From assembly GCA_964016885.1 (NCBI GenBank), contig OZ024751.1, positions 51,088,001-51,152,000 on the forward strand: 64,000 nucleotides of DNA. Reading direction: 5' to 3'. Positions 1-64,000 of the stretch are shown here, piece after piece. Below the pieces are notes generated by a model. That model was not told the DNA's origin. It was given only the letters and a program-made list of their open reading frames with translations, and searched no databases. This DNA comes from Eledone cirrhosa. Lineage: Eukaryota. A program made the position numbers and the translations under genes. The first letter of the stretch is position 1, and each line of letters opens with the position of its first letter.

Positions 1-57
<57 letters not shown>

Positions 58-63
58 CATATA

Positions 64-404
64 TCATCATCATCATCATCATTTTACGTCCACTTTTCCC
101 TGCTTGCAAGGGTGGGACGGGAACTGATTCTGGCTTGATTTCTACAGCTGGATGCCCTTCCTAACACCAACCTCATTTACAGTGAGTGCTGGGTGCTTTT
201 TTGCCGTGGCACCTCCACGACCACTTTGCAGTGGAATTATAAGGACCCCAGTCCCTATCATTTCATTTCTACAGCTGAGTAAACTGGAGCAATGTGAAAT
301 AAAGTGTCTTGCTCAAGGAAACAACACATCACCTGGTCTGAGAATTGAACTCACAACCTTTCGATTGCAAGGCCAATGCTCTAACCACTAAGCCATGTGC
401 CTCC
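64..404 (-). mobile_element. tRNA-derived SINE (family S1), full length, with RTE-type 3' tail and (GAT)n end
   Basis: Minus strand starts GGAGGCACATGGCTTAGTGG (A box) ... GTTCAATTC (B box), followed by a CORE-like CCTTGAGCAAGACACTT segment, and ends CCCACCCTTGCAAGCAGGGAAAAGTGGACGTAAAA(TGA)n. Near-identical copies at 14773-15116 and 45620-46020. Confidence 0.88.
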
Positions 405-489
405 ATATATATATATACTATCCAAGGGAAAATTCAACTGATAAGGTATGTTTTCCTTGGCTATATCAAAATTTATAAAACACACTTTG

Positions 490-551
490 TATTTTATCTG
501 ATGAAAGTGTACCAAAGTTTTTGGTACCCTTGAAATATATATAATAGAATA
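490..551 (+). ncRNA. Minimal type I hammerhead ribozyme (family A)
   Basis: TATTTTAT-CTGATGA-(AAG.GTACCA/TGGTAC.CTT stem II)-GAAA-TATATA-TA-ATAGAATA. Stem I pairs, and the stem III region is palindromic. Confidence 0.85.
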
Positions 552-733
552 AATATGGTTTTATAAATATAGTTTCCATTTATTTATTACCATTGAATAT
601 TTACTCCAGAAGGCTGTTGAGTGCTCTGAATCAGTTATAAACATTTATATTTGTTGAATTTCCAACAAATTAATTATCCCTTCTACTGGAATTGAACTAT
701 CAGCACAGTTGAGGTATGTCATACATCAATTTA

Positions 734-803
734 TGTATTTTATCTGATGAGGACGTACTGAAAAAACAGCACAGTACCTCCGAAATATATATAATAAAAT
801 ATA
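734..803 (+). ncRNA. Minimal type I hammerhead ribozyme (family A, second tandem unit)
   Basis: TATTTTAT-CTGATGA-(GGA.GTACTG/CAGTAC.TCC)-GAAA-TATATA-TA-ATAAAATA; 246 nt downstream of the first motif. Confidence 0.85.
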
Positions 804-849
804 TTTTGATTACGTGAATGTCTACATTTATTAATATTTTGAATTAATA

Positions 850-881
<32 letters not shown>

Positions 882-1039
882 GTATTAAGGATACTATTTA
901 TGGTTATGTATATAATAAAACCTTTTATAGTTATATATATTTTAAACTCTAAATAGTGAAAGACAGTAATTCATTACTATCTTATTACCAGTAAGATAAA
1001 TAGCTCAATGTAATAACATCAGTTGTTTTACAGAGCAGT

Positions 1040-1708
1040 TATATAGAAATTACAGGAATCAAAGTTCAGTTTAAATCATTTATTTGCTTACAATTGTTTC
1101 CTCCAAACCGAGGTTTGGATTCTTCGGAGCAACTATTTAGTGATTTTTTACATACTTGACCTCCTTTTCAACACAAGAGACATATAAAAACATATGTATA
1201 TATTGACCCACAGTGGGTTGACATCCATCATAATAATATAGCATGGCAATTTACATACAAAGGTTACATATTAAAGGACAAAATTAAAGTTAAAATTAAA
1301 ATTAAAAAAATAAAACATTGGCAGTTTATGAAGATAAAGCAAGAGGAAAGTTTAGAGTAGTCAGTGTATGAAACAGTCTCACGTGTGGCATGCACGCGTG
1401 TCTTATTTATACAGGATTATAGTGCGGCAGATTGTTACATGTAAAACAAGCAGTGAAAGCAGGCAATCAATAGCATCATGGGGGCTGTATTGTTAAAGCA
1501 TTTTTCACACACATCTGTACGATATATAAGCCCACTGTGGGTCAATATATACATATGTTTTTATATGTCTCTTGTGTTGAAAAGGAGGTCAAGTATGTAA
1601 AAAATCACTAAATAGTTGCTCCGAAGAATCCAAACCTCGGTTTGGAGGAAAAAATTGTAAGCAAATAAATGATTTAAACTGAACTTTGATTCATGTAATT
1701 TCTATATA
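1040..1708. mobile_element. Fold-back element (inverted arms 1040-1217 / 1531-1708), each arm carrying a variant HHR (1084-1132 minus; 1616-1664 plus); Penelope pLTR-like
   Basis: ~178-bp near-perfect inverted repeat. Motif TTGCT-CCGAAGA-(TCCAAACC/GGTTTGGA)-GAAA-CAATTG-TA-AGCAA. Confidence 0.75.
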
Positions 1709-1714
1709 TATATA

Positions 1715-1780
<66 letters not shown>

Positions 1781-1912
1781 GTATATAAATATGCATATAT
1801 ATATATATATATATGTATATATATTAAACTAGTTAGACCATTATTCAACAGAGTATTCAATACTTGGGATAGTAGAGTGTGTCTATGTTAGAAAGAGTCT
1901 TTCTAATATATA

Positions 1913-1970
<58 letters not shown>

Positions 1971-1984
1971 TACACATATATATT

Positions 1985-2177
1985 ATCATCATCATCACCA
2001 TCATCATCACCATATGCATCAATATCTTCTGCCTACCACCACCACCACCATCACTACCACCACCACCACCACCACCACGACTACCACCATCACCACCACC
2101 ACCACCACCATCATCACCACCATCATCACCACCACCACCACCACCACCAACACCACCAACACCACCACCACCACCAC
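1985..2177. repeat. (CAT)n/(CAC)n trinucleotide tract
   Basis: Directly visible; produces spurious poly-H/T/P ORFs. Confidence 0.95.
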
Positions 2178-2472
2178 TGTTCCTTGCTATATCCTTAGCA
2201 GGCTTACAAGAGATGAAAAACTTAAACTAAACTAAACTGAAATAAACTGAAATAACATATAAAATAAAATAATACTTTGGTATATTTAAAATTGGGATGT
2301 TGTGCTATAAATTTATGCCAACCTCGAGACATAATTAATCTCAGTTTGTTTCAAGTATATTGCAAATAAATTCTATTTAATGAGAAAACGGACTTCTTCC
2401 TTTCTTTCTTTCTTTCTTTCACTTTACTCTTCTTCTTCTACTTCTTCTTCAAAGCTCTCTTATCGTCTTCAG

Positions 2473-2496
2473 ACATATATAACGAGGAAACAGCAG
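2473..2496 (+). other. Candidate 24-nt micro-exon of a host gene
   Basis: Pyrimidine tract + TTCAG acceptor, 24 nt, CAG|GTATTT donor; length divisible by 3; no transcript support. Confidence 0.25.
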
Positions 2497-2947
2497 GTAT
2501 TTGACTAGCATTCACAAAATAAACAGACAACCAAAGAAACATGCAAATAAATGAATAAATAAATAAATAAACAATCAAATAAAAAAAAGAAAGAAAAACA
2601 GATAGACAGAAAGAAAAAAAAAGTAAAGAAAAAGCCAAATGACAAACAGAAATAATAAAAAGAAAATACAAGCTGAAATTCTAAAAATAAAAATACAAAA
2701 ACCTAACCATGCAAAACAAAACAACTCCATTCCATCCTAAATATGTTGCTTCAGTTATTTTAAAACAAAAGTCGTTTAAAAACTACGTGATGTGTATCGA
2801 AATTGGACCTTAAACAGATGAAGGAAGACAAAAAACTAAATTTATTTCTAGATAAACGATAAATACTATTTTCAATGATTGAATTCAAAGTTACATTTCA
2901 TAAATAGATAGATAGAAAAATAACAGATAAATAAATAAGTTGATTTG

Positions 2948-3712
<765 letters not shown>

Positions 3713-3806
3713 TATATATATATATATAATTATAGAAAAAGAGTCAGGACTCCGACGGCTGAGTTCCGGATGTTTCGACAGCAATATATATATATATATA
3801 TATATG

Positions 3807-4400
3807 CAGAGGTTATATTTAATTTGTTGGGATTCAACAATCTTAAAAATGTTTATAACTGATATAAAGCACTCAACATGTTAGTGAAGTAAATACACAA
3901 TATATTAATTGTTTCTATTTTAGGCACAAGGCCAGAAATTACCCAGTACATTACTGGTACTTTATTTTATCGACCCCATAAGGGTAAAAGGCAAAGTTAA
4001 CCTCGGCGGGATTTGAACTCAGATCATAAAGGGACGTAACTCTATGCTTCAAAGCATGGTGTCCGACTCTCTACCGATACTGCCAATCAACCGCCCTTAT
4101 ATATATACACAATATATTAATAAATGGAAACTATATTTATAAAACCATATTTATTTTATTATACATATTTCAAGGGCAACCAAGGCAAATTATGGTGCGC
4201 TTTCATCAGATAAAATACAGATTTGTTTTATAAATAAATATTGACATATTCTGGGTATGTCAATATATTTATAAAAAAAATCTGTATTTTATCTGATGAA
4301 AGCGCACCATAATTTGCCTTGGTTGCCCTTGAAATATGTATAATAAAATAAATATGGTTTTATAAATATAGTTTCCATTTATTAATATATTGTGTATATA
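3807..4400. mobile_element. Family A fold-back element (arms ~4103-4248 / 4256-4400) with HHRs at 4152-4217 (-) and 4285-4350 (+)
   Basis: Near-perfect hairpin with a 7-nt spacer; TATTTTAT-CTGATGA-stem II-GAAA-TATGTA-TA-ATAAAATA. 3807-3909 resembles the reverse complement of ~570-680. Confidence 0.85.
3910..4097 (-). mobile_element. tRNA-derived SINE (family S2) with 16-bp TSD
   Basis: TGGCAGTATCGG A box, GAGTTCAAATCC B box, GGGGTCGATAAAATAAAGTACCAG domain. TACACAATATATTAAT is duplicated at 3894-3909 and 4106-4121. Confidence 0.85.
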
Positions 4401-4417
4401 TATATATATATATATAT

Positions 4418-5640
4418 AGAATAAGTAAAAGCGAAGTAGTTTCAGATGTTCAAGTCCTTTAATAACAATGCTGTGATATATATTTCAATGACGACACTGG
4501 CCATAATGTTCTGTGTGCGAGTGTCGTGATATCATCAGACAGCTTGTTACATAATAAGGTTATGTTTCCGAGGCAATCCAAGTTGAATCGACATGGGAAC
4601 GGACGAAGTGTGTGCTTTTGGGTTCTTCATCCGTTCCCCTGTGAGTACCAATTCACCCCCACCGGTCTGCGCAGGTGCATGTCCAAAGGAAGTTGACCAT
4701 TAGCGCAGATTTCAACGAAATTCGCTTAGTCAGTTCACGCTCTCAGCCAAACAATGACCCATTTAGGCCTGTACCATAGTTTACTGCTACCCGTCCCGTC
4801 TGTGGCAGTCAGCCGAAAGCCAGAGGGGATGGGAGAGTGTTAGTTTTTACAGGTCACAATACTACCTCTCACCAAGCATGGAAAGTACGACTGACTATCA
4901 ACTCCCAAGAGAAAATATACTTAATTCTAGGTATCATGGTTTTACATTGGAAGTTATGAGTGAGAGTTGGAAATAAAAATTAAAATCCTAAATCAAAAAT
5001 CAGAAATTATAAATTAAACAATTAAAAAATTAACAATTAGAAATTAAAAAATTTTTCAAGTGAGAATCCGGATTGAGGTGAGTAAAAAAACATAGATTGA
5101 AGTGAGTAAATAATATGGAGAGAGATGTTTAAGTAAGAAGTTCTGAGAGGGGTTCCAATGTCAGTTACACTATCCACATATTGAACAATAGTGCCGTACA
5201 TTAGAATGGAGGGTAAACTACAGTATTCAAGGCAGTAGTCAATCTGGTACACAGTCATAATTTCCATCACATGGAACAAAACCAAAGAAAAACAGATATA
5301 AAGTACACAAAAGAAAAGAACCAATAATGAATAAATGCAAAAACACAGAGTACATATATACAAAATGATCCATATGATTGTCAATTTGTCAATGTATAGA
5401 TTGAATTGAGGGGGCTTCTGTTCAAAAGCAATTTGGTGCAGGAAAATATGGGTTTATCTTAGTTTTTGTTTCCGCGTATTTATCCTGCTGAAAGTTATTA
5501 TTATGTCCGTCCAGTGTCAGGGGTTTCCATCCCCATGGTAGAGGGAATTTCCAGGGGTAGCTCATGGTTGGTTCCTCTCTTCTCCACCATATCGGTTACA
5601 TCATAGAGCGCTCAACTAATTGGAGCTAAATTCTTAGCTA
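4418..5640 (-). mobile_element. Family F HHR-bearing element (long non-coding; HHR 4470-4543)
   Basis: Minus strand GCTGT-CTGATGA-(ACGACACT/AGTGTCGT)-GAAA-TATATA-TC-ACAGC. 4430-4996 is nearly identical to 16203-16970 apart from a SINE; the distal boundary is uncertain. Confidence 0.75.
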
Positions 5641-5660
5641 AATTCTTATATACATATATA

Positions 5661-6597
5661 TCATCATCATCATCATCATCATCATCGTTTAACGTCCATG
5701 TTCCACGCTTGCATGGGTTTGGACGGGAGTTTTCCTACTTGAGGCAAGAGTGGTTGTCTTGCTCGCATAGGACTGTCTGGCGGGTTTTCTACAGCTGGAT
5801 GCCCTTCCTAACACCAACCACATTTACAGTGTGGGACTGGGAGGTTTTTACCGTGTTGCCTACATGGCCACATTACAGCGTGGACTGTGTTTTTTTGTCG
5901 TGACACCTACACGATCTCATTTGTTTCGGCCTGGATGTTGTGGCACCAATGTAACTTTACATTGAAAGGGGCGGTGTGGATGGGGTGGGGGTGGTGTGAC
6001 GGGGGCGTATTTTGTTAGAGATGCCTACTGACTGTAGTAGGTTTACTTTGTATTTAGGCAAGGCGGGTCTTCTCTATTACTGAGTACCGCCAAAGATCTC
6101 GGTCCAGTGACATTGTCTTGGAGAGGTGTAAGTGTCTGAGGTCGGAATTTATCAGGTCATCCCAGGTTTTTCTGGGTTTGCCTACTCCGTGGCTACCGTC
6201 TATCTTTATTGCCCTGCACTTTTTATACAGCTGTTGTCTTTCATGCGCATCACGTGACCATACCAACGTAGCCTTCTCTCGAGTAAACAACATCTGATCC
6301 CTCTTATTTCTAATTTTTCCCTTAGTTCATTTATGCTTTGCCGTTCACGTATATTACTGTTACACATCCAGCGGAGCATGCAAGCTTTGTTTCTCTCTAG
6401 TCTGCGTATATCCTCTGCACACAATGCCCAGGTCTCACTGCCAATGCAACATTGCTGTTCGTATGCAGGCATCATACAACCTGCCTTTCATTTTTAGGGA
6501 GAACCCTTTAGCGGCTAATAGTGGTATAAGCTCTCTGAACTTTTTCCATCCAGTTCTGACTCGAGCTACTGTACTTTCAGAGCACCCTCCCCCACTG

Positions 6598-6600
<3 letters not shown>
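5661..6600 (-). mobile_element. RTE-clade LINE 3' fragment (subfamily a), frameshifted
   Basis: SSGGGCSESTVARVRTGWKKFREL...GSETW...RRLRWYGHVMRM...GKPRKTW across broken frames; 3' UTR and (GAT)n tail. Confidence 0.9.
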
Positions 6601-6668
<68 letters not shown>

Positions 6669-6736
6669 GTATGTGTCTGTCTGTCTCTCACTCTCTCTTT
6701 ATATGTAAGTATATATTTATCATTATCTTGTTCAGC

Positions 6737-6783
<47 letters not shown>

Positions 6784-7158
6784 GACATCCTCATCATTAT
6801 CACAATCACCACCGTCACCATTATTATTCTCATCACCATCATCATCATCATTATCATCATCACCATCATAATCATCATCATCATCATCATTAGCACTGTT
6901 GTCATCATCATCATTGCCATTGTGGTCACCGTCATCGTTATCACCACATCATCATCATCACCACCATCATCACCACCATCATCTCCATCATCATCATCAT
7001 CCTTATCCTCATCACCATGTCAATCTGTTGTGTTTTTCTTGTGTTTTGCTCTGTATTTCTTCTTCTTCTTAGATCATTTATTCTGTAGACATATGTATAT
7101 ATATATATGTGTGTATATATATATATGTGTGTGTGTACGTGTGCATACTTATATAAGC

Positions 7159-7256
7159 AAAACAAGACCACAGATTTCACAAGGAAGATATTATTAAAAG
7201 ATTGTCAACATATTTTAGTTTGATGTAAGGAATGTAGAGAATAATAATAATAATAT

Positions 7257-7287
<31 letters not shown>

Positions 7288-8395
7288 AAGAAATGGATAG
7301 GAAGACTAGGAAGCTATTGACTATCTACAACATGTTCCACAAGAGGAGTGATGTCGATAGACTCTACCTAAGGAGATCTGAGGGTGGAAGAGGTCTTATC
7401 AGCATAGAGGACTGTGTTCAGATGGAGAAAAACAACCTATACAAATACGTGACCTATAGTAAGGAGCCAATGCTCAGAACTGTACTGAAGGAGGGGACAG
7501 TAGGCCAGGGGATGTCCAAGGAGGAAATAACATCAAGGAGGAAGAGCAGCCTTAAGGGAAAATCCCTTCATAGTACCTTCTTTGAGAAAACTGAATTTAG
7601 AGATCCACAGACATGGAACTGGTTGAGAAGAGGAGACCTCAAAAAGGCTACAGAAGGAATGCTAATGGCTGCGCAGGAGCAGGCCCTCAAAACGAAGTGG
7701 TTGAAGCACCATATATACAAGGAGGAGGCTAGCCCACTGTGCAGGATCTGTGGAGAGAGAGAGGAGACTGTGGCTCACATTGTGTCCGAGTGTAAACACC
7801 TAGCCCAGACCCACTATAAGGGCTGGAGACACGATGTGATGGGCAGGGTGATCCACTGGCACCTGTGCAAAGTAAACAATTTACCACATTCTGAGAAATG
7901 GTATGAGCATAGGCCAGAGGCGGTGATGGAGAACAATCAGGTGAAGGTGCTGTGGGATTTTAGGATACAGACGGACAAAAAACTGGAACACAATAGACCT
8001 GACCTGGTGGTTGTGGACAAAGAAAAAAGATCGTGTCTGATTGTGGATGTGGCCTGCCCGTTCGACACGAGAGTGCAAGAGAAGGAGAGGGAGAAAATTA
8101 ACCGATACCAGGACCTAAAGTGGGAGGTGAAAAGGATCTGGAACTGCCATGAAGTCAAAGTGATCCCGATTGTCATAGGCGCACTGGGGACTATCTCCAA
8201 AAGTTTCCAGGGATGGTTAAAGAAAATCGGCCCCTTCACGCTTTTTGGAACGCTTCAAAAGGCATGCTTGCTTGGAACAGCAAGAACCCTCCGATACGTC
8301 CTGAATATCTGAGGCTGCAGGTAGTGGCTTGATATTCAATCCAACGGACTTTCCAGTTAACCAACATCAATGACTGAGATTCAAGGAATAACAAC

Positions 8396-8438
<43 letters not shown>

Positions 8439-8537
8439 ATATTATTATTATTATTCTCTACATTCCTTACATCAAACTAAAATATGTTGACAATCTTTTA
8501 ATAATGTCTTCCTTGTGAAATCTGTGGTCTTGTTTTG
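7159..8537. repeat. Inverted repeat arms (7159-7282 / 8418-8537) enclosing an R4/Dong LINE
   Basis: ~85 bp of unique sequence plus (AAT)n is present in reverse complement on both sides. Confidence 0.85.
7293..8312 (+). mobile_element. R4/Dong-type non-LTR retrotransposon, 5'-truncated ORF (thumb, CCHC knuckle, RLE endonuclease)
   Basis: LYLRRSEGGRGL, CRIC..ETVAHIVSEC, RHD, RPDLVV..D, EK..RY, LQKACLLGTAR. 3' UTR ends in (AAT)n at ~8420. Confidence 0.9.
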
Positions 8538-8728
8538 ATTAACTAATGAATATTACCAGCTCTGTGCACCTAACCTCTGCATGAACCGAGCCACCTAGCT
8601 GCCTTCCACTGCATATTGCACATTGAGCACATGCCTTTACGCTTTGGCTTCTAACTAATTCACCAATCTCTCCTCTCCTATCTCCTCTCCAATCTCCATC
8701 TCTCTCTTTAAGATTGGTTACTCTTGAA

Positions 8729-8775
<47 letters not shown>

Positions 8776-8776
<1 letters not shown>

Positions 8777-9010
8777 AAAGTTATATTTAAATTGTTGGGT
8801 TAACAACGAGTAAATATTTATAACTGATATAAAAGCACTCAACAAGTATTTGGAGTATATTTATGATATTAAATAAATGGAAACTATATTTATAAAACCA
8901 TATTTATTTCGTTATATATATTTCAGGGATATCATATTAACAATATGTTATGCCATCTTCAGACAAAATACAATATAAACAGTCTTATAAATAAATAGAT
9001 ACGACATACC
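8776..9010 (-). mobile_element. Family A HHR element (HHR 8905-8970)
   Basis: Minus strand TATTTTGT-CTGAAGA-stem II-GAAA-TATATA-TA-ACGAAATA; near identical to 33937-34163. Confidence 0.8.
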
Positions 9011-9267
9011 TTTCAATCACCTTGCATTTGTGAGGTTGATTTGGCAGTAAAAATATATATACATATATGTATATAGGGTTTGTAATGTCCAGTTACTGTA
9101 GGTTCACCAGAGTGAGCACTCGATGCGTAGTTTCCAGTAAGTATAGAAGTGTAGTACTAAGCAGAGTGTAATAATAATAATTATAAAAAGGACAATATGT
9201 CATGTCTCATTACGTTTATTGAGTAGTGACACTCATTTCATTATTGATCTGTCATTGACACAACAGA

Positions 9268-9352
9268 AATCTGACAAACTTTTGATTCCAGAGTCGGGCT
9301 AGATCGAAACAGATCAAACCTTGAGCTGATCAAAAGTGAAACACGCGTCATT
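9268..9352 (+). ncRNA. Hammerhead-like motif with extended stem II (family C; core CTGACAA)
   Basis: AAT-CTGACAA-ACTTTTGAT...(42 nt)...ATCAAAAGT-GAAA-CACGCG-TC-ATT; relative at 42116-42199 (-). Confidence 0.6.
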
Positions 9353-9387
9353 ACTCAATAAATGTAATGAAGGCATAACAAATCATC

Positions 9388-9440
<53 letters not shown>

Positions 9441-9976
9441 ATGTATGTGTGTACATATATACACTGTGTAGTAGTAGTGTTGGTGCCATGACAAAAAGCA
9501 CCCATTCCATCCTGCAAGATGGTAGTGCCAGATTCATGATAAAATGCTCCCACCACATACTGTAACATGGTTGGAATTTGGAAGGACATCCAACCATAGA
9601 AATGAAGCCAAAATGGAGTGCACCAGCAAGGTGTAGTGACCTGAATGCCTGGCCTCAGTATGTGACAGACCGACCAGCTCATGCAAGCTTAGAAAATAGA
9701 CATTAAACGGTGATGATGGTAACATATCATCACCATCCATTTTTTTCTATTGTCTGCATATGTATAGATGTAGAGGAAGTTTAAAGAGTTGGAGAAGGAT
9801 GATGAGAGATAATGAAGGTTAAGTAAAATGTTTATATTCAACAATGTATGAATCTATTAAGATTCCTTTATAGTCCGGAAAGAAGGCATTGGAGATTATA
9901 CACCACCCCTGCCTTTACAAAATGCATGTGTGCAGGTGTGGAAATGAGTTATATATGTTTGGTTATACATAGACAT

Positions 9977-10009
<33 letters not shown>

Positions 10010-10195
10010 GGAAAAGAGTCAGGACCCCAACAGCTGAGCTCCGGCCGTTTCGACCGCTAGATCCGAACTGTCGAAGCGGTCAGAGCTCTGCTGTCGGAGT
10101 CCTGACTCTTTTCCTATTACCCACTCAATTACCCTAAGTATTGAGTACTCTGGTGCGTTATGGTCCACTTGGTATCTTACCACAACCTCTTTGTT
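10010..10195 (+). mobile_element. Family G short fold-back repeat (also 3735-3783, 12201-12375, 15630-15772, 22955-23142, 52090-52218)
   Basis: ~45-bp arms around GACAG..CTGTC; consensus GCTGTC-GAAA-CGGCT.GAGCTC.AGCCG-TC; conserved downstream GTATTGAGTACT...GGTCCACCTGG. Confidence 0.75.
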
Positions 10196-10207
10196 ATATA
10201 TATATAA

Positions 10208-10345
10208 GCTTTTCCTGATGATGTCCTTCAAATAAAACAGTTCTTGTCCTGTAGAAGCCATTTCTATATTAAATTGTGTTGTATACACTCTTCTAATGTA
10301 TTGAATACCTTACTTAGTGTGGTTACCCCCGATTGACCCCGGGAC
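10208..10345 (+). mobile_element. Family D HHR element, degenerate (HHR 10208-10259)
   Basis: CTGATGA-stem II-(A)AAA-CAG..CTG-TA-GAAGCC; same family at 19560-19762 and 45208-45290. Confidence 0.6.
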
Positions 10346-10532
10346 TCACACACACATGACTCTCTATCACTTTTCCTCCACTATACTCTTCTTACTTCCA
10401 CCTTCTTCTTCTCATCCGTCTATTCCTCGCTCACCCCAATATCTTCATCATGTCCAATCTCAATTTTTCTGTAAAAACATTTTTCCGATTCTGCCCTGCC
10501 CATTTCTTGAATCTTTCTAACTTCTCATTCTT

Positions 10533-10568
10533 TCTTCTGATGATGGACTAGAGTCTGAAACGTTAAGA
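10533..10568 (+). ncRNA. Minimal hammerhead motif (family H); degenerate relative at 46352-46387 (-)
   Basis: TCTT-CTGATGA-TGGACTAGAGTCT-GAAA-CG-TT-AAGA; palindromic AACGTT. Confidence 0.65.
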
Positions 10569-10859
10569 CCCTCTTCCTGCTATTTCAAGCATTAACCTAA
10601 TATATTCCTTCTATATACTGTACCGATTGTGTTGTTATTTCTGTTTACCTTTTAGATATATATATAAAGGATCAATTGAGGAAACAATGTGTCCGTTGGT
10701 CTTTCCAGTTGCCAGTACTATCTATCAGATGCAACTCCAGGTAGAAGAAGCAATGTGAAATAAAGTGTCTTGCTCAAGGACATAACACATTGCCCGGTCC
10801 AGGAATCAAACTGACATGCTTTCACCACTTTCACTCTTAATGGGATCTTCTGAAACCCA

Positions 10860-10889
<30 letters not shown>

Positions 10890-10893
<4 letters not shown>

Positions 10894-11186
10894 AAGGTTG
10901 TAAGTTCAATTCTCAGACCGGGTGGTGTGTTGTTTCCTTGAGCAAGACACTTTATTTCACATTGCTCCAGTTTACTCAGCTGTAGAAATGAGATGATAGG
11001 GACTGGGGTCCCTATCATTCCACTGCAAAGTGGTCGTGGAGGTGCCACGGCAAAAAAGCACCCAGCACTCACTGTAAATGAGGTTGGTGTTAGGAAGGGC
11101 ATCCAGCTGTAGAAATCAAGCCAAAATCAGTTCCCGTCCCACCCTTGCAAGCAGGGAAAAGTGGACGTAAAAATGAAATGAATGAA

Positions 11187-11190
<4 letters not shown>
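10890..11190 (+). mobile_element. SINE family S1, 5'-truncated
   Basis: Reverse complement of 64-365. Confidence 0.85.
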
Positions 11191-11232
<42 letters not shown>

Positions 11233-11481
11233 GCTACCTGTGTATGTATGATGTGTTTGTTGGTCTGTGTTTCTATGAGTGAATATAGTTGCATCATCTT
11301 CATCATCAACATGTTGCTAACAATGTTTCTATTGACATATATCTATAGCTATATATATTTCAATAACATCCTCTTTAGCTCACCTCCTGCTATTTGTAAA
11401 GACATATAGTTTGTTGAATTACATATGTATTTTAGGGCTATATAATTATTGTCTCAAAGCTTTAAGAAATCATTAAATAAA

Positions 11482-11667
11482 ATTGGGAGTATCGGTAGAG
11501 GGTCGGACGCCATGCTTTGACGCATAGAGTTACGGCCCTTGCTATTCTGAGTTCAAATTCCGCCGAGGTTAACTTTGCCTATCATCCTTACGGGGTCGAT
11601 AAAATAAAGTACCAGTAATACACTGGGATAATTGCTGGCCTTGTGCCAAAAGTAGAAACAATTATTA
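11482..11667 (+). mobile_element. SINE family S2
   Basis: Matches the 3910-4097 element. Confidence 0.85.
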
Positions 11668-11748
11668 TAAAAGTGTCATTTGATGACCCTCTCACAAGCA
11701 GGTGAAACTCCTGAGTAACAAGACTCACTATTTAGCCTTAATAAAATT

Positions 11749-11824
<76 letters not shown>

Positions 11825-11948
11825 AGGTACTCAAGTTTCGTTGGGTTCTGGGCCCCAATTCATTCACCCTGTCATGAGAAAAATAAAAACAAAGATGTCC
11901 TTCTATATATATATATATATATATATATGTTTATGTATACATAAATAA

Positions 11949-12001
<53 letters not shown>

Positions 12002-12006
12002 AATAA

Positions 12007-12048
<42 letters not shown>

Positions 12049-12068
12049 ATAAATAAATACATAAATAA

Positions 12069-12203
<135 letters not shown>

Positions 12204-12425
12204 AATGAGTAGGACCCCGACGGCTGAGCTCAAGCCGTTTCGACATTAGCTGTCGAAACGGCTTGAGCTCAGCCGTCGGGGTCCTACTCGTTTCTATTAC
12301 CCACTCTGCTACCCTAAGTATTGAGTACTTTGGTGCATTGTGGTCCACCTGGTTCCTTACCACATTTCCTCCGTTATATATATATATATATAGATAGATA
12401 TATATATATATGTATACATAAATAA

Positions 12426-12459
<34 letters not shown>

Positions 12460-12534
12460 GTATATATATATATACATATATATATACATATATATGTTTA
12501 TATATATGTATATATATATACATGTATATACATG

Positions 12535-13331
<797 letters not shown>

Positions 13332-13572
13332 AACACACAACATTATATGTAAATAAAAACTTTCTGATTTAACTCACCAACAAGAACAACAACAATAACC
13401 TGGTTGACAGTAAAGTATATTGAGTGAAAGCCATGGTGTAGTAATGTGTGAAGGACCCTAGAATATGACTGCTTTGCCTTTTGACTATCTTGTGGAGACC
13501 CAATACACCTTCACTGTGTCACCACTGATGCCTTTACTACTACTGCCATACTGCCTTTTTTGTCCTGTCGTC

Positions 13573-14236
<664 letters not shown>

Positions 14237-14468
14237 AGTTACTTCACCTTTCTTTTGAATTGTATTAGGTATGAATAGGCAAGAATGTAAGAATGTAAAG
14301 CAACACTCTAACACACTCATACATATAGACACACACACACACACATACATACAAACACATATACACACACATAGAGAGAGAACTGTGGGGGAGGGGTGAT
14401 ATAACATTGAGGAAATTAGTAAGAAACAAAAATTAAAGAAAGAAACAAACAAACAACCAAACAAAAGG

Positions 14469-14506
<38 letters not shown>

Positions 14507-14772
14507 TGACTGGTCAAAATAAAAAAAAAGATGTAATGAAAGAAAGATAGAAAAGAAGAAAGTATACACAGAAAAGAAAGATAGTGAGAAGAATGTTTTG
14601 ATATGTTTGTGAGAGGTGAATTTCTTAGAAAGTAATTCCAGATAGGTAAAATGATGATTGGTATGGTGGTGCTGGTGGTAATAGTGTAACTAGAATACAT
14701 GGAGAAATTAACCCTTTTGTTACCATATTTCTAATGAATAACACTACCTATGATTTTAAAATAATTTATATA

Positions 14773-15116
14773 TCATCATCATCATCATCATCATTTTACG
14801 TCCACTTTTCCCTGCTTGCAAGGGTGGGACAGGAACTGATTCTAGCTTGATTTCTACAGCTGGATGCCCTTCCTAACACCAACCTCATTTACAGTGAGTG
14901 CTAGGTGCTTTTTTTCCGTGGCACCTCCACGACCACTTTGCAGTGGAATGATAGAGACCCCAGTCCCTATCATCTCATTTCTACAGCTGAGTAAACTGGA
15001 GCAATGTGAAATAAAGTGTCTTGCTCAAGGAAACAACACATCTCCCGGTCTGAGAATTGAACTCACAACCTTTCGATTGCAAGGCCAATGCTCTAACCAC
15101 TAAGCCATGTGCCTCC
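14773..15116 (-). mobile_element. SINE family S1, full length
   Basis: Near identical to 64-404. Confidence 0.88.
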
Positions 15117-15281
15117 ATATATACATGTATATCATCATCATCATCATCGACGTCTGAAAAAATTGGTGAGAATACCAGAGCAGAGTGTATATGTGTATGT
15201 AATAAGAGGTGGTGTCACATAGAAGATTTATTGCTCAATCAATCTCCTATGTGACACTTCCACTTTGTCCATATATATATA

Positions 15282-15598
15282 GGGCGGTGGATTGGCAGTA
15301 TCGGTAGAGGGTCGGACGCCATGCTTTCCAGCATAGTTACGTCCCTTTACGATCTGAGTTCAAATCCCGCCAAGGTTGACTTCTGCCTTTCATCCTTACG
15401 GTGTCGATAAAAAAATAAAGTACCAGTAATGCACTGGGTAATTGCTGGCCTTGTGCCTAAAGTAGAAGCAATTATATATATATATATTCAAATCCCGCCA
15501 AGGTTAACTTTGTCTTTCATCCTTACGGGGTCGATAAAATAAAGTTCCAGTAATGTACTGGGTAATTGCTGGCCTTGTGTCAAAAAGTAGAAACAATT
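15282..15598 (+). mobile_element. Two SINE S2 copies (full 15282-15475; 5'-truncated 15487-15598)
   Basis: A/B boxes and the GTCGATAAAATAAAGTACCAG domain; copies separated by (TA)n. Confidence 0.85.
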
Positions 15599-15770
15599 AT
15601 ATATATATATATGTATATAGAACAGAGAGAGTGAGGTAAGATACCAGGTGGACCATAACGCACCAGAGTACTCAATACTAGCTGTCGAAATGGCTGGAGC
15701 TCAGCCATTCGGGTCCTGACTTTTTTCCTATTACCAGTTTGGATCTAGCTGTCGAGGTCCTGACTCTTTT

Positions 15771-15829
<59 letters not shown>

Positions 15830-16155
15830 GATAAAGTATGTCCATAGAATCATTTGATAATATATATACACCATTTCCTCTCTCAATCAGCATAATCAAC
15901 CACACAAAAAAACAATTAAACCAGGCTATAAGATTAAAAGGCACCTATGAAGAAATAATAGATAAATAAACGACAGCCATCTATTCACGATCAACAGCTA
16001 TAGAATATTTACCCAGCATTTCAATAGCACGTGGAAATCGATTAAATATATCGTCAACCATACACAATTAGGTATAAAATTAAAGTTAGAAGAAAAAATG
16101 TATATAAACATACCAGGATTACGTTTCTACCCCTTAAAGTTTCATTCGCTTTTGG

Positions 16156-16202
<47 letters not shown>

Positions 16203-16203
<1 letters not shown>

Positions 16204-17425
16204 CGAAGTAGTTTCAGATGTTCAAGTCCTTTAATAATAATTGTTTCTACTTTTGGCACAAGGCCAGCAATTACCCAGTGCATTACTGGTACTTTATTTT
16301 ATCGACCCCGTAAGGATGAAAGGCAAAGTTAACCTCGGCGGGATTTGAACTCAGACTGTAAAGGGACGTAACTATGCTAGAAAGCATGGTGTCTGACGCT
16401 CTACCGATTCTGCCAATCTACCACCCTGTCCTTTAATAATAATGCTGTGATATATATTTCAATGACGACACTGGCCATAATGTTCTGTGTGCGAGTGTCG
16501 TGATATCATCAGACAGCTTGTTACATAATAAGGTTATGTTTCCAAGGCAATCCAAGTTGAATCGACATGGGAACGGACGAAGTGTGTGCTTTTGGGTTCT
16601 TCATCCGTTCCCCTGTGAGTACCAATTCACCCCCACCGCTCTGCGCAGACGCACGTCCGAAGGAAGTTGACCATTAGCGCAGATTTCAACGAAATTCGCT
16701 TAGTCAGTTCACCCTCTCAGCCAAACAATGACCCATTTAGGCCTGTACCATAGTTTACTGCTACCCGTCCAGTTTGTGGCAGTCAGCTGAAAGCCAGAGG
16801 GGATGGGAGAGTGTTAGTTTTTACAGCTCACAATACTACCTCTCACCAAGCATGGAAAGTACGACTGACCATCAACGCCCAAGAGAAAATATACTTAATT
16901 CTAGGTATCATGGTTTTACATTGGAAGTTATGAGTGAGAGTTGGAAATAAAAATTAAAATCCTAAATCAAGCAGACCGGTGGGGGTGAATTGGTACTCGC
17001 AGGGGAACGGATGAAGAACCCAAAAGCACACACTTCGTCCGTTCCCATGTCGATTCAACTTGGATTGCCTTGGAAACATAACCTTATTATGTAACAAGCT
17101 GTCTGATGATATCACGACACTCGCACACAGAACATTATGGCCAGTGTCGTCATTGAAATATATATCACACCATTATTATTAAAGGACAGGGTGGTAGATT
17201 GGCAGAATCGGTAGAGCGTCAGACACCATGCTTTCTAGCATAGTTACGTCCCTTTACAGTCTGAGTTCAAATCCCGCCGAGGTTAACTTTGCCTTTCATC
17301 CTTACGGGGTCGATAAAATAAAGTACCAGTAACGTACTGGGTAATTGCTGGCCTTGTGCCTAAAGTAGAAACAATTATTATTAAAGGACTTGAACATCTG
17401 AAACTACTTCGCTTTTACTTATTCC
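16203..17425. mobile_element. Family F fold-back element (arms 16203-16644 / 16971-17412), each arm with an HHR (16444-16517 minus; 17098-17171 plus) and the same SINE S2 insertion
   Basis: ~440-bp inverted repeat. SINE at 16242-16427 with TSD GTCCTTTAATAATAAT, mirrored at ~17188-17373. Confidence 0.88.
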
Positions 17426-17489
17426 ACATAGGAGTGACGGAAAAAGTACGTTGAGTGCTTGAATTGAATTGCATCAATGTTTACCCTAA

Positions 17490-17975
17490 GTATGCCTCTC
17501 TAGTAACATTGTCTACAAATGTAAGGTTGTAACACCCACGTCCCGTAGGGCCTACATAGGGTTAACCGCCAATAGTTTCAAGCAGCGTCTTTACATGCAT
17601 ACCCATTCTTTTCGTTACCCTCTAAGAAGGAATATGACGTCACTTTCAGCTTATATCTGGAGTCTGAAAGACAACCACACCCAATATAAGTTACACTGGG
17701 AGATCCTAGCTAGGGCTAGATCGTATAACGGAAATAAAAGACTGCGTGACCTCTGCGCCGCTGAGGCCCTGGAAATACTCTACGCTACAGACCACATCTT
17801 AAACAAAAAATCTGAGGCAATTTCGGCTTGTAAACATAAATTGCACAAAACTTTCCTGTATTATAGCCCCACGTTATACCTAACGGATAGCACGATCTAT
17901 ACGTGGATATTTTACGTCTTGATGTGGGAGCTAAGTATATGGTTTGTTTATTCCTTTACTTATTTGCATAGGTAA
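17490..17975 (+). pseudogene. Penelope-like element (Neptune-type) GIY-YIG endonuclease, 5'-truncated
   Basis: Frame of ORF 17595 extended upstream reads CLSSNIVYKCKV..AYIGLTANSFKQR..H..SF..TSLSAYIWSLK..WEIL..DLC..E..LNKKSE..CKHK. Confidence 0.85.
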
Positions 17976-18460
17976 GTATATATTACCCGTATGTTTTGTG
18001 AAGGTATGTATACCTTCTCGTACGTATATTTGACTGTTATAGCGTATAATTTTTACATATTCTGGTATTTAGGGTTTGGCTATGTGTATACGGGAGTTTT
18101 GCGTCCGCGTGAGTGTGCAGGTTCGTACGTATGGTGGGTGTGTGTATATGTGTACTTCTTGTTTTAGTTGACTTACGTCTCCGAACATTCGTGTATTTAT
18201 ATGTAGGTATGCGTGTGCGCTTGTTATATACGTATTTATTTACTTATATACGTTTATATAATTATTTATTTATTTGTACACAAGCATACACACACACACA
18301 TATTTATATGTGCGTGGTTTTGAATACCCATGGTAAGGTTTTGCGTATGCTTGTGTATGTACGTATCTGTTTGCGTGTATGTATTTATTTGTTTCTATTA
18401 CTTCTGTATTGTATTTATTTACTTTGTTCTTATCTCTGTAGCGGAGATTCATTTGGTCTC

Positions 18461-18735
18461 CTAGTTAGAATTTTAGTCTACGATTTCTGCTATACCATTT
18501 ACGTGGTTGTGTCTTTGCGTGCTATTGTTCTCCAAGATCCACATATGACTTATTATCTTCGTTTTTTCGTTCATTGCCAGAGAACGTCTCTATGCACCAC
18601 CTAAGAGAACATTAGTCTACGACCTCTTTTATACCATAAACGTGGTTTTGTCTTTGCGCGTAATTGTTTTTCACCGCTCCTATTAATGACGTATTATTCG
18701 TTTTTTCCGTTCTTTGCCAGAGAACGTTACCACGA
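18461..18735 (+). repeat. Diverged ~135-bp tandem duplication in the Penelope 3' region
   Basis: TTAGTCTACGA..TATACCAT..CGTGGTT.TGTCTTTGCG..TTGCCAGAGAACGT occurs twice. Confidence 0.75.
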
Positions 18736-18817
18736 ACCAAAGTATCGTCTTCCTGTCTTCCTCCGGTTGCAACGATTTTTGAAATATCCAGTTCTGCGTT
18801 TACAGATTGACTTTGTT

Positions 18818-18868
18818 AGTTTCAGAAGATCCCGTTAAGGGTGAAAGCAACGATTCTTTGCTTAAACT
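18818..18868 (+). ncRNA. Hammerhead ribozyme with variant core CAGAAGA (family E), in the 3' pLTR-like region of the Penelope element
   Basis: AGTTT-CAGAAGA-TCCCGTTAAGGGT-GAAA-GCAA..TTGC-TT-AAACT; all three stems pair. Confidence 0.75.
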
Positions 18869-18974
18869 TTAATCTGTTATTTTAATAAATATTTGCTCTA
18901 CGGTTCTTATATATTTGATATATATTTTCCTTATCGAGCCCTCTTTGGATTTTAGTCTTCAATTTTATTATTAT

Positions 18975-19034
<60 letters not shown>

Positions 19035-19559
19035 ATATGAATACAACCATGATTAACACTTTCATCATCATCACCAGCATCATCATCATCACCATCATTA
19101 TCATTTAACATTTATTTTCCATGCTTGCTTGGTTCAGGTGGCTGACACCTCCTGAGATCAGACCAGTGGGTGGTGTTTGACATATTGTGGAGTCGTGGGT
19201 GAGTCGTGTTTGTCATTCTGAGGTGTGCCAGGCTTTCCTGATTTGGGAAAGTATTGGGTATGCAAAGGAAGTTGAATCAGTCAAGGTTTGTCTGAGCTTC
19301 CAATCTCTGCTTATTTGGGTTTAGGGTGGAGAAAAGGGATCAGAGGCATGCTGGCAGAGAATTCAGGAGTATAGTGGCTGGTAGGGGATGGGACATTTCA
19401 TTACCCTATTTCTAATGTCACAGCTAATGATTTTCAAATAATTTAGAAAATAATCATGAATTTGGAGTAATAGAATCAACCTTCTCATTATTTATTCTTA
19501 CATATTCTTCCATTATAATGGAAGATTTATACACACACACACACACACACATATATATA

Positions 19560-19762
19560 AGTTTATCCCGGGTTCAATCAGGGGTAACCATAGTAAGTAA
19601 AGTACTCAATACAAAGCAGAGTATAAATATTTAATATAGAAAAGGCTTCTACAGGACTAGAACTGTTTTATTCAGGAGAAATCATCAGGAAGCCATTTCC
19701 AGGTGATTTCTCCTGAATGAAACAGTTCTAGTCCTGTAGAAGTCGTTTCTATATTAAATATA
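19560..19762. mobile_element. Family D fold-back (arms ~19627-19690 / 19697-19762) with HHR-like motif in each arm
   Basis: Minus strand GGCTTC-CTGATGA-TTTCTCCTGAAT-(A)AAA-CAG..CTG-TA-GAAGCC; the plus arm retains GAAA. Confidence 0.7.
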
Positions 19763-19858
19763 TATATATATATATACAAGCTATACAAGCCATGTATCAA
19801 GAAACAGTCAGCAAGGTTAGAATTAACAATAAATATAGTGAAGAATTTAGCGTAAAAG

Positions 19859-21268
19859 TTGGTGTTCATCAAGGCTCTGTCCTTAGCCCCCCTCCTATTT
19901 ATTATTGCCCTTCAGGCTATAACAGAGGAGTTCAAGACCGGTTGCCCATGGGAACTTCTATACGCAGATGATCTAATTCTCATAGCTGAATTGATGGCTG
20001 AACTAGAGAAGAAATTCCAAACATGGAAGCATGGCCTAGAATCAAAAGGCCTTAAAGTTAACTTGTCTAAGACTAAAGTTCTAGTATGTAGAAAGAAAAA
20101 TAGGGCACAGGTACTCTCTGGGAAATGGCCATGCTCAGTGTGTAGAAAAGGAGTTGGCAGAAATTCCATTTTATGTCCCAAATGCAAACTATGGGTACAT
20201 AAAAGATGTAGTGGGATCACAGGTAAGCTAACTAAGAACGTAGATTTTATATGTGGCCGATGCTCAGGTGCAATAAGTAGCAAGTGCCCACAGGATACTA
20301 GCTCCTTCTATTGCCCAGATGGTTCTATAGAAATAGTGGACACCTTCCGTTACCTGGGTGACAAAATCAGCAGTGGTGGAGGGTGCTCTGAAAGTACAGT
20401 AGCCAGAGTCAGAACGGGATGGAAAAAGTTCAGAGAGCTTATACCACTATTGGCCACTAAAGGTTTCTCTCTAAAAATGAAAGGCAGATTGTATGATGCC
20501 TGTATATGAACAGCAATGTTTCATGGCAGTGAAACATGGGCATTGTGTGCAGAGGATCTGCACAGACTGGAGAGGAACGAAGCATCCATGCTCCTTTGGA
20601 TGTGTAATAGTAATATACGCGAACGGCAAAGCATAAATGAACTAAGTGAGAAGACTACATTGGTATGGTCACGTGATGCACATGAAAAATGACAGTTGTA
20701 TAAAAAATTGATGGAAATTACGGAGTAGGTAGACCAAGAAAAACCTGGGACGATTTGATAAATTCCAACCTTACACATTTACACCTCTCTAAGACAATGT
20801 CACTGGACTGAGATCTTTGTTGCTACGCAGTAATACATAAGACCCGCCTTGCCTATGTACAAAGTGAAACCTACAGTCAGTAGGCACCTCTTAACCAAAT
20901 ATATACCCCATCCCACTACCTACTCCAACCCCCACTCCCACCAACACCACCCTTTCTCTGTAAAGTTATGTTGGTACCACAACATCCAGACCAAAATAAA
21001 TGAGGTCGTGTAGGTGTCACGAAAAAAAAACCACACAGTCCATGCTGTAATATGGTTGTGTAGGTAACACAGCAAAAGCGCCCAGTCCACACTGTAAATG
21101 TGGTTGGTGTTAGGAAGAGCATCCAGCCATAGAAAACCTGCCAGATAGTCCTATACGAGTGAGACATGGTCACCCGACCAATCTTGCCTCAAGTAGGTCA
21201 ATTCGCGTCTAAACCCATGCTAGTATGGAAGATAGACGTTAAACGATGATGATGATGATAATGATGAT
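19859..21268 (+). mobile_element. RTE-clade LINE (subfamily a), 5'-truncated and degenerate
   Basis: LAPLLF..YADD..KTKV, PHD-like insert, FRYLG; premature stop at 20507; 3' UTR and (GAT)n tail. Confidence 0.9.
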
Positions 21269-21280
21269 TATAGATACATA

Positions 21281-22070
21281 TCATCATCATCATCATCATC
21301 ACCGTTTTACGTCCGTTCTTCCACGCTAGCATGGGTTAGACGGGTTGTCCTGTTGTGGGCAGTGTCTGGTCGGCTGACCATGCCTTGCTCATACAGGAAC
21401 TGATCTGGCTTGATTTCTACAGCTGGATGCCCTTCCTAACACCAACCTCATTTACAGTGAGTGCTGGGTGCTTTTTCGTGGCGCCTACACGTCCACTTTA
21501 CAGTGTGGGCTGGGTGCTTTTTTGCCGTGGCACCTCCACGACCACCTTGCGGTGGGGGGGGGGGGGCATATTGTTTATATGCTTCAGCATGTACCCATGG
21601 GAGGTCGGGTACCCTGTATTACTGCGTGACGCCAGAAGTCACGGTCGTGTGTCATTGACTTTGAGAGGTGTAGTTGGGTAAGGTCGGCTTTTATCACCTC
21701 ATCCCAAGTCATCTTGGGTCTCCCCACTCCGCGGTTTCCATCAACTTCTAGTGCTCTGCACCTTTTTATGCAGCTGTCATCCTTCATACGCATCACATGT
21801 CCATACCAGCGTAACCGCCTCTCCTGCACGCAGCATTTGATTCCTCTTATGCTCAGTCTCTCTCTCAATTCATTTATGCTTTGTCGTTCACGTATATTAC
21901 TGTTACACATCCATCGGAGCATGCAGGCTTCGTTTCTCTCTAATCTACGTAAGTCTTCCACCTTCAGCGCCCAGGTCTCACTACCATGCAACATCGCTGT
22001 TCGGATACACGCATCATACAGTCTGCCTTTCATTCTGAGGGAGAAGCCTTTTGCAGCTAGCAGTGGTAGT
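21281..22070 (-). mobile_element. RTE-clade LINE 3' fragment (subfamily b)
   Basis: ORF 21584-22033: GSETW..RRLRWYGHVMRM..GRPKMTW; (GAT)n tail. Confidence 0.9.
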
Positions 22071-22564
22071 AGTTATATATATATATATATATAAACACTT
22101 TAAAAGAAAAGCTTTGTAGAATCAGGGGTCAGTTTCATGTTGGTTGGTATTAAAAGAGAATTAATGTCTTTTTATTCATAACTCTATTTTTGCTTCTCAT
22201 TCAAGCCATAATATACACCATATCAATCCTTTCTAAAATAGCTGGGTGTGATTTGAGGAAAATTTGGCTGCTGCTTTGAATATATCAAACAACTATATAG
22301 AAGCTCATAGAGTTATTTGGAGCTATTTTCAATATGTTGGCAGGTGAGTAATGGGATGATCATAGTGTGGTATCATCATGTATGTAATCTTTATGTTCAA
22401 TACTTCTCATATATTGATTTTCAAAGAGGACCGCTCTCTGTGAAAAATTGGTCATATTAATTTGGAGGATTTTTCTTTGTCTTTCATTTTTTCTCAATAT
22501 GCTTGAAATACTTTCCTCTCTTTTCATCATTTCATCATTTTCTGTCTCCTTTCTTCTCTCATTC

Positions 22565-22633
<69 letters not shown>

Positions 22634-23159
22634 GCTAGCGTGGAAAAATGGAGATTAAACAGTGATGATGATGATATATATATATACATACACACACGCA
22701 CATATATATATCATCATCATCATCATCATCATTATTGTTTAACATCTATTTTCTACACAGCATGTATTAGACGGGTTGTCTTGTTTGAGGTGAGTCAGGT
22801 CAGGTGACAGTGTCCTACTCATACAGAACTGTTTCTGGGTTGATTTCTTTGGCTGGATGCCCTTCCTAACGCCAACCACATCTACAGTGTATGATGGGTG
22901 CTTTTTCTCGTAACACCTACACGACCACTTTACACACACATATATATATATAACAAAGAAGGTGTGGTAAGATACCAGGTGGACTATAATGCACCAGAGT
23001 ACTCAATATTTAGGGTAGCAGAGTGGGTAATAGGAAAATAGTCAAGACCCCGACGTCTGATCTCTGGCCATTTCGACAGCAGTTCAGATGTAGCTGTCGA
23101 AACAGCCTGGAGCTCAGCTGTCGGGGTCTTGACTCTTTTCCGATATATATATATATATA

Positions 23160-23402
23160 TCATCATCATCATCATCTTCATTTTACGTCCGCTTTTCCCT
23201 GCTTGCAAGGGTGGGGCGGGTCTTATTCAGCACAGCATCTCTCCACTTGTCACGGTCCTTCGTCATCTCCTCCGTGAGCTTCAGCGATCTGAGGTCCGCT
23301 CTCACCACCTCCGCCCATGTTTTTCGTGGTCTTCCTCTACTGCGCCTTCCTTCTACTGGCATTTCCTACCTCTTCTTTACCCAGCGGTCATCCTCCATGC
23401 CA
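23160..23402 (-). mobile_element. RTE-clade LINE 3' end (subfamily c)
   Basis: Matches 32540-32780 in reverse complement. Confidence 0.85.
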
Positions 23403-23856
23403 GTTATCCATATATATAATTTCTAGCTGGTCAAATAACCACCATAGAGGCTTCCTTATGATCTCATTCATAAAATGTGTTTCTATGGCAGGGGCAGCAA
23501 CTATAAGTGTTAAATCAATATGGTAATAAAACATAGCAGAACCCTTTAAAGAATTCCTTCTTGTCAAGACATCAATAACATCTTGGAGAGCAAATATATT
23601 TATGAATGTGTATATGTGTATTTGCATGTGTTCACATGTGTGTGTATGTGTGCAGGTTTATGTAAGTGTGTGTGTAGGAGTGCGTGTCTATCAATGTACG
23701 TATCTATGTGTGTATGTGCGAGTACACATATATATATATATATAGGTGTATGTATGTATGTATCTGTGTGCATGTGTGTATATACACACACACAGATACG
23801 TACATACACCTACCTATATATATATATATATGTACAGATAAATATATATACATACA

Positions 23857-23925
<69 letters not shown>

Positions 23926-23992
23926 GTATATATGTGCATACATGTATGTATATGTGTGAGAGATTGTATGTGATTAGTATATCATCATCATT

Positions 23993-24039
<47 letters not shown>

Positions 24040-24517
24040 TATCATAACCAACATTCTATGCCTGTCTTCCCTGCAAGTGTCTTTCATGTGTGTGTAAGTA
24101 TGTGCATGTGTGTGTATGAGTATGTGCATGTCTGTGTGTGTATGTATATGTGTGAGTATGTGCATGTGTGATTATGAGTATGTGTGTGTGTGAATGTTTT
24201 GTGTCCTATTTTATATTTATTTTATATTACTCTGCTGCTCTTAGACAAGTCTTTTAATATTCTATGGTGGAATCACAGCCACCGATAAATAGCAAAGTTT
24301 ACACCTTGTCAAATACTCGTAAGTCAGAGTTAGATGTTTTCTTTCCTTTAATGTCTCTCTCTCTCTCACATACACACATATATATGATGATATATATATA
24401 TATATATAAATTTATATATATATATGTATATACATTCATACATATATATATACACATATTTACATATATATATATAGATACACATACACACATATATAGA
24501 TATACACACACACACAA

Positions 24518-25832
24518 ATCATCATCATCATCATCATCATCAACGTTTAACGTCCGTGTTCCACGCTTGCATGGGTTTGGACGGGGGTTTTCCCACTTGA
24601 GGCAAGAGTGATTGTCTTGCTCGCATAGGACTGTCTGGCAAGTTTTCTACAGTTGGATGCCCTTCCTAACACCAACCACATTTACAGTGTGGGTCTGGGA
24701 CGTTTTTACCGTGTTGCCTACACGGCCACATTACAGCGTGGACTGTGTGTTTTTTGTCGTGACACCTACACGATCTCATTTGTTTCGGCCTGGATGGTGT
24801 GGCACCAACATAACTTTACATAGAAGGGGGCGGTGTGGATGGGGTGGGGGTGGTGGGACGGGAGTGTAGTAGGTTTTACTATGTATTTAGGTAAGGCGGG
24901 TCTTCTCTATTACTGAGTACCGCCAAAGATCTCGGTCCAGTGACATTGTCTTGGAGAGGTGTAAGTGTGTGAGGTCGGAGTTTATCAGCTCGTCCCAGGT
25001 TTTTCTAGGTCTGCCTATTCCGTGGCTACCGTCTCTCTTTATTGCCCTGCACTTTGTTATACAGCTATCGACTTTCATGCGCATCACGTGTCCATACCAA
25101 CGTAGCCTTCTCTCGAGTAAACAACATCTGATCCCTCTTATTTCTAATTTTTTCTTTAGTTCGTTTATGCTTTGCCGTTCACGTATATTACTATTACACA
25201 TCCAGCGGAGCATGCAAGCTTCGTTCCTCTCTAGTCTGCGTATATCCTCTGCACACAATGCCCAGGTCTCACTGCCATGCAACATTGCTGTTCGTATGCA
25301 GGCATCATACAACCTGCCTTTCGTTTTTAGGGAGAACCCTTTAGCGGCTAATAGTGGTATAAGCTCTCTGAACTTTTTCCATCCAGTTCTGACTCTAGCT
25401 ACTGTACTTTCAGAGCACCCTCCCCCACTGCTGATTTTGTCACCCAGGTAACGGAAGCTGTCCACTATTTCTATAGAGCCCTCTGCGCAGTTGAAAGAGC
25501 TAGTATTTTGTGGGCACTTGCTGCTACTTATTGCACCAGAGCACCGGCCACATGTGAAATCTATGTTCTTAGTTAGCTTACCTGTGATCCCACTACATCT
25601 TTTATGCACCCATACTTTGCATTTCTGACACAAAATGGAGTTTCTACCTACGCCTTTCCTACACACTGAGCATGGCCACTTCCCGGAAGGGACCGCCGCC
25701 TTATTTTCTTTCCTACAAACTAGAACTTTGGTCTTAGCCAGATTAATTTTAAGGCCTTTTGATTCTAGGCCGTGCTTCCATGTTTGGAATTTCTTCTCTA
25801 GCTCGGCCATTGATTCAGCTATGAGTGTTAGG
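24518..25832 (-). mobile_element. RTE-clade LINE (subfamily a), 5'-truncated, open frame over 24887-25832
   Basis: DLTLIAES..KTKV, PHD-like insert, FRYLG, GSETW, RRLRWYGHV. Confidence 0.92.
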
Positions 25833-25846
25833 TCGATATATATATG

Positions 25847-25912
<66 letters not shown>

Positions 25913-25915
<3 letters not shown>

Positions 25916-26228
25916 CAAGCATAGATGAGTTGAGAGAGAAACTGTGTATAAAAAGGATAAGTTGTAGTGTGCGGGAGAGAAGACTGCGATGGTATGGACA
26001 TGTGATATGCATGGAGGATGACCGCTGGGTAAAGCAGTGCCAAGAAATCCCAGTAGAAGGAAGACACAGTAGAGGAAGACCACTAAAAACATGGGTGGAG
26101 GTGGTGAGACCAGACTTCAGATCACTGAAGCTCACAGAGGAGATGACGAAGGACCATGACAAGTGGAGAGATGCTGTGCTGAATGGGACCTGTCCTACCC
26201 TTGCAAGCAGGTAAAATGATGATGATGA
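25913..26228 (+). mobile_element. RTE-clade LINE 3' end (subfamily c)
   Basis: RERRLRWYGHV..GRPLKTW; (GAT)n tail. Confidence 0.88.
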
Positions 26229-26869
26229 TATATATATCATCGTTTTAATATTTGCTTTTCCTACTAGCAAGGGTTGGATGGGTCTACAAAGTCCAAGTCA
26301 GTACTAAAGCAGTGGCTACTGATCTCTCAGACAAGCTAGGGATCTGTGATCTTGCTCATGTACAGTCTCATGTTCTACCAATTGCACAGGAGAGGTTGCC
26401 ATGTCCTTGACATGACTGAAGAGTCCTCCCAACTCTTTGATTGGCAAGCTTTCTATAGCTGGATGCCCTTCCTATCACCAACCACTTTCCAGCATGTACT
26501 GAGTGCGTTTATCGTGTAGATCACCAGCACTAGGGAGGCTGTCATGTCTTGATGTGACTGAAGGGTCCTCCCAGCCCTTTGTTTGGCAAACTCTTCATGA
26601 TTGGATGCCCTTCCCATCACCAACCACTTCACAAAGGGGCAGTAGCTAGGAGTTGGCATGGGGAGGGGCATGGGGAGAGGCCTGGGGTGTGTGTGGCAAA
26701 GGGATGTAGTGGTGTTGAAGATAGCTGTTAATGAGCAGTGGTGAGAGGAGGGTCAGGGAACATTCTGTGTTGCAGTTTGGGTCTTCTTCAGCACCACATA
26801 ACCCAGCCCTCACAACCATTAGTCATTTTTGTTGTGGGGTTTAAATATACATAATCGTTTAACAGACGG

Positions 26870-27220
26870 TAAGTAATGGCAATGGTAAAGACTCCTTTCA
26901 GTCAGATTGACTGTGGGATTTGCACCTAGAAAGTTCCCCTCCAAGACACAAGTCCGAGCAAGGTTGTTTTGTGGAAGACCAGTAGTCATCCTTACATACC
27001 AGCCTCTTCACACCACCGATGTTGTCCAAGGGAAAGCCAAAGGTTGATACAGCTTGACACCAGTGATGTCACAACTCATTTCTACAGCTGAGTAAACTGG
27101 AGCAACATGAAATAAAGTGTTTAGCTCAAGGACACAATGCATCACCCGGTCCGAGAATCAAACTCCTAACCTTCCGATTGCAAGCTCAATGCTCTAACCA
27201 TCATACCATATGCCTTCACA
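26870..27220 (-). mobile_element. SINE with S1-type tRNA head/CORE-like domain but a different 3' half (family S3)
   Basis: 27075-27218 aligns to the S1 head; 26870-27075 is unrelated to the S1 tail. Confidence 0.7.
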
Positions 27221-27539
27221 CAGATAATGGCAATGATGATGCTGATAGACATCTAAATATAAATACATAGATCAACACACACACTCACACACACACACAC
27301 ATATATATAAACATACATATATTCATACATACATGTATATGCAAGCATGTAAAGACACATAAAGAGTTAAAAAGTGATAGTGATAAGAAATTTACAAAAG
27401 GTTTTGAAGAAAGTTGAAATGGATTCTAAAAATCATAATGGAACAGAAGATAAAACGGAATGATGATAAAAATAACAAGAAAAACAACAAGACCTCCACT
27501 CATGAAACATTTAGTCAACTTCTTGAGGTACATGAATGT

Positions 27540-27997
27540 GTGTATATATTAAGTATAGGAATGTGTATATGTATATATTAAGTATGGGAATGTATATATA
27601 TGTATATATTGAGTATGGGAATGTGTATATATGTATATATTAAGTATGGGAATGTATATATATATGTATATATTAAGTATGGGAATGTATATATATATAT
27701 GTATATATTAAGTATGGGAATGTATATATATATATGTATATATATTAAGTATGGGAATGTATATATATATATGTATATATTAAGTATGGGAATGTATATA
27801 TATATATGTATATATTAAGTATGGGAATGTATATATATATATGTATATATTAAGTATGGGAATGTATATATATATATGTATATATTAAGTATGGGAATGT
27901 ATATATATATATGTATATATTAAGTATGGGAATGTATATATATATATGTATATATTAAGTATGGGAGTGTATATATATATGTATATATTAAGTATTG
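27540..27997. repeat. ~35-bp minisatellite (TAAGTATGGGAATG + TA spacer), ~13 copies
   Basis: Directly visible. Confidence 0.92.
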
Positions 27998-28123
27998 GAA
28001 GATAAAAATGGGAGACAAATAAAAGCAGATACAGATAGAGAAATATATATATATATATATATATATGAGTAGATCGGTAGATAGGTAGATATATAGATGA
28101 ATAGATTGGTAGATAAGTAGGTG

Positions 28124-28198
<75 letters not shown>

Positions 28199-28471
28199 GG
28201 TTGGATGGATGGATGAGTAAGTAGATAGGGAAGCAAATTATATTGATAACTATAAATAATAGTAAAACTTACAAAAATAGTCATTTGGAAATATAAAAAA
28301 AAAGAGGTCAGCTTTTAAAAGTACAGCTTTTCAGATGAATTACTGTGGTGTAGACTTGTGGGCTTGTGTGTGTGGTGTGTGTATGTGTGTGTATGTGTGT
28401 GTGTGGTGTGTGTATATGTGTGTGCGTGTGTGTGTGCATGTAATAATACATACATGCATACATACTCACTC

Positions 28472-28506
<35 letters not shown>

Positions 28507-29462
28507 TGCATGCACACACACACATGCATATATATATAAGTGTATGCATGAGCTATAATATGCAATCATGCATATACACACACACACATTTATATAAGTG
28601 TATGTGTATGCATGAGCTATAATATGCAATCATACATACACACACACGCATATATACAGTATATATAAGTGTCTATGTATGCATGAGCTGTAATATGCAT
28701 TCATGCATATTCACATACTCTCATCCTTTTCCTCAGACACACATGCACATATATAAACATACACACGTGCATATAAATGTAGCATGCAACTAAATTGGAA
28801 CACACATAATGTCAATCAATGATAACAGTTGGTTATAGTATCTCAAGAATTCTAAGTGGAATGAAACTGCAGGAGGGGAAGACCATTGCAATTGAATTGA
28901 AACTGATAATATAGAGTCACATGACTGCTATTAATCAATATATCAATATTATCATGGTTCATTCAACCTTCTGAAACGATCGTAAAACTATGAACTAATT
29001 ATGCCCCCACCCCCTCCCACTGCAAAGTGGACGTGTAGGCACCACGGAAAAAAGCACCCAGTACTCACTGTAAATGAGGTTGGTGTTAGGAAGGGCATCC
29101 AGCTGTAAAAATCAACCCAGAATCAGTTCCCGTATGAGCAAGACAAGGTCAGCCGACCAGCTACTGCCCACAACTTGGCAACCTGTCTAACCCATGCTAG
29201 CGTGGAAGAACGGACGTAAAACGGTGATGATGATATATATATATATATATATATAAATATAAATATATATATATATTGTATTCTCCTTCTATGTAGAGAA
29301 AAAAATGTTGTATCGTGCTGCTATTTTTAGTAACATGAAATTTTAACAAGTCTATAATTCCCTATTTATGTGTGGGTCACTTTAACGGCCTGCCCTCATG
29401 TATTGGGTAGAAAGCGATATATTTACTACTATAAGACTTTTGTGCCCTGTGGTATGGAAATA

Positions 29463-29542
29463 GCTGTCTGAAGAGCTGATTCTTTCCATTGGAAATTCTC
29501 TGAATTTCCAATCTTTTGATAAGCAAAACCGTCGGTCACAGC
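29463..29542 (+). ncRNA. Degenerate hammerhead with long stem II
   Basis: GCTGT-CTGAAGA-GCT..ATTGGAAATTC/GAATTTCCAAT..AGC-(A)AAA-CCGTCGG-TC-ACAGC; G12 is replaced by A. Confidence 0.6.
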
Positions 29543-29634
29543 ACTAGAACAGGTGAATATTTAATTCGAATTTTAATTTATTTAAAAGATTGTTTAATGT
29601 TTACTTGTTCCACTCATTTTTATATATATATATT

Positions 29635-29805
29635 TATTAAAATAAGAGATTAAAGTTTACGCAAAGAATATCTGCTTTCACCCTCAATGGGATCTTCTGA
29701 AACTCAAATAAATATTTGCTCTAGGGTTCTTATATATTTGATATATATTTATCCTTATCGAGCCCTCTATGGATTTTAGTCTTCGCATTTATTATTATTA
29801 CTATA
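29635..29805. mobile_element. Family E fragment: inverted HHR part (29654-29704, minus) joined to a plus-strand 3' tail
   Basis: 29706-29803 matches 18885-18980; 29640-29704 is the reverse complement of 18818-18885. Confidence 0.75.
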
Positions 29806-29969
29806 TATATATATATATATATATAACTAACAACACTTTATCGCTCTACATGGCTGAATACAAGAATGAGGAGCTCATTCTACTGACATGGCTTAAAAGA
29901 GGCTATTTGCATAATTGCAAATGAATATTGTTATTAATATTATTATTAACATTAAAAAAACTCAGATTA

Positions 29970-31177
29970 TATCATCATCATCATGATCATGATCATCATC
30001 ATCATCGTTTAACGTCCATGTTCCACGCTTGCATGGGTTTGGACAGGAGTTTTCCCACTTGAGGCAAGAGTGGTTGTCTTGCTCGCATACGACTGTCTGG
30101 CGGGTTTTCTACGGCTGGACGCCCTTCCTAACACCAACCACATTTACAGTGTGGGGCTGGGAGGTTTTTACCCTGTTGCCTACACGGCCACATTACAGCG
30201 TGGACTGTGTGGCGGGTTTTCTACAGCTGGATGCCCTTCCTAACACCAACCACATTTACAGTGTGGGACTGGGAGGTTTTTACCGTGTTGCCTACACGGC
30301 CACATTACAGCGTGGACTGTGTGTTTTTTTTTGTCGTGACACCTACACGATCTCATTTGTTTCGGCCTGGATGTTGTGGCACCAACATAACTTTACATTG
30401 AAAGGGGGTGTGTGTTTTGTTAGAGATGCCTACTGACTGTAGTAGGTTTTACTTTGTATTCAGGTAAGGCGGGTCTTCTCTATTACTGAGTACCGCCAAA
30501 GATCTCAGTCCAGTGACATTGTCTTGGAGAGGTGTAAGTGTGTGAGGTCGGAATTTATCAGGTCGTCCCAGGTTTTTCTGGGTCTGCCTACTCCGTGGCT
30601 ACCGTCTATCTTTATTGCCCTGCACTTTTTTATACAGCTGTCGTCTTTCATGCGCATCACGTGACCATACCAACGTAGCCTTCTCTCGACTAAACAACAT
30701 CTGATCCCTCTTATTTCTAATTTTTCCCTTAGTTCGTTTATGCTTTGCTGTTCGCGTATATTACTATTACACATCCAGCGGAGCATGCAAGCTTCGTTCC
30801 TCTCTAGTCTGCGTATATCCTCTGCACACAATGCCCAGGTCTCACTGCCATGCAACATTGCTGTTCGTATGCAGGCATCATACAGCCTGCCTTTCATTTT
30901 TAGGGAGAACCCTTTAGCGGCTAATAGTGGTATAAGCTCTCTGAACTTTTTCCATCCAGTTCTGACTCTAGCTACTGTACTTTCAGAGCACCCTCCCCCA
31001 CTGCTGATTTTGTCACCCAGGTAACGGAAGCTGTCCACTATTTCTATAGAACCCTCTGCGCAATTGAAAGAGCTAGTATTTTGTGGGCACTTGCTGCTAC
31101 TTATTGGACCAGAGCACCGGCCACATGTAAAATCTATGTTCTTAGTTAGCTTACCTGTGATCCCACTACATCTTTTA
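29970..31177 (-). mobile_element. RTE-clade LINE (subfamily a), 5'-truncated, two 111-bp UTR units
   Basis: ORF 30505-31038 is nearly identical to the 24887 copy. Confidence 0.92.
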
Positions 31178-31186
31178 TATATATAG

Positions 31187-31233
31187 AGTAATAATATTTA
31201 CGAAAACTAAAATCCGAAGAGTGCTCAATAAGG

Positions 31234-31303
<70 letters not shown>

Positions 31304-31410
31304 ACATATATAAACCCATAGAGCAAATATTTATTATAAGTACAGATTAAAGTTTAAGCAAAGAATTGCTGCTTTCACCCTTTACGGGATCTCCTGAAAC
31401 TGAGAAAAAT
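31187..31410 (-). mobile_element. Family E element (HHR 31351-31401, core CAGGAGA) with internal (TA)n expansion
   Basis: Reverse complement of ~18810-18980. Confidence 0.7.
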
Positions 31411-31486
31411 CTATTATATATATATCTATATAGTCTGGTCCAGCTGATTTGCCTGTCTTCATATCCTTAAAATTATATATATATGT

Positions 31487-32785
31487 ATAAGCCACTATAC
31501 TTAGCCTTTGTTGACCTAGAGAAGGCCTTTGATAGGGTACCCCGATCTGTCATCTGGTGGTCCCTAAGGAAGCTGGGTGTTGAGGAATGGCTTGTAAGGA
31601 CAGTGCAAACTTTGTACAGAGGTACTCTCAGTAAAGTCAGGGTAGGAATGGAGTTTAGTGAGGAATTCCAGATACAAGTAGGAGTACATCAGGGTTCGGT
31701 CCTCAGCCCGCTCTTGTTCATTATAGTCCTCCAAGCCATAACAGAGGAGTTTAAGACTGGCTGTCCATGGGAACTTCTCTATGCTGACGATCTGGCTCTT
31801 ATGGCAGAATCAGTAGAGGAGCTAGAGAATAAATTCCGGCTATGGAAACAGCAGTTGGAAGCAAGAGGACTGAGAGTAAATCTAGCTAAGACAAAAGTGT
31901 TGATGAGTAGAAAAGAGGACAAAACCCTGATTCCGTCAGGGAAATGGCCATGTTCGATATGCAGAAAAGGAACTGGCATAAATTCTATAAAATGCACACA
32001 ATGTAGGTCCTGGGTACACAAGAGATGTAGCGGGATAGCAGGCAAACTAACAGGTAGGGAAAAATATGTATGCAGTAGATGTACAGGGAAATTAGACAGT
32101 AGAAATCGCACTGATAGACACATTTTTCAAATGCGAAAAGGCGCTATAGAAGTGGTGGATAGCTTCCGGTACCTAGGAGATCAGATTAGCATGGGAGGAG
32201 GGTGTTCCGAGGCCATAGTATCTAGAATAAGGACGGGTTGGAAGAAGTTTAGGGAGCTGCTTCCTCTGTTGACGAAGAAGGGTTTCTCCCTGCGTACGAA
32301 AGGCCGGTTGTATGATGCCTGTGTGAGGAGCGCGATGCTGCATGGTAGTGAGACATGGGCAGCAACCGCAGAAGATATGCGACGGCTGGAGAGAAATGAG
32401 GCAAGCATGCTCCGTTGGATGTGCAGTGTAAATGTGCGTGAACGACCCAGCATAAATGTGTTGAGAGAGAAACTGTGTCTGAGAGGGATAGAATGTAGTG
32501 TACGGGAGAGGAGACAGGTGGTATGGACATGTGATGCGCATGGAGGATGTCCGATGGGTGAAGAAGTGCCAGGAAATGCCAGTTGAAGGAAGACGTGGTA
32601 GAGGTAGACCACGAAAAACATGGGCGGAGGTGGTGAGAACAGATCTCAGATCATTGAAGCTCACGGTGGAGATGACGAGGGACCGTGACGAGTGGAGAGA
32701 TGCTGTGCTGAATAAGACCCGTCCCACCCTTGCAAGCAGGGAAAAGCGGACGTAAAATGATGATGATGATGATGATGATGATGAT
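31487..32785 (+). mobile_element. RTE-clade LINE (subfamily c), RT core to 3' end, frameshift near 32510
   Basis: LAFVDLEKAFDRV, QGSVLSPLLF, YADD, PHD-like insert, FRYLG; (GAT)n tail. Confidence 0.93.
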
Positions 32786-32797
32786 GTATATATATAT

Positions 32798-33485
32798 ATC
32801 ATCATCATCATCATTTTACGACCGCTTGTCCCTGCTTGCAAGGGTGGCACAGTTTCTATTCAGCACCGCATCTCTCCACTTGTCATGGTCCTTTGTCATC
32901 TCCTCCGTGAGCTTCAGTAATCTGAGGTCTGCTCTCACCACCTCCGCCCATGTTTTTCGTGGTCTACCTCTACTGTATCTTCCTTCTACTGGCATTTCTT
33001 GGCACTTCTTTACCCAGAGGTCATCCTCCATCTGCATCACATGTCCATACCATCACAGTCTTCTCTCCCGCACACTACTTATCCCTTTTAAACACAGTTT
33101 CTCTCTCAGCTCATCCATGCTCGGTCGTTCACGTATATTGATATTGCACATCCAATGGAGGATGCTTGCTTGATTTCTCTCCAGCCGTCGCATATCCTCT
33201 GTAGTTGCTGCCCATGTCTCACTACCATGCAGCATCTCACACAGGCATCATATAACCGGCCTTTCGTATGCAGTGCAAAACACTTCTTTAAGCAGCTCCC
33301 TAAACTTTTTCCAACCTATCCTTATTCTAGATACTGTGGCCTCGGAACACCCCCCCCCTCCCATGCTAATCTGATCACCTAGGTACTGGAAGGTATCAAC
33401 CACTTCTATAGAACCTACCTGCATTTGAAAAATGTGTCTATTAATGAACTCTTCTACTGTCAAATTTCCCTGTACATCTACTGCA
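32798..33485 (-). mobile_element. Degenerate RTE-c copy, tail-to-tail with the preceding one
   Basis: FQYLGDQISMGGG..GSETW..GRPRKTW in broken frames. Confidence 0.88.
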
Positions 33486-33519
33486 TACATATATATATAT
33501 ATATATATATCATTCATTT

Positions 33520-33789
33520 CATTCATTCATTTCATTTTACGTCCACTTTTTCCCTGCTTGCAAGGGTGGGACGGGAACTGATGCTGGCTTGATTTCTACA
33601 GCTGGATGCCCTCCCTAACACCAACCTCATTTACAGTGAGTGCTGGGTGTTTTTTTGCCGTGGCACCTCCACGACCACTTTGCAGTGGAATGATAGGGAC
33701 CCCAGTCCCTATCATCTCATTTCTACAGCTGATAAACTGGAGGAATGTGAAATAAAGTGTCTTGCTCAAGGAAACAACACATCACCCAT
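33520..33789 (-). mobile_element. SINE S1, 5'-truncated
   Basis: Matches 82-333. Confidence 0.85.
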
Positions 33790-33819
33790 ATATATATATA
33801 TATATGTGTATATATATAT

Positions 33820-33861
<42 letters not shown>

Positions 33862-33889
33862 GTTTAACGTCTATCTTCCACGCTAGCAT

Positions 33890-33936
<47 letters not shown>

Positions 33937-33938
<2 letters not shown>

Positions 33939-34344
33939 AAAGTTATATTTAAATTGTTGGGTTACAACTAGTAAATATTTATAACTGATATAAAAGCACT
34001 CGACAAGTATTTGGAGTATATTTACGATATTAAATAAATGGAAACTATATTTATAAAACCATATTTATTTCATTATATATATTTCAGGGATATCATATTA
34101 ACAATATGCTATGCCTTCCTCAGACAAAATACAATATAAACAGTTTTATAGATAAATAGATTTCAATTCAACTTTTCAAATACAAGTCGATGTTGTACGG
34201 TATGTCAAATCTATTTATCTATAAAACTGTTTATATTGTATTTTGTCTGAGGAAGGCATAGCATATTGTTAATATGATATCCCTGAAATATATATAATGA
34301 AATAAATATGGTTTTATAAATATAGTTTCCATTTATTTAATATC

Positions 34345-34346
<2 letters not shown>
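33937..34346. mobile_element. Family A fold-back (arms 34024-34163 / 34207-34346), HHRs 34066-34131 (-) and 34239-34304 (+)
   Basis: TATTTTGT-CTGAGGA-stem II-GAAA-TATATA-TA-ATGAAATA within a ~140-bp inverted repeat. Confidence 0.85.
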
Positions 34347-34377
<31 letters not shown>

Positions 34378-35345
34378 CAAGGTTTAGTAAATAAGAAAAA
34401 AGTTTCAAAATAAATTTCAAAACGGTTTCGAGTCTCAAAAATAAATGGATAGTCCTTGCGGGCCTCCATTGAAAAGATAAACTCTCGTCAGAAAGTTCTT
34501 TACACTCGGAGAATATCAAATTCCCGAGTTCGAATTACGAACTCGCGCTATTCAAAATTGTTCCCGAGATGAGAATGAATGATGTGGAAGCAATTCTGTC
34601 CAGTGCTGTGTGATATATATATATATATATACATATATATGTATATATATGTATATATATATATATTTCCCACAGAGTGGGTGGATATTGTTTTGTGACT
34701 AATGAAACAAGCTTTCTAAGAATGTCTTGCTAATGCTGTTTCATATGGTACAGGACGTCAAGTGTTATGGATGGAGTTTGATAATAAGTCATATATATAA
34801 CGACAGCAACAATATTGATTATCTATGTTGAAGGAATCAATGGCCGTTAAAAGAACTGGTCATCTCAAGGTGAATAGCCATCATCATAATCATCATTATC
34901 TCCATCATTACCATCTTCTTTTTCTCCACCTTCTTCTTCTTCTTCTTCTTCTTCTAGAATAAGTAGCAGGACTCCTCCCCCCCCCCCCCCCCCCCCACAC
35001 ACCATCACCACCACCACTGCCACCACCACCACCACCACCATCACCTACCACCACCACAACCACCACACCACACCACCACAACCACCACACCACACCACCA
35101 CGACCACCACCACCACTGCCGCCACCGCCACCACTATCACCCCCCCCATCTTTCCCGTCCCTTCTCCTTCATCACCTCCTAATATTCATAAGACATCATC
35201 TTCATTGATCATTTATTTATTAAACTTGAATCTCAGCCAAATTGGCAGCAGCGTGTGTGGCTGCATGTTTGTACATCTGTGTGTGTGTGTGTGTGTGTGT
35301 ATGTGTGTGTATGCGTGTATGTATGTGTGCATCTGTGTGTCTGTA

Positions 35346-35378
<33 letters not shown>

Positions 35379-36269
35379 GGTTGTATGTGTATATGTGTGT
35401 ATTAATGCATGTTTGTGCATCTGTGTGTCTGTATATATATATATATATATATGGTTGCATGTGTGTGTCTCTGTGTGTATGTGCTTGTATGTATGTCTCT
35501 GTGTGTGCACACATGTGTGTGTATGTGTCTGTGTGTGTGTGAAGGTTTTAAGTGTGAATGCATGTGTGTATATGTATATATGTATATGTGTATCTGAATA
35601 TATAAATTAGCAGCAGTATGTATACATGTTTGGATGTAGGCATACACGTGTGTGCACACATGCACATTGCACACGTGTGTGTATGTGTGTGTTTGTATGT
35701 GTGTATGCTTGTGCGTATATGTTTATGTGTTGGTGTATCTAAATGTGTGTGTTAATGTTACTCTATATGCTCTGTATGTGTGTGTATGTGTGTATATGTG
35801 TGTATATATTTGTATGTGGGTATATGTGTATATATTTGTATGTTGATTATTTATTTATTAAATATATATACAATTCATCAACATTTGCATATGCAAATGG
35901 AAAAGAAAGAGAAAAAAATTAAGTAGTGAAACTGAGGGAAAGGGTTTGGTGAGTAGGAGACTGACCACCCTAGTCTAAGTAGTATATCTCATCAAATGGT
36001 GAATGCATTGCTACAGAGAATAACCAGTGATATCTGCTACATCAGCCACTCTACCTGATGAAGCTCCTTCCACAGGTCGGATACACTCCTCTCGATTTTG
36101 TAGGGGAAAATGGCAGTTTAGAGACCGAGGACACGAGAGTTCTTGACGAAAGTAGTCAGTTAAATCAAGCATTTTGAAATGTTTAATGAAATAACTAACT
36201 TTCACCTTAATAAGAAAATACAAATATTTAACTAATGAAATCTAATATAATGTCGTAGAAAAGAATAAT

Positions 36270-39200
36270 AACAAGGCATGTATTGTGGATATTGTTTTGT
36301 CATGGGACCACAGGGTGAATAAGAAAGAAAGTGAGAAAGTTGAGAAATACCAGGAGTTGAAGAGAGGAATCAGGAAATTATGGCGAATCAGACACATAGA
36401 AGTGGTAACAATTGTGGATGGCGCAGTTAGTAAAAGGTTGGATACATTGCTTGGGAAGCTAGGAATTACTAAGTTAGTAAAAGGTTGGATGCATGGCTTG
36501 GGAAGCTAGGAATTACTAAGTTAGTAAAAGGTTGGATACATGGCTTGAGAAGCTAGGAATTACTAAGTTAGTAAAAGGTTGGATGCATGGCTTGGGAAGC
36601 TAGGAATTACTAAGTTAGTAAAAGGTTGAATACATGGCTTGGGAAGCTAGGAATTACTAAGTTAGTAAAAGGTTGGATACATGGCTTGGGAAGCTAGGAA
36701 TTACTAAGTTAGTAAAAGGTTGGATGCATGGCTTGGGAAGCTATGAATTACTAAGTTAGTAAAAGGTTGGATGCATGGCTTGGGAAGCTAGGAATTACTA
36801 AGTTAGTAAAAGGTTGGATGCATGGCTTGGGAAGCTAAGAATTACTAAGTTAGTAAAAGGTTGGATACATGGCTTGGGAAGCTAGGAATTACTAAGTTAG
36901 TAAAAGGTTGGATGCATGGCTTGAGAAGCTAGGAATTACTAAGTTAGTAAAAGGTTGGATACATGGCTTGGGAAGCTAGGAATTACTAAGTTAGTAAAAG
37001 GTTGGATACATGGCTTGAGAAGCTAGGAATTACTAAGTTAGTAAAAGGTTGGATGCATGGCTTGGGAAGCTAGGAATTACTAAGTTAGTAAAAGGTTGGA
37101 TACATGGCTTGGGAAGCTAGGAATTACTAAGTTAGTAAAAGGTTGGATACATGGCTTGAGAAGCTAGGAATTACTAAGTTAGTAAAAGGTTGGATGCATG
37201 GCTTGGGAAGCTAGGAATTACTAAGTTAGTAAAAGGTTGGATACATGGCTTGGGAAGCTAGGAATTACTAAGTTAGTAAAAGGTTGGATGCATGGCATTG
37301 GGAAGCTAGGAATTACTAAGTTAGTAAAAGGTTGGATACATGGCTTGGGAAGCTAGGAATTACTAAGTTAGTAAAATGTTGGATACATGGCTTGGGAAGC
37401 TAGGAATTACTAAGTTAGTAAAAGGTTGGATGCATGGCTTGAGAAGCTAGGAATTACTAAGTTAGTAAAAGGTTGGATACATGGCTTGGGAAGCTAGGAA
37501 TTACTAAGTTAGTAAAAGGTTGGATGCATGGCTTGGGAAGCTAGGAATTACTAAGTTAGTAAAAGGTTGGATACATGGCTTGGGAAGCTAGGAATTACTA
37601 AGTTAGTAAAAGGTTGGATACATGGCTTGAGAAGCTAGGAATTACTAAGTTAGTAAAAGGTTGGATGCATGGCTTGGGAAGCTAGGAATTACTAAGTTAG
37701 TGAAAGGTTGGATACATGGCTTGGGAAGCTAGGAATTACTAAGTTAGTAAAAGGTTGGATGCATGGCATTGGGAAGCTAGGAATTACTAAGTTAGTAAAA
37801 GGTTGGATACATGGCTTGGGAAGCTAGGAATTACTAAGTTAGTAAAATGTTGGATACATGGCTTGGGAAGCTAGGAATTACTAAGTTAGTAAAAGGTTGG
37901 ATGCATGGCTTGAGAAGCTAGGAATTACTAAGTTAGTAAAAGGTTGGATACATGGCTTGGGAAGCTAGGAATTACTAAGTTAGTAAAAGGTTGGATACAT
38001 GGCTTGAGAAGCTAGGAATTACTAAGTTAGTAAAAGGTTGGATGCATGGCTTGGGAAGCTAGGAATTACTAAGTTAGTAAAAGGTTGGATACATGGCTTG
38101 GGAAGCTAGGAATTACTAAGTTAGTAAAAGGTTGGATACATGGCTTGAGAAGCTAGGAATTACTAAGTTAGTAAAAGGTTGGATGCATGGCTTGGGAAGC
38201 TAGGAATTACTAAGTTAGTAAAAGGTTGGATACATGGCTTGGGAAGCTAGGAATTACTAAGTTAGTAAAAGGTTGGATGCATGGCATTGGGAAGCTAGGA
38301 ATTACTAAGTTAGTAAAAGGTTGGATACATGGCTTGGGAAGCTAGGAATTACTAAGTTAGTAAAATGTTGGATACATGGCTTGGGAAGCTAGGAATTACT
38401 AAGTTAGTAAAAGGTTGGATGCATGGCTTGAGAAGCTAGGAATTACTAAGTTAGTAAAAGGTTGGATACATGGCTTGGGAAGCTAGGAATTACTAAGTTA
38501 GTAAAAGGTTGGATGCATGGCTTGGGAAGCTAGGAATTACTAAGTTAGTAAAAGGTTGGATACATGGCTTGGGAAGCTAGGAATTACTAAGTTAGTAAAA
38601 GGTTGGATACATGGCTTGAGAAGCTAGGAATTACTAAGTTAGTAAAAGGTTGGATGCATGGCTTGGGAAGCTAGGAATTACTAAGTTAGTGAAAGGTTGG
38701 ATACATGGCTTGGGAAGCTAGGAATTACTAAGTTAGTAAAAGGTTGGATGCATGGCATTGGGAAGCTAGGAATTACTAAGTTAGTAAAAGGTTGGATACA
38801 TGGCTTGGGAAGCTAGGAATTACTAAGTTAGTAAAATGTTGGATACATGGCTTGGGAAGCTAGGAATTACTAAGTTAGTAAAAGGTTGGATGCATGGCTT
38901 GAGAAGCTAGGAATTACTAAGTTAGTAAAAGGTTGGATACATGGCTTGGGAAGCTAGGAATTACTAAGTTAGTAAAAGGTTGGATGCATGGCTTGGGAAG
39001 CTAGGAATTACTAAGTTAGTAAAAGGTTGGATGCATGGCTTGGGAAGCTAGGAATTACTAAGTTAGTAAAAGGTTGGATACATGGCTTGAGAAGCTAGGA
39101 ATTACTAAGTTAGTAAAAGGTTGGATGCATGGCTTGGGAAGCTAGGAATTACTAAGTTAGTAAAAGGTTGGATACATGGCTTGGGAAGCCAAGAATTACT

Positions 39201-40960
39201 AAGTTAGTAAAAGGTTGGATGCATGGCTTGGGAAGCTAGGAATTACTAAGTTAGTAAAAGGTTGGATACATGGCTTGGGAAGCTAGGAATTACTAAGTTA
39301 GTAAAAGGTTGGATGCATGGCTTGGGAAGCTAGGAATTACTAAGTTAGTAAAAGGTTGGATACATAGCTTGGGAAGCTAGGAATTACTAAGTTAGTAAAA
39401 GGTTGGATACATGGCTTGGGAAGCTAGGAATTACTAAGTTAGTAAAAGGTTGGATGCATCGCTTGGGAAGCTAGGAATTACTAAGTTAGTAAAAGGTTGG
39501 ATGCATGGCTTGGGAAGCTAGGAATTACTAAGTTAGTAAAAGGTTGGATACGTGGCTTGGGAAGCTAGGAATTACTAAGTTAGTAAAAGGTTGGATACAT
39601 GGCTTGGGAAGCTAAGAATTACTAAGTTAGTAAAAGGTTCGATGCATGGCTTGGGAAGCTAGGAATTACTAAGTTAGTAAAAGGTTGGATACGTGGCTTG
39701 GGAAGCTAGGAATTACTAAGTTAGTAAAAGGTTGGATACATGGCTTGGGAAGCTAGGAATTACTAAGTTAGTAAAAGGTTGGATATGTGGCTTGGGAAGC
39801 TAGGAATTACTAAGTTAGTAAAAGGTTGGATGCATGGCTTGGGAAGCTAGGAATTACTAAGTTAGTAAAAGGTTGGATGCATGGCTTGGGAAGCTAGGAA
39901 TTACTAAGTTAGTAAAAGGTTGGATACGTGGCTTGGGAAGCTAGGAATTACTAAGTTAGTAAAAGGTTGGATGCATGGCTTGGGAAGCTAGGAATTACTA
40001 AGTTAGTAAAAGGTTGGATACGTGGCTTGGGAAGCTAGGAATTACTAAGTTAGTAAAAGGTTGGATACATGGCTTGGGAAGCTAGGAATTACTAAGTTAG
40101 TAAAAGGTTGGATACGTGGCTTGGGAAGCTAGGAATTACTAAGTTAGTAAAAGGTTGGATACATGGCTTGGGAAGCTAGGAATTACTAAGTTAGTAAAAG
40201 GTTGGATACATGGCTTGGGAAGCTAGGAATTACTAAGTTAGTAAAAGGTTGGATACATGGCTTGGGAAGCTAGGAATTACTAAGTTAGTAAAAGGTTGGA
40301 TGCATGGCTTGGGAAGCTAGGAATTACTAAGTTAGTAAAAGGTTGGATACATGGCTTGGGAAGCTAGGAATTACTAAGTTAGTAAAAGGTTGGATACATG
40401 GCTTGGGAAGCTAGGAATTACTAAGTTAGTAAAAGGTTGGATACATGGCTTGGGAAGCTAGTAATTACTAAGTTAGTAAAAGGTTGGATACATGACTTGG
40501 GAAGCTAGGAATTACTAAGTTAGTAAAAGGTTGGCTACATAGCTTGGGAAGCTAGGAATTACTAAGTTAGTAAAAGGTTGGATACATGGCTTGGGAAGCT
40601 AGGAATTACTAAGTTAGTAAAATGTTAGATGCATGGCTTGGGAAGCTAGGAATTACTAAGTTAGTAAAAGGTTGGATACATAGCTTGGGAAGCTAGGAAT
40701 TACTAAGTTAGTAAAAGGTTGGATACATGGCTTGGGAAGCTAGGAATTACTAAGTTAGTAAAAGGTTGGATGCATGGCTTGGGAAGCTAGAAATTACCAT
40801 CTGGACAGGATTGTTGTAGAAAGCAACCTTGCTAGGAACAGCAAGAATTCTAAGAAGGGTGTTTGAAAATTGAAGAAGGAATGACCCAAAGGACCTTTGG
40901 TCATTGGCTATGGCTCACTCTTTGGGTACAATGTCGGTATAACATCTGCCAGAGCAAAAA
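36270..40960 (+). mobile_element. R4/Dong-type LINE 3' fragment split by an internal tandem array
   Basis: VDIV..EKVEKYQELK..LW..VSKRLDTLLGKLGIT before the array; KATLLGTARILRRVF after it. Confidence 0.85.
36425..40798 (+). repeat. 47-bp tandem array, ~93 copies
   Basis: Unit AGTTAGTAAAAGGTTGGAT(A/G)CATGGCTTGGGAAGCTAGGAATTACTA; no spacers. Confidence 0.97.
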
Positions 40961-40967
40961 GCATTAC

Positions 40968-41125
40968 ACACAAGGCCAGCAATTACCTAGTACATTACTG
41001 GTACTTTATTTTATCGATCCCGTAAGGATGAAAGGAAAAGTTAACCTCGGCAGGATTTGAGATCAGTCCGTAAAGGGACTGCAAAACATGGCGTCTGACC
41101 CTCTACCGAAACTGCCAATCCACAA
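40968..41125 (-). mobile_element. SINE S2, degenerate
   Basis: CTGGTACTTTATTTTATCGA..AACCTCGGCAGGATTTGA. Confidence 0.8.
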
Positions 41126-41127
41126 CA

Positions 41128-41290
41128 CTTCAAAAGGCATGCTTGCTGGGAACAGCAAGAACCCTCCAATACGTCCTGAATATCTGAGGCTGCAGGTAGC
41201 GGCTTGATATTCATTCCAACAAACTTTCCAGTTAAATAACATCAATGACTGAGACTCAAAGAACAACAATAATAATAATAACAATTATAG
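41128..41290 (+). mobile_element. 3' end of the R4/Dong family seen at 7293-8420
   Basis: Matches 8253-8410 and ends in (AAT)n. Confidence 0.88.
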
Positions 41291-41363
41291 CAATAACAAT
41301 AACAATAATTTCAAAAATTTAATAATTATTAGTTCTAACATAATTTTTTGGTATGTTGATGTT

Positions 41364-41394
<31 letters not shown>

Positions 41395-41788
41395 CTACAA
41401 TGACAACAGCAGTTACAATGATGAGAATGATGATGGTGATAATGATGATAACAATAATGGTAAAACTACATAAAAAATATATGTATATTGAAGAAATATT
41501 AAAAATAAATTGTAAAAGAAACCACAAAAAAAAAAGCTAAAAAAATACAAAATTCTTAAGATTCCAAAACTTTTGACTTGTGGCCAACTTTACATATATT
41601 TCAATGGTGCTGTTTCAATTCTGCCTTCGAACGATGAATTCTGATTAATTGTATACTTAAAATTAATTACTGCCGTCAATTAGAAAAATGGCAAATTAAT
41701 TTTTGTTTTGTCAATTTCTTTTTATTAAAAATTGTATTGTTATTTATATTATTTGTTTTGTTTTTGTTTTTAGTTTTTTTTTCTTATG

Positions 41789-41959
41789 AAGTCATGTGAC
41801 CTATATTGTGGAATAAGGTGGGTGGGGTTTGATGTGGTTCAGTGTGGTTCAGTGTGTTGGTGTATTCACAAATATATATGGGTATATATATATACCTATA
41901 TGTATATCAAACCCCACCCACCCCACCAAACTTGTTCCACAATATAGGTCATATGACTT
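41789..41959. repeat. Short inverted-repeat element (MITE-like or fold-back)
   Basis: AAGTCATGTGACCTATATTGTGGAA..GGGTGGGGTTTGAT mirrored at 41906-41959. Confidence 0.7.
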
Positions 41960-42019
41960 ACCACACTTTCTTTCTTATTTATATATATATATATACATAT
42001 ATAGAAGAGCTTCTACAGG

Positions 42020-42230
42020 ACTACAATGAGCACTCGATGCTCTTGGGGAGCAGAGTATCAATAATAATAATATATAAGGGAACTAAGAATCAGTGTTGCC
42101 TCATATACATATTTAATTACATATGTTTCACTGCCGATCAGCTCAAGGAACGATCGATCAATGATCGATCCTGACTCTGTAATCGGAAGCTCCTCCGATA
42201 TGTGTTATCATGTAGACTCACACCTAAGAG
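42020..42230 (-). mobile_element. Family C element with long-stem-II HHR-like motif (42116-42199)
   Basis: AT-CGGAGGA-GCTTCCGAT...ATCGGCAGT-GAAA-CATATG-TA-AT; downstream part resembles 9110-9190. Confidence 0.55.
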
Positions 42231-43600
42231 TGGTTGGATAGTTAGATAGTTATCATGATTCATTAATGGCACACACTCTGCTAAAGGAATACGTTATCGT
42301 CATATTCATCCTGTTAAATTGTATTTGGTCAAATCTCGGTCAAATGTTATAAAAATAAAGCACTAAGAGAAAGAAATATATATATATACATATAGACTAG
42401 AGAAGAATGCCTAGAATGGCTATGTTACTGAAACTATCTCTGAACACTCTGATATGTAGTACAGCACAGAAAAGAGATTAATTTTGAACATCCTATAACG
42501 GTTTAACAGAAAATATCTAAAATTATTTTGTTAATTATGATGTTTATAGTATCTTAACTACTAGACAGATCATTGTACAAATTAGCTGTAAACTGAAAAA
42601 GACTTTAATTTTTAACGTGATGCTGTCTTAGTGCTGTTTTATACTTTTCAAGAATGTTTGGTTAATATGACATTAAGAATTAAGAATGAAGTCTTCTGCA
42701 TAAAGAATATATAGTTAAGTGCAAACTAACAAACCTAATGCACTGTGTCAAAATGCTACATTTTTCCCATTACAGGTACAATTTCAATTGATTACAAATT
42801 CTTTCTGGCTCACTACATTAATCAAAGTCAGAGCGTATGTTAAATGATATTTCTTAAGTGCCAATAATGTTTTTCAATTCAATAAATGAGTAAGTGTAAT
42901 TATATAGATTTTCAGCTCAATTCTGTATAGTATTATAGTCATTTGGTGTTGCTATGTTAGTTACTATGTCTAAAGGTGGTGAATTGATATTACCATCTAA
43001 AAAATAATAAGTATTTTAAGGCCATTGTCTCTGTTAAAGTAGAGGCTAAACAGGCAGCCCTCATTTATTCTTTTGAAGCAATGTTGTATGACCAGATGCC
43101 CTTCCTGGTGGCAACCCATTTAGTTGCCTCTTAGGATACAGTATGTATGAAACTTAATTCCTGATAAATTTGTATGGGCACCGTTGTAATAAACAGTGTG
43201 TCTTGGGCAGAGTCCAAATCTTCTCCAGGTTTGAACACAACCGATTTCTTCCAGAGAAAGTGAGATAGTGGTAGAGAGGAAGTGAGAAAAAGAATCTACC
43301 CCAGTATCAGACTGATCCTTTATCTATCGATCCTAAAAGGATGAAAGTCAAAGTTGAACTTGACAGGATTTGAACTCAAAATATACAGAGTCAGAACAAA
43401 AACTGCAAAGGATACTATCTGATACTCTAACGACTTCAGCCAATTTGCAGCCAGGATATAGTATACCTATTCCAAATCAGAATAGGTACCACAGGGTAAG
43501 AAAAAAATTCCTTGGCATTTCTAGCAGATGTGGAAGCATTGTCAATTTGCCAAATTATTTACCAGTGCAGAGTTCATTTCTTTCTGGAAGAGAAACTACC

Positions 43601-43817
43601 TTAACCCTTTAGTATTTAAACCAGCCATATCCGGCCAAAATTCTCTCACCTCTTTCTGTTCAAACTAACCATAACTAGCTACTCATACCAATGTTAAGGT
43701 ATTGTTCTCAAAATAAATGATATCAAAATTTCATAGATTCGATATTATGTGATGTAAAGCCTTTACTGTGAAAGTGTAATTGTAAATATAGAGTAATGTA
43801 AATGCTAAAGGGTTTAA
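43601..43817. mobile_element. piggyBac-like MITE remnant
   Basis: TTAA-CCCTTTAGTATTTA ... TAAATGCTAAAGGG; related to 54098-54621 and 46390-46483. Confidence 0.65.
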
Positions 43818-44079
43818 AGGACATGCATTCTATCCAAGTGGAGTGACGTAGTGTTTACTCATTGTATGATATGAAAACTAAAGATGAACGCCAAGCTATA
43901 TCGTTGAACAGGGTTCAATACAGTATAGATATCTAGCTAGCTATGCATACTCATAAAGAATAAGGTGTCCTATTTTCATGAATATTCTTAAATCAGAAAT
44001 AATGAAATCTATTTTATAGAGAATAATCAACCTTTTATTAACCGTAAAATAGGACACAACAATTGAACAGTTTTTTACA

Positions 44080-44134
<55 letters not shown>

Positions 44135-44449
44135 TGTGTATGTATATATATATATATATATATATATGCACATATATGATATATATGCATATGTACATAT
44201 ATATATATACATATATATTTATATTTATATATATATATGCACATGTGTATATGTGTGTATGAGTATGCATATGTGTATGTATATATATGTGTGTGTGTGG
44301 TTTTCTATGGCTATTTCCATTGAGTTATTAGGCCTTATTGTATTCCGAGATAATTCAATATTTATTTCTGTTATAGCTTTATTTTTATGAAATTTATATA
44401 TTTCCTTATTGGCACGCACACACATGCACAAATATATATATATATATAT

Positions 44450-44502
<53 letters not shown>

Positions 44503-44606
44503 TACATATATATATAAATAAATATATATATATGTGTGTATATATGTAACTATATATTTGTATATATATATGTGTATATATATATGTATATATATATATA
44601 TGTATA

Positions 44607-44769
<163 letters not shown>

Positions 44770-44950
44770 TTCCTTCAAGGTTTAGTAGCCCCTGCTGAAC
44801 CATTAAATAAACATTCTGGCCACAAAATTCCGAAAGCAATTTATTAGAATCTATTTAATTTGATGGTCTTAAAAATGCCAGAATGTTGTTGAATTTTGTC
44901 TGCTATTTCATTACAACAATTCTGCCTCTTTAATCAATATATGTTTGTAT

Positions 44951-44981
<31 letters not shown>

Positions 44982-45029
44982 AATGTGTGTGTGTGTGTGC
45001 ATATATGGCCCCACCAAAGTATAACAATA

Positions 45030-45084
<55 letters not shown>

Positions 45085-45135
45085 CACACATATATATATT
45101 ATATATATGCGCGTGTGTGTGTGTGTGTGTATGTT

Positions 45136-45210
<75 letters not shown>

Positions 45211-45288
45211 CATCAGGGAAGCCTGCTTTCTTGATGATTTCCTTCGAATGAAACAGTTCTGGTCCTGCAGAAGCCATTTTTATATTAA

Positions 45289-45347
<59 letters not shown>

Positions 45348-45543
45348 GTGTGTGTGTGTTCCACTAGATAATGTATTGTTTTGTAGGTTTAAATGCCAAT
45401 ATGTGTGATATTATAGTGATTATTGTCCCAACTACTTTATCTTTGCTATAAGATGCAGGGAAAAGTTTTCACCCATTATCTTAGTTCTACTAAACTCTTT
45501 ACATGGCTTGCTTTCTTTTTTCATTGCTTCTTAGTTTTGTTTT

Positions 45544-45583
<40 letters not shown>

Positions 45584-45618
45584 CACACCCACACACACAC
45601 ACCCACATATATACATAT

Positions 45619-45619
<1 letters not shown>

Positions 45620-45650
<31 letters not shown>

Positions 45651-46020
45651 TTTACGTCCGTTTTTCCCTGCTTGCAAGGGTGGGACGGAAACTGATTCTG
45701 GCTTTATTTCTACAGCTGGATGCCCTTCCTAACACCAACCTCATTTACAGTGAGTGCTGGGAGCTTTTTTTTCGTGGTGCCTACACGTCCATTTTACACT
45801 GTGGGCTGGGTGCTTTTTTGCCGTGGCACCTCCATGACCACTTTGGAGTGGAATGATTTGGACCTCAGTCCTATCATCTTATTTCTACAGCTGAGTAAAG
45901 TGGAGCAATGTGAAATAAAGTGTCTTGCTCAAGGAAACAACACATCACCCGGTCTGAGAATTGAACTCACAACCTTTCGATTGCAAAGCCAATGCTCTAA
46001 CCACTAAGCCATGTGCCTCC
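45620..46020 (-). mobile_element. SINE S1 with an extra internal repeat unit
   Basis: As 64-404 plus a duplicated GCTGGG..TTTTT..CGTGG segment. Confidence 0.87.
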
Positions 46021-46135
46021 ATATATATGTACTTATATATATAATTATCTATTTATCTATCTACCTATCTCTCTATCTTTATGTGTGTGTCTGTCTATCT
46101 ATCTATCTGATTTTTATATTTTCCTCTTCTTTCAG

Positions 46136-46165
46136 ATAAATAGCAATTTACCTTTACAATTGAAG
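46136..46165 (+). other. Candidate 30-nt micro-exon (INSNLPLQLK)
   Basis: TTTTCCTCTTCTTTCAG acceptor and AAG|GTGGGT donor; only phase 0 is open. Confidence 0.35.
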
Positions 46166-46904
46166 GTGGGTGTATTTATGTAAGTATATACATGTGTGTG
46201 TATGTAAGTATATATATGTATATGTATGTATACATCTATGTGTCTATGTATATATATATATGCAAAAAGTAAACAGAAAGAATAACAAAGGAAACAACAC
46301 TGTACAAGGAAGAAATATATTAGTTTAATGCTTGATATAGTGGGAAAAGAGTCTTAACGTTTTGGACACTAGTCCTTCATCAGAAGATTGAATTCGATAT
46401 TATGTGATATATTTTGTGAGATAAAGCCTTTACTGTAAAAATACAATAGTAAATATAGAGTAATGTAAATGCTAAAGGGTTAAGATAGTATAGTAAGATT
46501 TGAGGGTGATCTTGCAACAATTTCTAGCAGTTCAATTGACCACATAGTGGCTTACTCATTGGCTCATAAATGTTTAGCTTTGAATATTATGGTTTACTTA
46601 GCTTAGGTTTATTCCATTAATCTTTATTGGTAAATAAATCTTCTTTTACTACCATGGCTATGATTAATATTCCCAAATAATGTTTATTTTATATCTTCAC
46701 CTTTTTATATTTATAACACTGGCGTTCATTTAGTACAATTAAAAATCTTAATTCACCTTTATGTGAAAATGGCACAATCTCTGCGGATGAGCTTATAGTG
46801 AAAAAGACAAAATATATTTGTATGCATACATGTGTATGTGTGTGTATGTGCATGTATGTGTGTGTATGTATATGTATATGTATGTATTTATATATATATA
46901 TATA

Positions 46905-47540
46905 AGTATGTATACAAACAAACCAAGCATTATAATAAATGCTCGGTAAATCCATACATACATATATATATGTGTGCATGTATGTATATATATATACATA
47001 CTACTGTACGTCTGTATACATATATGTATGTATGTATACATACTTATATTAAAGTAACAGCTGTACTGAGAGTGAGAAATTTCATTTCATTTCATTTTTT
47101 TCCGTTTATCATTTTCAGTGCGCCCAGCCGATTAACTCACTCGATATGCAAATTAGGCTGCTCAGCCATTAATATGCATAAGGAAAGTATATACTTTTAG
47201 ACATTCAATCATCTGGCAGGAAGGTATACGTGCTGACGATAGCTAATAAGCTTGAAACTAGTACATCGTTCCTTTGTCAGTGTTGAACAAAAGGGCAACA
47301 ATGGTTGCTAAACACTGTACGGCTTAATACGGAATGTTTGTTTACAAACAAACCAAGCATTATAATAAATGCTCGGTAAATCCATACGTACATATATATA
47401 TGTGTGCATGTATGTATGTATATATATATACATACTACTCTACGTCTGTATATATATATGTATGTACGTATACATACTTATATTTAAGTAACAGCCGTAC
47501 TAAGAGTGACAAATGAAATTTCGTTTCATTTTTTTCCATA
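46905..47540 (+). mobile_element. Family B element as a ~1.5-mer direct repeat (period ~430 nt), HHR 47228-47269
   Basis: CAAACAAACCAAGCATTATAATAAATGCTCGG at ~46915 and ~47345; CTGACGA-TAGCTAATAAGCTT-GAAA-CTAG-TA-CATCGT lies between them. Confidence 0.8.
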
Positions 47541-47615
47541 TATATATATATATCTAACCCATTCTAGCATGGAAGGTGGACGTTAAACGATGATGATGAT
47601 ATATACATATATACA

Positions 47616-48960
47616 CTAGCTGGCCTGTCCGGCTGGCGTCCGGCTAGGTATACCGGCATTTTATCTTTTCAGGAATCCCCCCTACACTCCAGTGCAAAGA
47701 TACCGCACGCCCTCTCAAGTCAGCGAGGATGTGGGGGGGGGGGGGGGGGCTTAACGTGCTCTGATGTTGGGTTTGAATAGCTTTTAGGATTCCCCAGTTC
47801 AGCAGCCAGTACGTTAAAGAAAATTGATAGTTACAACAATAAAAGCTGAACAGAGAACAAATTTTTTAGAAACAATAATTTGTACAACCATAATGGAAAT
47901 TCCAAGTAACAGAAAATATTTAAATTACATTGTTAGAGCCTCAGAGTATACAATATTTTTTGTTCGGCCATCCGGAGCAAAGATGAAGAGATTGTTTGGC
48001 AAGCTCACCCTAGAGCATCCTACATACAATTGACCATGGGAGAATCACTGATCTCGTAGCTCGTCTCGCGGAGAAGCTCTGTAGACGTTGACCTCTAGAC
48101 ACTCCTGTCAGGAGCAGGTAAGCTGTAGTGACTTAGAGGCCCACCATCAATATCAAGGACACTGTTTTCAAGATGTCATCATATGTTACGTTCGGATTGT
48201 GTCTGCATGTGAGGTGGAGGATGTCCTCAGCTAGACTTTTGCGGTGGTTGTTCCACATTACGAGAGGGTCGGCGAGATCGCAGTTGTGCAGCATAATAGC
48301 AAAAAGTTTTCACAGCTGAGAAGGGACTTTAGTAGTTGCTGCTTCTTGCAGGGTGAGGTGCCAATGGCTGTCATCGTGTAACATACCACATATCTGGCAA
48401 GCCAAACGGTAAGTGGAACATTGATGGCCATTGATGGTTCTCAGATTTTGGAAAGACTGTGGTCCTCTAACCTCGAACAGTAACAATGACGATAAGCCGT
48501 TTGTGCTTTCGTGCAATAAATAGGTTTTTGTTTTTGTGTATGCAAAAATATCTGTACATATTAAAATAACAGATTAAAGTTTAAGCAAAGAATCGCTGCT
48601 TTCACCTTTAACGGGATCTTCTGAAACTTAAAAAGTCAGTCTGTGAACGCAGAAGTAAATATTTCGAAAAACGTTATCTAATGCAGACAGCCAGACATAC
48701 AGACTAAGAAAAAGAGGGGAATGTTGTGCGGCGACGTCATAAGAAAAAGTGAGGAATGACGTATAACCATAAGTGTTGACATTTGAATTGTTAAAGAAGT
48801 GAATATTTAAATAATGTCTTTAATCTTTTAACAAAATGCAGTAGACAAAAATAGCCTCACGTTTATAGTTACATCTATGGTGCAAATTTGGTGCTGTTCG
48901 GTCCAGCCGATTGGCGGAAAGTTTGTTACCTACATACGGCCGTCAGCTTTATAGTATAGA
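47616..48960 (-). mobile_element. Internally deleted Helitron with both termini and RepHel remnants
   Basis: 5' TCTATACTATAAAG; 3' CCGG..CCGG hairpin then CTAG; inserted between A and T. Remnants LLLFEVRGPQSFQNLRT..LHDD..W..L.EA..QL (48310-48490) and QLYVGCSRV..TKNIVYSEAL (47935-48032). Confidence 0.88.
48560..48680 (-). mobile_element. Family E HHR fragment (48578-48628) nested in the Helitron
   Basis: Reverse complement of ~18770-18885; core CAGAAGA. Confidence 0.75.
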
Positions 48961-50419
48961 TAAATATATATACACACACACACACACATATATATATGTA
49001 TATCACAAACCCTCCATCTCAATTTTACTTTTGAAAATCATAAGGACTGTGAAACCGGTGAAGGAAATAAATAAATATTCTTAAAAGACTCCAGTTGCAT
49101 TTTTGATTTCTTTTCCTTATAATTTCACCCATGTGGGACATCCTTTTTTTAAAAAAAAAACCTCAAATGTATATATATATATATATATATAATCATTGTT
49201 TAACGTCCATCTTCCATGCTAGCATGGGTTGGACGTTTTTGTCCCATTTGAGGTGAGATTGGTTGGGAGACCGTGGCTCACTCGTACAGAACTGTTTATA
49301 TATAAATATATATATATATATGATCCTTAATGGAATTGATCTAAACACCTCTAAATTGTTAGTGCAACAGCTCACACTCCTTGTTCTTCTAGATGTTATT
49401 TGTATTACCGTGATTGCTACACAATATCAGGATTTGTTCAGCATTTTAAAATATTAAAAGCATTAAACACTTATCCCCTAACAGCAGCTGTTTTATTTCC
49501 CCCTCTGGACTTCCATCCATGTAACTCACCACTCTCAAACATTTCTATTCCAATGTTGATAAACGGTAAATGATTCTACTTTGCCGTGTAAACTGTATCG
49601 AGAAGTGTGATATGTAATGTTGTGTGATTTATATCTCACCTTCATTTCCTGGTTTTCTTATCCGTAAAACCAATTACAGGTGTTAAGAAAAACACCTGTA
49701 ACATTACACTTAACAATGTTTATGTGTGTGTGTATGTTTGTGTATTTCTGTGTGTGCATGTGTTGTGTGTGTGTATATATATATATCATCATCATCATCA
49801 TCGTTTAATGTCTATCTTCCACGCTAGCATGGGTTTAGATAAATATATATATATTAGACAAATATATATATATTTATCTAATATATACAGGGAAAAGCGG
49901 AGGTAAAATGATGATGATGATGATGATGTATATATGTATATATATATATGTCTATGTGTGTATATGTCTGTGAATGTGTATGCATGTATTTGTGTGCATG
50001 TGTATCTGTGTGTAATTATGTGTGTGTGTGTGTATGTATATGTGTGTATGTGTATATATGTGTGTGTGTATATGTGTGTGTGTATGTCTGTGTGTGAATG
50101 CATGTATGTGTGTGTGTGTCTGTGTGTGTATGTACAGATACTATGTTACATCACTGTTTGCTGTTATAAGATAATGTATGTAGTGTTGTGAGTTATGTGG
50201 TGTGTGATTAGATAAAGTAATAGAGCTGCTGTGTGGTGTGTTGTGTGTGATGAGATAAGGGAAGGCTATGCTAACTAATTTGCCCACACTACTAATACCA
50301 TTATAATCATTATAAAGAGTGCCTCCAACAACAACAAAATACCCACCTCCAACACCCTACCGCCAGCACACCACCACCACCACTAACACTGCCACCTTCT
50401 TTATTACCATCTCCATGGA

Positions 50420-51123
50420 AGACCACCACCACCAGCATCACCAGCATCACTACCATCAGCATCACCAACATCACTAGCATCACTATAACCACCACCAGCC
50501 AAAAAGACCACCAGCACCAGTATCACCAGCATCACCATCATCACTAACATCACCACCGTCACTAACATCACCACCATCACTAACATCACCACCATCACCA
50601 CCATCACTAACATCACTAACATCACCACCATCACCACCATCACTAACATCACTAGCATCACCACCATCACTAACATCACTAACATCACCACCATCACTAA
50701 CATCACCACCATCACTAACATCACCACCACCAACATCACCATCACCACCATCATCACCACCACCACCATCACCACCACCACCATCATCACAATCACCATC
50801 ATCACCATCATCATCACTACCACCACCACCACCACCATCATCACAATCACCATCATCACCATCATCATCACCATCACCACCACCACCACCATCACCACCA
50901 TCACCACCATCATCACCACCACCACCATCATCACTACCACCACCACCACCACCATCACTACCACCATCATCACTACCACCACCACCACCATCATTACCAC
51001 CATCATCACTACCACCACCGCCACCACCATCACCATCATCACCACCACCACCATTATCACTATCACCATCACCATCATCACCACCACCACCATCATCACT
51101 ATCACCACCATCATCACCATCAT
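50420..51123. repeat. (CAC/CAT)n-rich compound tract with CATCACTAA units
   Basis: Directly visible. Confidence 0.95.
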
Positions 51124-51585
51124 TCTCTTATGACCAACAGAACCCTTGTGTGAAATAAATGATCCATTTGTAGTTTGTTATCGTAATAGGTTGAAAATAA
51201 TTAATAATTCAGCATTTATTTTAATGAGACATGTAATGTGTCAGATATATGTATATTTAGGAACTATGTTTAGTGTGAGTACTTGCAAGGAGGTAATTCG
51301 TAAGTTAAGGATTCACTGTGATGTATGTGTGATTTTGATGTATTAATGTTGTAAACTGAGAATTAATGTTGGGTACAGGTATGGCTAAGGGTAGTGAATT
51401 GACAGAGTTATTGGAACATTAGATAGAATGATTAATAGCATTTACTTCAGCTCTCTGTGTTTTGAATTCAAACCCTGCAATGGTTAATTCTATGTTTTAC
51501 CCTTTTGAGATCAATAAAGTTCCAATCCAGTAATGGGAATGATTTTTTCCTCTATGTCCTCTTTCCATGCAGTATATATATATAT

Positions 51586-51760
51586 AAGTGCCAAGAAATC
51601 CAAGTGGAAGGAAGACGCAGTAGAAGAAGACCACGGAAATCATGGATGGAGGTGGTGAGAGCTGACCTCAGATCGCTGAAGCTCAGAGGAAATGCTGTGC
51701 TGAAAAGGACCTGTCCCACCTTTGCAAGAAAGGAAAAATGGACGTAAAATGATGATGATG
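51586..51760 (+). mobile_element. RTE-c 3' end with internal deletion
   Basis: KCQEIQVEGRRSRRRPRKSW; ends GGACGTAAAA(TGA)n. Confidence 0.8.
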
Positions 51761-52217
51761 AGGATATATTTAACCAAATAAAAAAGATATATCAATATAT
51801 ATATAGAGAGAAAGATGTACACAGGTGGAATCATAAGTAAAAGCTTATAGCACTATTTCACTTATGATTTCACCTGAGTACATGTTCTTCTATAGAATAT
51901 GTATTTTGTATACAATATACTGAGTTTCTTGTATGATATATGGCTCTTTCTTTCTCTATATTTACATATATCTTTTTCATTTGGTTATTATGGCTCTAGA
52001 TAAAGTCTATTGAGCTTGCTTATTGAGAAACACAAAATTCTAAACATATTTGATATGTTTTGATTCATTATTCTTATATTCAGTCCAGAATTAGCCGTCG
52101 AAACGGCTTGAGCTCAGCCGTCGGGGTCTTACTTGTTCCTATTACCCACTCTACTACCCTAAGTATTGAGTACTTTGGTGCGTTATGGTCCACCTGGTTC
52201 CTTACCACATTTCCTTC

Positions 52218-52275
<58 letters not shown>

Positions 52276-52357
52276 CAGATACACATATATATATGGCTAA
52301 ATTTTCTTTTGCAATATATATACAGATGTGTTGGTATCTGTGTTTCATCATATATAT

Positions 52358-52431
<74 letters not shown>

Positions 52432-52493
52432 GTATATATATATACGTATATATACATATGTATATATATGTATATATATATATGTATATATAC

Positions 52494-52573
<80 letters not shown>

Positions 52574-54097
52574 GTATATATATATATGTATATATACATA
52601 TGTATATATATATATATATATATATAGCAGTGCCTCAGCATGGCTTCAGCCTGTCGGAACATGTAATAGAGTCATATATATATATATTTTGTAGTAATTG
52701 TAGTTGGTTTTGAAATTTCCAGAATTACTCTTTTTTTGTGTCTTTCATTGTATATGTGTATATGTCTAAGCTTGAAGATCTGTCACTGTGTTTCATTTTA
52801 TTTGAAAATAATGCGTAAATATCTAAGCTTGAAGTTCTGTCCCTGTGTTTCATTTTATTTGAAAATAATAATGTGTGCTTATGTTATGGCTACTTCCATT
52901 GTAACAAACACCTCTACTTGCTATTTATGAGGTAGCCATCTTGTAAGGCACATAAAAGCTACAAATCACTGTTAAAATGTGTAAACAGTTTAACAACCCT
53001 TTTATTATTATATTTTCTATAAAAAAAAAATAAACAGTGTTTATGATTTTCAAACAATTTAAAAAAAAAAAGAAGAATTGTAGTGTTTTCATTTTTAAAC
53101 TGATGTTTGAAACAAATTAACAAACTTTTCTCATATAAAATTGTGATGGAAAGTTTAAATTTAAAAATCATCACTATAAAATAATATATCATAGAACAAG
53201 GGCAGTTTGAGGTTGTTTGGTATCAGAAGAGTTAAAACATCTGAAGAGAAATTCTTCTTCTATGCTAGGTAGTTAAAAACTTTCAATTTTCGCAAACCTC
53301 TTGGTGCTTAAAAGGAATAAATAAACAATGTCTTGTACATCAGATTTTCTGAAATGTGACCGTTTACAGTGAACAATAGCAACAACAATAATACAAATAA
53401 AAATGTGATTACAGGACTTACATAGATGTACACACACACATACATATATACACACAAACATATATACATACATATATATAGACATAGTTTCTTAAAGTTG
53501 TACTCTAGCATGGTGCCGTCTGATGACTGAAACTAGTAAATGAATAAAACATTTCTATATACATACATATAGGCATACATATATGCATATATATACATAT
53601 GTATATATATATGTGTATATATATATATATATAAATGTGTGTGTGCATACATATACACACATATATATATGCACACACACACGCACACACATACATCTAC
53701 ATCTACACATTTATACACATACATATGTATATATGTATATGTATGTGTATAAACACACACAAACACACATACACACACACATATATATGCACACTCCCAC
53801 ATACACATGTATGTCCATGTGTATGGAACTTTATACAAATACATTTACATTTATCACATGTAAATCAGGACGGGGAAAAAAATCTGAACAGTGTATTGAC
53901 GAAGATGTTAATTAAGACCTACCTTAATTAATTTTCTCAAATCTTGTTTGGCAGCAAAACACAGACAACAAACAAAACAAGGCTACAATGAATTGTCACT
54001 GCACTATTCCTAAAACTATCACAGAATATTGACTTGTTTGTTATATTGGTTGTATAAAGTTTCAGCTTTCAAATCTCTTGTATGTTTGCTCTTTGCC

Positions 54098-54621
54098 TTA
54101 ACCCTTTAGTATTTACATTACTCTACATATACTATTGTATTTTCATGGTAAATGGTTTATCTCACAAAATTATCTCACATAATATCGAATCTATAAGATT
54201 TTGAAATTATTTATTTTGAGAATAATACCTTAACATGAGTATGAGTGGCCGGTTACAGCTGGTTTGAACAGAAATAGTTGAGAGAATTCTGGCCGGATAT
54301 GGCTGTTTTAAACTGGCCATATCCAGTGAGAATTCTCTCACCTCTTTCCGTTCAGACTGGTTGTAACTGGCCACTCATACTGATGTTAAGGTATTGTTTT
54401 TAAAAATAATATCAAAAATCCATTATAATGAAATTCACGGGGTATAAAAAAAAATTTGTTGTTACGAAAAATTCTTTATAATGAGATTGATGTAACACAT
54501 TGAGCTTGTGGCCGGGGTTAAAAAAAAATTTGTTATACTGAAAAATTCGTTATAATGGTATTTGTTATAACAGAATTTTACCTGTAGTATATATAGAGTA
54601 ATGTAAACGGTAAAGGGTTAA
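54098..54621. mobile_element. piggyBac-like MITE (TTAA TSD, ~35-bp TIRs) with an internal fold-back and a nested insert
   Basis: TTAA-CCCTTTAGTATTTACATTACTCTA ... TAGAGTAATGTAAACGGTAAAGGG-TTAA; internal inverted repeat ~54222-54400. Confidence 0.75.
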
Positions 54622-54769
54622 TGATTCAGACTTCTTGGGTCAGAGGCAATAAACATGTATAAGCCAAGTATGTGGCTGTTTGGTCAAGAAGTTAGCTTCA
54701 CAATTGTGTGGCTTTGAGTTAAGTGCCACTGCATAGTACCATGGGTAAATATTGACTTATCTATACAAT

Positions 54770-54988
54770 GGTTTCTGATTTAGGTACAAGACCAACAATT
54801 TTTGGGGAAGGAAAAGTCAATTAAATCGACCCCAATGGTTTACTGGCACTTTATTTTATCAACTTCTTAAGGCTGAAAGGCAAATCTAACCTCAGCAGGA
54901 TTTTAACTCAGAACCATAAAGGGCCGTAACTCTATGTCATGAAGCATGTTGTTCAATGCTTTACCGATACTACCAATCCACCACCTTC
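54770..54988 (-). mobile_element. SINE S2, degenerate
   Basis: Matches the S2 consensus in reverse complement. Confidence 0.75.
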
Positions 54989-55434
54989 AGACTTATTCAT
55001 ATAATATTTACAAATGTGTATTTGTATGGTTGTTTCACGATGCATAACACACTAAAAGAAGCAGCTCTAAGTGAGTTGTTGTTGTGATAACTAACCACTA
55101 CAAAGTCAGTTTTCCAAAAGCGAGAAAGCATTTAAATATAAGTTTGAAAACAGAGGTGATGGCGAGGAGTTCCAGTTAGATCTATTCTCTTTCTCTCTTT
55201 CTTGAAAAACCACACTTCATATATTATTTTTACTAGGCACAAATACAAACTGCATCTCATTCAGGTTAATTCAGTCCCTAATCAGCTATGCTATAACTCT
55301 TTCTGTGATCTTCATGATCGGCTCAATCAACTTGATGCTTCTATAGCTTTCTCTGACTAGAGTAGGAGTCTCCAAACCTTTTAGACCATTGGCTCCTTCA
55401 TGGAATCATTTATCTCTCACCAACCCCAAGCATG

Positions 55435-55758
55435 TACCCTGGGCATGCCCACAAAGTCAGAAAACAGCACAGTTCCCATGACTTTTGGAAACATTTTTCC
55501 ACGCTCAGAGTTGCTGAGGCATGGAACAAACTACCTTCATCAGTTGTTAGTTGTGGAGACACTGCATCCTTTAAAACCTCCATGTTTCCTGAAATTCACC
55601 AACACTGCGCCTGATATCCCCCCCTTGTATATCATGACTTATACACTGTCCACTTTCCTGACATTTGTACATTATTCTATGTACTTCACATGCACCTTTG
55701 ATGAGTTGTAGTGCACCTGAGCACTGTACACAATAATTTCATTATTATTATTATTATT
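55435..55758 (+). mobile_element. CR1-clade LINE 3' end with (ATT)n tail
   Basis: GHAHKVRKQH..KHF..RVAEAWNKLPSSVV..SFK, a typical CR1 ORF2 C-terminus. Confidence 0.75.
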
Positions 55759-58550
55759 ACAGTTGCATTTATCTTGCTTTATGTTCATACGAGTTATCAC
55801 CAAGTCACAACCAGTGACCTCAAGAGACAACAAGGTCCGCCATGTTCAAGAAAGAACATACATACTCACACACGCATCTTTAGTGTTTAGACTTGTGATA
55901 TACTTATATTGACAAAATCTTCCTTAGTATATGGGCAGTTCCCATTAGTACTATCTTTTGTATTTCTCCTATATGCGGGTTTCCTGGGATTTGCGATAAG
56001 TAATCATTAGACCCCTTAGGTATCATTCCCAGAGCGCCTACAACCACTGGTATTGTTTTAGTTCTCAATTTCCACATTTTTCCAATTTCTATCTCCAGGT
56101 CCTTATACTTGCTCAATTTTTCAAATGTTTTTATAGATACATTCTTGTCTATTGGAACAGACATATCAATTAGCAGGCATACCCTCTTTTTAAAGTCCTT
56201 CAATATTATATCAGGTCTATTTGCATCTATTTTTCGGTCTGTTTGGATGCTAAAGTTCCACAAGATTGAGATGTGATCTTTTTCAAGTATGGGAGGTGGT
56301 TGATGCTCCCACCAATTCTTTTGATGGGGCAGGTCAAAATGCTTACACATTATCCAATGTATGTATTGTGCAGCTCTGTCATGCCTGTTTAGGTATTCGG
56401 TTGGAGCTATAGGACTGCACATTGAAATTATATGGTCAATGGTCTCTGGTTGTTTTTTGCATGCACGGCATAATGGGCTGCATCCATTTTTTATTATGTT
56501 GGCTTGGTAATTTTTTGTTGGCAGACACTGATCTTGTGCTGATATAATCAGTCCTTCAGTCTCCGATTTCAGTCCAGAAGATGCCAACCACTGATGGGTT
56601 AAAGTTTTGTCAACATCAGGATTGTTAGCTCGCTCTGGGTATTTTCCATACAGAGGCTTTTCTTGCCATTTCTTAGCCAGTTTCTGTAGCAGTTCTTCCT
56701 TTGCAGTTACTTTTACCTGCTTTGCTTTTTCTGTGTTTTCCATTTCAGCAGTAAATGGGACTTCTGAAATTTGTAGTCCATTACTGTATCTTTGTGCATC
56801 TTTTGTAATGGAATATGATCTTTTGATGCTTTCGTGTTTCAAAACGAGTTTGATCATCCAATCATGTGATTCCCTTAGATATGTAGATAATCCAATTGTT
56901 GCAGTTTTCAACGCAATGTCTAATTGGATTAACCCACGTCCTCCTTCTTTCCTAGGGAGATATATTCTATCTATATCTGCCTTAGGGTGATGCATTCTGT
57001 GCATGGTTAAGAATTTTCGAATTTTTGTATCGAGCCTACGGATCTCTGTGCTTGACCAGTTGATGACATTGTAACTGTAGGTTACTACTGGTATGGCAAG
57101 CGTGTTTATGGCATCGATCCTATTCCTTGCATTCAATTCCATTCTTAAGATTGCTCTTACTCTGTGGTAACATTCCTTCCTTATCCTTTCTCTCATTGTC
57201 GAGTGCTTGATTCCGTCTCCTTCACAAACACCTAGATATTTGTAAGTTTTTTTCTTGATCAAGTTCTCTTATCACGTTCCCCTGATCAAGATTAATGTCC
57301 AAACTCTTCAGCAGCTTTCCTCTGGTGAACATTGCTTTGGCGCATTTATCTAATCCAAACTCCATTTTAATGTCATCACTGAACTGCTCCACAGTGGATA
57401 ATAGCCCTTGCAATTGTTCATCATTTTTTGCAAATAGTTTCAGGTCATCCATGTAGAACAAGTGATTAATGGTTTTGTCATAGACTTTATATCCATGTTT
57501 TGTTTCATTGAGCATTTTACTTAATGGTATAAGTGCGATGCAGAATAAAAGCGGTGATAAAGAGTCACCCTGAAAAATTCCACAATTAATATTAACTTCT
57601 CCAGCTTCCAGTGATTTTGTTTCACTATTCAAAAGGAGTGTCGTTTTCCATGTCTTCATACTGAATGACAAAAACCTCCTGACAACGGGGGATATTTTGA
57701 AAATCTCTAAACATTTTTCAATCCAACTGTGTGGCAAACTATCGAATGCTTTTTTATAATCTATCCAAGCAATCGATAGATTTTTGTGTCTATTATGACA
57801 ATCTTCCAGTATCATTTTGTTAACCAGAAGCTGATCCTTACAGCCATATGAGCCTCGTTTACACCCTTTCTGCTCAATGGGAAATAGGTCATTTGTTATC
57901 AGGTGGTCATATGTGTATTCAGTTAGGACTGATGTTAAAATTTTATACATTGTGGTCAAGCAAGTTATCGGTCTGTAATTTTTGGGATTGTTTGTCTCAT
58001 CATTCTTCGGAAGCAGGAATGTAATGCCGTTAACTAGCCATGATGGTATCTTTTCTGGCTCCTTAACTATTTCATTGTAAAGTTGGGCTAACAGCCCATG
58101 AGACTCTGTGAAGGCATTTATCCAAAAGTTTTGTATTTTGTCTTTTCCTGGGGATTTCCATTTGCTGGTTTTTCTTAGAGCCAAGCGCAACTGTTCAACT
58201 GTTATATTTTCCCATATTTGTTCCTCAAGGTGAACTGTATCTTTCATTTGTCTGTCTATCCATGGGGCATGTATGTTATGAACTTTTTCTTCGGCCCAGA
58301 TCTTTTCCCAGAATTCTTGCACTTCCTCCTTGGGTGGTATTGATTTAGCAGTTATTGTTGACTTACCAATTTTTCTGTAGAAGTTTCTTTGGTTGTTTTT
58401 GAACATATTATTGTCCTTATAGAATCTAGATCGTTTTTCAAAGCGCCTTATACGAGCAGCTTTGGCCGACACTTTTTGCTTGATTATTTCTATCAGCATG
58501 TCTATGTCACTTGTTGATTTTATACTGTACTTTTTTTTCAATTTTCTAAG

Positions 58551-58553
<3 letters not shown>
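55759..58553 (-). mobile_element. R4/Dong-type non-LTR retrotransposon (RT + RLE), 5'-truncated, one frameshift at ~57245
   Basis: WKSPGKD, NYRPITCL, DYKKAFDS, GIFQGDSLSPLLF, FYMDD, YKYLG, GGRGL, CRAC..ETIDHIISMC, RHD, RPDII..D, EKLSKY; (TTA)n on both flanks. Confidence 0.93.
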
Positions 58554-58618
<65 letters not shown>

Positions 58619-58964
58619 GGCGACCTACGTAGTAAATCGTATCATCGTGAGCTCCGCAAAGGTTTGTGATTTTCAGTTGTTTAAAATTGCCATTTATGGA
58701 AAATTTTTATTGTGCACATACATTGTTTCTGAAAAGGACACTCAAAAAGATTGATGCCTTGAGCCCAAAGTCACACCTTCCTCACAAACTAACACCTCAC
58801 ACCGACACCACCATTGTAAATATTACTACGTTTGCCAACACTAAAAATATAAGCAGTAGCAATATTTTATATTTGTCTCAGGCAGACATTCATTTCCCGC
58901 CATTACCACCACCACCGCGACAACAGAAACAAAAGAAAAAAATAAATTAACTCGTGATATCGAA

Positions 58965-60645
58965 ATGAATTCAACCAAAATGAACTCTTCCACACCGAAC
59001 ACCACTGACGCCACCACCACAACTGAAACTAAAATTAATAATAACAAAAATAACGATAACAACAACAGCAACAATGATATTAAGAAAACTACCCTGAGTT
59101 TTGCCAGAGTAGCAAAACAGTGCGAAGCATTTCAGGTAACTCAGGAGGAATTAGAAGAAGCCAAAAAAAATGGTAAAGAAAGATGGGTACAGGGTCAGCC
59201 TCACCCGCCCCCTAATAAAATGGAGCATCGGCGCCTATGCGCCGTGTCTTATCGAGCAATTAATATAAAATCGCGCCGAGTGGAACGGGCATCCGAGTCC
59301 CAAATCCAAAAAGTTTTGGGACATTTGTGGGCAAAAAAACCCCACATCAGACGTGGGCAGAAGTATGGAACCATGGACGTGTTCTTTGAAACACCACAGG
59401 AGGCTAGAGAATACTCCATGGCCCCATTAAGAAGTGACGACTTCACACTCGTCCCAAGCTATTGTGGCCAGAGACTTGTAAAGATCAGGGTGACCCACGT
59501 TCCACCGGCCATCGAAATTCCCTGGCTAATAGCTGCCGTCCTCGCCGGCATCGAAGCCAACACCAAGATAATCGAAATAGCGAAAGAAAAGCAGGAGAAC
59601 TGGTCCAGATCAGGGATGGAGCTCCTGATCCAAGCGGACCAAAAAAGCATTGAGGAGATCCCAGAGGTAATAGACCTCACTGACGACAGCCACCTCACCG
59701 TAATTGTTGAGGGCAGAAGGCCTAGGTGTGTCGTTTGTGGTGAAGGAACCCACCTAAGGGCTTTCTGCCCTCAGGCTAAAAGGTTGAGGCCACCTCTCTT
59801 ACCCATCCCAGTGACTCAACCATCAACACCACCAGCAGCAGAGATGGCAGGAACAAATGTAGCAGCAACAACAGAAGCAACTGTAACAGCAACAACCCCA
59901 GCAACAGTAGCAAAACCAACACCACCACCACCCAACGCGCCAGAACTAGCACCAGCGCCTACACCATCCACCACGCCACAACCAAAACCAACGCCTGTGG
60001 AGGATTTTCCACTCCCTGGCCTATCACAACTGGAGACAGATTGTGACGACGAGGAGTGGGAAACGGTATCAGGAAAAAAGAAAAAAAGAAACCAAAAAAG
60101 AAAAAAATTCTCTTCCCTCCCCCTCCAAAAACAAAATACAGAGGGAAACAAATAAACTATCAAACAAAAAAGTTAGGACAGATATGCCACCATCCACACC
60201 AGCATCACCAACCCCATCACCACAAACACCAACATCATCACCATCATTAACCCCAACACCACCATCACCAACATCACAAAAGTCACCAAAAAGCGAAACA
60301 GAAACAAACCCACAACAAACGCAAACAAAACAAAACAACCAAAACGATACACACTACGCAGCATTAAATTTGAACAACAACCAATTATTACACTACATCC
60401 AACACAACACCAGCATCACAGAAAAAGACTACACAACAACCCAAAAGTTCACACCTCCTCCACACATACAAATCACTAGCATCACACAGAAAACGTACAC
60501 GACACTAAAACAAAAATTCCCCAAAGACATCGGAGACTTCCGACAAGCACTCTCCAGGAGGATTTATAAGGACATCCTTCCGGAGGAGGCCACAAGCAGT
60601 GAAAAGGATGGAGAAACCATCCTTCCTCTACGAGAAGTAAGGTAA
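58965..60645 (+). pseudogene. ORF1 (gag-like; zinc knuckle, Pro/Thr-rich tail), apparent frameshift at ~60100
   Basis: CVVCGEGTHLRAFC; the frame continues as ORF 60043-60645 after A-runs. Confidence 0.8.
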
Positions 60646-60679
60646 GTGGTCTTTCCCATCTTATCCACTCTATTTCAAC

Positions 60680-63600
60680 ATGACTTCACTCAGAATAGGC
60701 AGCATAAATGCGCGTGGCTTGGGGTCGTCATGGAAGCAGGGCCACCTGCTCAACGACCTCAGGTCACTAAACATAGATGTAGTGGCCATCAGCGAGACCA
60801 GAATCTCCGAAGCACGGGCCTTCGCACCGATCTTCGGCGGCTACGATGTGTACGCATCTCCCAGCCGTCCGGGATCGGAGGGAGGAGTTGCTGTGCTTTT
60901 TCGGAGAGGTTTGGATCTCGCCTTACGGGCCATATTCCTGGACCCGGAAGGTAAGTTGGTGGTGCTGGACATGACCAGCGGAGACGGGCAAGCTTTCAGG
61001 CTAGTGGCCGTCTATACCCCTACAGGAGCAGGGCGGCCTGATTTCTTCCGGCGTCTGGAGACCTTTCTTGGAACGTCCCGCTCTTTAGTGTTAGTGGGCG
61101 ACTGGAACGGGATCTTAGATGCACGCTGGGACTGTGTGGGATTAGCGGATAGGGGTGGAGGGTGCAAGAGCCTCACCAACCTGCTCAGGCGTTTTGAACT
61201 GTCTGACAGGTTCCGATTGGATTTCCCGAATGTGTCAATGTGGACTTGGACAAATCGCATAGGGTTATCCAGATCATATCTAGATAGAGTATTTTGTAGG
61301 GAAATAGATAGGTCTAGCATAGGCTGTCCACAATTCAAGATAGTCAGCTACACGGACCACAAATTCGTGATCTGTGTGCTTGACTTAGATAGGCTTCATA
61401 GACGAGGACCTAGCTACTGGAAGCTAAACGCGTCCTTACCAACGCGCAAGGCCTACAGAGACCGGATTAGCGAACTAGTTAAGCGGGCGTTGACGCAGGC
61501 CATCGTCAACAAAAAGTGGTGGTTTGCTCCGAAAAGAGCGATTAGAATAGAATCCATTAGGTTTAGTAAGGCTTTAGTAATAGAGAAAAATAGAGCAGAG
61601 GGAGAACTAGTTAGAAAATTAGACGAGGCGCTTAGCAAAGGCATCGCGACCGACGTGCTTGCGGCGAAATTGGCCCTTGACCAATTCTTCAATGCAAAGC
61701 ACGAAGGCTGCGTTGTCAGAGCTAGGGTGCCTGCTCTCAGACACGAGGGGACGAAAGCCGTTCAATGGGCCCGTGTGGCGGAGGCGCGTCGTGGCAAAAA
61801 AGCCACGATCCGGTTTTTGGTGGACCACGACGGGCGCATGCTACACGATCCCGGGCAAATGTGTGAAGCTTTTCAGCGACACTTCGCTCAGCTGTTCGGG
61901 GGCAGCGGTGGGCCGGGTCGAGGGATGGACTTTAGTGTCTACCTCGACGGACTGCCGCGGCTCTCGGCCACTGAGGCGGAGTGTTGCGAAAAGCCGATAA
62001 CAGCCGCTGAAGTACAGGAGGCAATGACTGGCTGCACAAGGGGTAAATCGCCTGGTTTGGATGGTCTGCTCTATGAACTTTACGTACAGATGCCAGACTT
62101 GTTCGGAGGCCTCTTGGCGGACGTCTACTGCAACTGGCAACAGAAGGGGAGAATTCCCAGCTCTGTGAGCCGAGGAGCGGTGGCACTGCTCAGAAAGGAT
62201 CCGAACAAGGAGGATAACATAGATAATTTCAGGCCCATAACTCTGCTAAACACAGAGTTCAAGATTTTGGCCAAGGTGCTAGCAAAGAGGTTGGCGCTTG
62301 TCGTTGGTGGTCTGGTGGGAGAGGCGTAGACATGCGCCATTGCCGACAGATCCATCCACGACAACCTCCACCTCATGCGATACATCGTAGAGAGGGTAGC
62401 TAGGGAACCTGGCACGGGTGGGTCCTTGATCAATTTAAATCAGTCGAAAGCTTTCGATAGGGTCGACCATCGTTACCTAGCGGCAGTCCTGCGGGCGGCT
62501 GGCATTGGGCCCGTCTTCAGAGGCTGGATCGCTGCCATGCACAGCGACATCTTCTCTGTGGTGAGAGTGAACGGTCACCTTTCGGAACCGTTCAACATCA
62601 TGCGCTCGGTCCGCCAAGGATGTCCCCTCTCGTCCCTCTTGTACGTATTGACTCTCGAGCCATTACTGCACAAACTGGAGACGTTGAGGGGCGTCCCGTG
62701 CGAACTAAGATGCAGAAGATCCGTGTCAGCATATGCGGACGATGTCACCGTAGTGGTGTCGAACGCCAAACACATCGAGGCGATCGGCACTACACTAAGA
62801 GAATACGAAGCGGTGACAGGAGCAATGATCAACCAGGAAAAGTCAGTGGGCCTGCAGCTCGGCACCTGGAGAGGCAGGTACATGCCGTCCAACAGCGTCG
62901 TCGGGCGCTGGACGGACGGACCGGTTAAATTGCTAGGGGCGTGGTTCGGTCCGGACCTCCAGACGGACAAAAACTGGGACGAGGTGATGAGCAGGGTGGC
63001 TTCTCTCACCCAGAAATGGGCGGAGAGGAAGCTATCCCTGAAAGGTCGAGCGGAGGTGGCTAACGCGTAGATCGCGTCTGTCATCTGCTACCGCCTGACC
63101 GTCGTACCTTGTCCTAAGCCCCGCCTGATTGCGCTGGAGCGTTTGCTCTTTCGCTTTTTGTGGAAGGGACGCGCTCTGATGGTCAGGCGGTCCATCTGCT
63201 GTCAACACCCGCTACGTGGAGGGCTGGGAATGCCGTGGCTGATGATGCGCAGACACGCGCTCAGGCTACGGCATCTCCACCTCTTCCTCGACGGTGATCA
63301 GGTGTGGTCGCCATTTGCTAGACACGTATTTCCCCAGCTCGTTTCCTTGACGGAGCTGCAGTCCTGGGTCAAGTGAAGACCGAGAGGGAGCTCCTGGAGA
63401 CTGGAATGTCTTCAGGTGCTCACAGCCCTCGACCAATCGGGCAATGTGAATGGTGGAAACTCCACCTTGGCGTTCTATAGAGGATTAGTGGAGGGGAAGA
63501 GCGACGACGTACTTGGGGAAACTCTAGGTGTCGACGAAAATCAACTAGCCAATCTCTTCGGAAGAACTTTCGGGCCGGGGCCTATGGACAACTTCCAGAA

Positions 63601-64000
63601 ATCTCTGGCCTGGCAGTACTACCGAGGAGCCTTGCCAGTTCGGGATAAACTCTACAGGCATGGAGGTGCCGTCAGCCGGGCATGTCCGAGATGCGCGCAG
63701 GGCGATGAAACCGTCCTGCACGCACTCGTCCAGTGTCCGAAAATTGCTGACTTGTGGGTTTATGTCGAACACCTGCTGTCGCGTGTAGGATGGATCCGGC
63801 TATCATCTGAGTCCATCGTGAGGATTGCCCCGCCCTCTTCCCTTAGCCGGGAAGGGCAGGCAGTTTTTATCTGTCTGGTGGCCATGGCGAAAGAGATAGT
63901 ATGGTGGATACGTTTGAAAGGGCTGAAGACGAGCACTTACCTCTTCGGTGATGCTCTGATTAACTTTTTCAAATTTCATTTGAAAAGGAAAATCAGGGTA
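60680..64000 (+). pseudogene. ORF2 (APE endonuclease + RT), in-frame stops at 62327, 63068 and 63374
   Basis: SINARGL, SET, GDWN, YLDR, TDH; KSPGLDG, FRPITLLN, KAFDRV, RQGCPLS, YADD; CPRC..ETVLHALVQC. Confidence 0.92.

What the first reader, a model, noticed from the sequence alone, without database searches (positions are those of the whole stretch)
490..803. Tandem family A units 246 nt apart, with covarying stem II
Two HHRs are in direct orientation, so double cleavage would release a ~250-nt monomer, the size class of metazoan retrozyme circRNAs. Stem II differs among copies but pairing is kept (AAG.GTACCA/TGGTAC.CTT; GGA.GTACTG/CAGTAC.TCC; AAG.GCACCA/TGGTTGC.CTT; AGG..ATA.CATAT/ATATG.TAT..CCT), implying selection on structure. 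The palindromic TATATA stem III suggests activity as a dimer.
Basis: partly seen in the sequence, partly recalled or inferred. Interest (0 to 1): 0.75.

Follow-up and report, generated by a model that had tools for sequence, protein, structure and literature searches.

The report
Two Penelope retroelement ends stacked
The two self-cutting-RNA motifs are real, but they are the tail ends of two different, very common jumping-gene families joined only once in this genome, likely by one landing on the other, not a repeating unit built to make a small circular RNA.

Summary
Observation confirmed: two type-I hammerheads (CUGAUGA at 498 and 744; predicted cuts after 543 and 793; 250 nt between cuts), far above chance, with stem II covarying across subfamilies. 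The retrozyme reading is not supported. The 250-nt piece is not a repeat unit. HHR1 lies in family A1 (417-687) and HHR2 in family A2 (688-848). These are the pseudo-LTR 3' ends of two sister Hydra-clade Penelope-like elements: RT with DKT, CxCX5C linker, GIY-YIG domain, (TA)n targets. About 30,000 A1/A3- and A2-type hammerhead starts exist in the 3.0-Gb genome, yet the A1|A2 junction occurs once. Same-strand pairs 150-450 nt apart turned up in 3 of 80 sampled loci, with varying spacing and partners, and there were no arrays. Most likely a 5'-clipped A2 inserted at the A1/(TA)n border through a 3-base microhomology. Covariation reflects selection in active element lineages, not at this locus. 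The palindromic stem III does allow a hybrid dimer fold, but it is favoured only in a trimmed fragment. No RNA data were available. The scan noted this PLE-hammerhead system before, elsewhere in this genome.

The parts
76..405 (.). tRNA-related short repeat (SINE-like), multi-copy; upstream neighbour
   Evidence: Rfam tRNA match 338-395 on the minus strand, 28.1 bits, below gathering score 29; near-full copies at 14788-15117 and 10889-11172
405..416 (.). (TA)n tract at the 5' side of the stack (target remnant, inferred)
   Evidence: sequence
417..687 (+). Family A1: solo pseudo-LTR of a Hydra-clade Penelope-like element, from the family's usual 5' start to its long 3' end
   Evidence: 29 of 29 other loci end at the base equivalent to 687; 5' ends cluster at -73 to -83 from the core; linked to an RT-EN ORF in L132, L121, L140
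446..451 (+). AG/GTATGT splice-donor-like site, also present in A2 (714-719) and in A4; inferred donor of a 5' intron
   Evidence: sequence comparison; Penelope and Chlamys have a 5'-UTR intron in the pLTR (PMC8557442 passage); function not tested
490..551 (+). HHR1, type I: stem I 490-497/544-551, core CUGAUGA 498-504, stem II 505-531 (A10.1-U11.1; U.C at the family's C.C mismatch), GAAA 532-535, palindromic stem III 535-542, predicted cut after 543
544..793 (+). 250-nt stretch between the predicted cuts: 3' half of A1 plus 5' half of A2; a chimera, not a repeat unit
   Evidence: no similarity to neighbours; circular fold -41.2 vs shuffles -35.4+/-3.8, 9 of 100 shuffles as good; linear z -1.43
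604..687 (+). A1 'tail' between the short and long 3' ends of the family
   Evidence: 3' ends cluster at +97 to +108 and +191 to +194; inverted partners stop at query 134 = window 603
685..687 (+). ACT microhomology at the A1|A2 junction; no (TA)n between the two elements
   Evidence: A1 ends in ACT; 23 of 29 other A2 loci read CAAGACT before the base equivalent to 688; junction unique in the genome
688..848 (+). Family A2: 5'-clipped pseudo-LTR of a sister Hydra-clade element, ending at the family's short 3' end
   Evidence: linked to EN/RT ORF fragments about 1.2 kb upstream in 9 of 30 loci
736..801 (+). HHR2, type I: stem I 736-743/794-801, core 744-750, stem II 751-781 (G10.1-C11.1, C.C mismatch), GAAA 782-785, palindromic stem III 785-792, predicted cut after 793
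847..881 (.). (AT)17.5 tract at the 3' end of A2 (priming target, inferred)
   Evidence: TRF

Best explanation
The pair is a one-off stack of two pseudo-LTR ends from two sister Hydra-clade Penelope-like retroelement families, likely made by two successive insertions into the same (TA)n site. Shown: HHR1 sits in family A1 (417-687) and HHR2 in family A2 (688-848); each family is the 3' end of an RT + GIY-YIG ORF with Hydra motifs; both end at TA tracts; the junction occurs once in the genome. Inferred: A1 was reverse-transcribed from its outer start site, uncut through its hammerhead, to the family's 5' start and landed in the TA tail beside a SINE-like repeat. Later an A2 enzyme cut at the A1/(TA)n border, primed at A2's inner start site, stopped 9-12 nt short of A2's 5' start and joined A1's end by the 3-base ACT match. 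The hammerheads' conserved fold is inherited from the active elements, where they likely process tandem transcripts as dimers or with protein help. At this locus the pair is most likely inert; any 250-nt product would be accidental.
For: The A1 query matches end at window 687 in 29 of 29 other loci. Of 84 located A1 long ends (89 loci examined), 78 meet a strict TA test, the other 6 also start with TA, and 0 continue into A2. None of 29 other A2 loci has the A1 end upstream. The junction 22-mer gives 1 exact match plus one unrelated 2-mismatch hit, control 1. The gapped junction pattern gives 1, the window itself. Family sizes are 16,925 and 13,558 hammerhead starts at <=1 mismatch, controls 0. 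Parent ORFs: L132 has a 637-aa frame with SDKT, YRDD, CNCRIKSNC, YVG and CKLC, A1 1.1 kb downstream and an inverted partial A1 at the 5' end. CxH motifs are in L133, L134, L142 and L083, and RRLRWR is in L144. A1 and A2 parent proteins are 50-60% identical. These match the Hydra definition (PMC8557442 section 11). In 80 sampled loci, 3 have a same-strand pair 150-450 nt apart (287, 353, 205 nt; two mixed-family), each with a TA tract between; 14 have inverted same-family pairs; none has an array. At least 41 of 60 A1 copies span the cut site and none starts cleanly at it, in line with uncut RNA being the main template for a Poseidon PLE in vitro (PMC11167929, parts 1-2 of 4 read). Private differences are 7/218 in A1 against 1/161 in A2, the direction expected if A1 is older.
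Against: Unlike the three sampled direct pairs, this junction has no TA tract between the elements, which a template jump would also explain. The age difference is not significant (Fisher p=0.15) and was measured against top hits chosen for similarity. Pfam did not recognise the RT or EN fragments; the clade call rests on motifs compared with the paper's text, without a tree. A1 here starts at the family's usual 5' boundary, so a read-through transcript over both motifs is possible, and the trimmed 488-803 fragment folds into a hybrid hammerhead. The pair sample covers one chromosome and one of its 80 loci was hand-picked.
Confidence: 0.8

Rival explanations
1. Single-event chimera: one reverse transcriptase copied A2 RNA almost to its 5' start, jumped onto an A1 RNA by the 3-base ACT match, and inserted the joined cDNA into one TA tract. 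Still not a retrozyme.
For: Seamless junction with microhomology and no TA; TA tracts on both outer sides.
Against: The A1 long end is likely an internal priming site, not an RNA end (by analogy with PMC11167929), so a jump landing exactly there needs a coincidence. A1 carries more private changes than A2 (7/218 vs 1/161; not significant). No other such join was found with the exact patterns tried.
Confidence: 0.1
2. Accidental but working retrozyme seed: whatever its origin, the stack is transcribed from A1's internal promoter, the two palindromic stems III pair into a double hammerhead, both sites cut, and a 250-nt chimeric RNA is released and circularised.
For: In 488-803 the minimum-energy fold is the hybrid hammerhead (core 1, 8-bp cross stem III, cut at 793; cross stem I probability 0.89; constrained ensemble share 0.11). 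Both cores are intact and the size is within the 150-450 bp of retrozymes (PMC7229834 passages).
Against: The fold that cuts at 543 has a share of 5e-5 even in the trimmed fragment, and with natural flanks (420-848) every active fold is <=1.3e-4. The unit was never amplified. The circle folds no better than shuffles in a clear way. In a preprint only 1 of 9 true retrozyme dimers cleaved in vitro (10.64898/2026.07.22.740005, part 3).
Confidence: 0.07
3. One reading: a member of a family-A retrozyme that spreads as a ~250-nt circular RNA.
For: Direct orientation, spacing in the retrozyme range, low GC (0.29), covarying stem II.
Against: Not a repeat. Two different families. Unique junction. Zero exact A1 tail-to-head joins with a gap of 0-10 nt (syntax validated). 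Protein-coding parents.
Confidence: 0.03

Closest known systems
Hydra-clade Penelope-like elements (Craig et al. 2021, PMC8557442; section 11 and passages read)
   Same: C-terminal GIY-YIG; DKT; CxCX5C linker; CxxC and CxH around the conserved E and N; RW[K/R]-type N-terminal motif; canonical hammerhead; (TA)n insertion; inverted 5'-truncated copies; one-sided tail.
   Different: The tail here is about 85-95 nt rather than the 30-40 bp given for PLEs. The 3' UTR is about 1.1-1.2 kb, so full elements likely exceed the '<3 kb' typical of Hydra. Copy number is in the tens of thousands. No tree was built.
Hammerheads in PLE pseudo-LTRs (Cervera and de la Pena 2014, PMC4209133; Results and Discussion read)
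   Same: Type I, short palindromic stem III, long stem II, mostly single motifs from truncated PLEs, dual motifs 100-700 bp apart on opposite strands, consensus families full of compensatory changes.
   Different: Here stem I is 8 bp, stem II has an invariant C.C mismatch after 3 bp, and A1, A3 and A4 use A10.1-U11.1 instead of G-C. The paper does not describe mixed-family same-strand stacks in the sections read.
Metazoan non-LTR retrozymes (PMC7229834, passages read; preprint 10.64898/2026.07.22.740005, parts 1 and 3 of 5 read)
   Same: Two type-I hammerheads in direct orientation 150-450 nt apart, low GC, PLE ancestry.
   Different: Retrozymes are tandem repeats of one unit; here there is one copy of a chimeric spacer between two 64%-alike elements, with no amplification and no RNA evidence.
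PAc, Poseidon PLE studied in vitro (Frangieh et al. 2024, PMC11167929; parts 1-2 of 4 read)
   Same: Two fixed 3' ends that define a tail, AT-rich targets, and insertions that run through an uncut hammerhead.
   Different: Different clade; in PAc the hammerhead overlaps the ORF start. The ORF-pLTR relation at the 5' side was not established here.

Membership tests
Type I hammerhead ribozyme | CUGANGA and GAAA cores, NUH site, three stems with stem I open | tested here: met
Type I hammerhead ribozyme | Match to an Rfam hammerhead model | tested here: not met
   no hit at gathering score or at E<=10; the models do not appear to cover this variant
Type I hammerhead ribozyme | Self-cleavage | not testable with these tools
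   needs an in vitro assay; monomer active folds are predicted at <=1e-3
Hydra-clade PLE (parent elements) | Single ORF with RT and C-terminal GIY-YIG, on the same strand upstream of the hammerhead | tested here: met
   L132, L121, L140 for A1; L083, L084, L068 and others for A2; identified by motifs, Pfam gave no hit
Hydra-clade PLE (parent elements) | DKG changed to DKT; RWK motif | tested here: met
   SDKT in L132, L144, L148; RRLRWR in L144, a K-to-R variant; seen for the A1 lineage only
Hydra-clade PLE (parent elements) | CxCX5C linker; CxxC and CxH flanking E and N | tested here: met
   CNCRIKSNC / CNCRRKSEC; CKLC..CRH and CNLC..CLH
Hydra-clade PLE (parent elements) | Insertion into (TA)n; inverted truncated copies; tail | tested here: met
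Hydra-clade PLE (parent elements) | Placement in the Hydra clade by RT phylogeny | not tested
   no reference Hydra sequences were fetched; the paper's supplements, not read, hold them
Metazoan non-LTR retrozyme | Tandem repeat with at least two consecutive homologous units, each with a hammerhead | tested here: not met
Metazoan non-LTR retrozyme | Unit dispersed or amplified as a family | tested here: not met
   junction occurs once in 3.0 Gb
Metazoan non-LTR retrozyme | Unit length 150-450 bp, low GC, non-coding | tested here: met
   250 nt, GC 0.29
Metazoan non-LTR retrozyme | Expressed as linear and circular monomer RNA | not testable with these tools
   no RNA holder listed

The most novel reading that the evidence does not exclude
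Because sister Penelope families share the TATATA stem III and stem I, stacking of their ends at TA tracts keeps creating mixed-family hammerhead pairs (about 4% of sampled loci, so roughly a thousand genome-wide by extrapolation) that can fold into hybrid double hammerheads. This locus would be a retrozyme caught at birth, releasing a 250-nt chimeric circle before any amplification.
Probability: 0.07. Interest if true: 0.55.

Novelty: new member of a known kind. Interest (0 to 1): 0.15.

Why it matters
As it stands it is ordinary: hammerheads in PLE ends, their palindromic stem III and their compensatory variation are published. Two small points have use. Two close hammerheads in direct orientation are not enough to call a retrozyme in a genome with tens of thousands of TA-targeting PLE ends. 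And these Hydra-clade families are very abundant, with fixed 5' and two fixed 3' ends, which makes them good material for mapping PLE priming. If the hybrid fold did cut in vivo, it would give a concrete route by which retrozymes arise from PLE ends, which the 2026 preprint proposes from distribution and phylogeny only.

Tried and rejected
Rfam: no hammerhead match. Pfam on four ORF fragments: nothing above cut-off. Sequencing runs: no RNA holder listed; laying four runs of unrecorded kind gave only repeat-family pile-ups, no piece spanning the stretch and no usable ends; neither bears on expression. A genome-wide count of same-strand hammerhead pairs by one long gapped pattern was not obtained, so the pair frequency rests on an 80-locus sample. 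Rejected: Neptune or Nematis as the parent clade (the linker is CxCX5C, not CX2-5CxxC). Rejected: the Naiad- or Neptune-like RT next to L053/L090 as the A2 parent (opposite strand, not shared by other copies). Tested and not found: a pile-up of 5' ends at the hammerhead cut site; none of 60 starts cleanly there, and about five begin within or blend into the TATATA stem next to TA tracts or an inverted arm and cannot be called. One regex count returned nothing through a pattern error and was redone; one search crashed before the minus strand and was redone. Paper searches: hammerhead+Penelope+retrozyme, hammerhead+octopus on a guess from composition (only one relevant paper), PLE/pLTR terms, Penelope+template switch+pLTR (one review, not read). 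No claim of absence from print is made. Supplements of PMC8557442 (Hydra alignments and hammerhead list) were not read and may already list these families.

Full report
Observation. A descriptor scan finds type-I hammerheads with CTGATGA at 498 and 744 on the plus strand, each with an 8-bp stem I, a 3+6-bp stem II, GAAA, the palindrome ATATATAT and H17 at 543 and 793. Four more of the same kind lie at 4209-, 4293+, 34123- and 34247+, as two inverted pairs. The scan gives 6 in the window against 0.08 expected in 100 Markov-1 simulations. Rfam does not detect them.

Is it a tandem repeat? No. TRF reports nothing at 490-803. The 250-nt stretch between the cuts aligns to the 246 nt before it at 143/250 (shuffled 134.8) and to the 246 nt after it at 134/250 (shuffled 139.8).

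Two families. A search of the own genome (3.0 Gb) with 470-850 returned, among 40 scored candidates, only one match covering the whole query, the window itself; the other top matches stop at or within 5 nt of query base 218, window 687. In 29 of 29 other loci fetched, that end is followed by TA-rich sequence. Over 89 loci, the end was located in 84: 78 pass a strict TA test, the other 6 also begin with TA, and none continues into the HHR2 element. The stretch 688-848 is a separate family with 97-99% identical copies. None of 29 other loci has the A1 end upstream, and 23 read the family's own CAAGACT there. The junction 22-mer occurs once exactly; one 2-mismatch hit is unrelated, and the reversed control also gave 1. 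With a 0-10-nt gap allowed it still occurs once. Exact patterns for an A1 end followed by an A1 or A2 start gave 0; exact patterns miss diverged copies. The families are large: 16,925 A1/A3-type and 13,558 A2-type hammerhead starts at one mismatch, counting both arms of inverted pairs.

What the families are. Walking upstream, 22 of 30 loci found with A2's far 3' UTR carry the A2 hammerhead downstream, and 9 of 30 also show an endonuclease ORF fragment on the same strand about 1.2 kb before it. For A1 the counts are 19 of 30 and 5 of 30. L132 shows the whole plan: a 637-aa frame with SDKT, YRDD, CNCRIKSNC, YVG and CKLC, the A1 element 1.1 kb after it, and an inverted partial A1 at its 5' end. 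CxH closes the domain in L133, L134, L142 and L083, and an RRLRWR motif precedes DKT in L144. These are the features given for the Hydra clade of Penelope-like elements, including (TA)n targeting and canonical hammerheads (PMC8557442 section 11). The A1 and A2 parent proteins are 50-60% identical and their pseudo-LTRs 175/272. Pfam found nothing and no tree was built, so the clade call is by motif.

Element ends. 3' ends fall at two places, about +97 to +108 and +191 to +194 from the core for A1, +106 and about +204 for A2 (28 of 80 loci passed that call's filter). This matches the two reverse-transcription start sites that make the PLE tail in vitro (PMC11167929), though the tail here is longer. 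5' ends cluster near a TCACT site shared by A1, A2 and A4, followed by an AG/GTATGT site; reading these as start site and splice donor is inference. At least 41 of 60 A1 copies chosen by a tail motif span the cut site and none begins cleanly at it, so most templates were uncut, as reported for PAc.

How common are such pairs? In 80 loci from chromosome C1 (79 taken in positional order, one hand-picked; the detector missed the focal motif in 2), 55 had a single motif, 14 had an inverted same-family partner within 450 nt, and 3 had a same-strand partner at 150-450 nt (A4/A1 287 and 353, A2/A2 205); none had an array. All three have a TA tract between the elements. Direct pairs at retrozyme-like distance are thus a by-product of shared TA targeting; roughly a thousand would be expected genome-wide (extrapolation).

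How this one formed. A1 runs from its usual 5' start (417) to its long end (687). A2 lacks its first 9 nt, shares ACT with A1's end, and stops at its short end before (AT)17.5. Most likely A2 inserted second at the A1/(TA)n border and joined by microhomology. A1 has 7 private differences in 218 nt and A2 has 1 in 161 (p=0.15). The lack of TA at the junction leaves a single-event template jump open (about 10%).

Covariation and dimer. Across subfamily majorities stem II changes pairwise (A-U/G-C at pairs 1, 2, 3, 5 and 10; U-A/C-G at 6; C-G/U-A at 9) around an invariant C.C mismatch. On 10 representatives 7 of 9 pairs change on both sides and slid controls fall to 38-56% paired; the count of such pairs alone was reached by 42 of 500 shuffles. 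This is selection among active PLE lineages, as described for PLE hammerheads (PMC4209133). It does not bear on this locus; HHR1 itself has mutated the conserved C. Single motifs are predicted to reach the active fold rarely (<=1e-3). In the trimmed 488-803 fragment the lowest-energy fold is a hybrid: core 1 with an 8-bp stem III between the two palindromes, cutting at 793 (share 0.11). The fold cutting at 543 is at 5e-5 and the full double hammerhead at 2e-5, and with natural flanks all active folds are <=1.3e-4. These are equilibrium predictions without tertiary contacts or protein. So the dimer idea is structurally possible, but release of a 250-nt unit is not predicted. No RNA run was available.

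Earlier notes of this scan on other parts of the genome reach the same PLE-hammerhead reading, and some report true retrozyme arrays of other families; I did not check those.

Verdict. Real hammerheads, real covariation, wrong unit. New members of a known kind (Hydra-clade PLE ends), here in a chance stack. Interest 0.15.

Noticed in passing
window 4098-4404 and 34017-34353: Inverted pairs of hammerhead-bearing PLE ends (subfamilies A3 and A4), arms 99% complementary; the 34-kb one shows the one-sided tail.
   Followed up: partly
window 3399+, 10537+, 4538-, 16512-, and a degenerate A4 at 8899-8976-: Further hammerheads of other families; 16512 lies in a 443-nt inverted repeat at 16202-17413 next to an endonuclease fragment.
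   Followed up: no
window 17490-17975 +: GIY-YIG fragment 38% identical to the A1 parent endonuclease: another Hydra-like PLE family.
   Followed up: partly
stem II position 4 in all eight family-A clusters: C.C mismatch is the majority state in every subfamily while neighbouring pairs covary; a candidate tertiary contact. A1, A3 and A4 use A10.1-U11.1.
   Followed up: partly
A1 (L121 ~6880-6915), A2 (L126 ~7953-8000), A4 (L144 ~68-115); window 417 and 446: Shared TCACT at the usual 5' boundary and AG/GTATGT 30-45 nt later: likely initiator and 5' splice donor; many solo copies begin at the A of TCACT.
   Followed up: partly
window 882-1020: Short repeat that also abuts TA tracts, with 80-93% copies in L194, L218, L045, L142; identity unknown.
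   Followed up: partly
window 76-405: tRNA-related SINE-like repeat with many copies in the window.
   Followed up: partly
L230 (G000:C1:63697747-63697898): Three A2 hammerhead 5' halves at 65-nt spacing: local duplication of a partial motif; only the last is complete.
   Followed up: partly
window 36425-40797; 12615-13065; 30091-30323: 47-bp satellite with 93 copies at 96% match; 111/112-bp tandem repeats.
   Followed up: no
window 7284-8312, 55904-58553, 60641-64000, 19856-33173; L128 2958-6059: Long ORFs that look like non-LTR retrotransposon RT/endonuclease pieces by eye; labels recalled, not tested.
   Followed up: no
loci L002-L230: At least ten other hammerhead families appear by chance in 0.77 Mb of fetched DNA, showing very high PLE-end density in this genome.
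   Followed up: no
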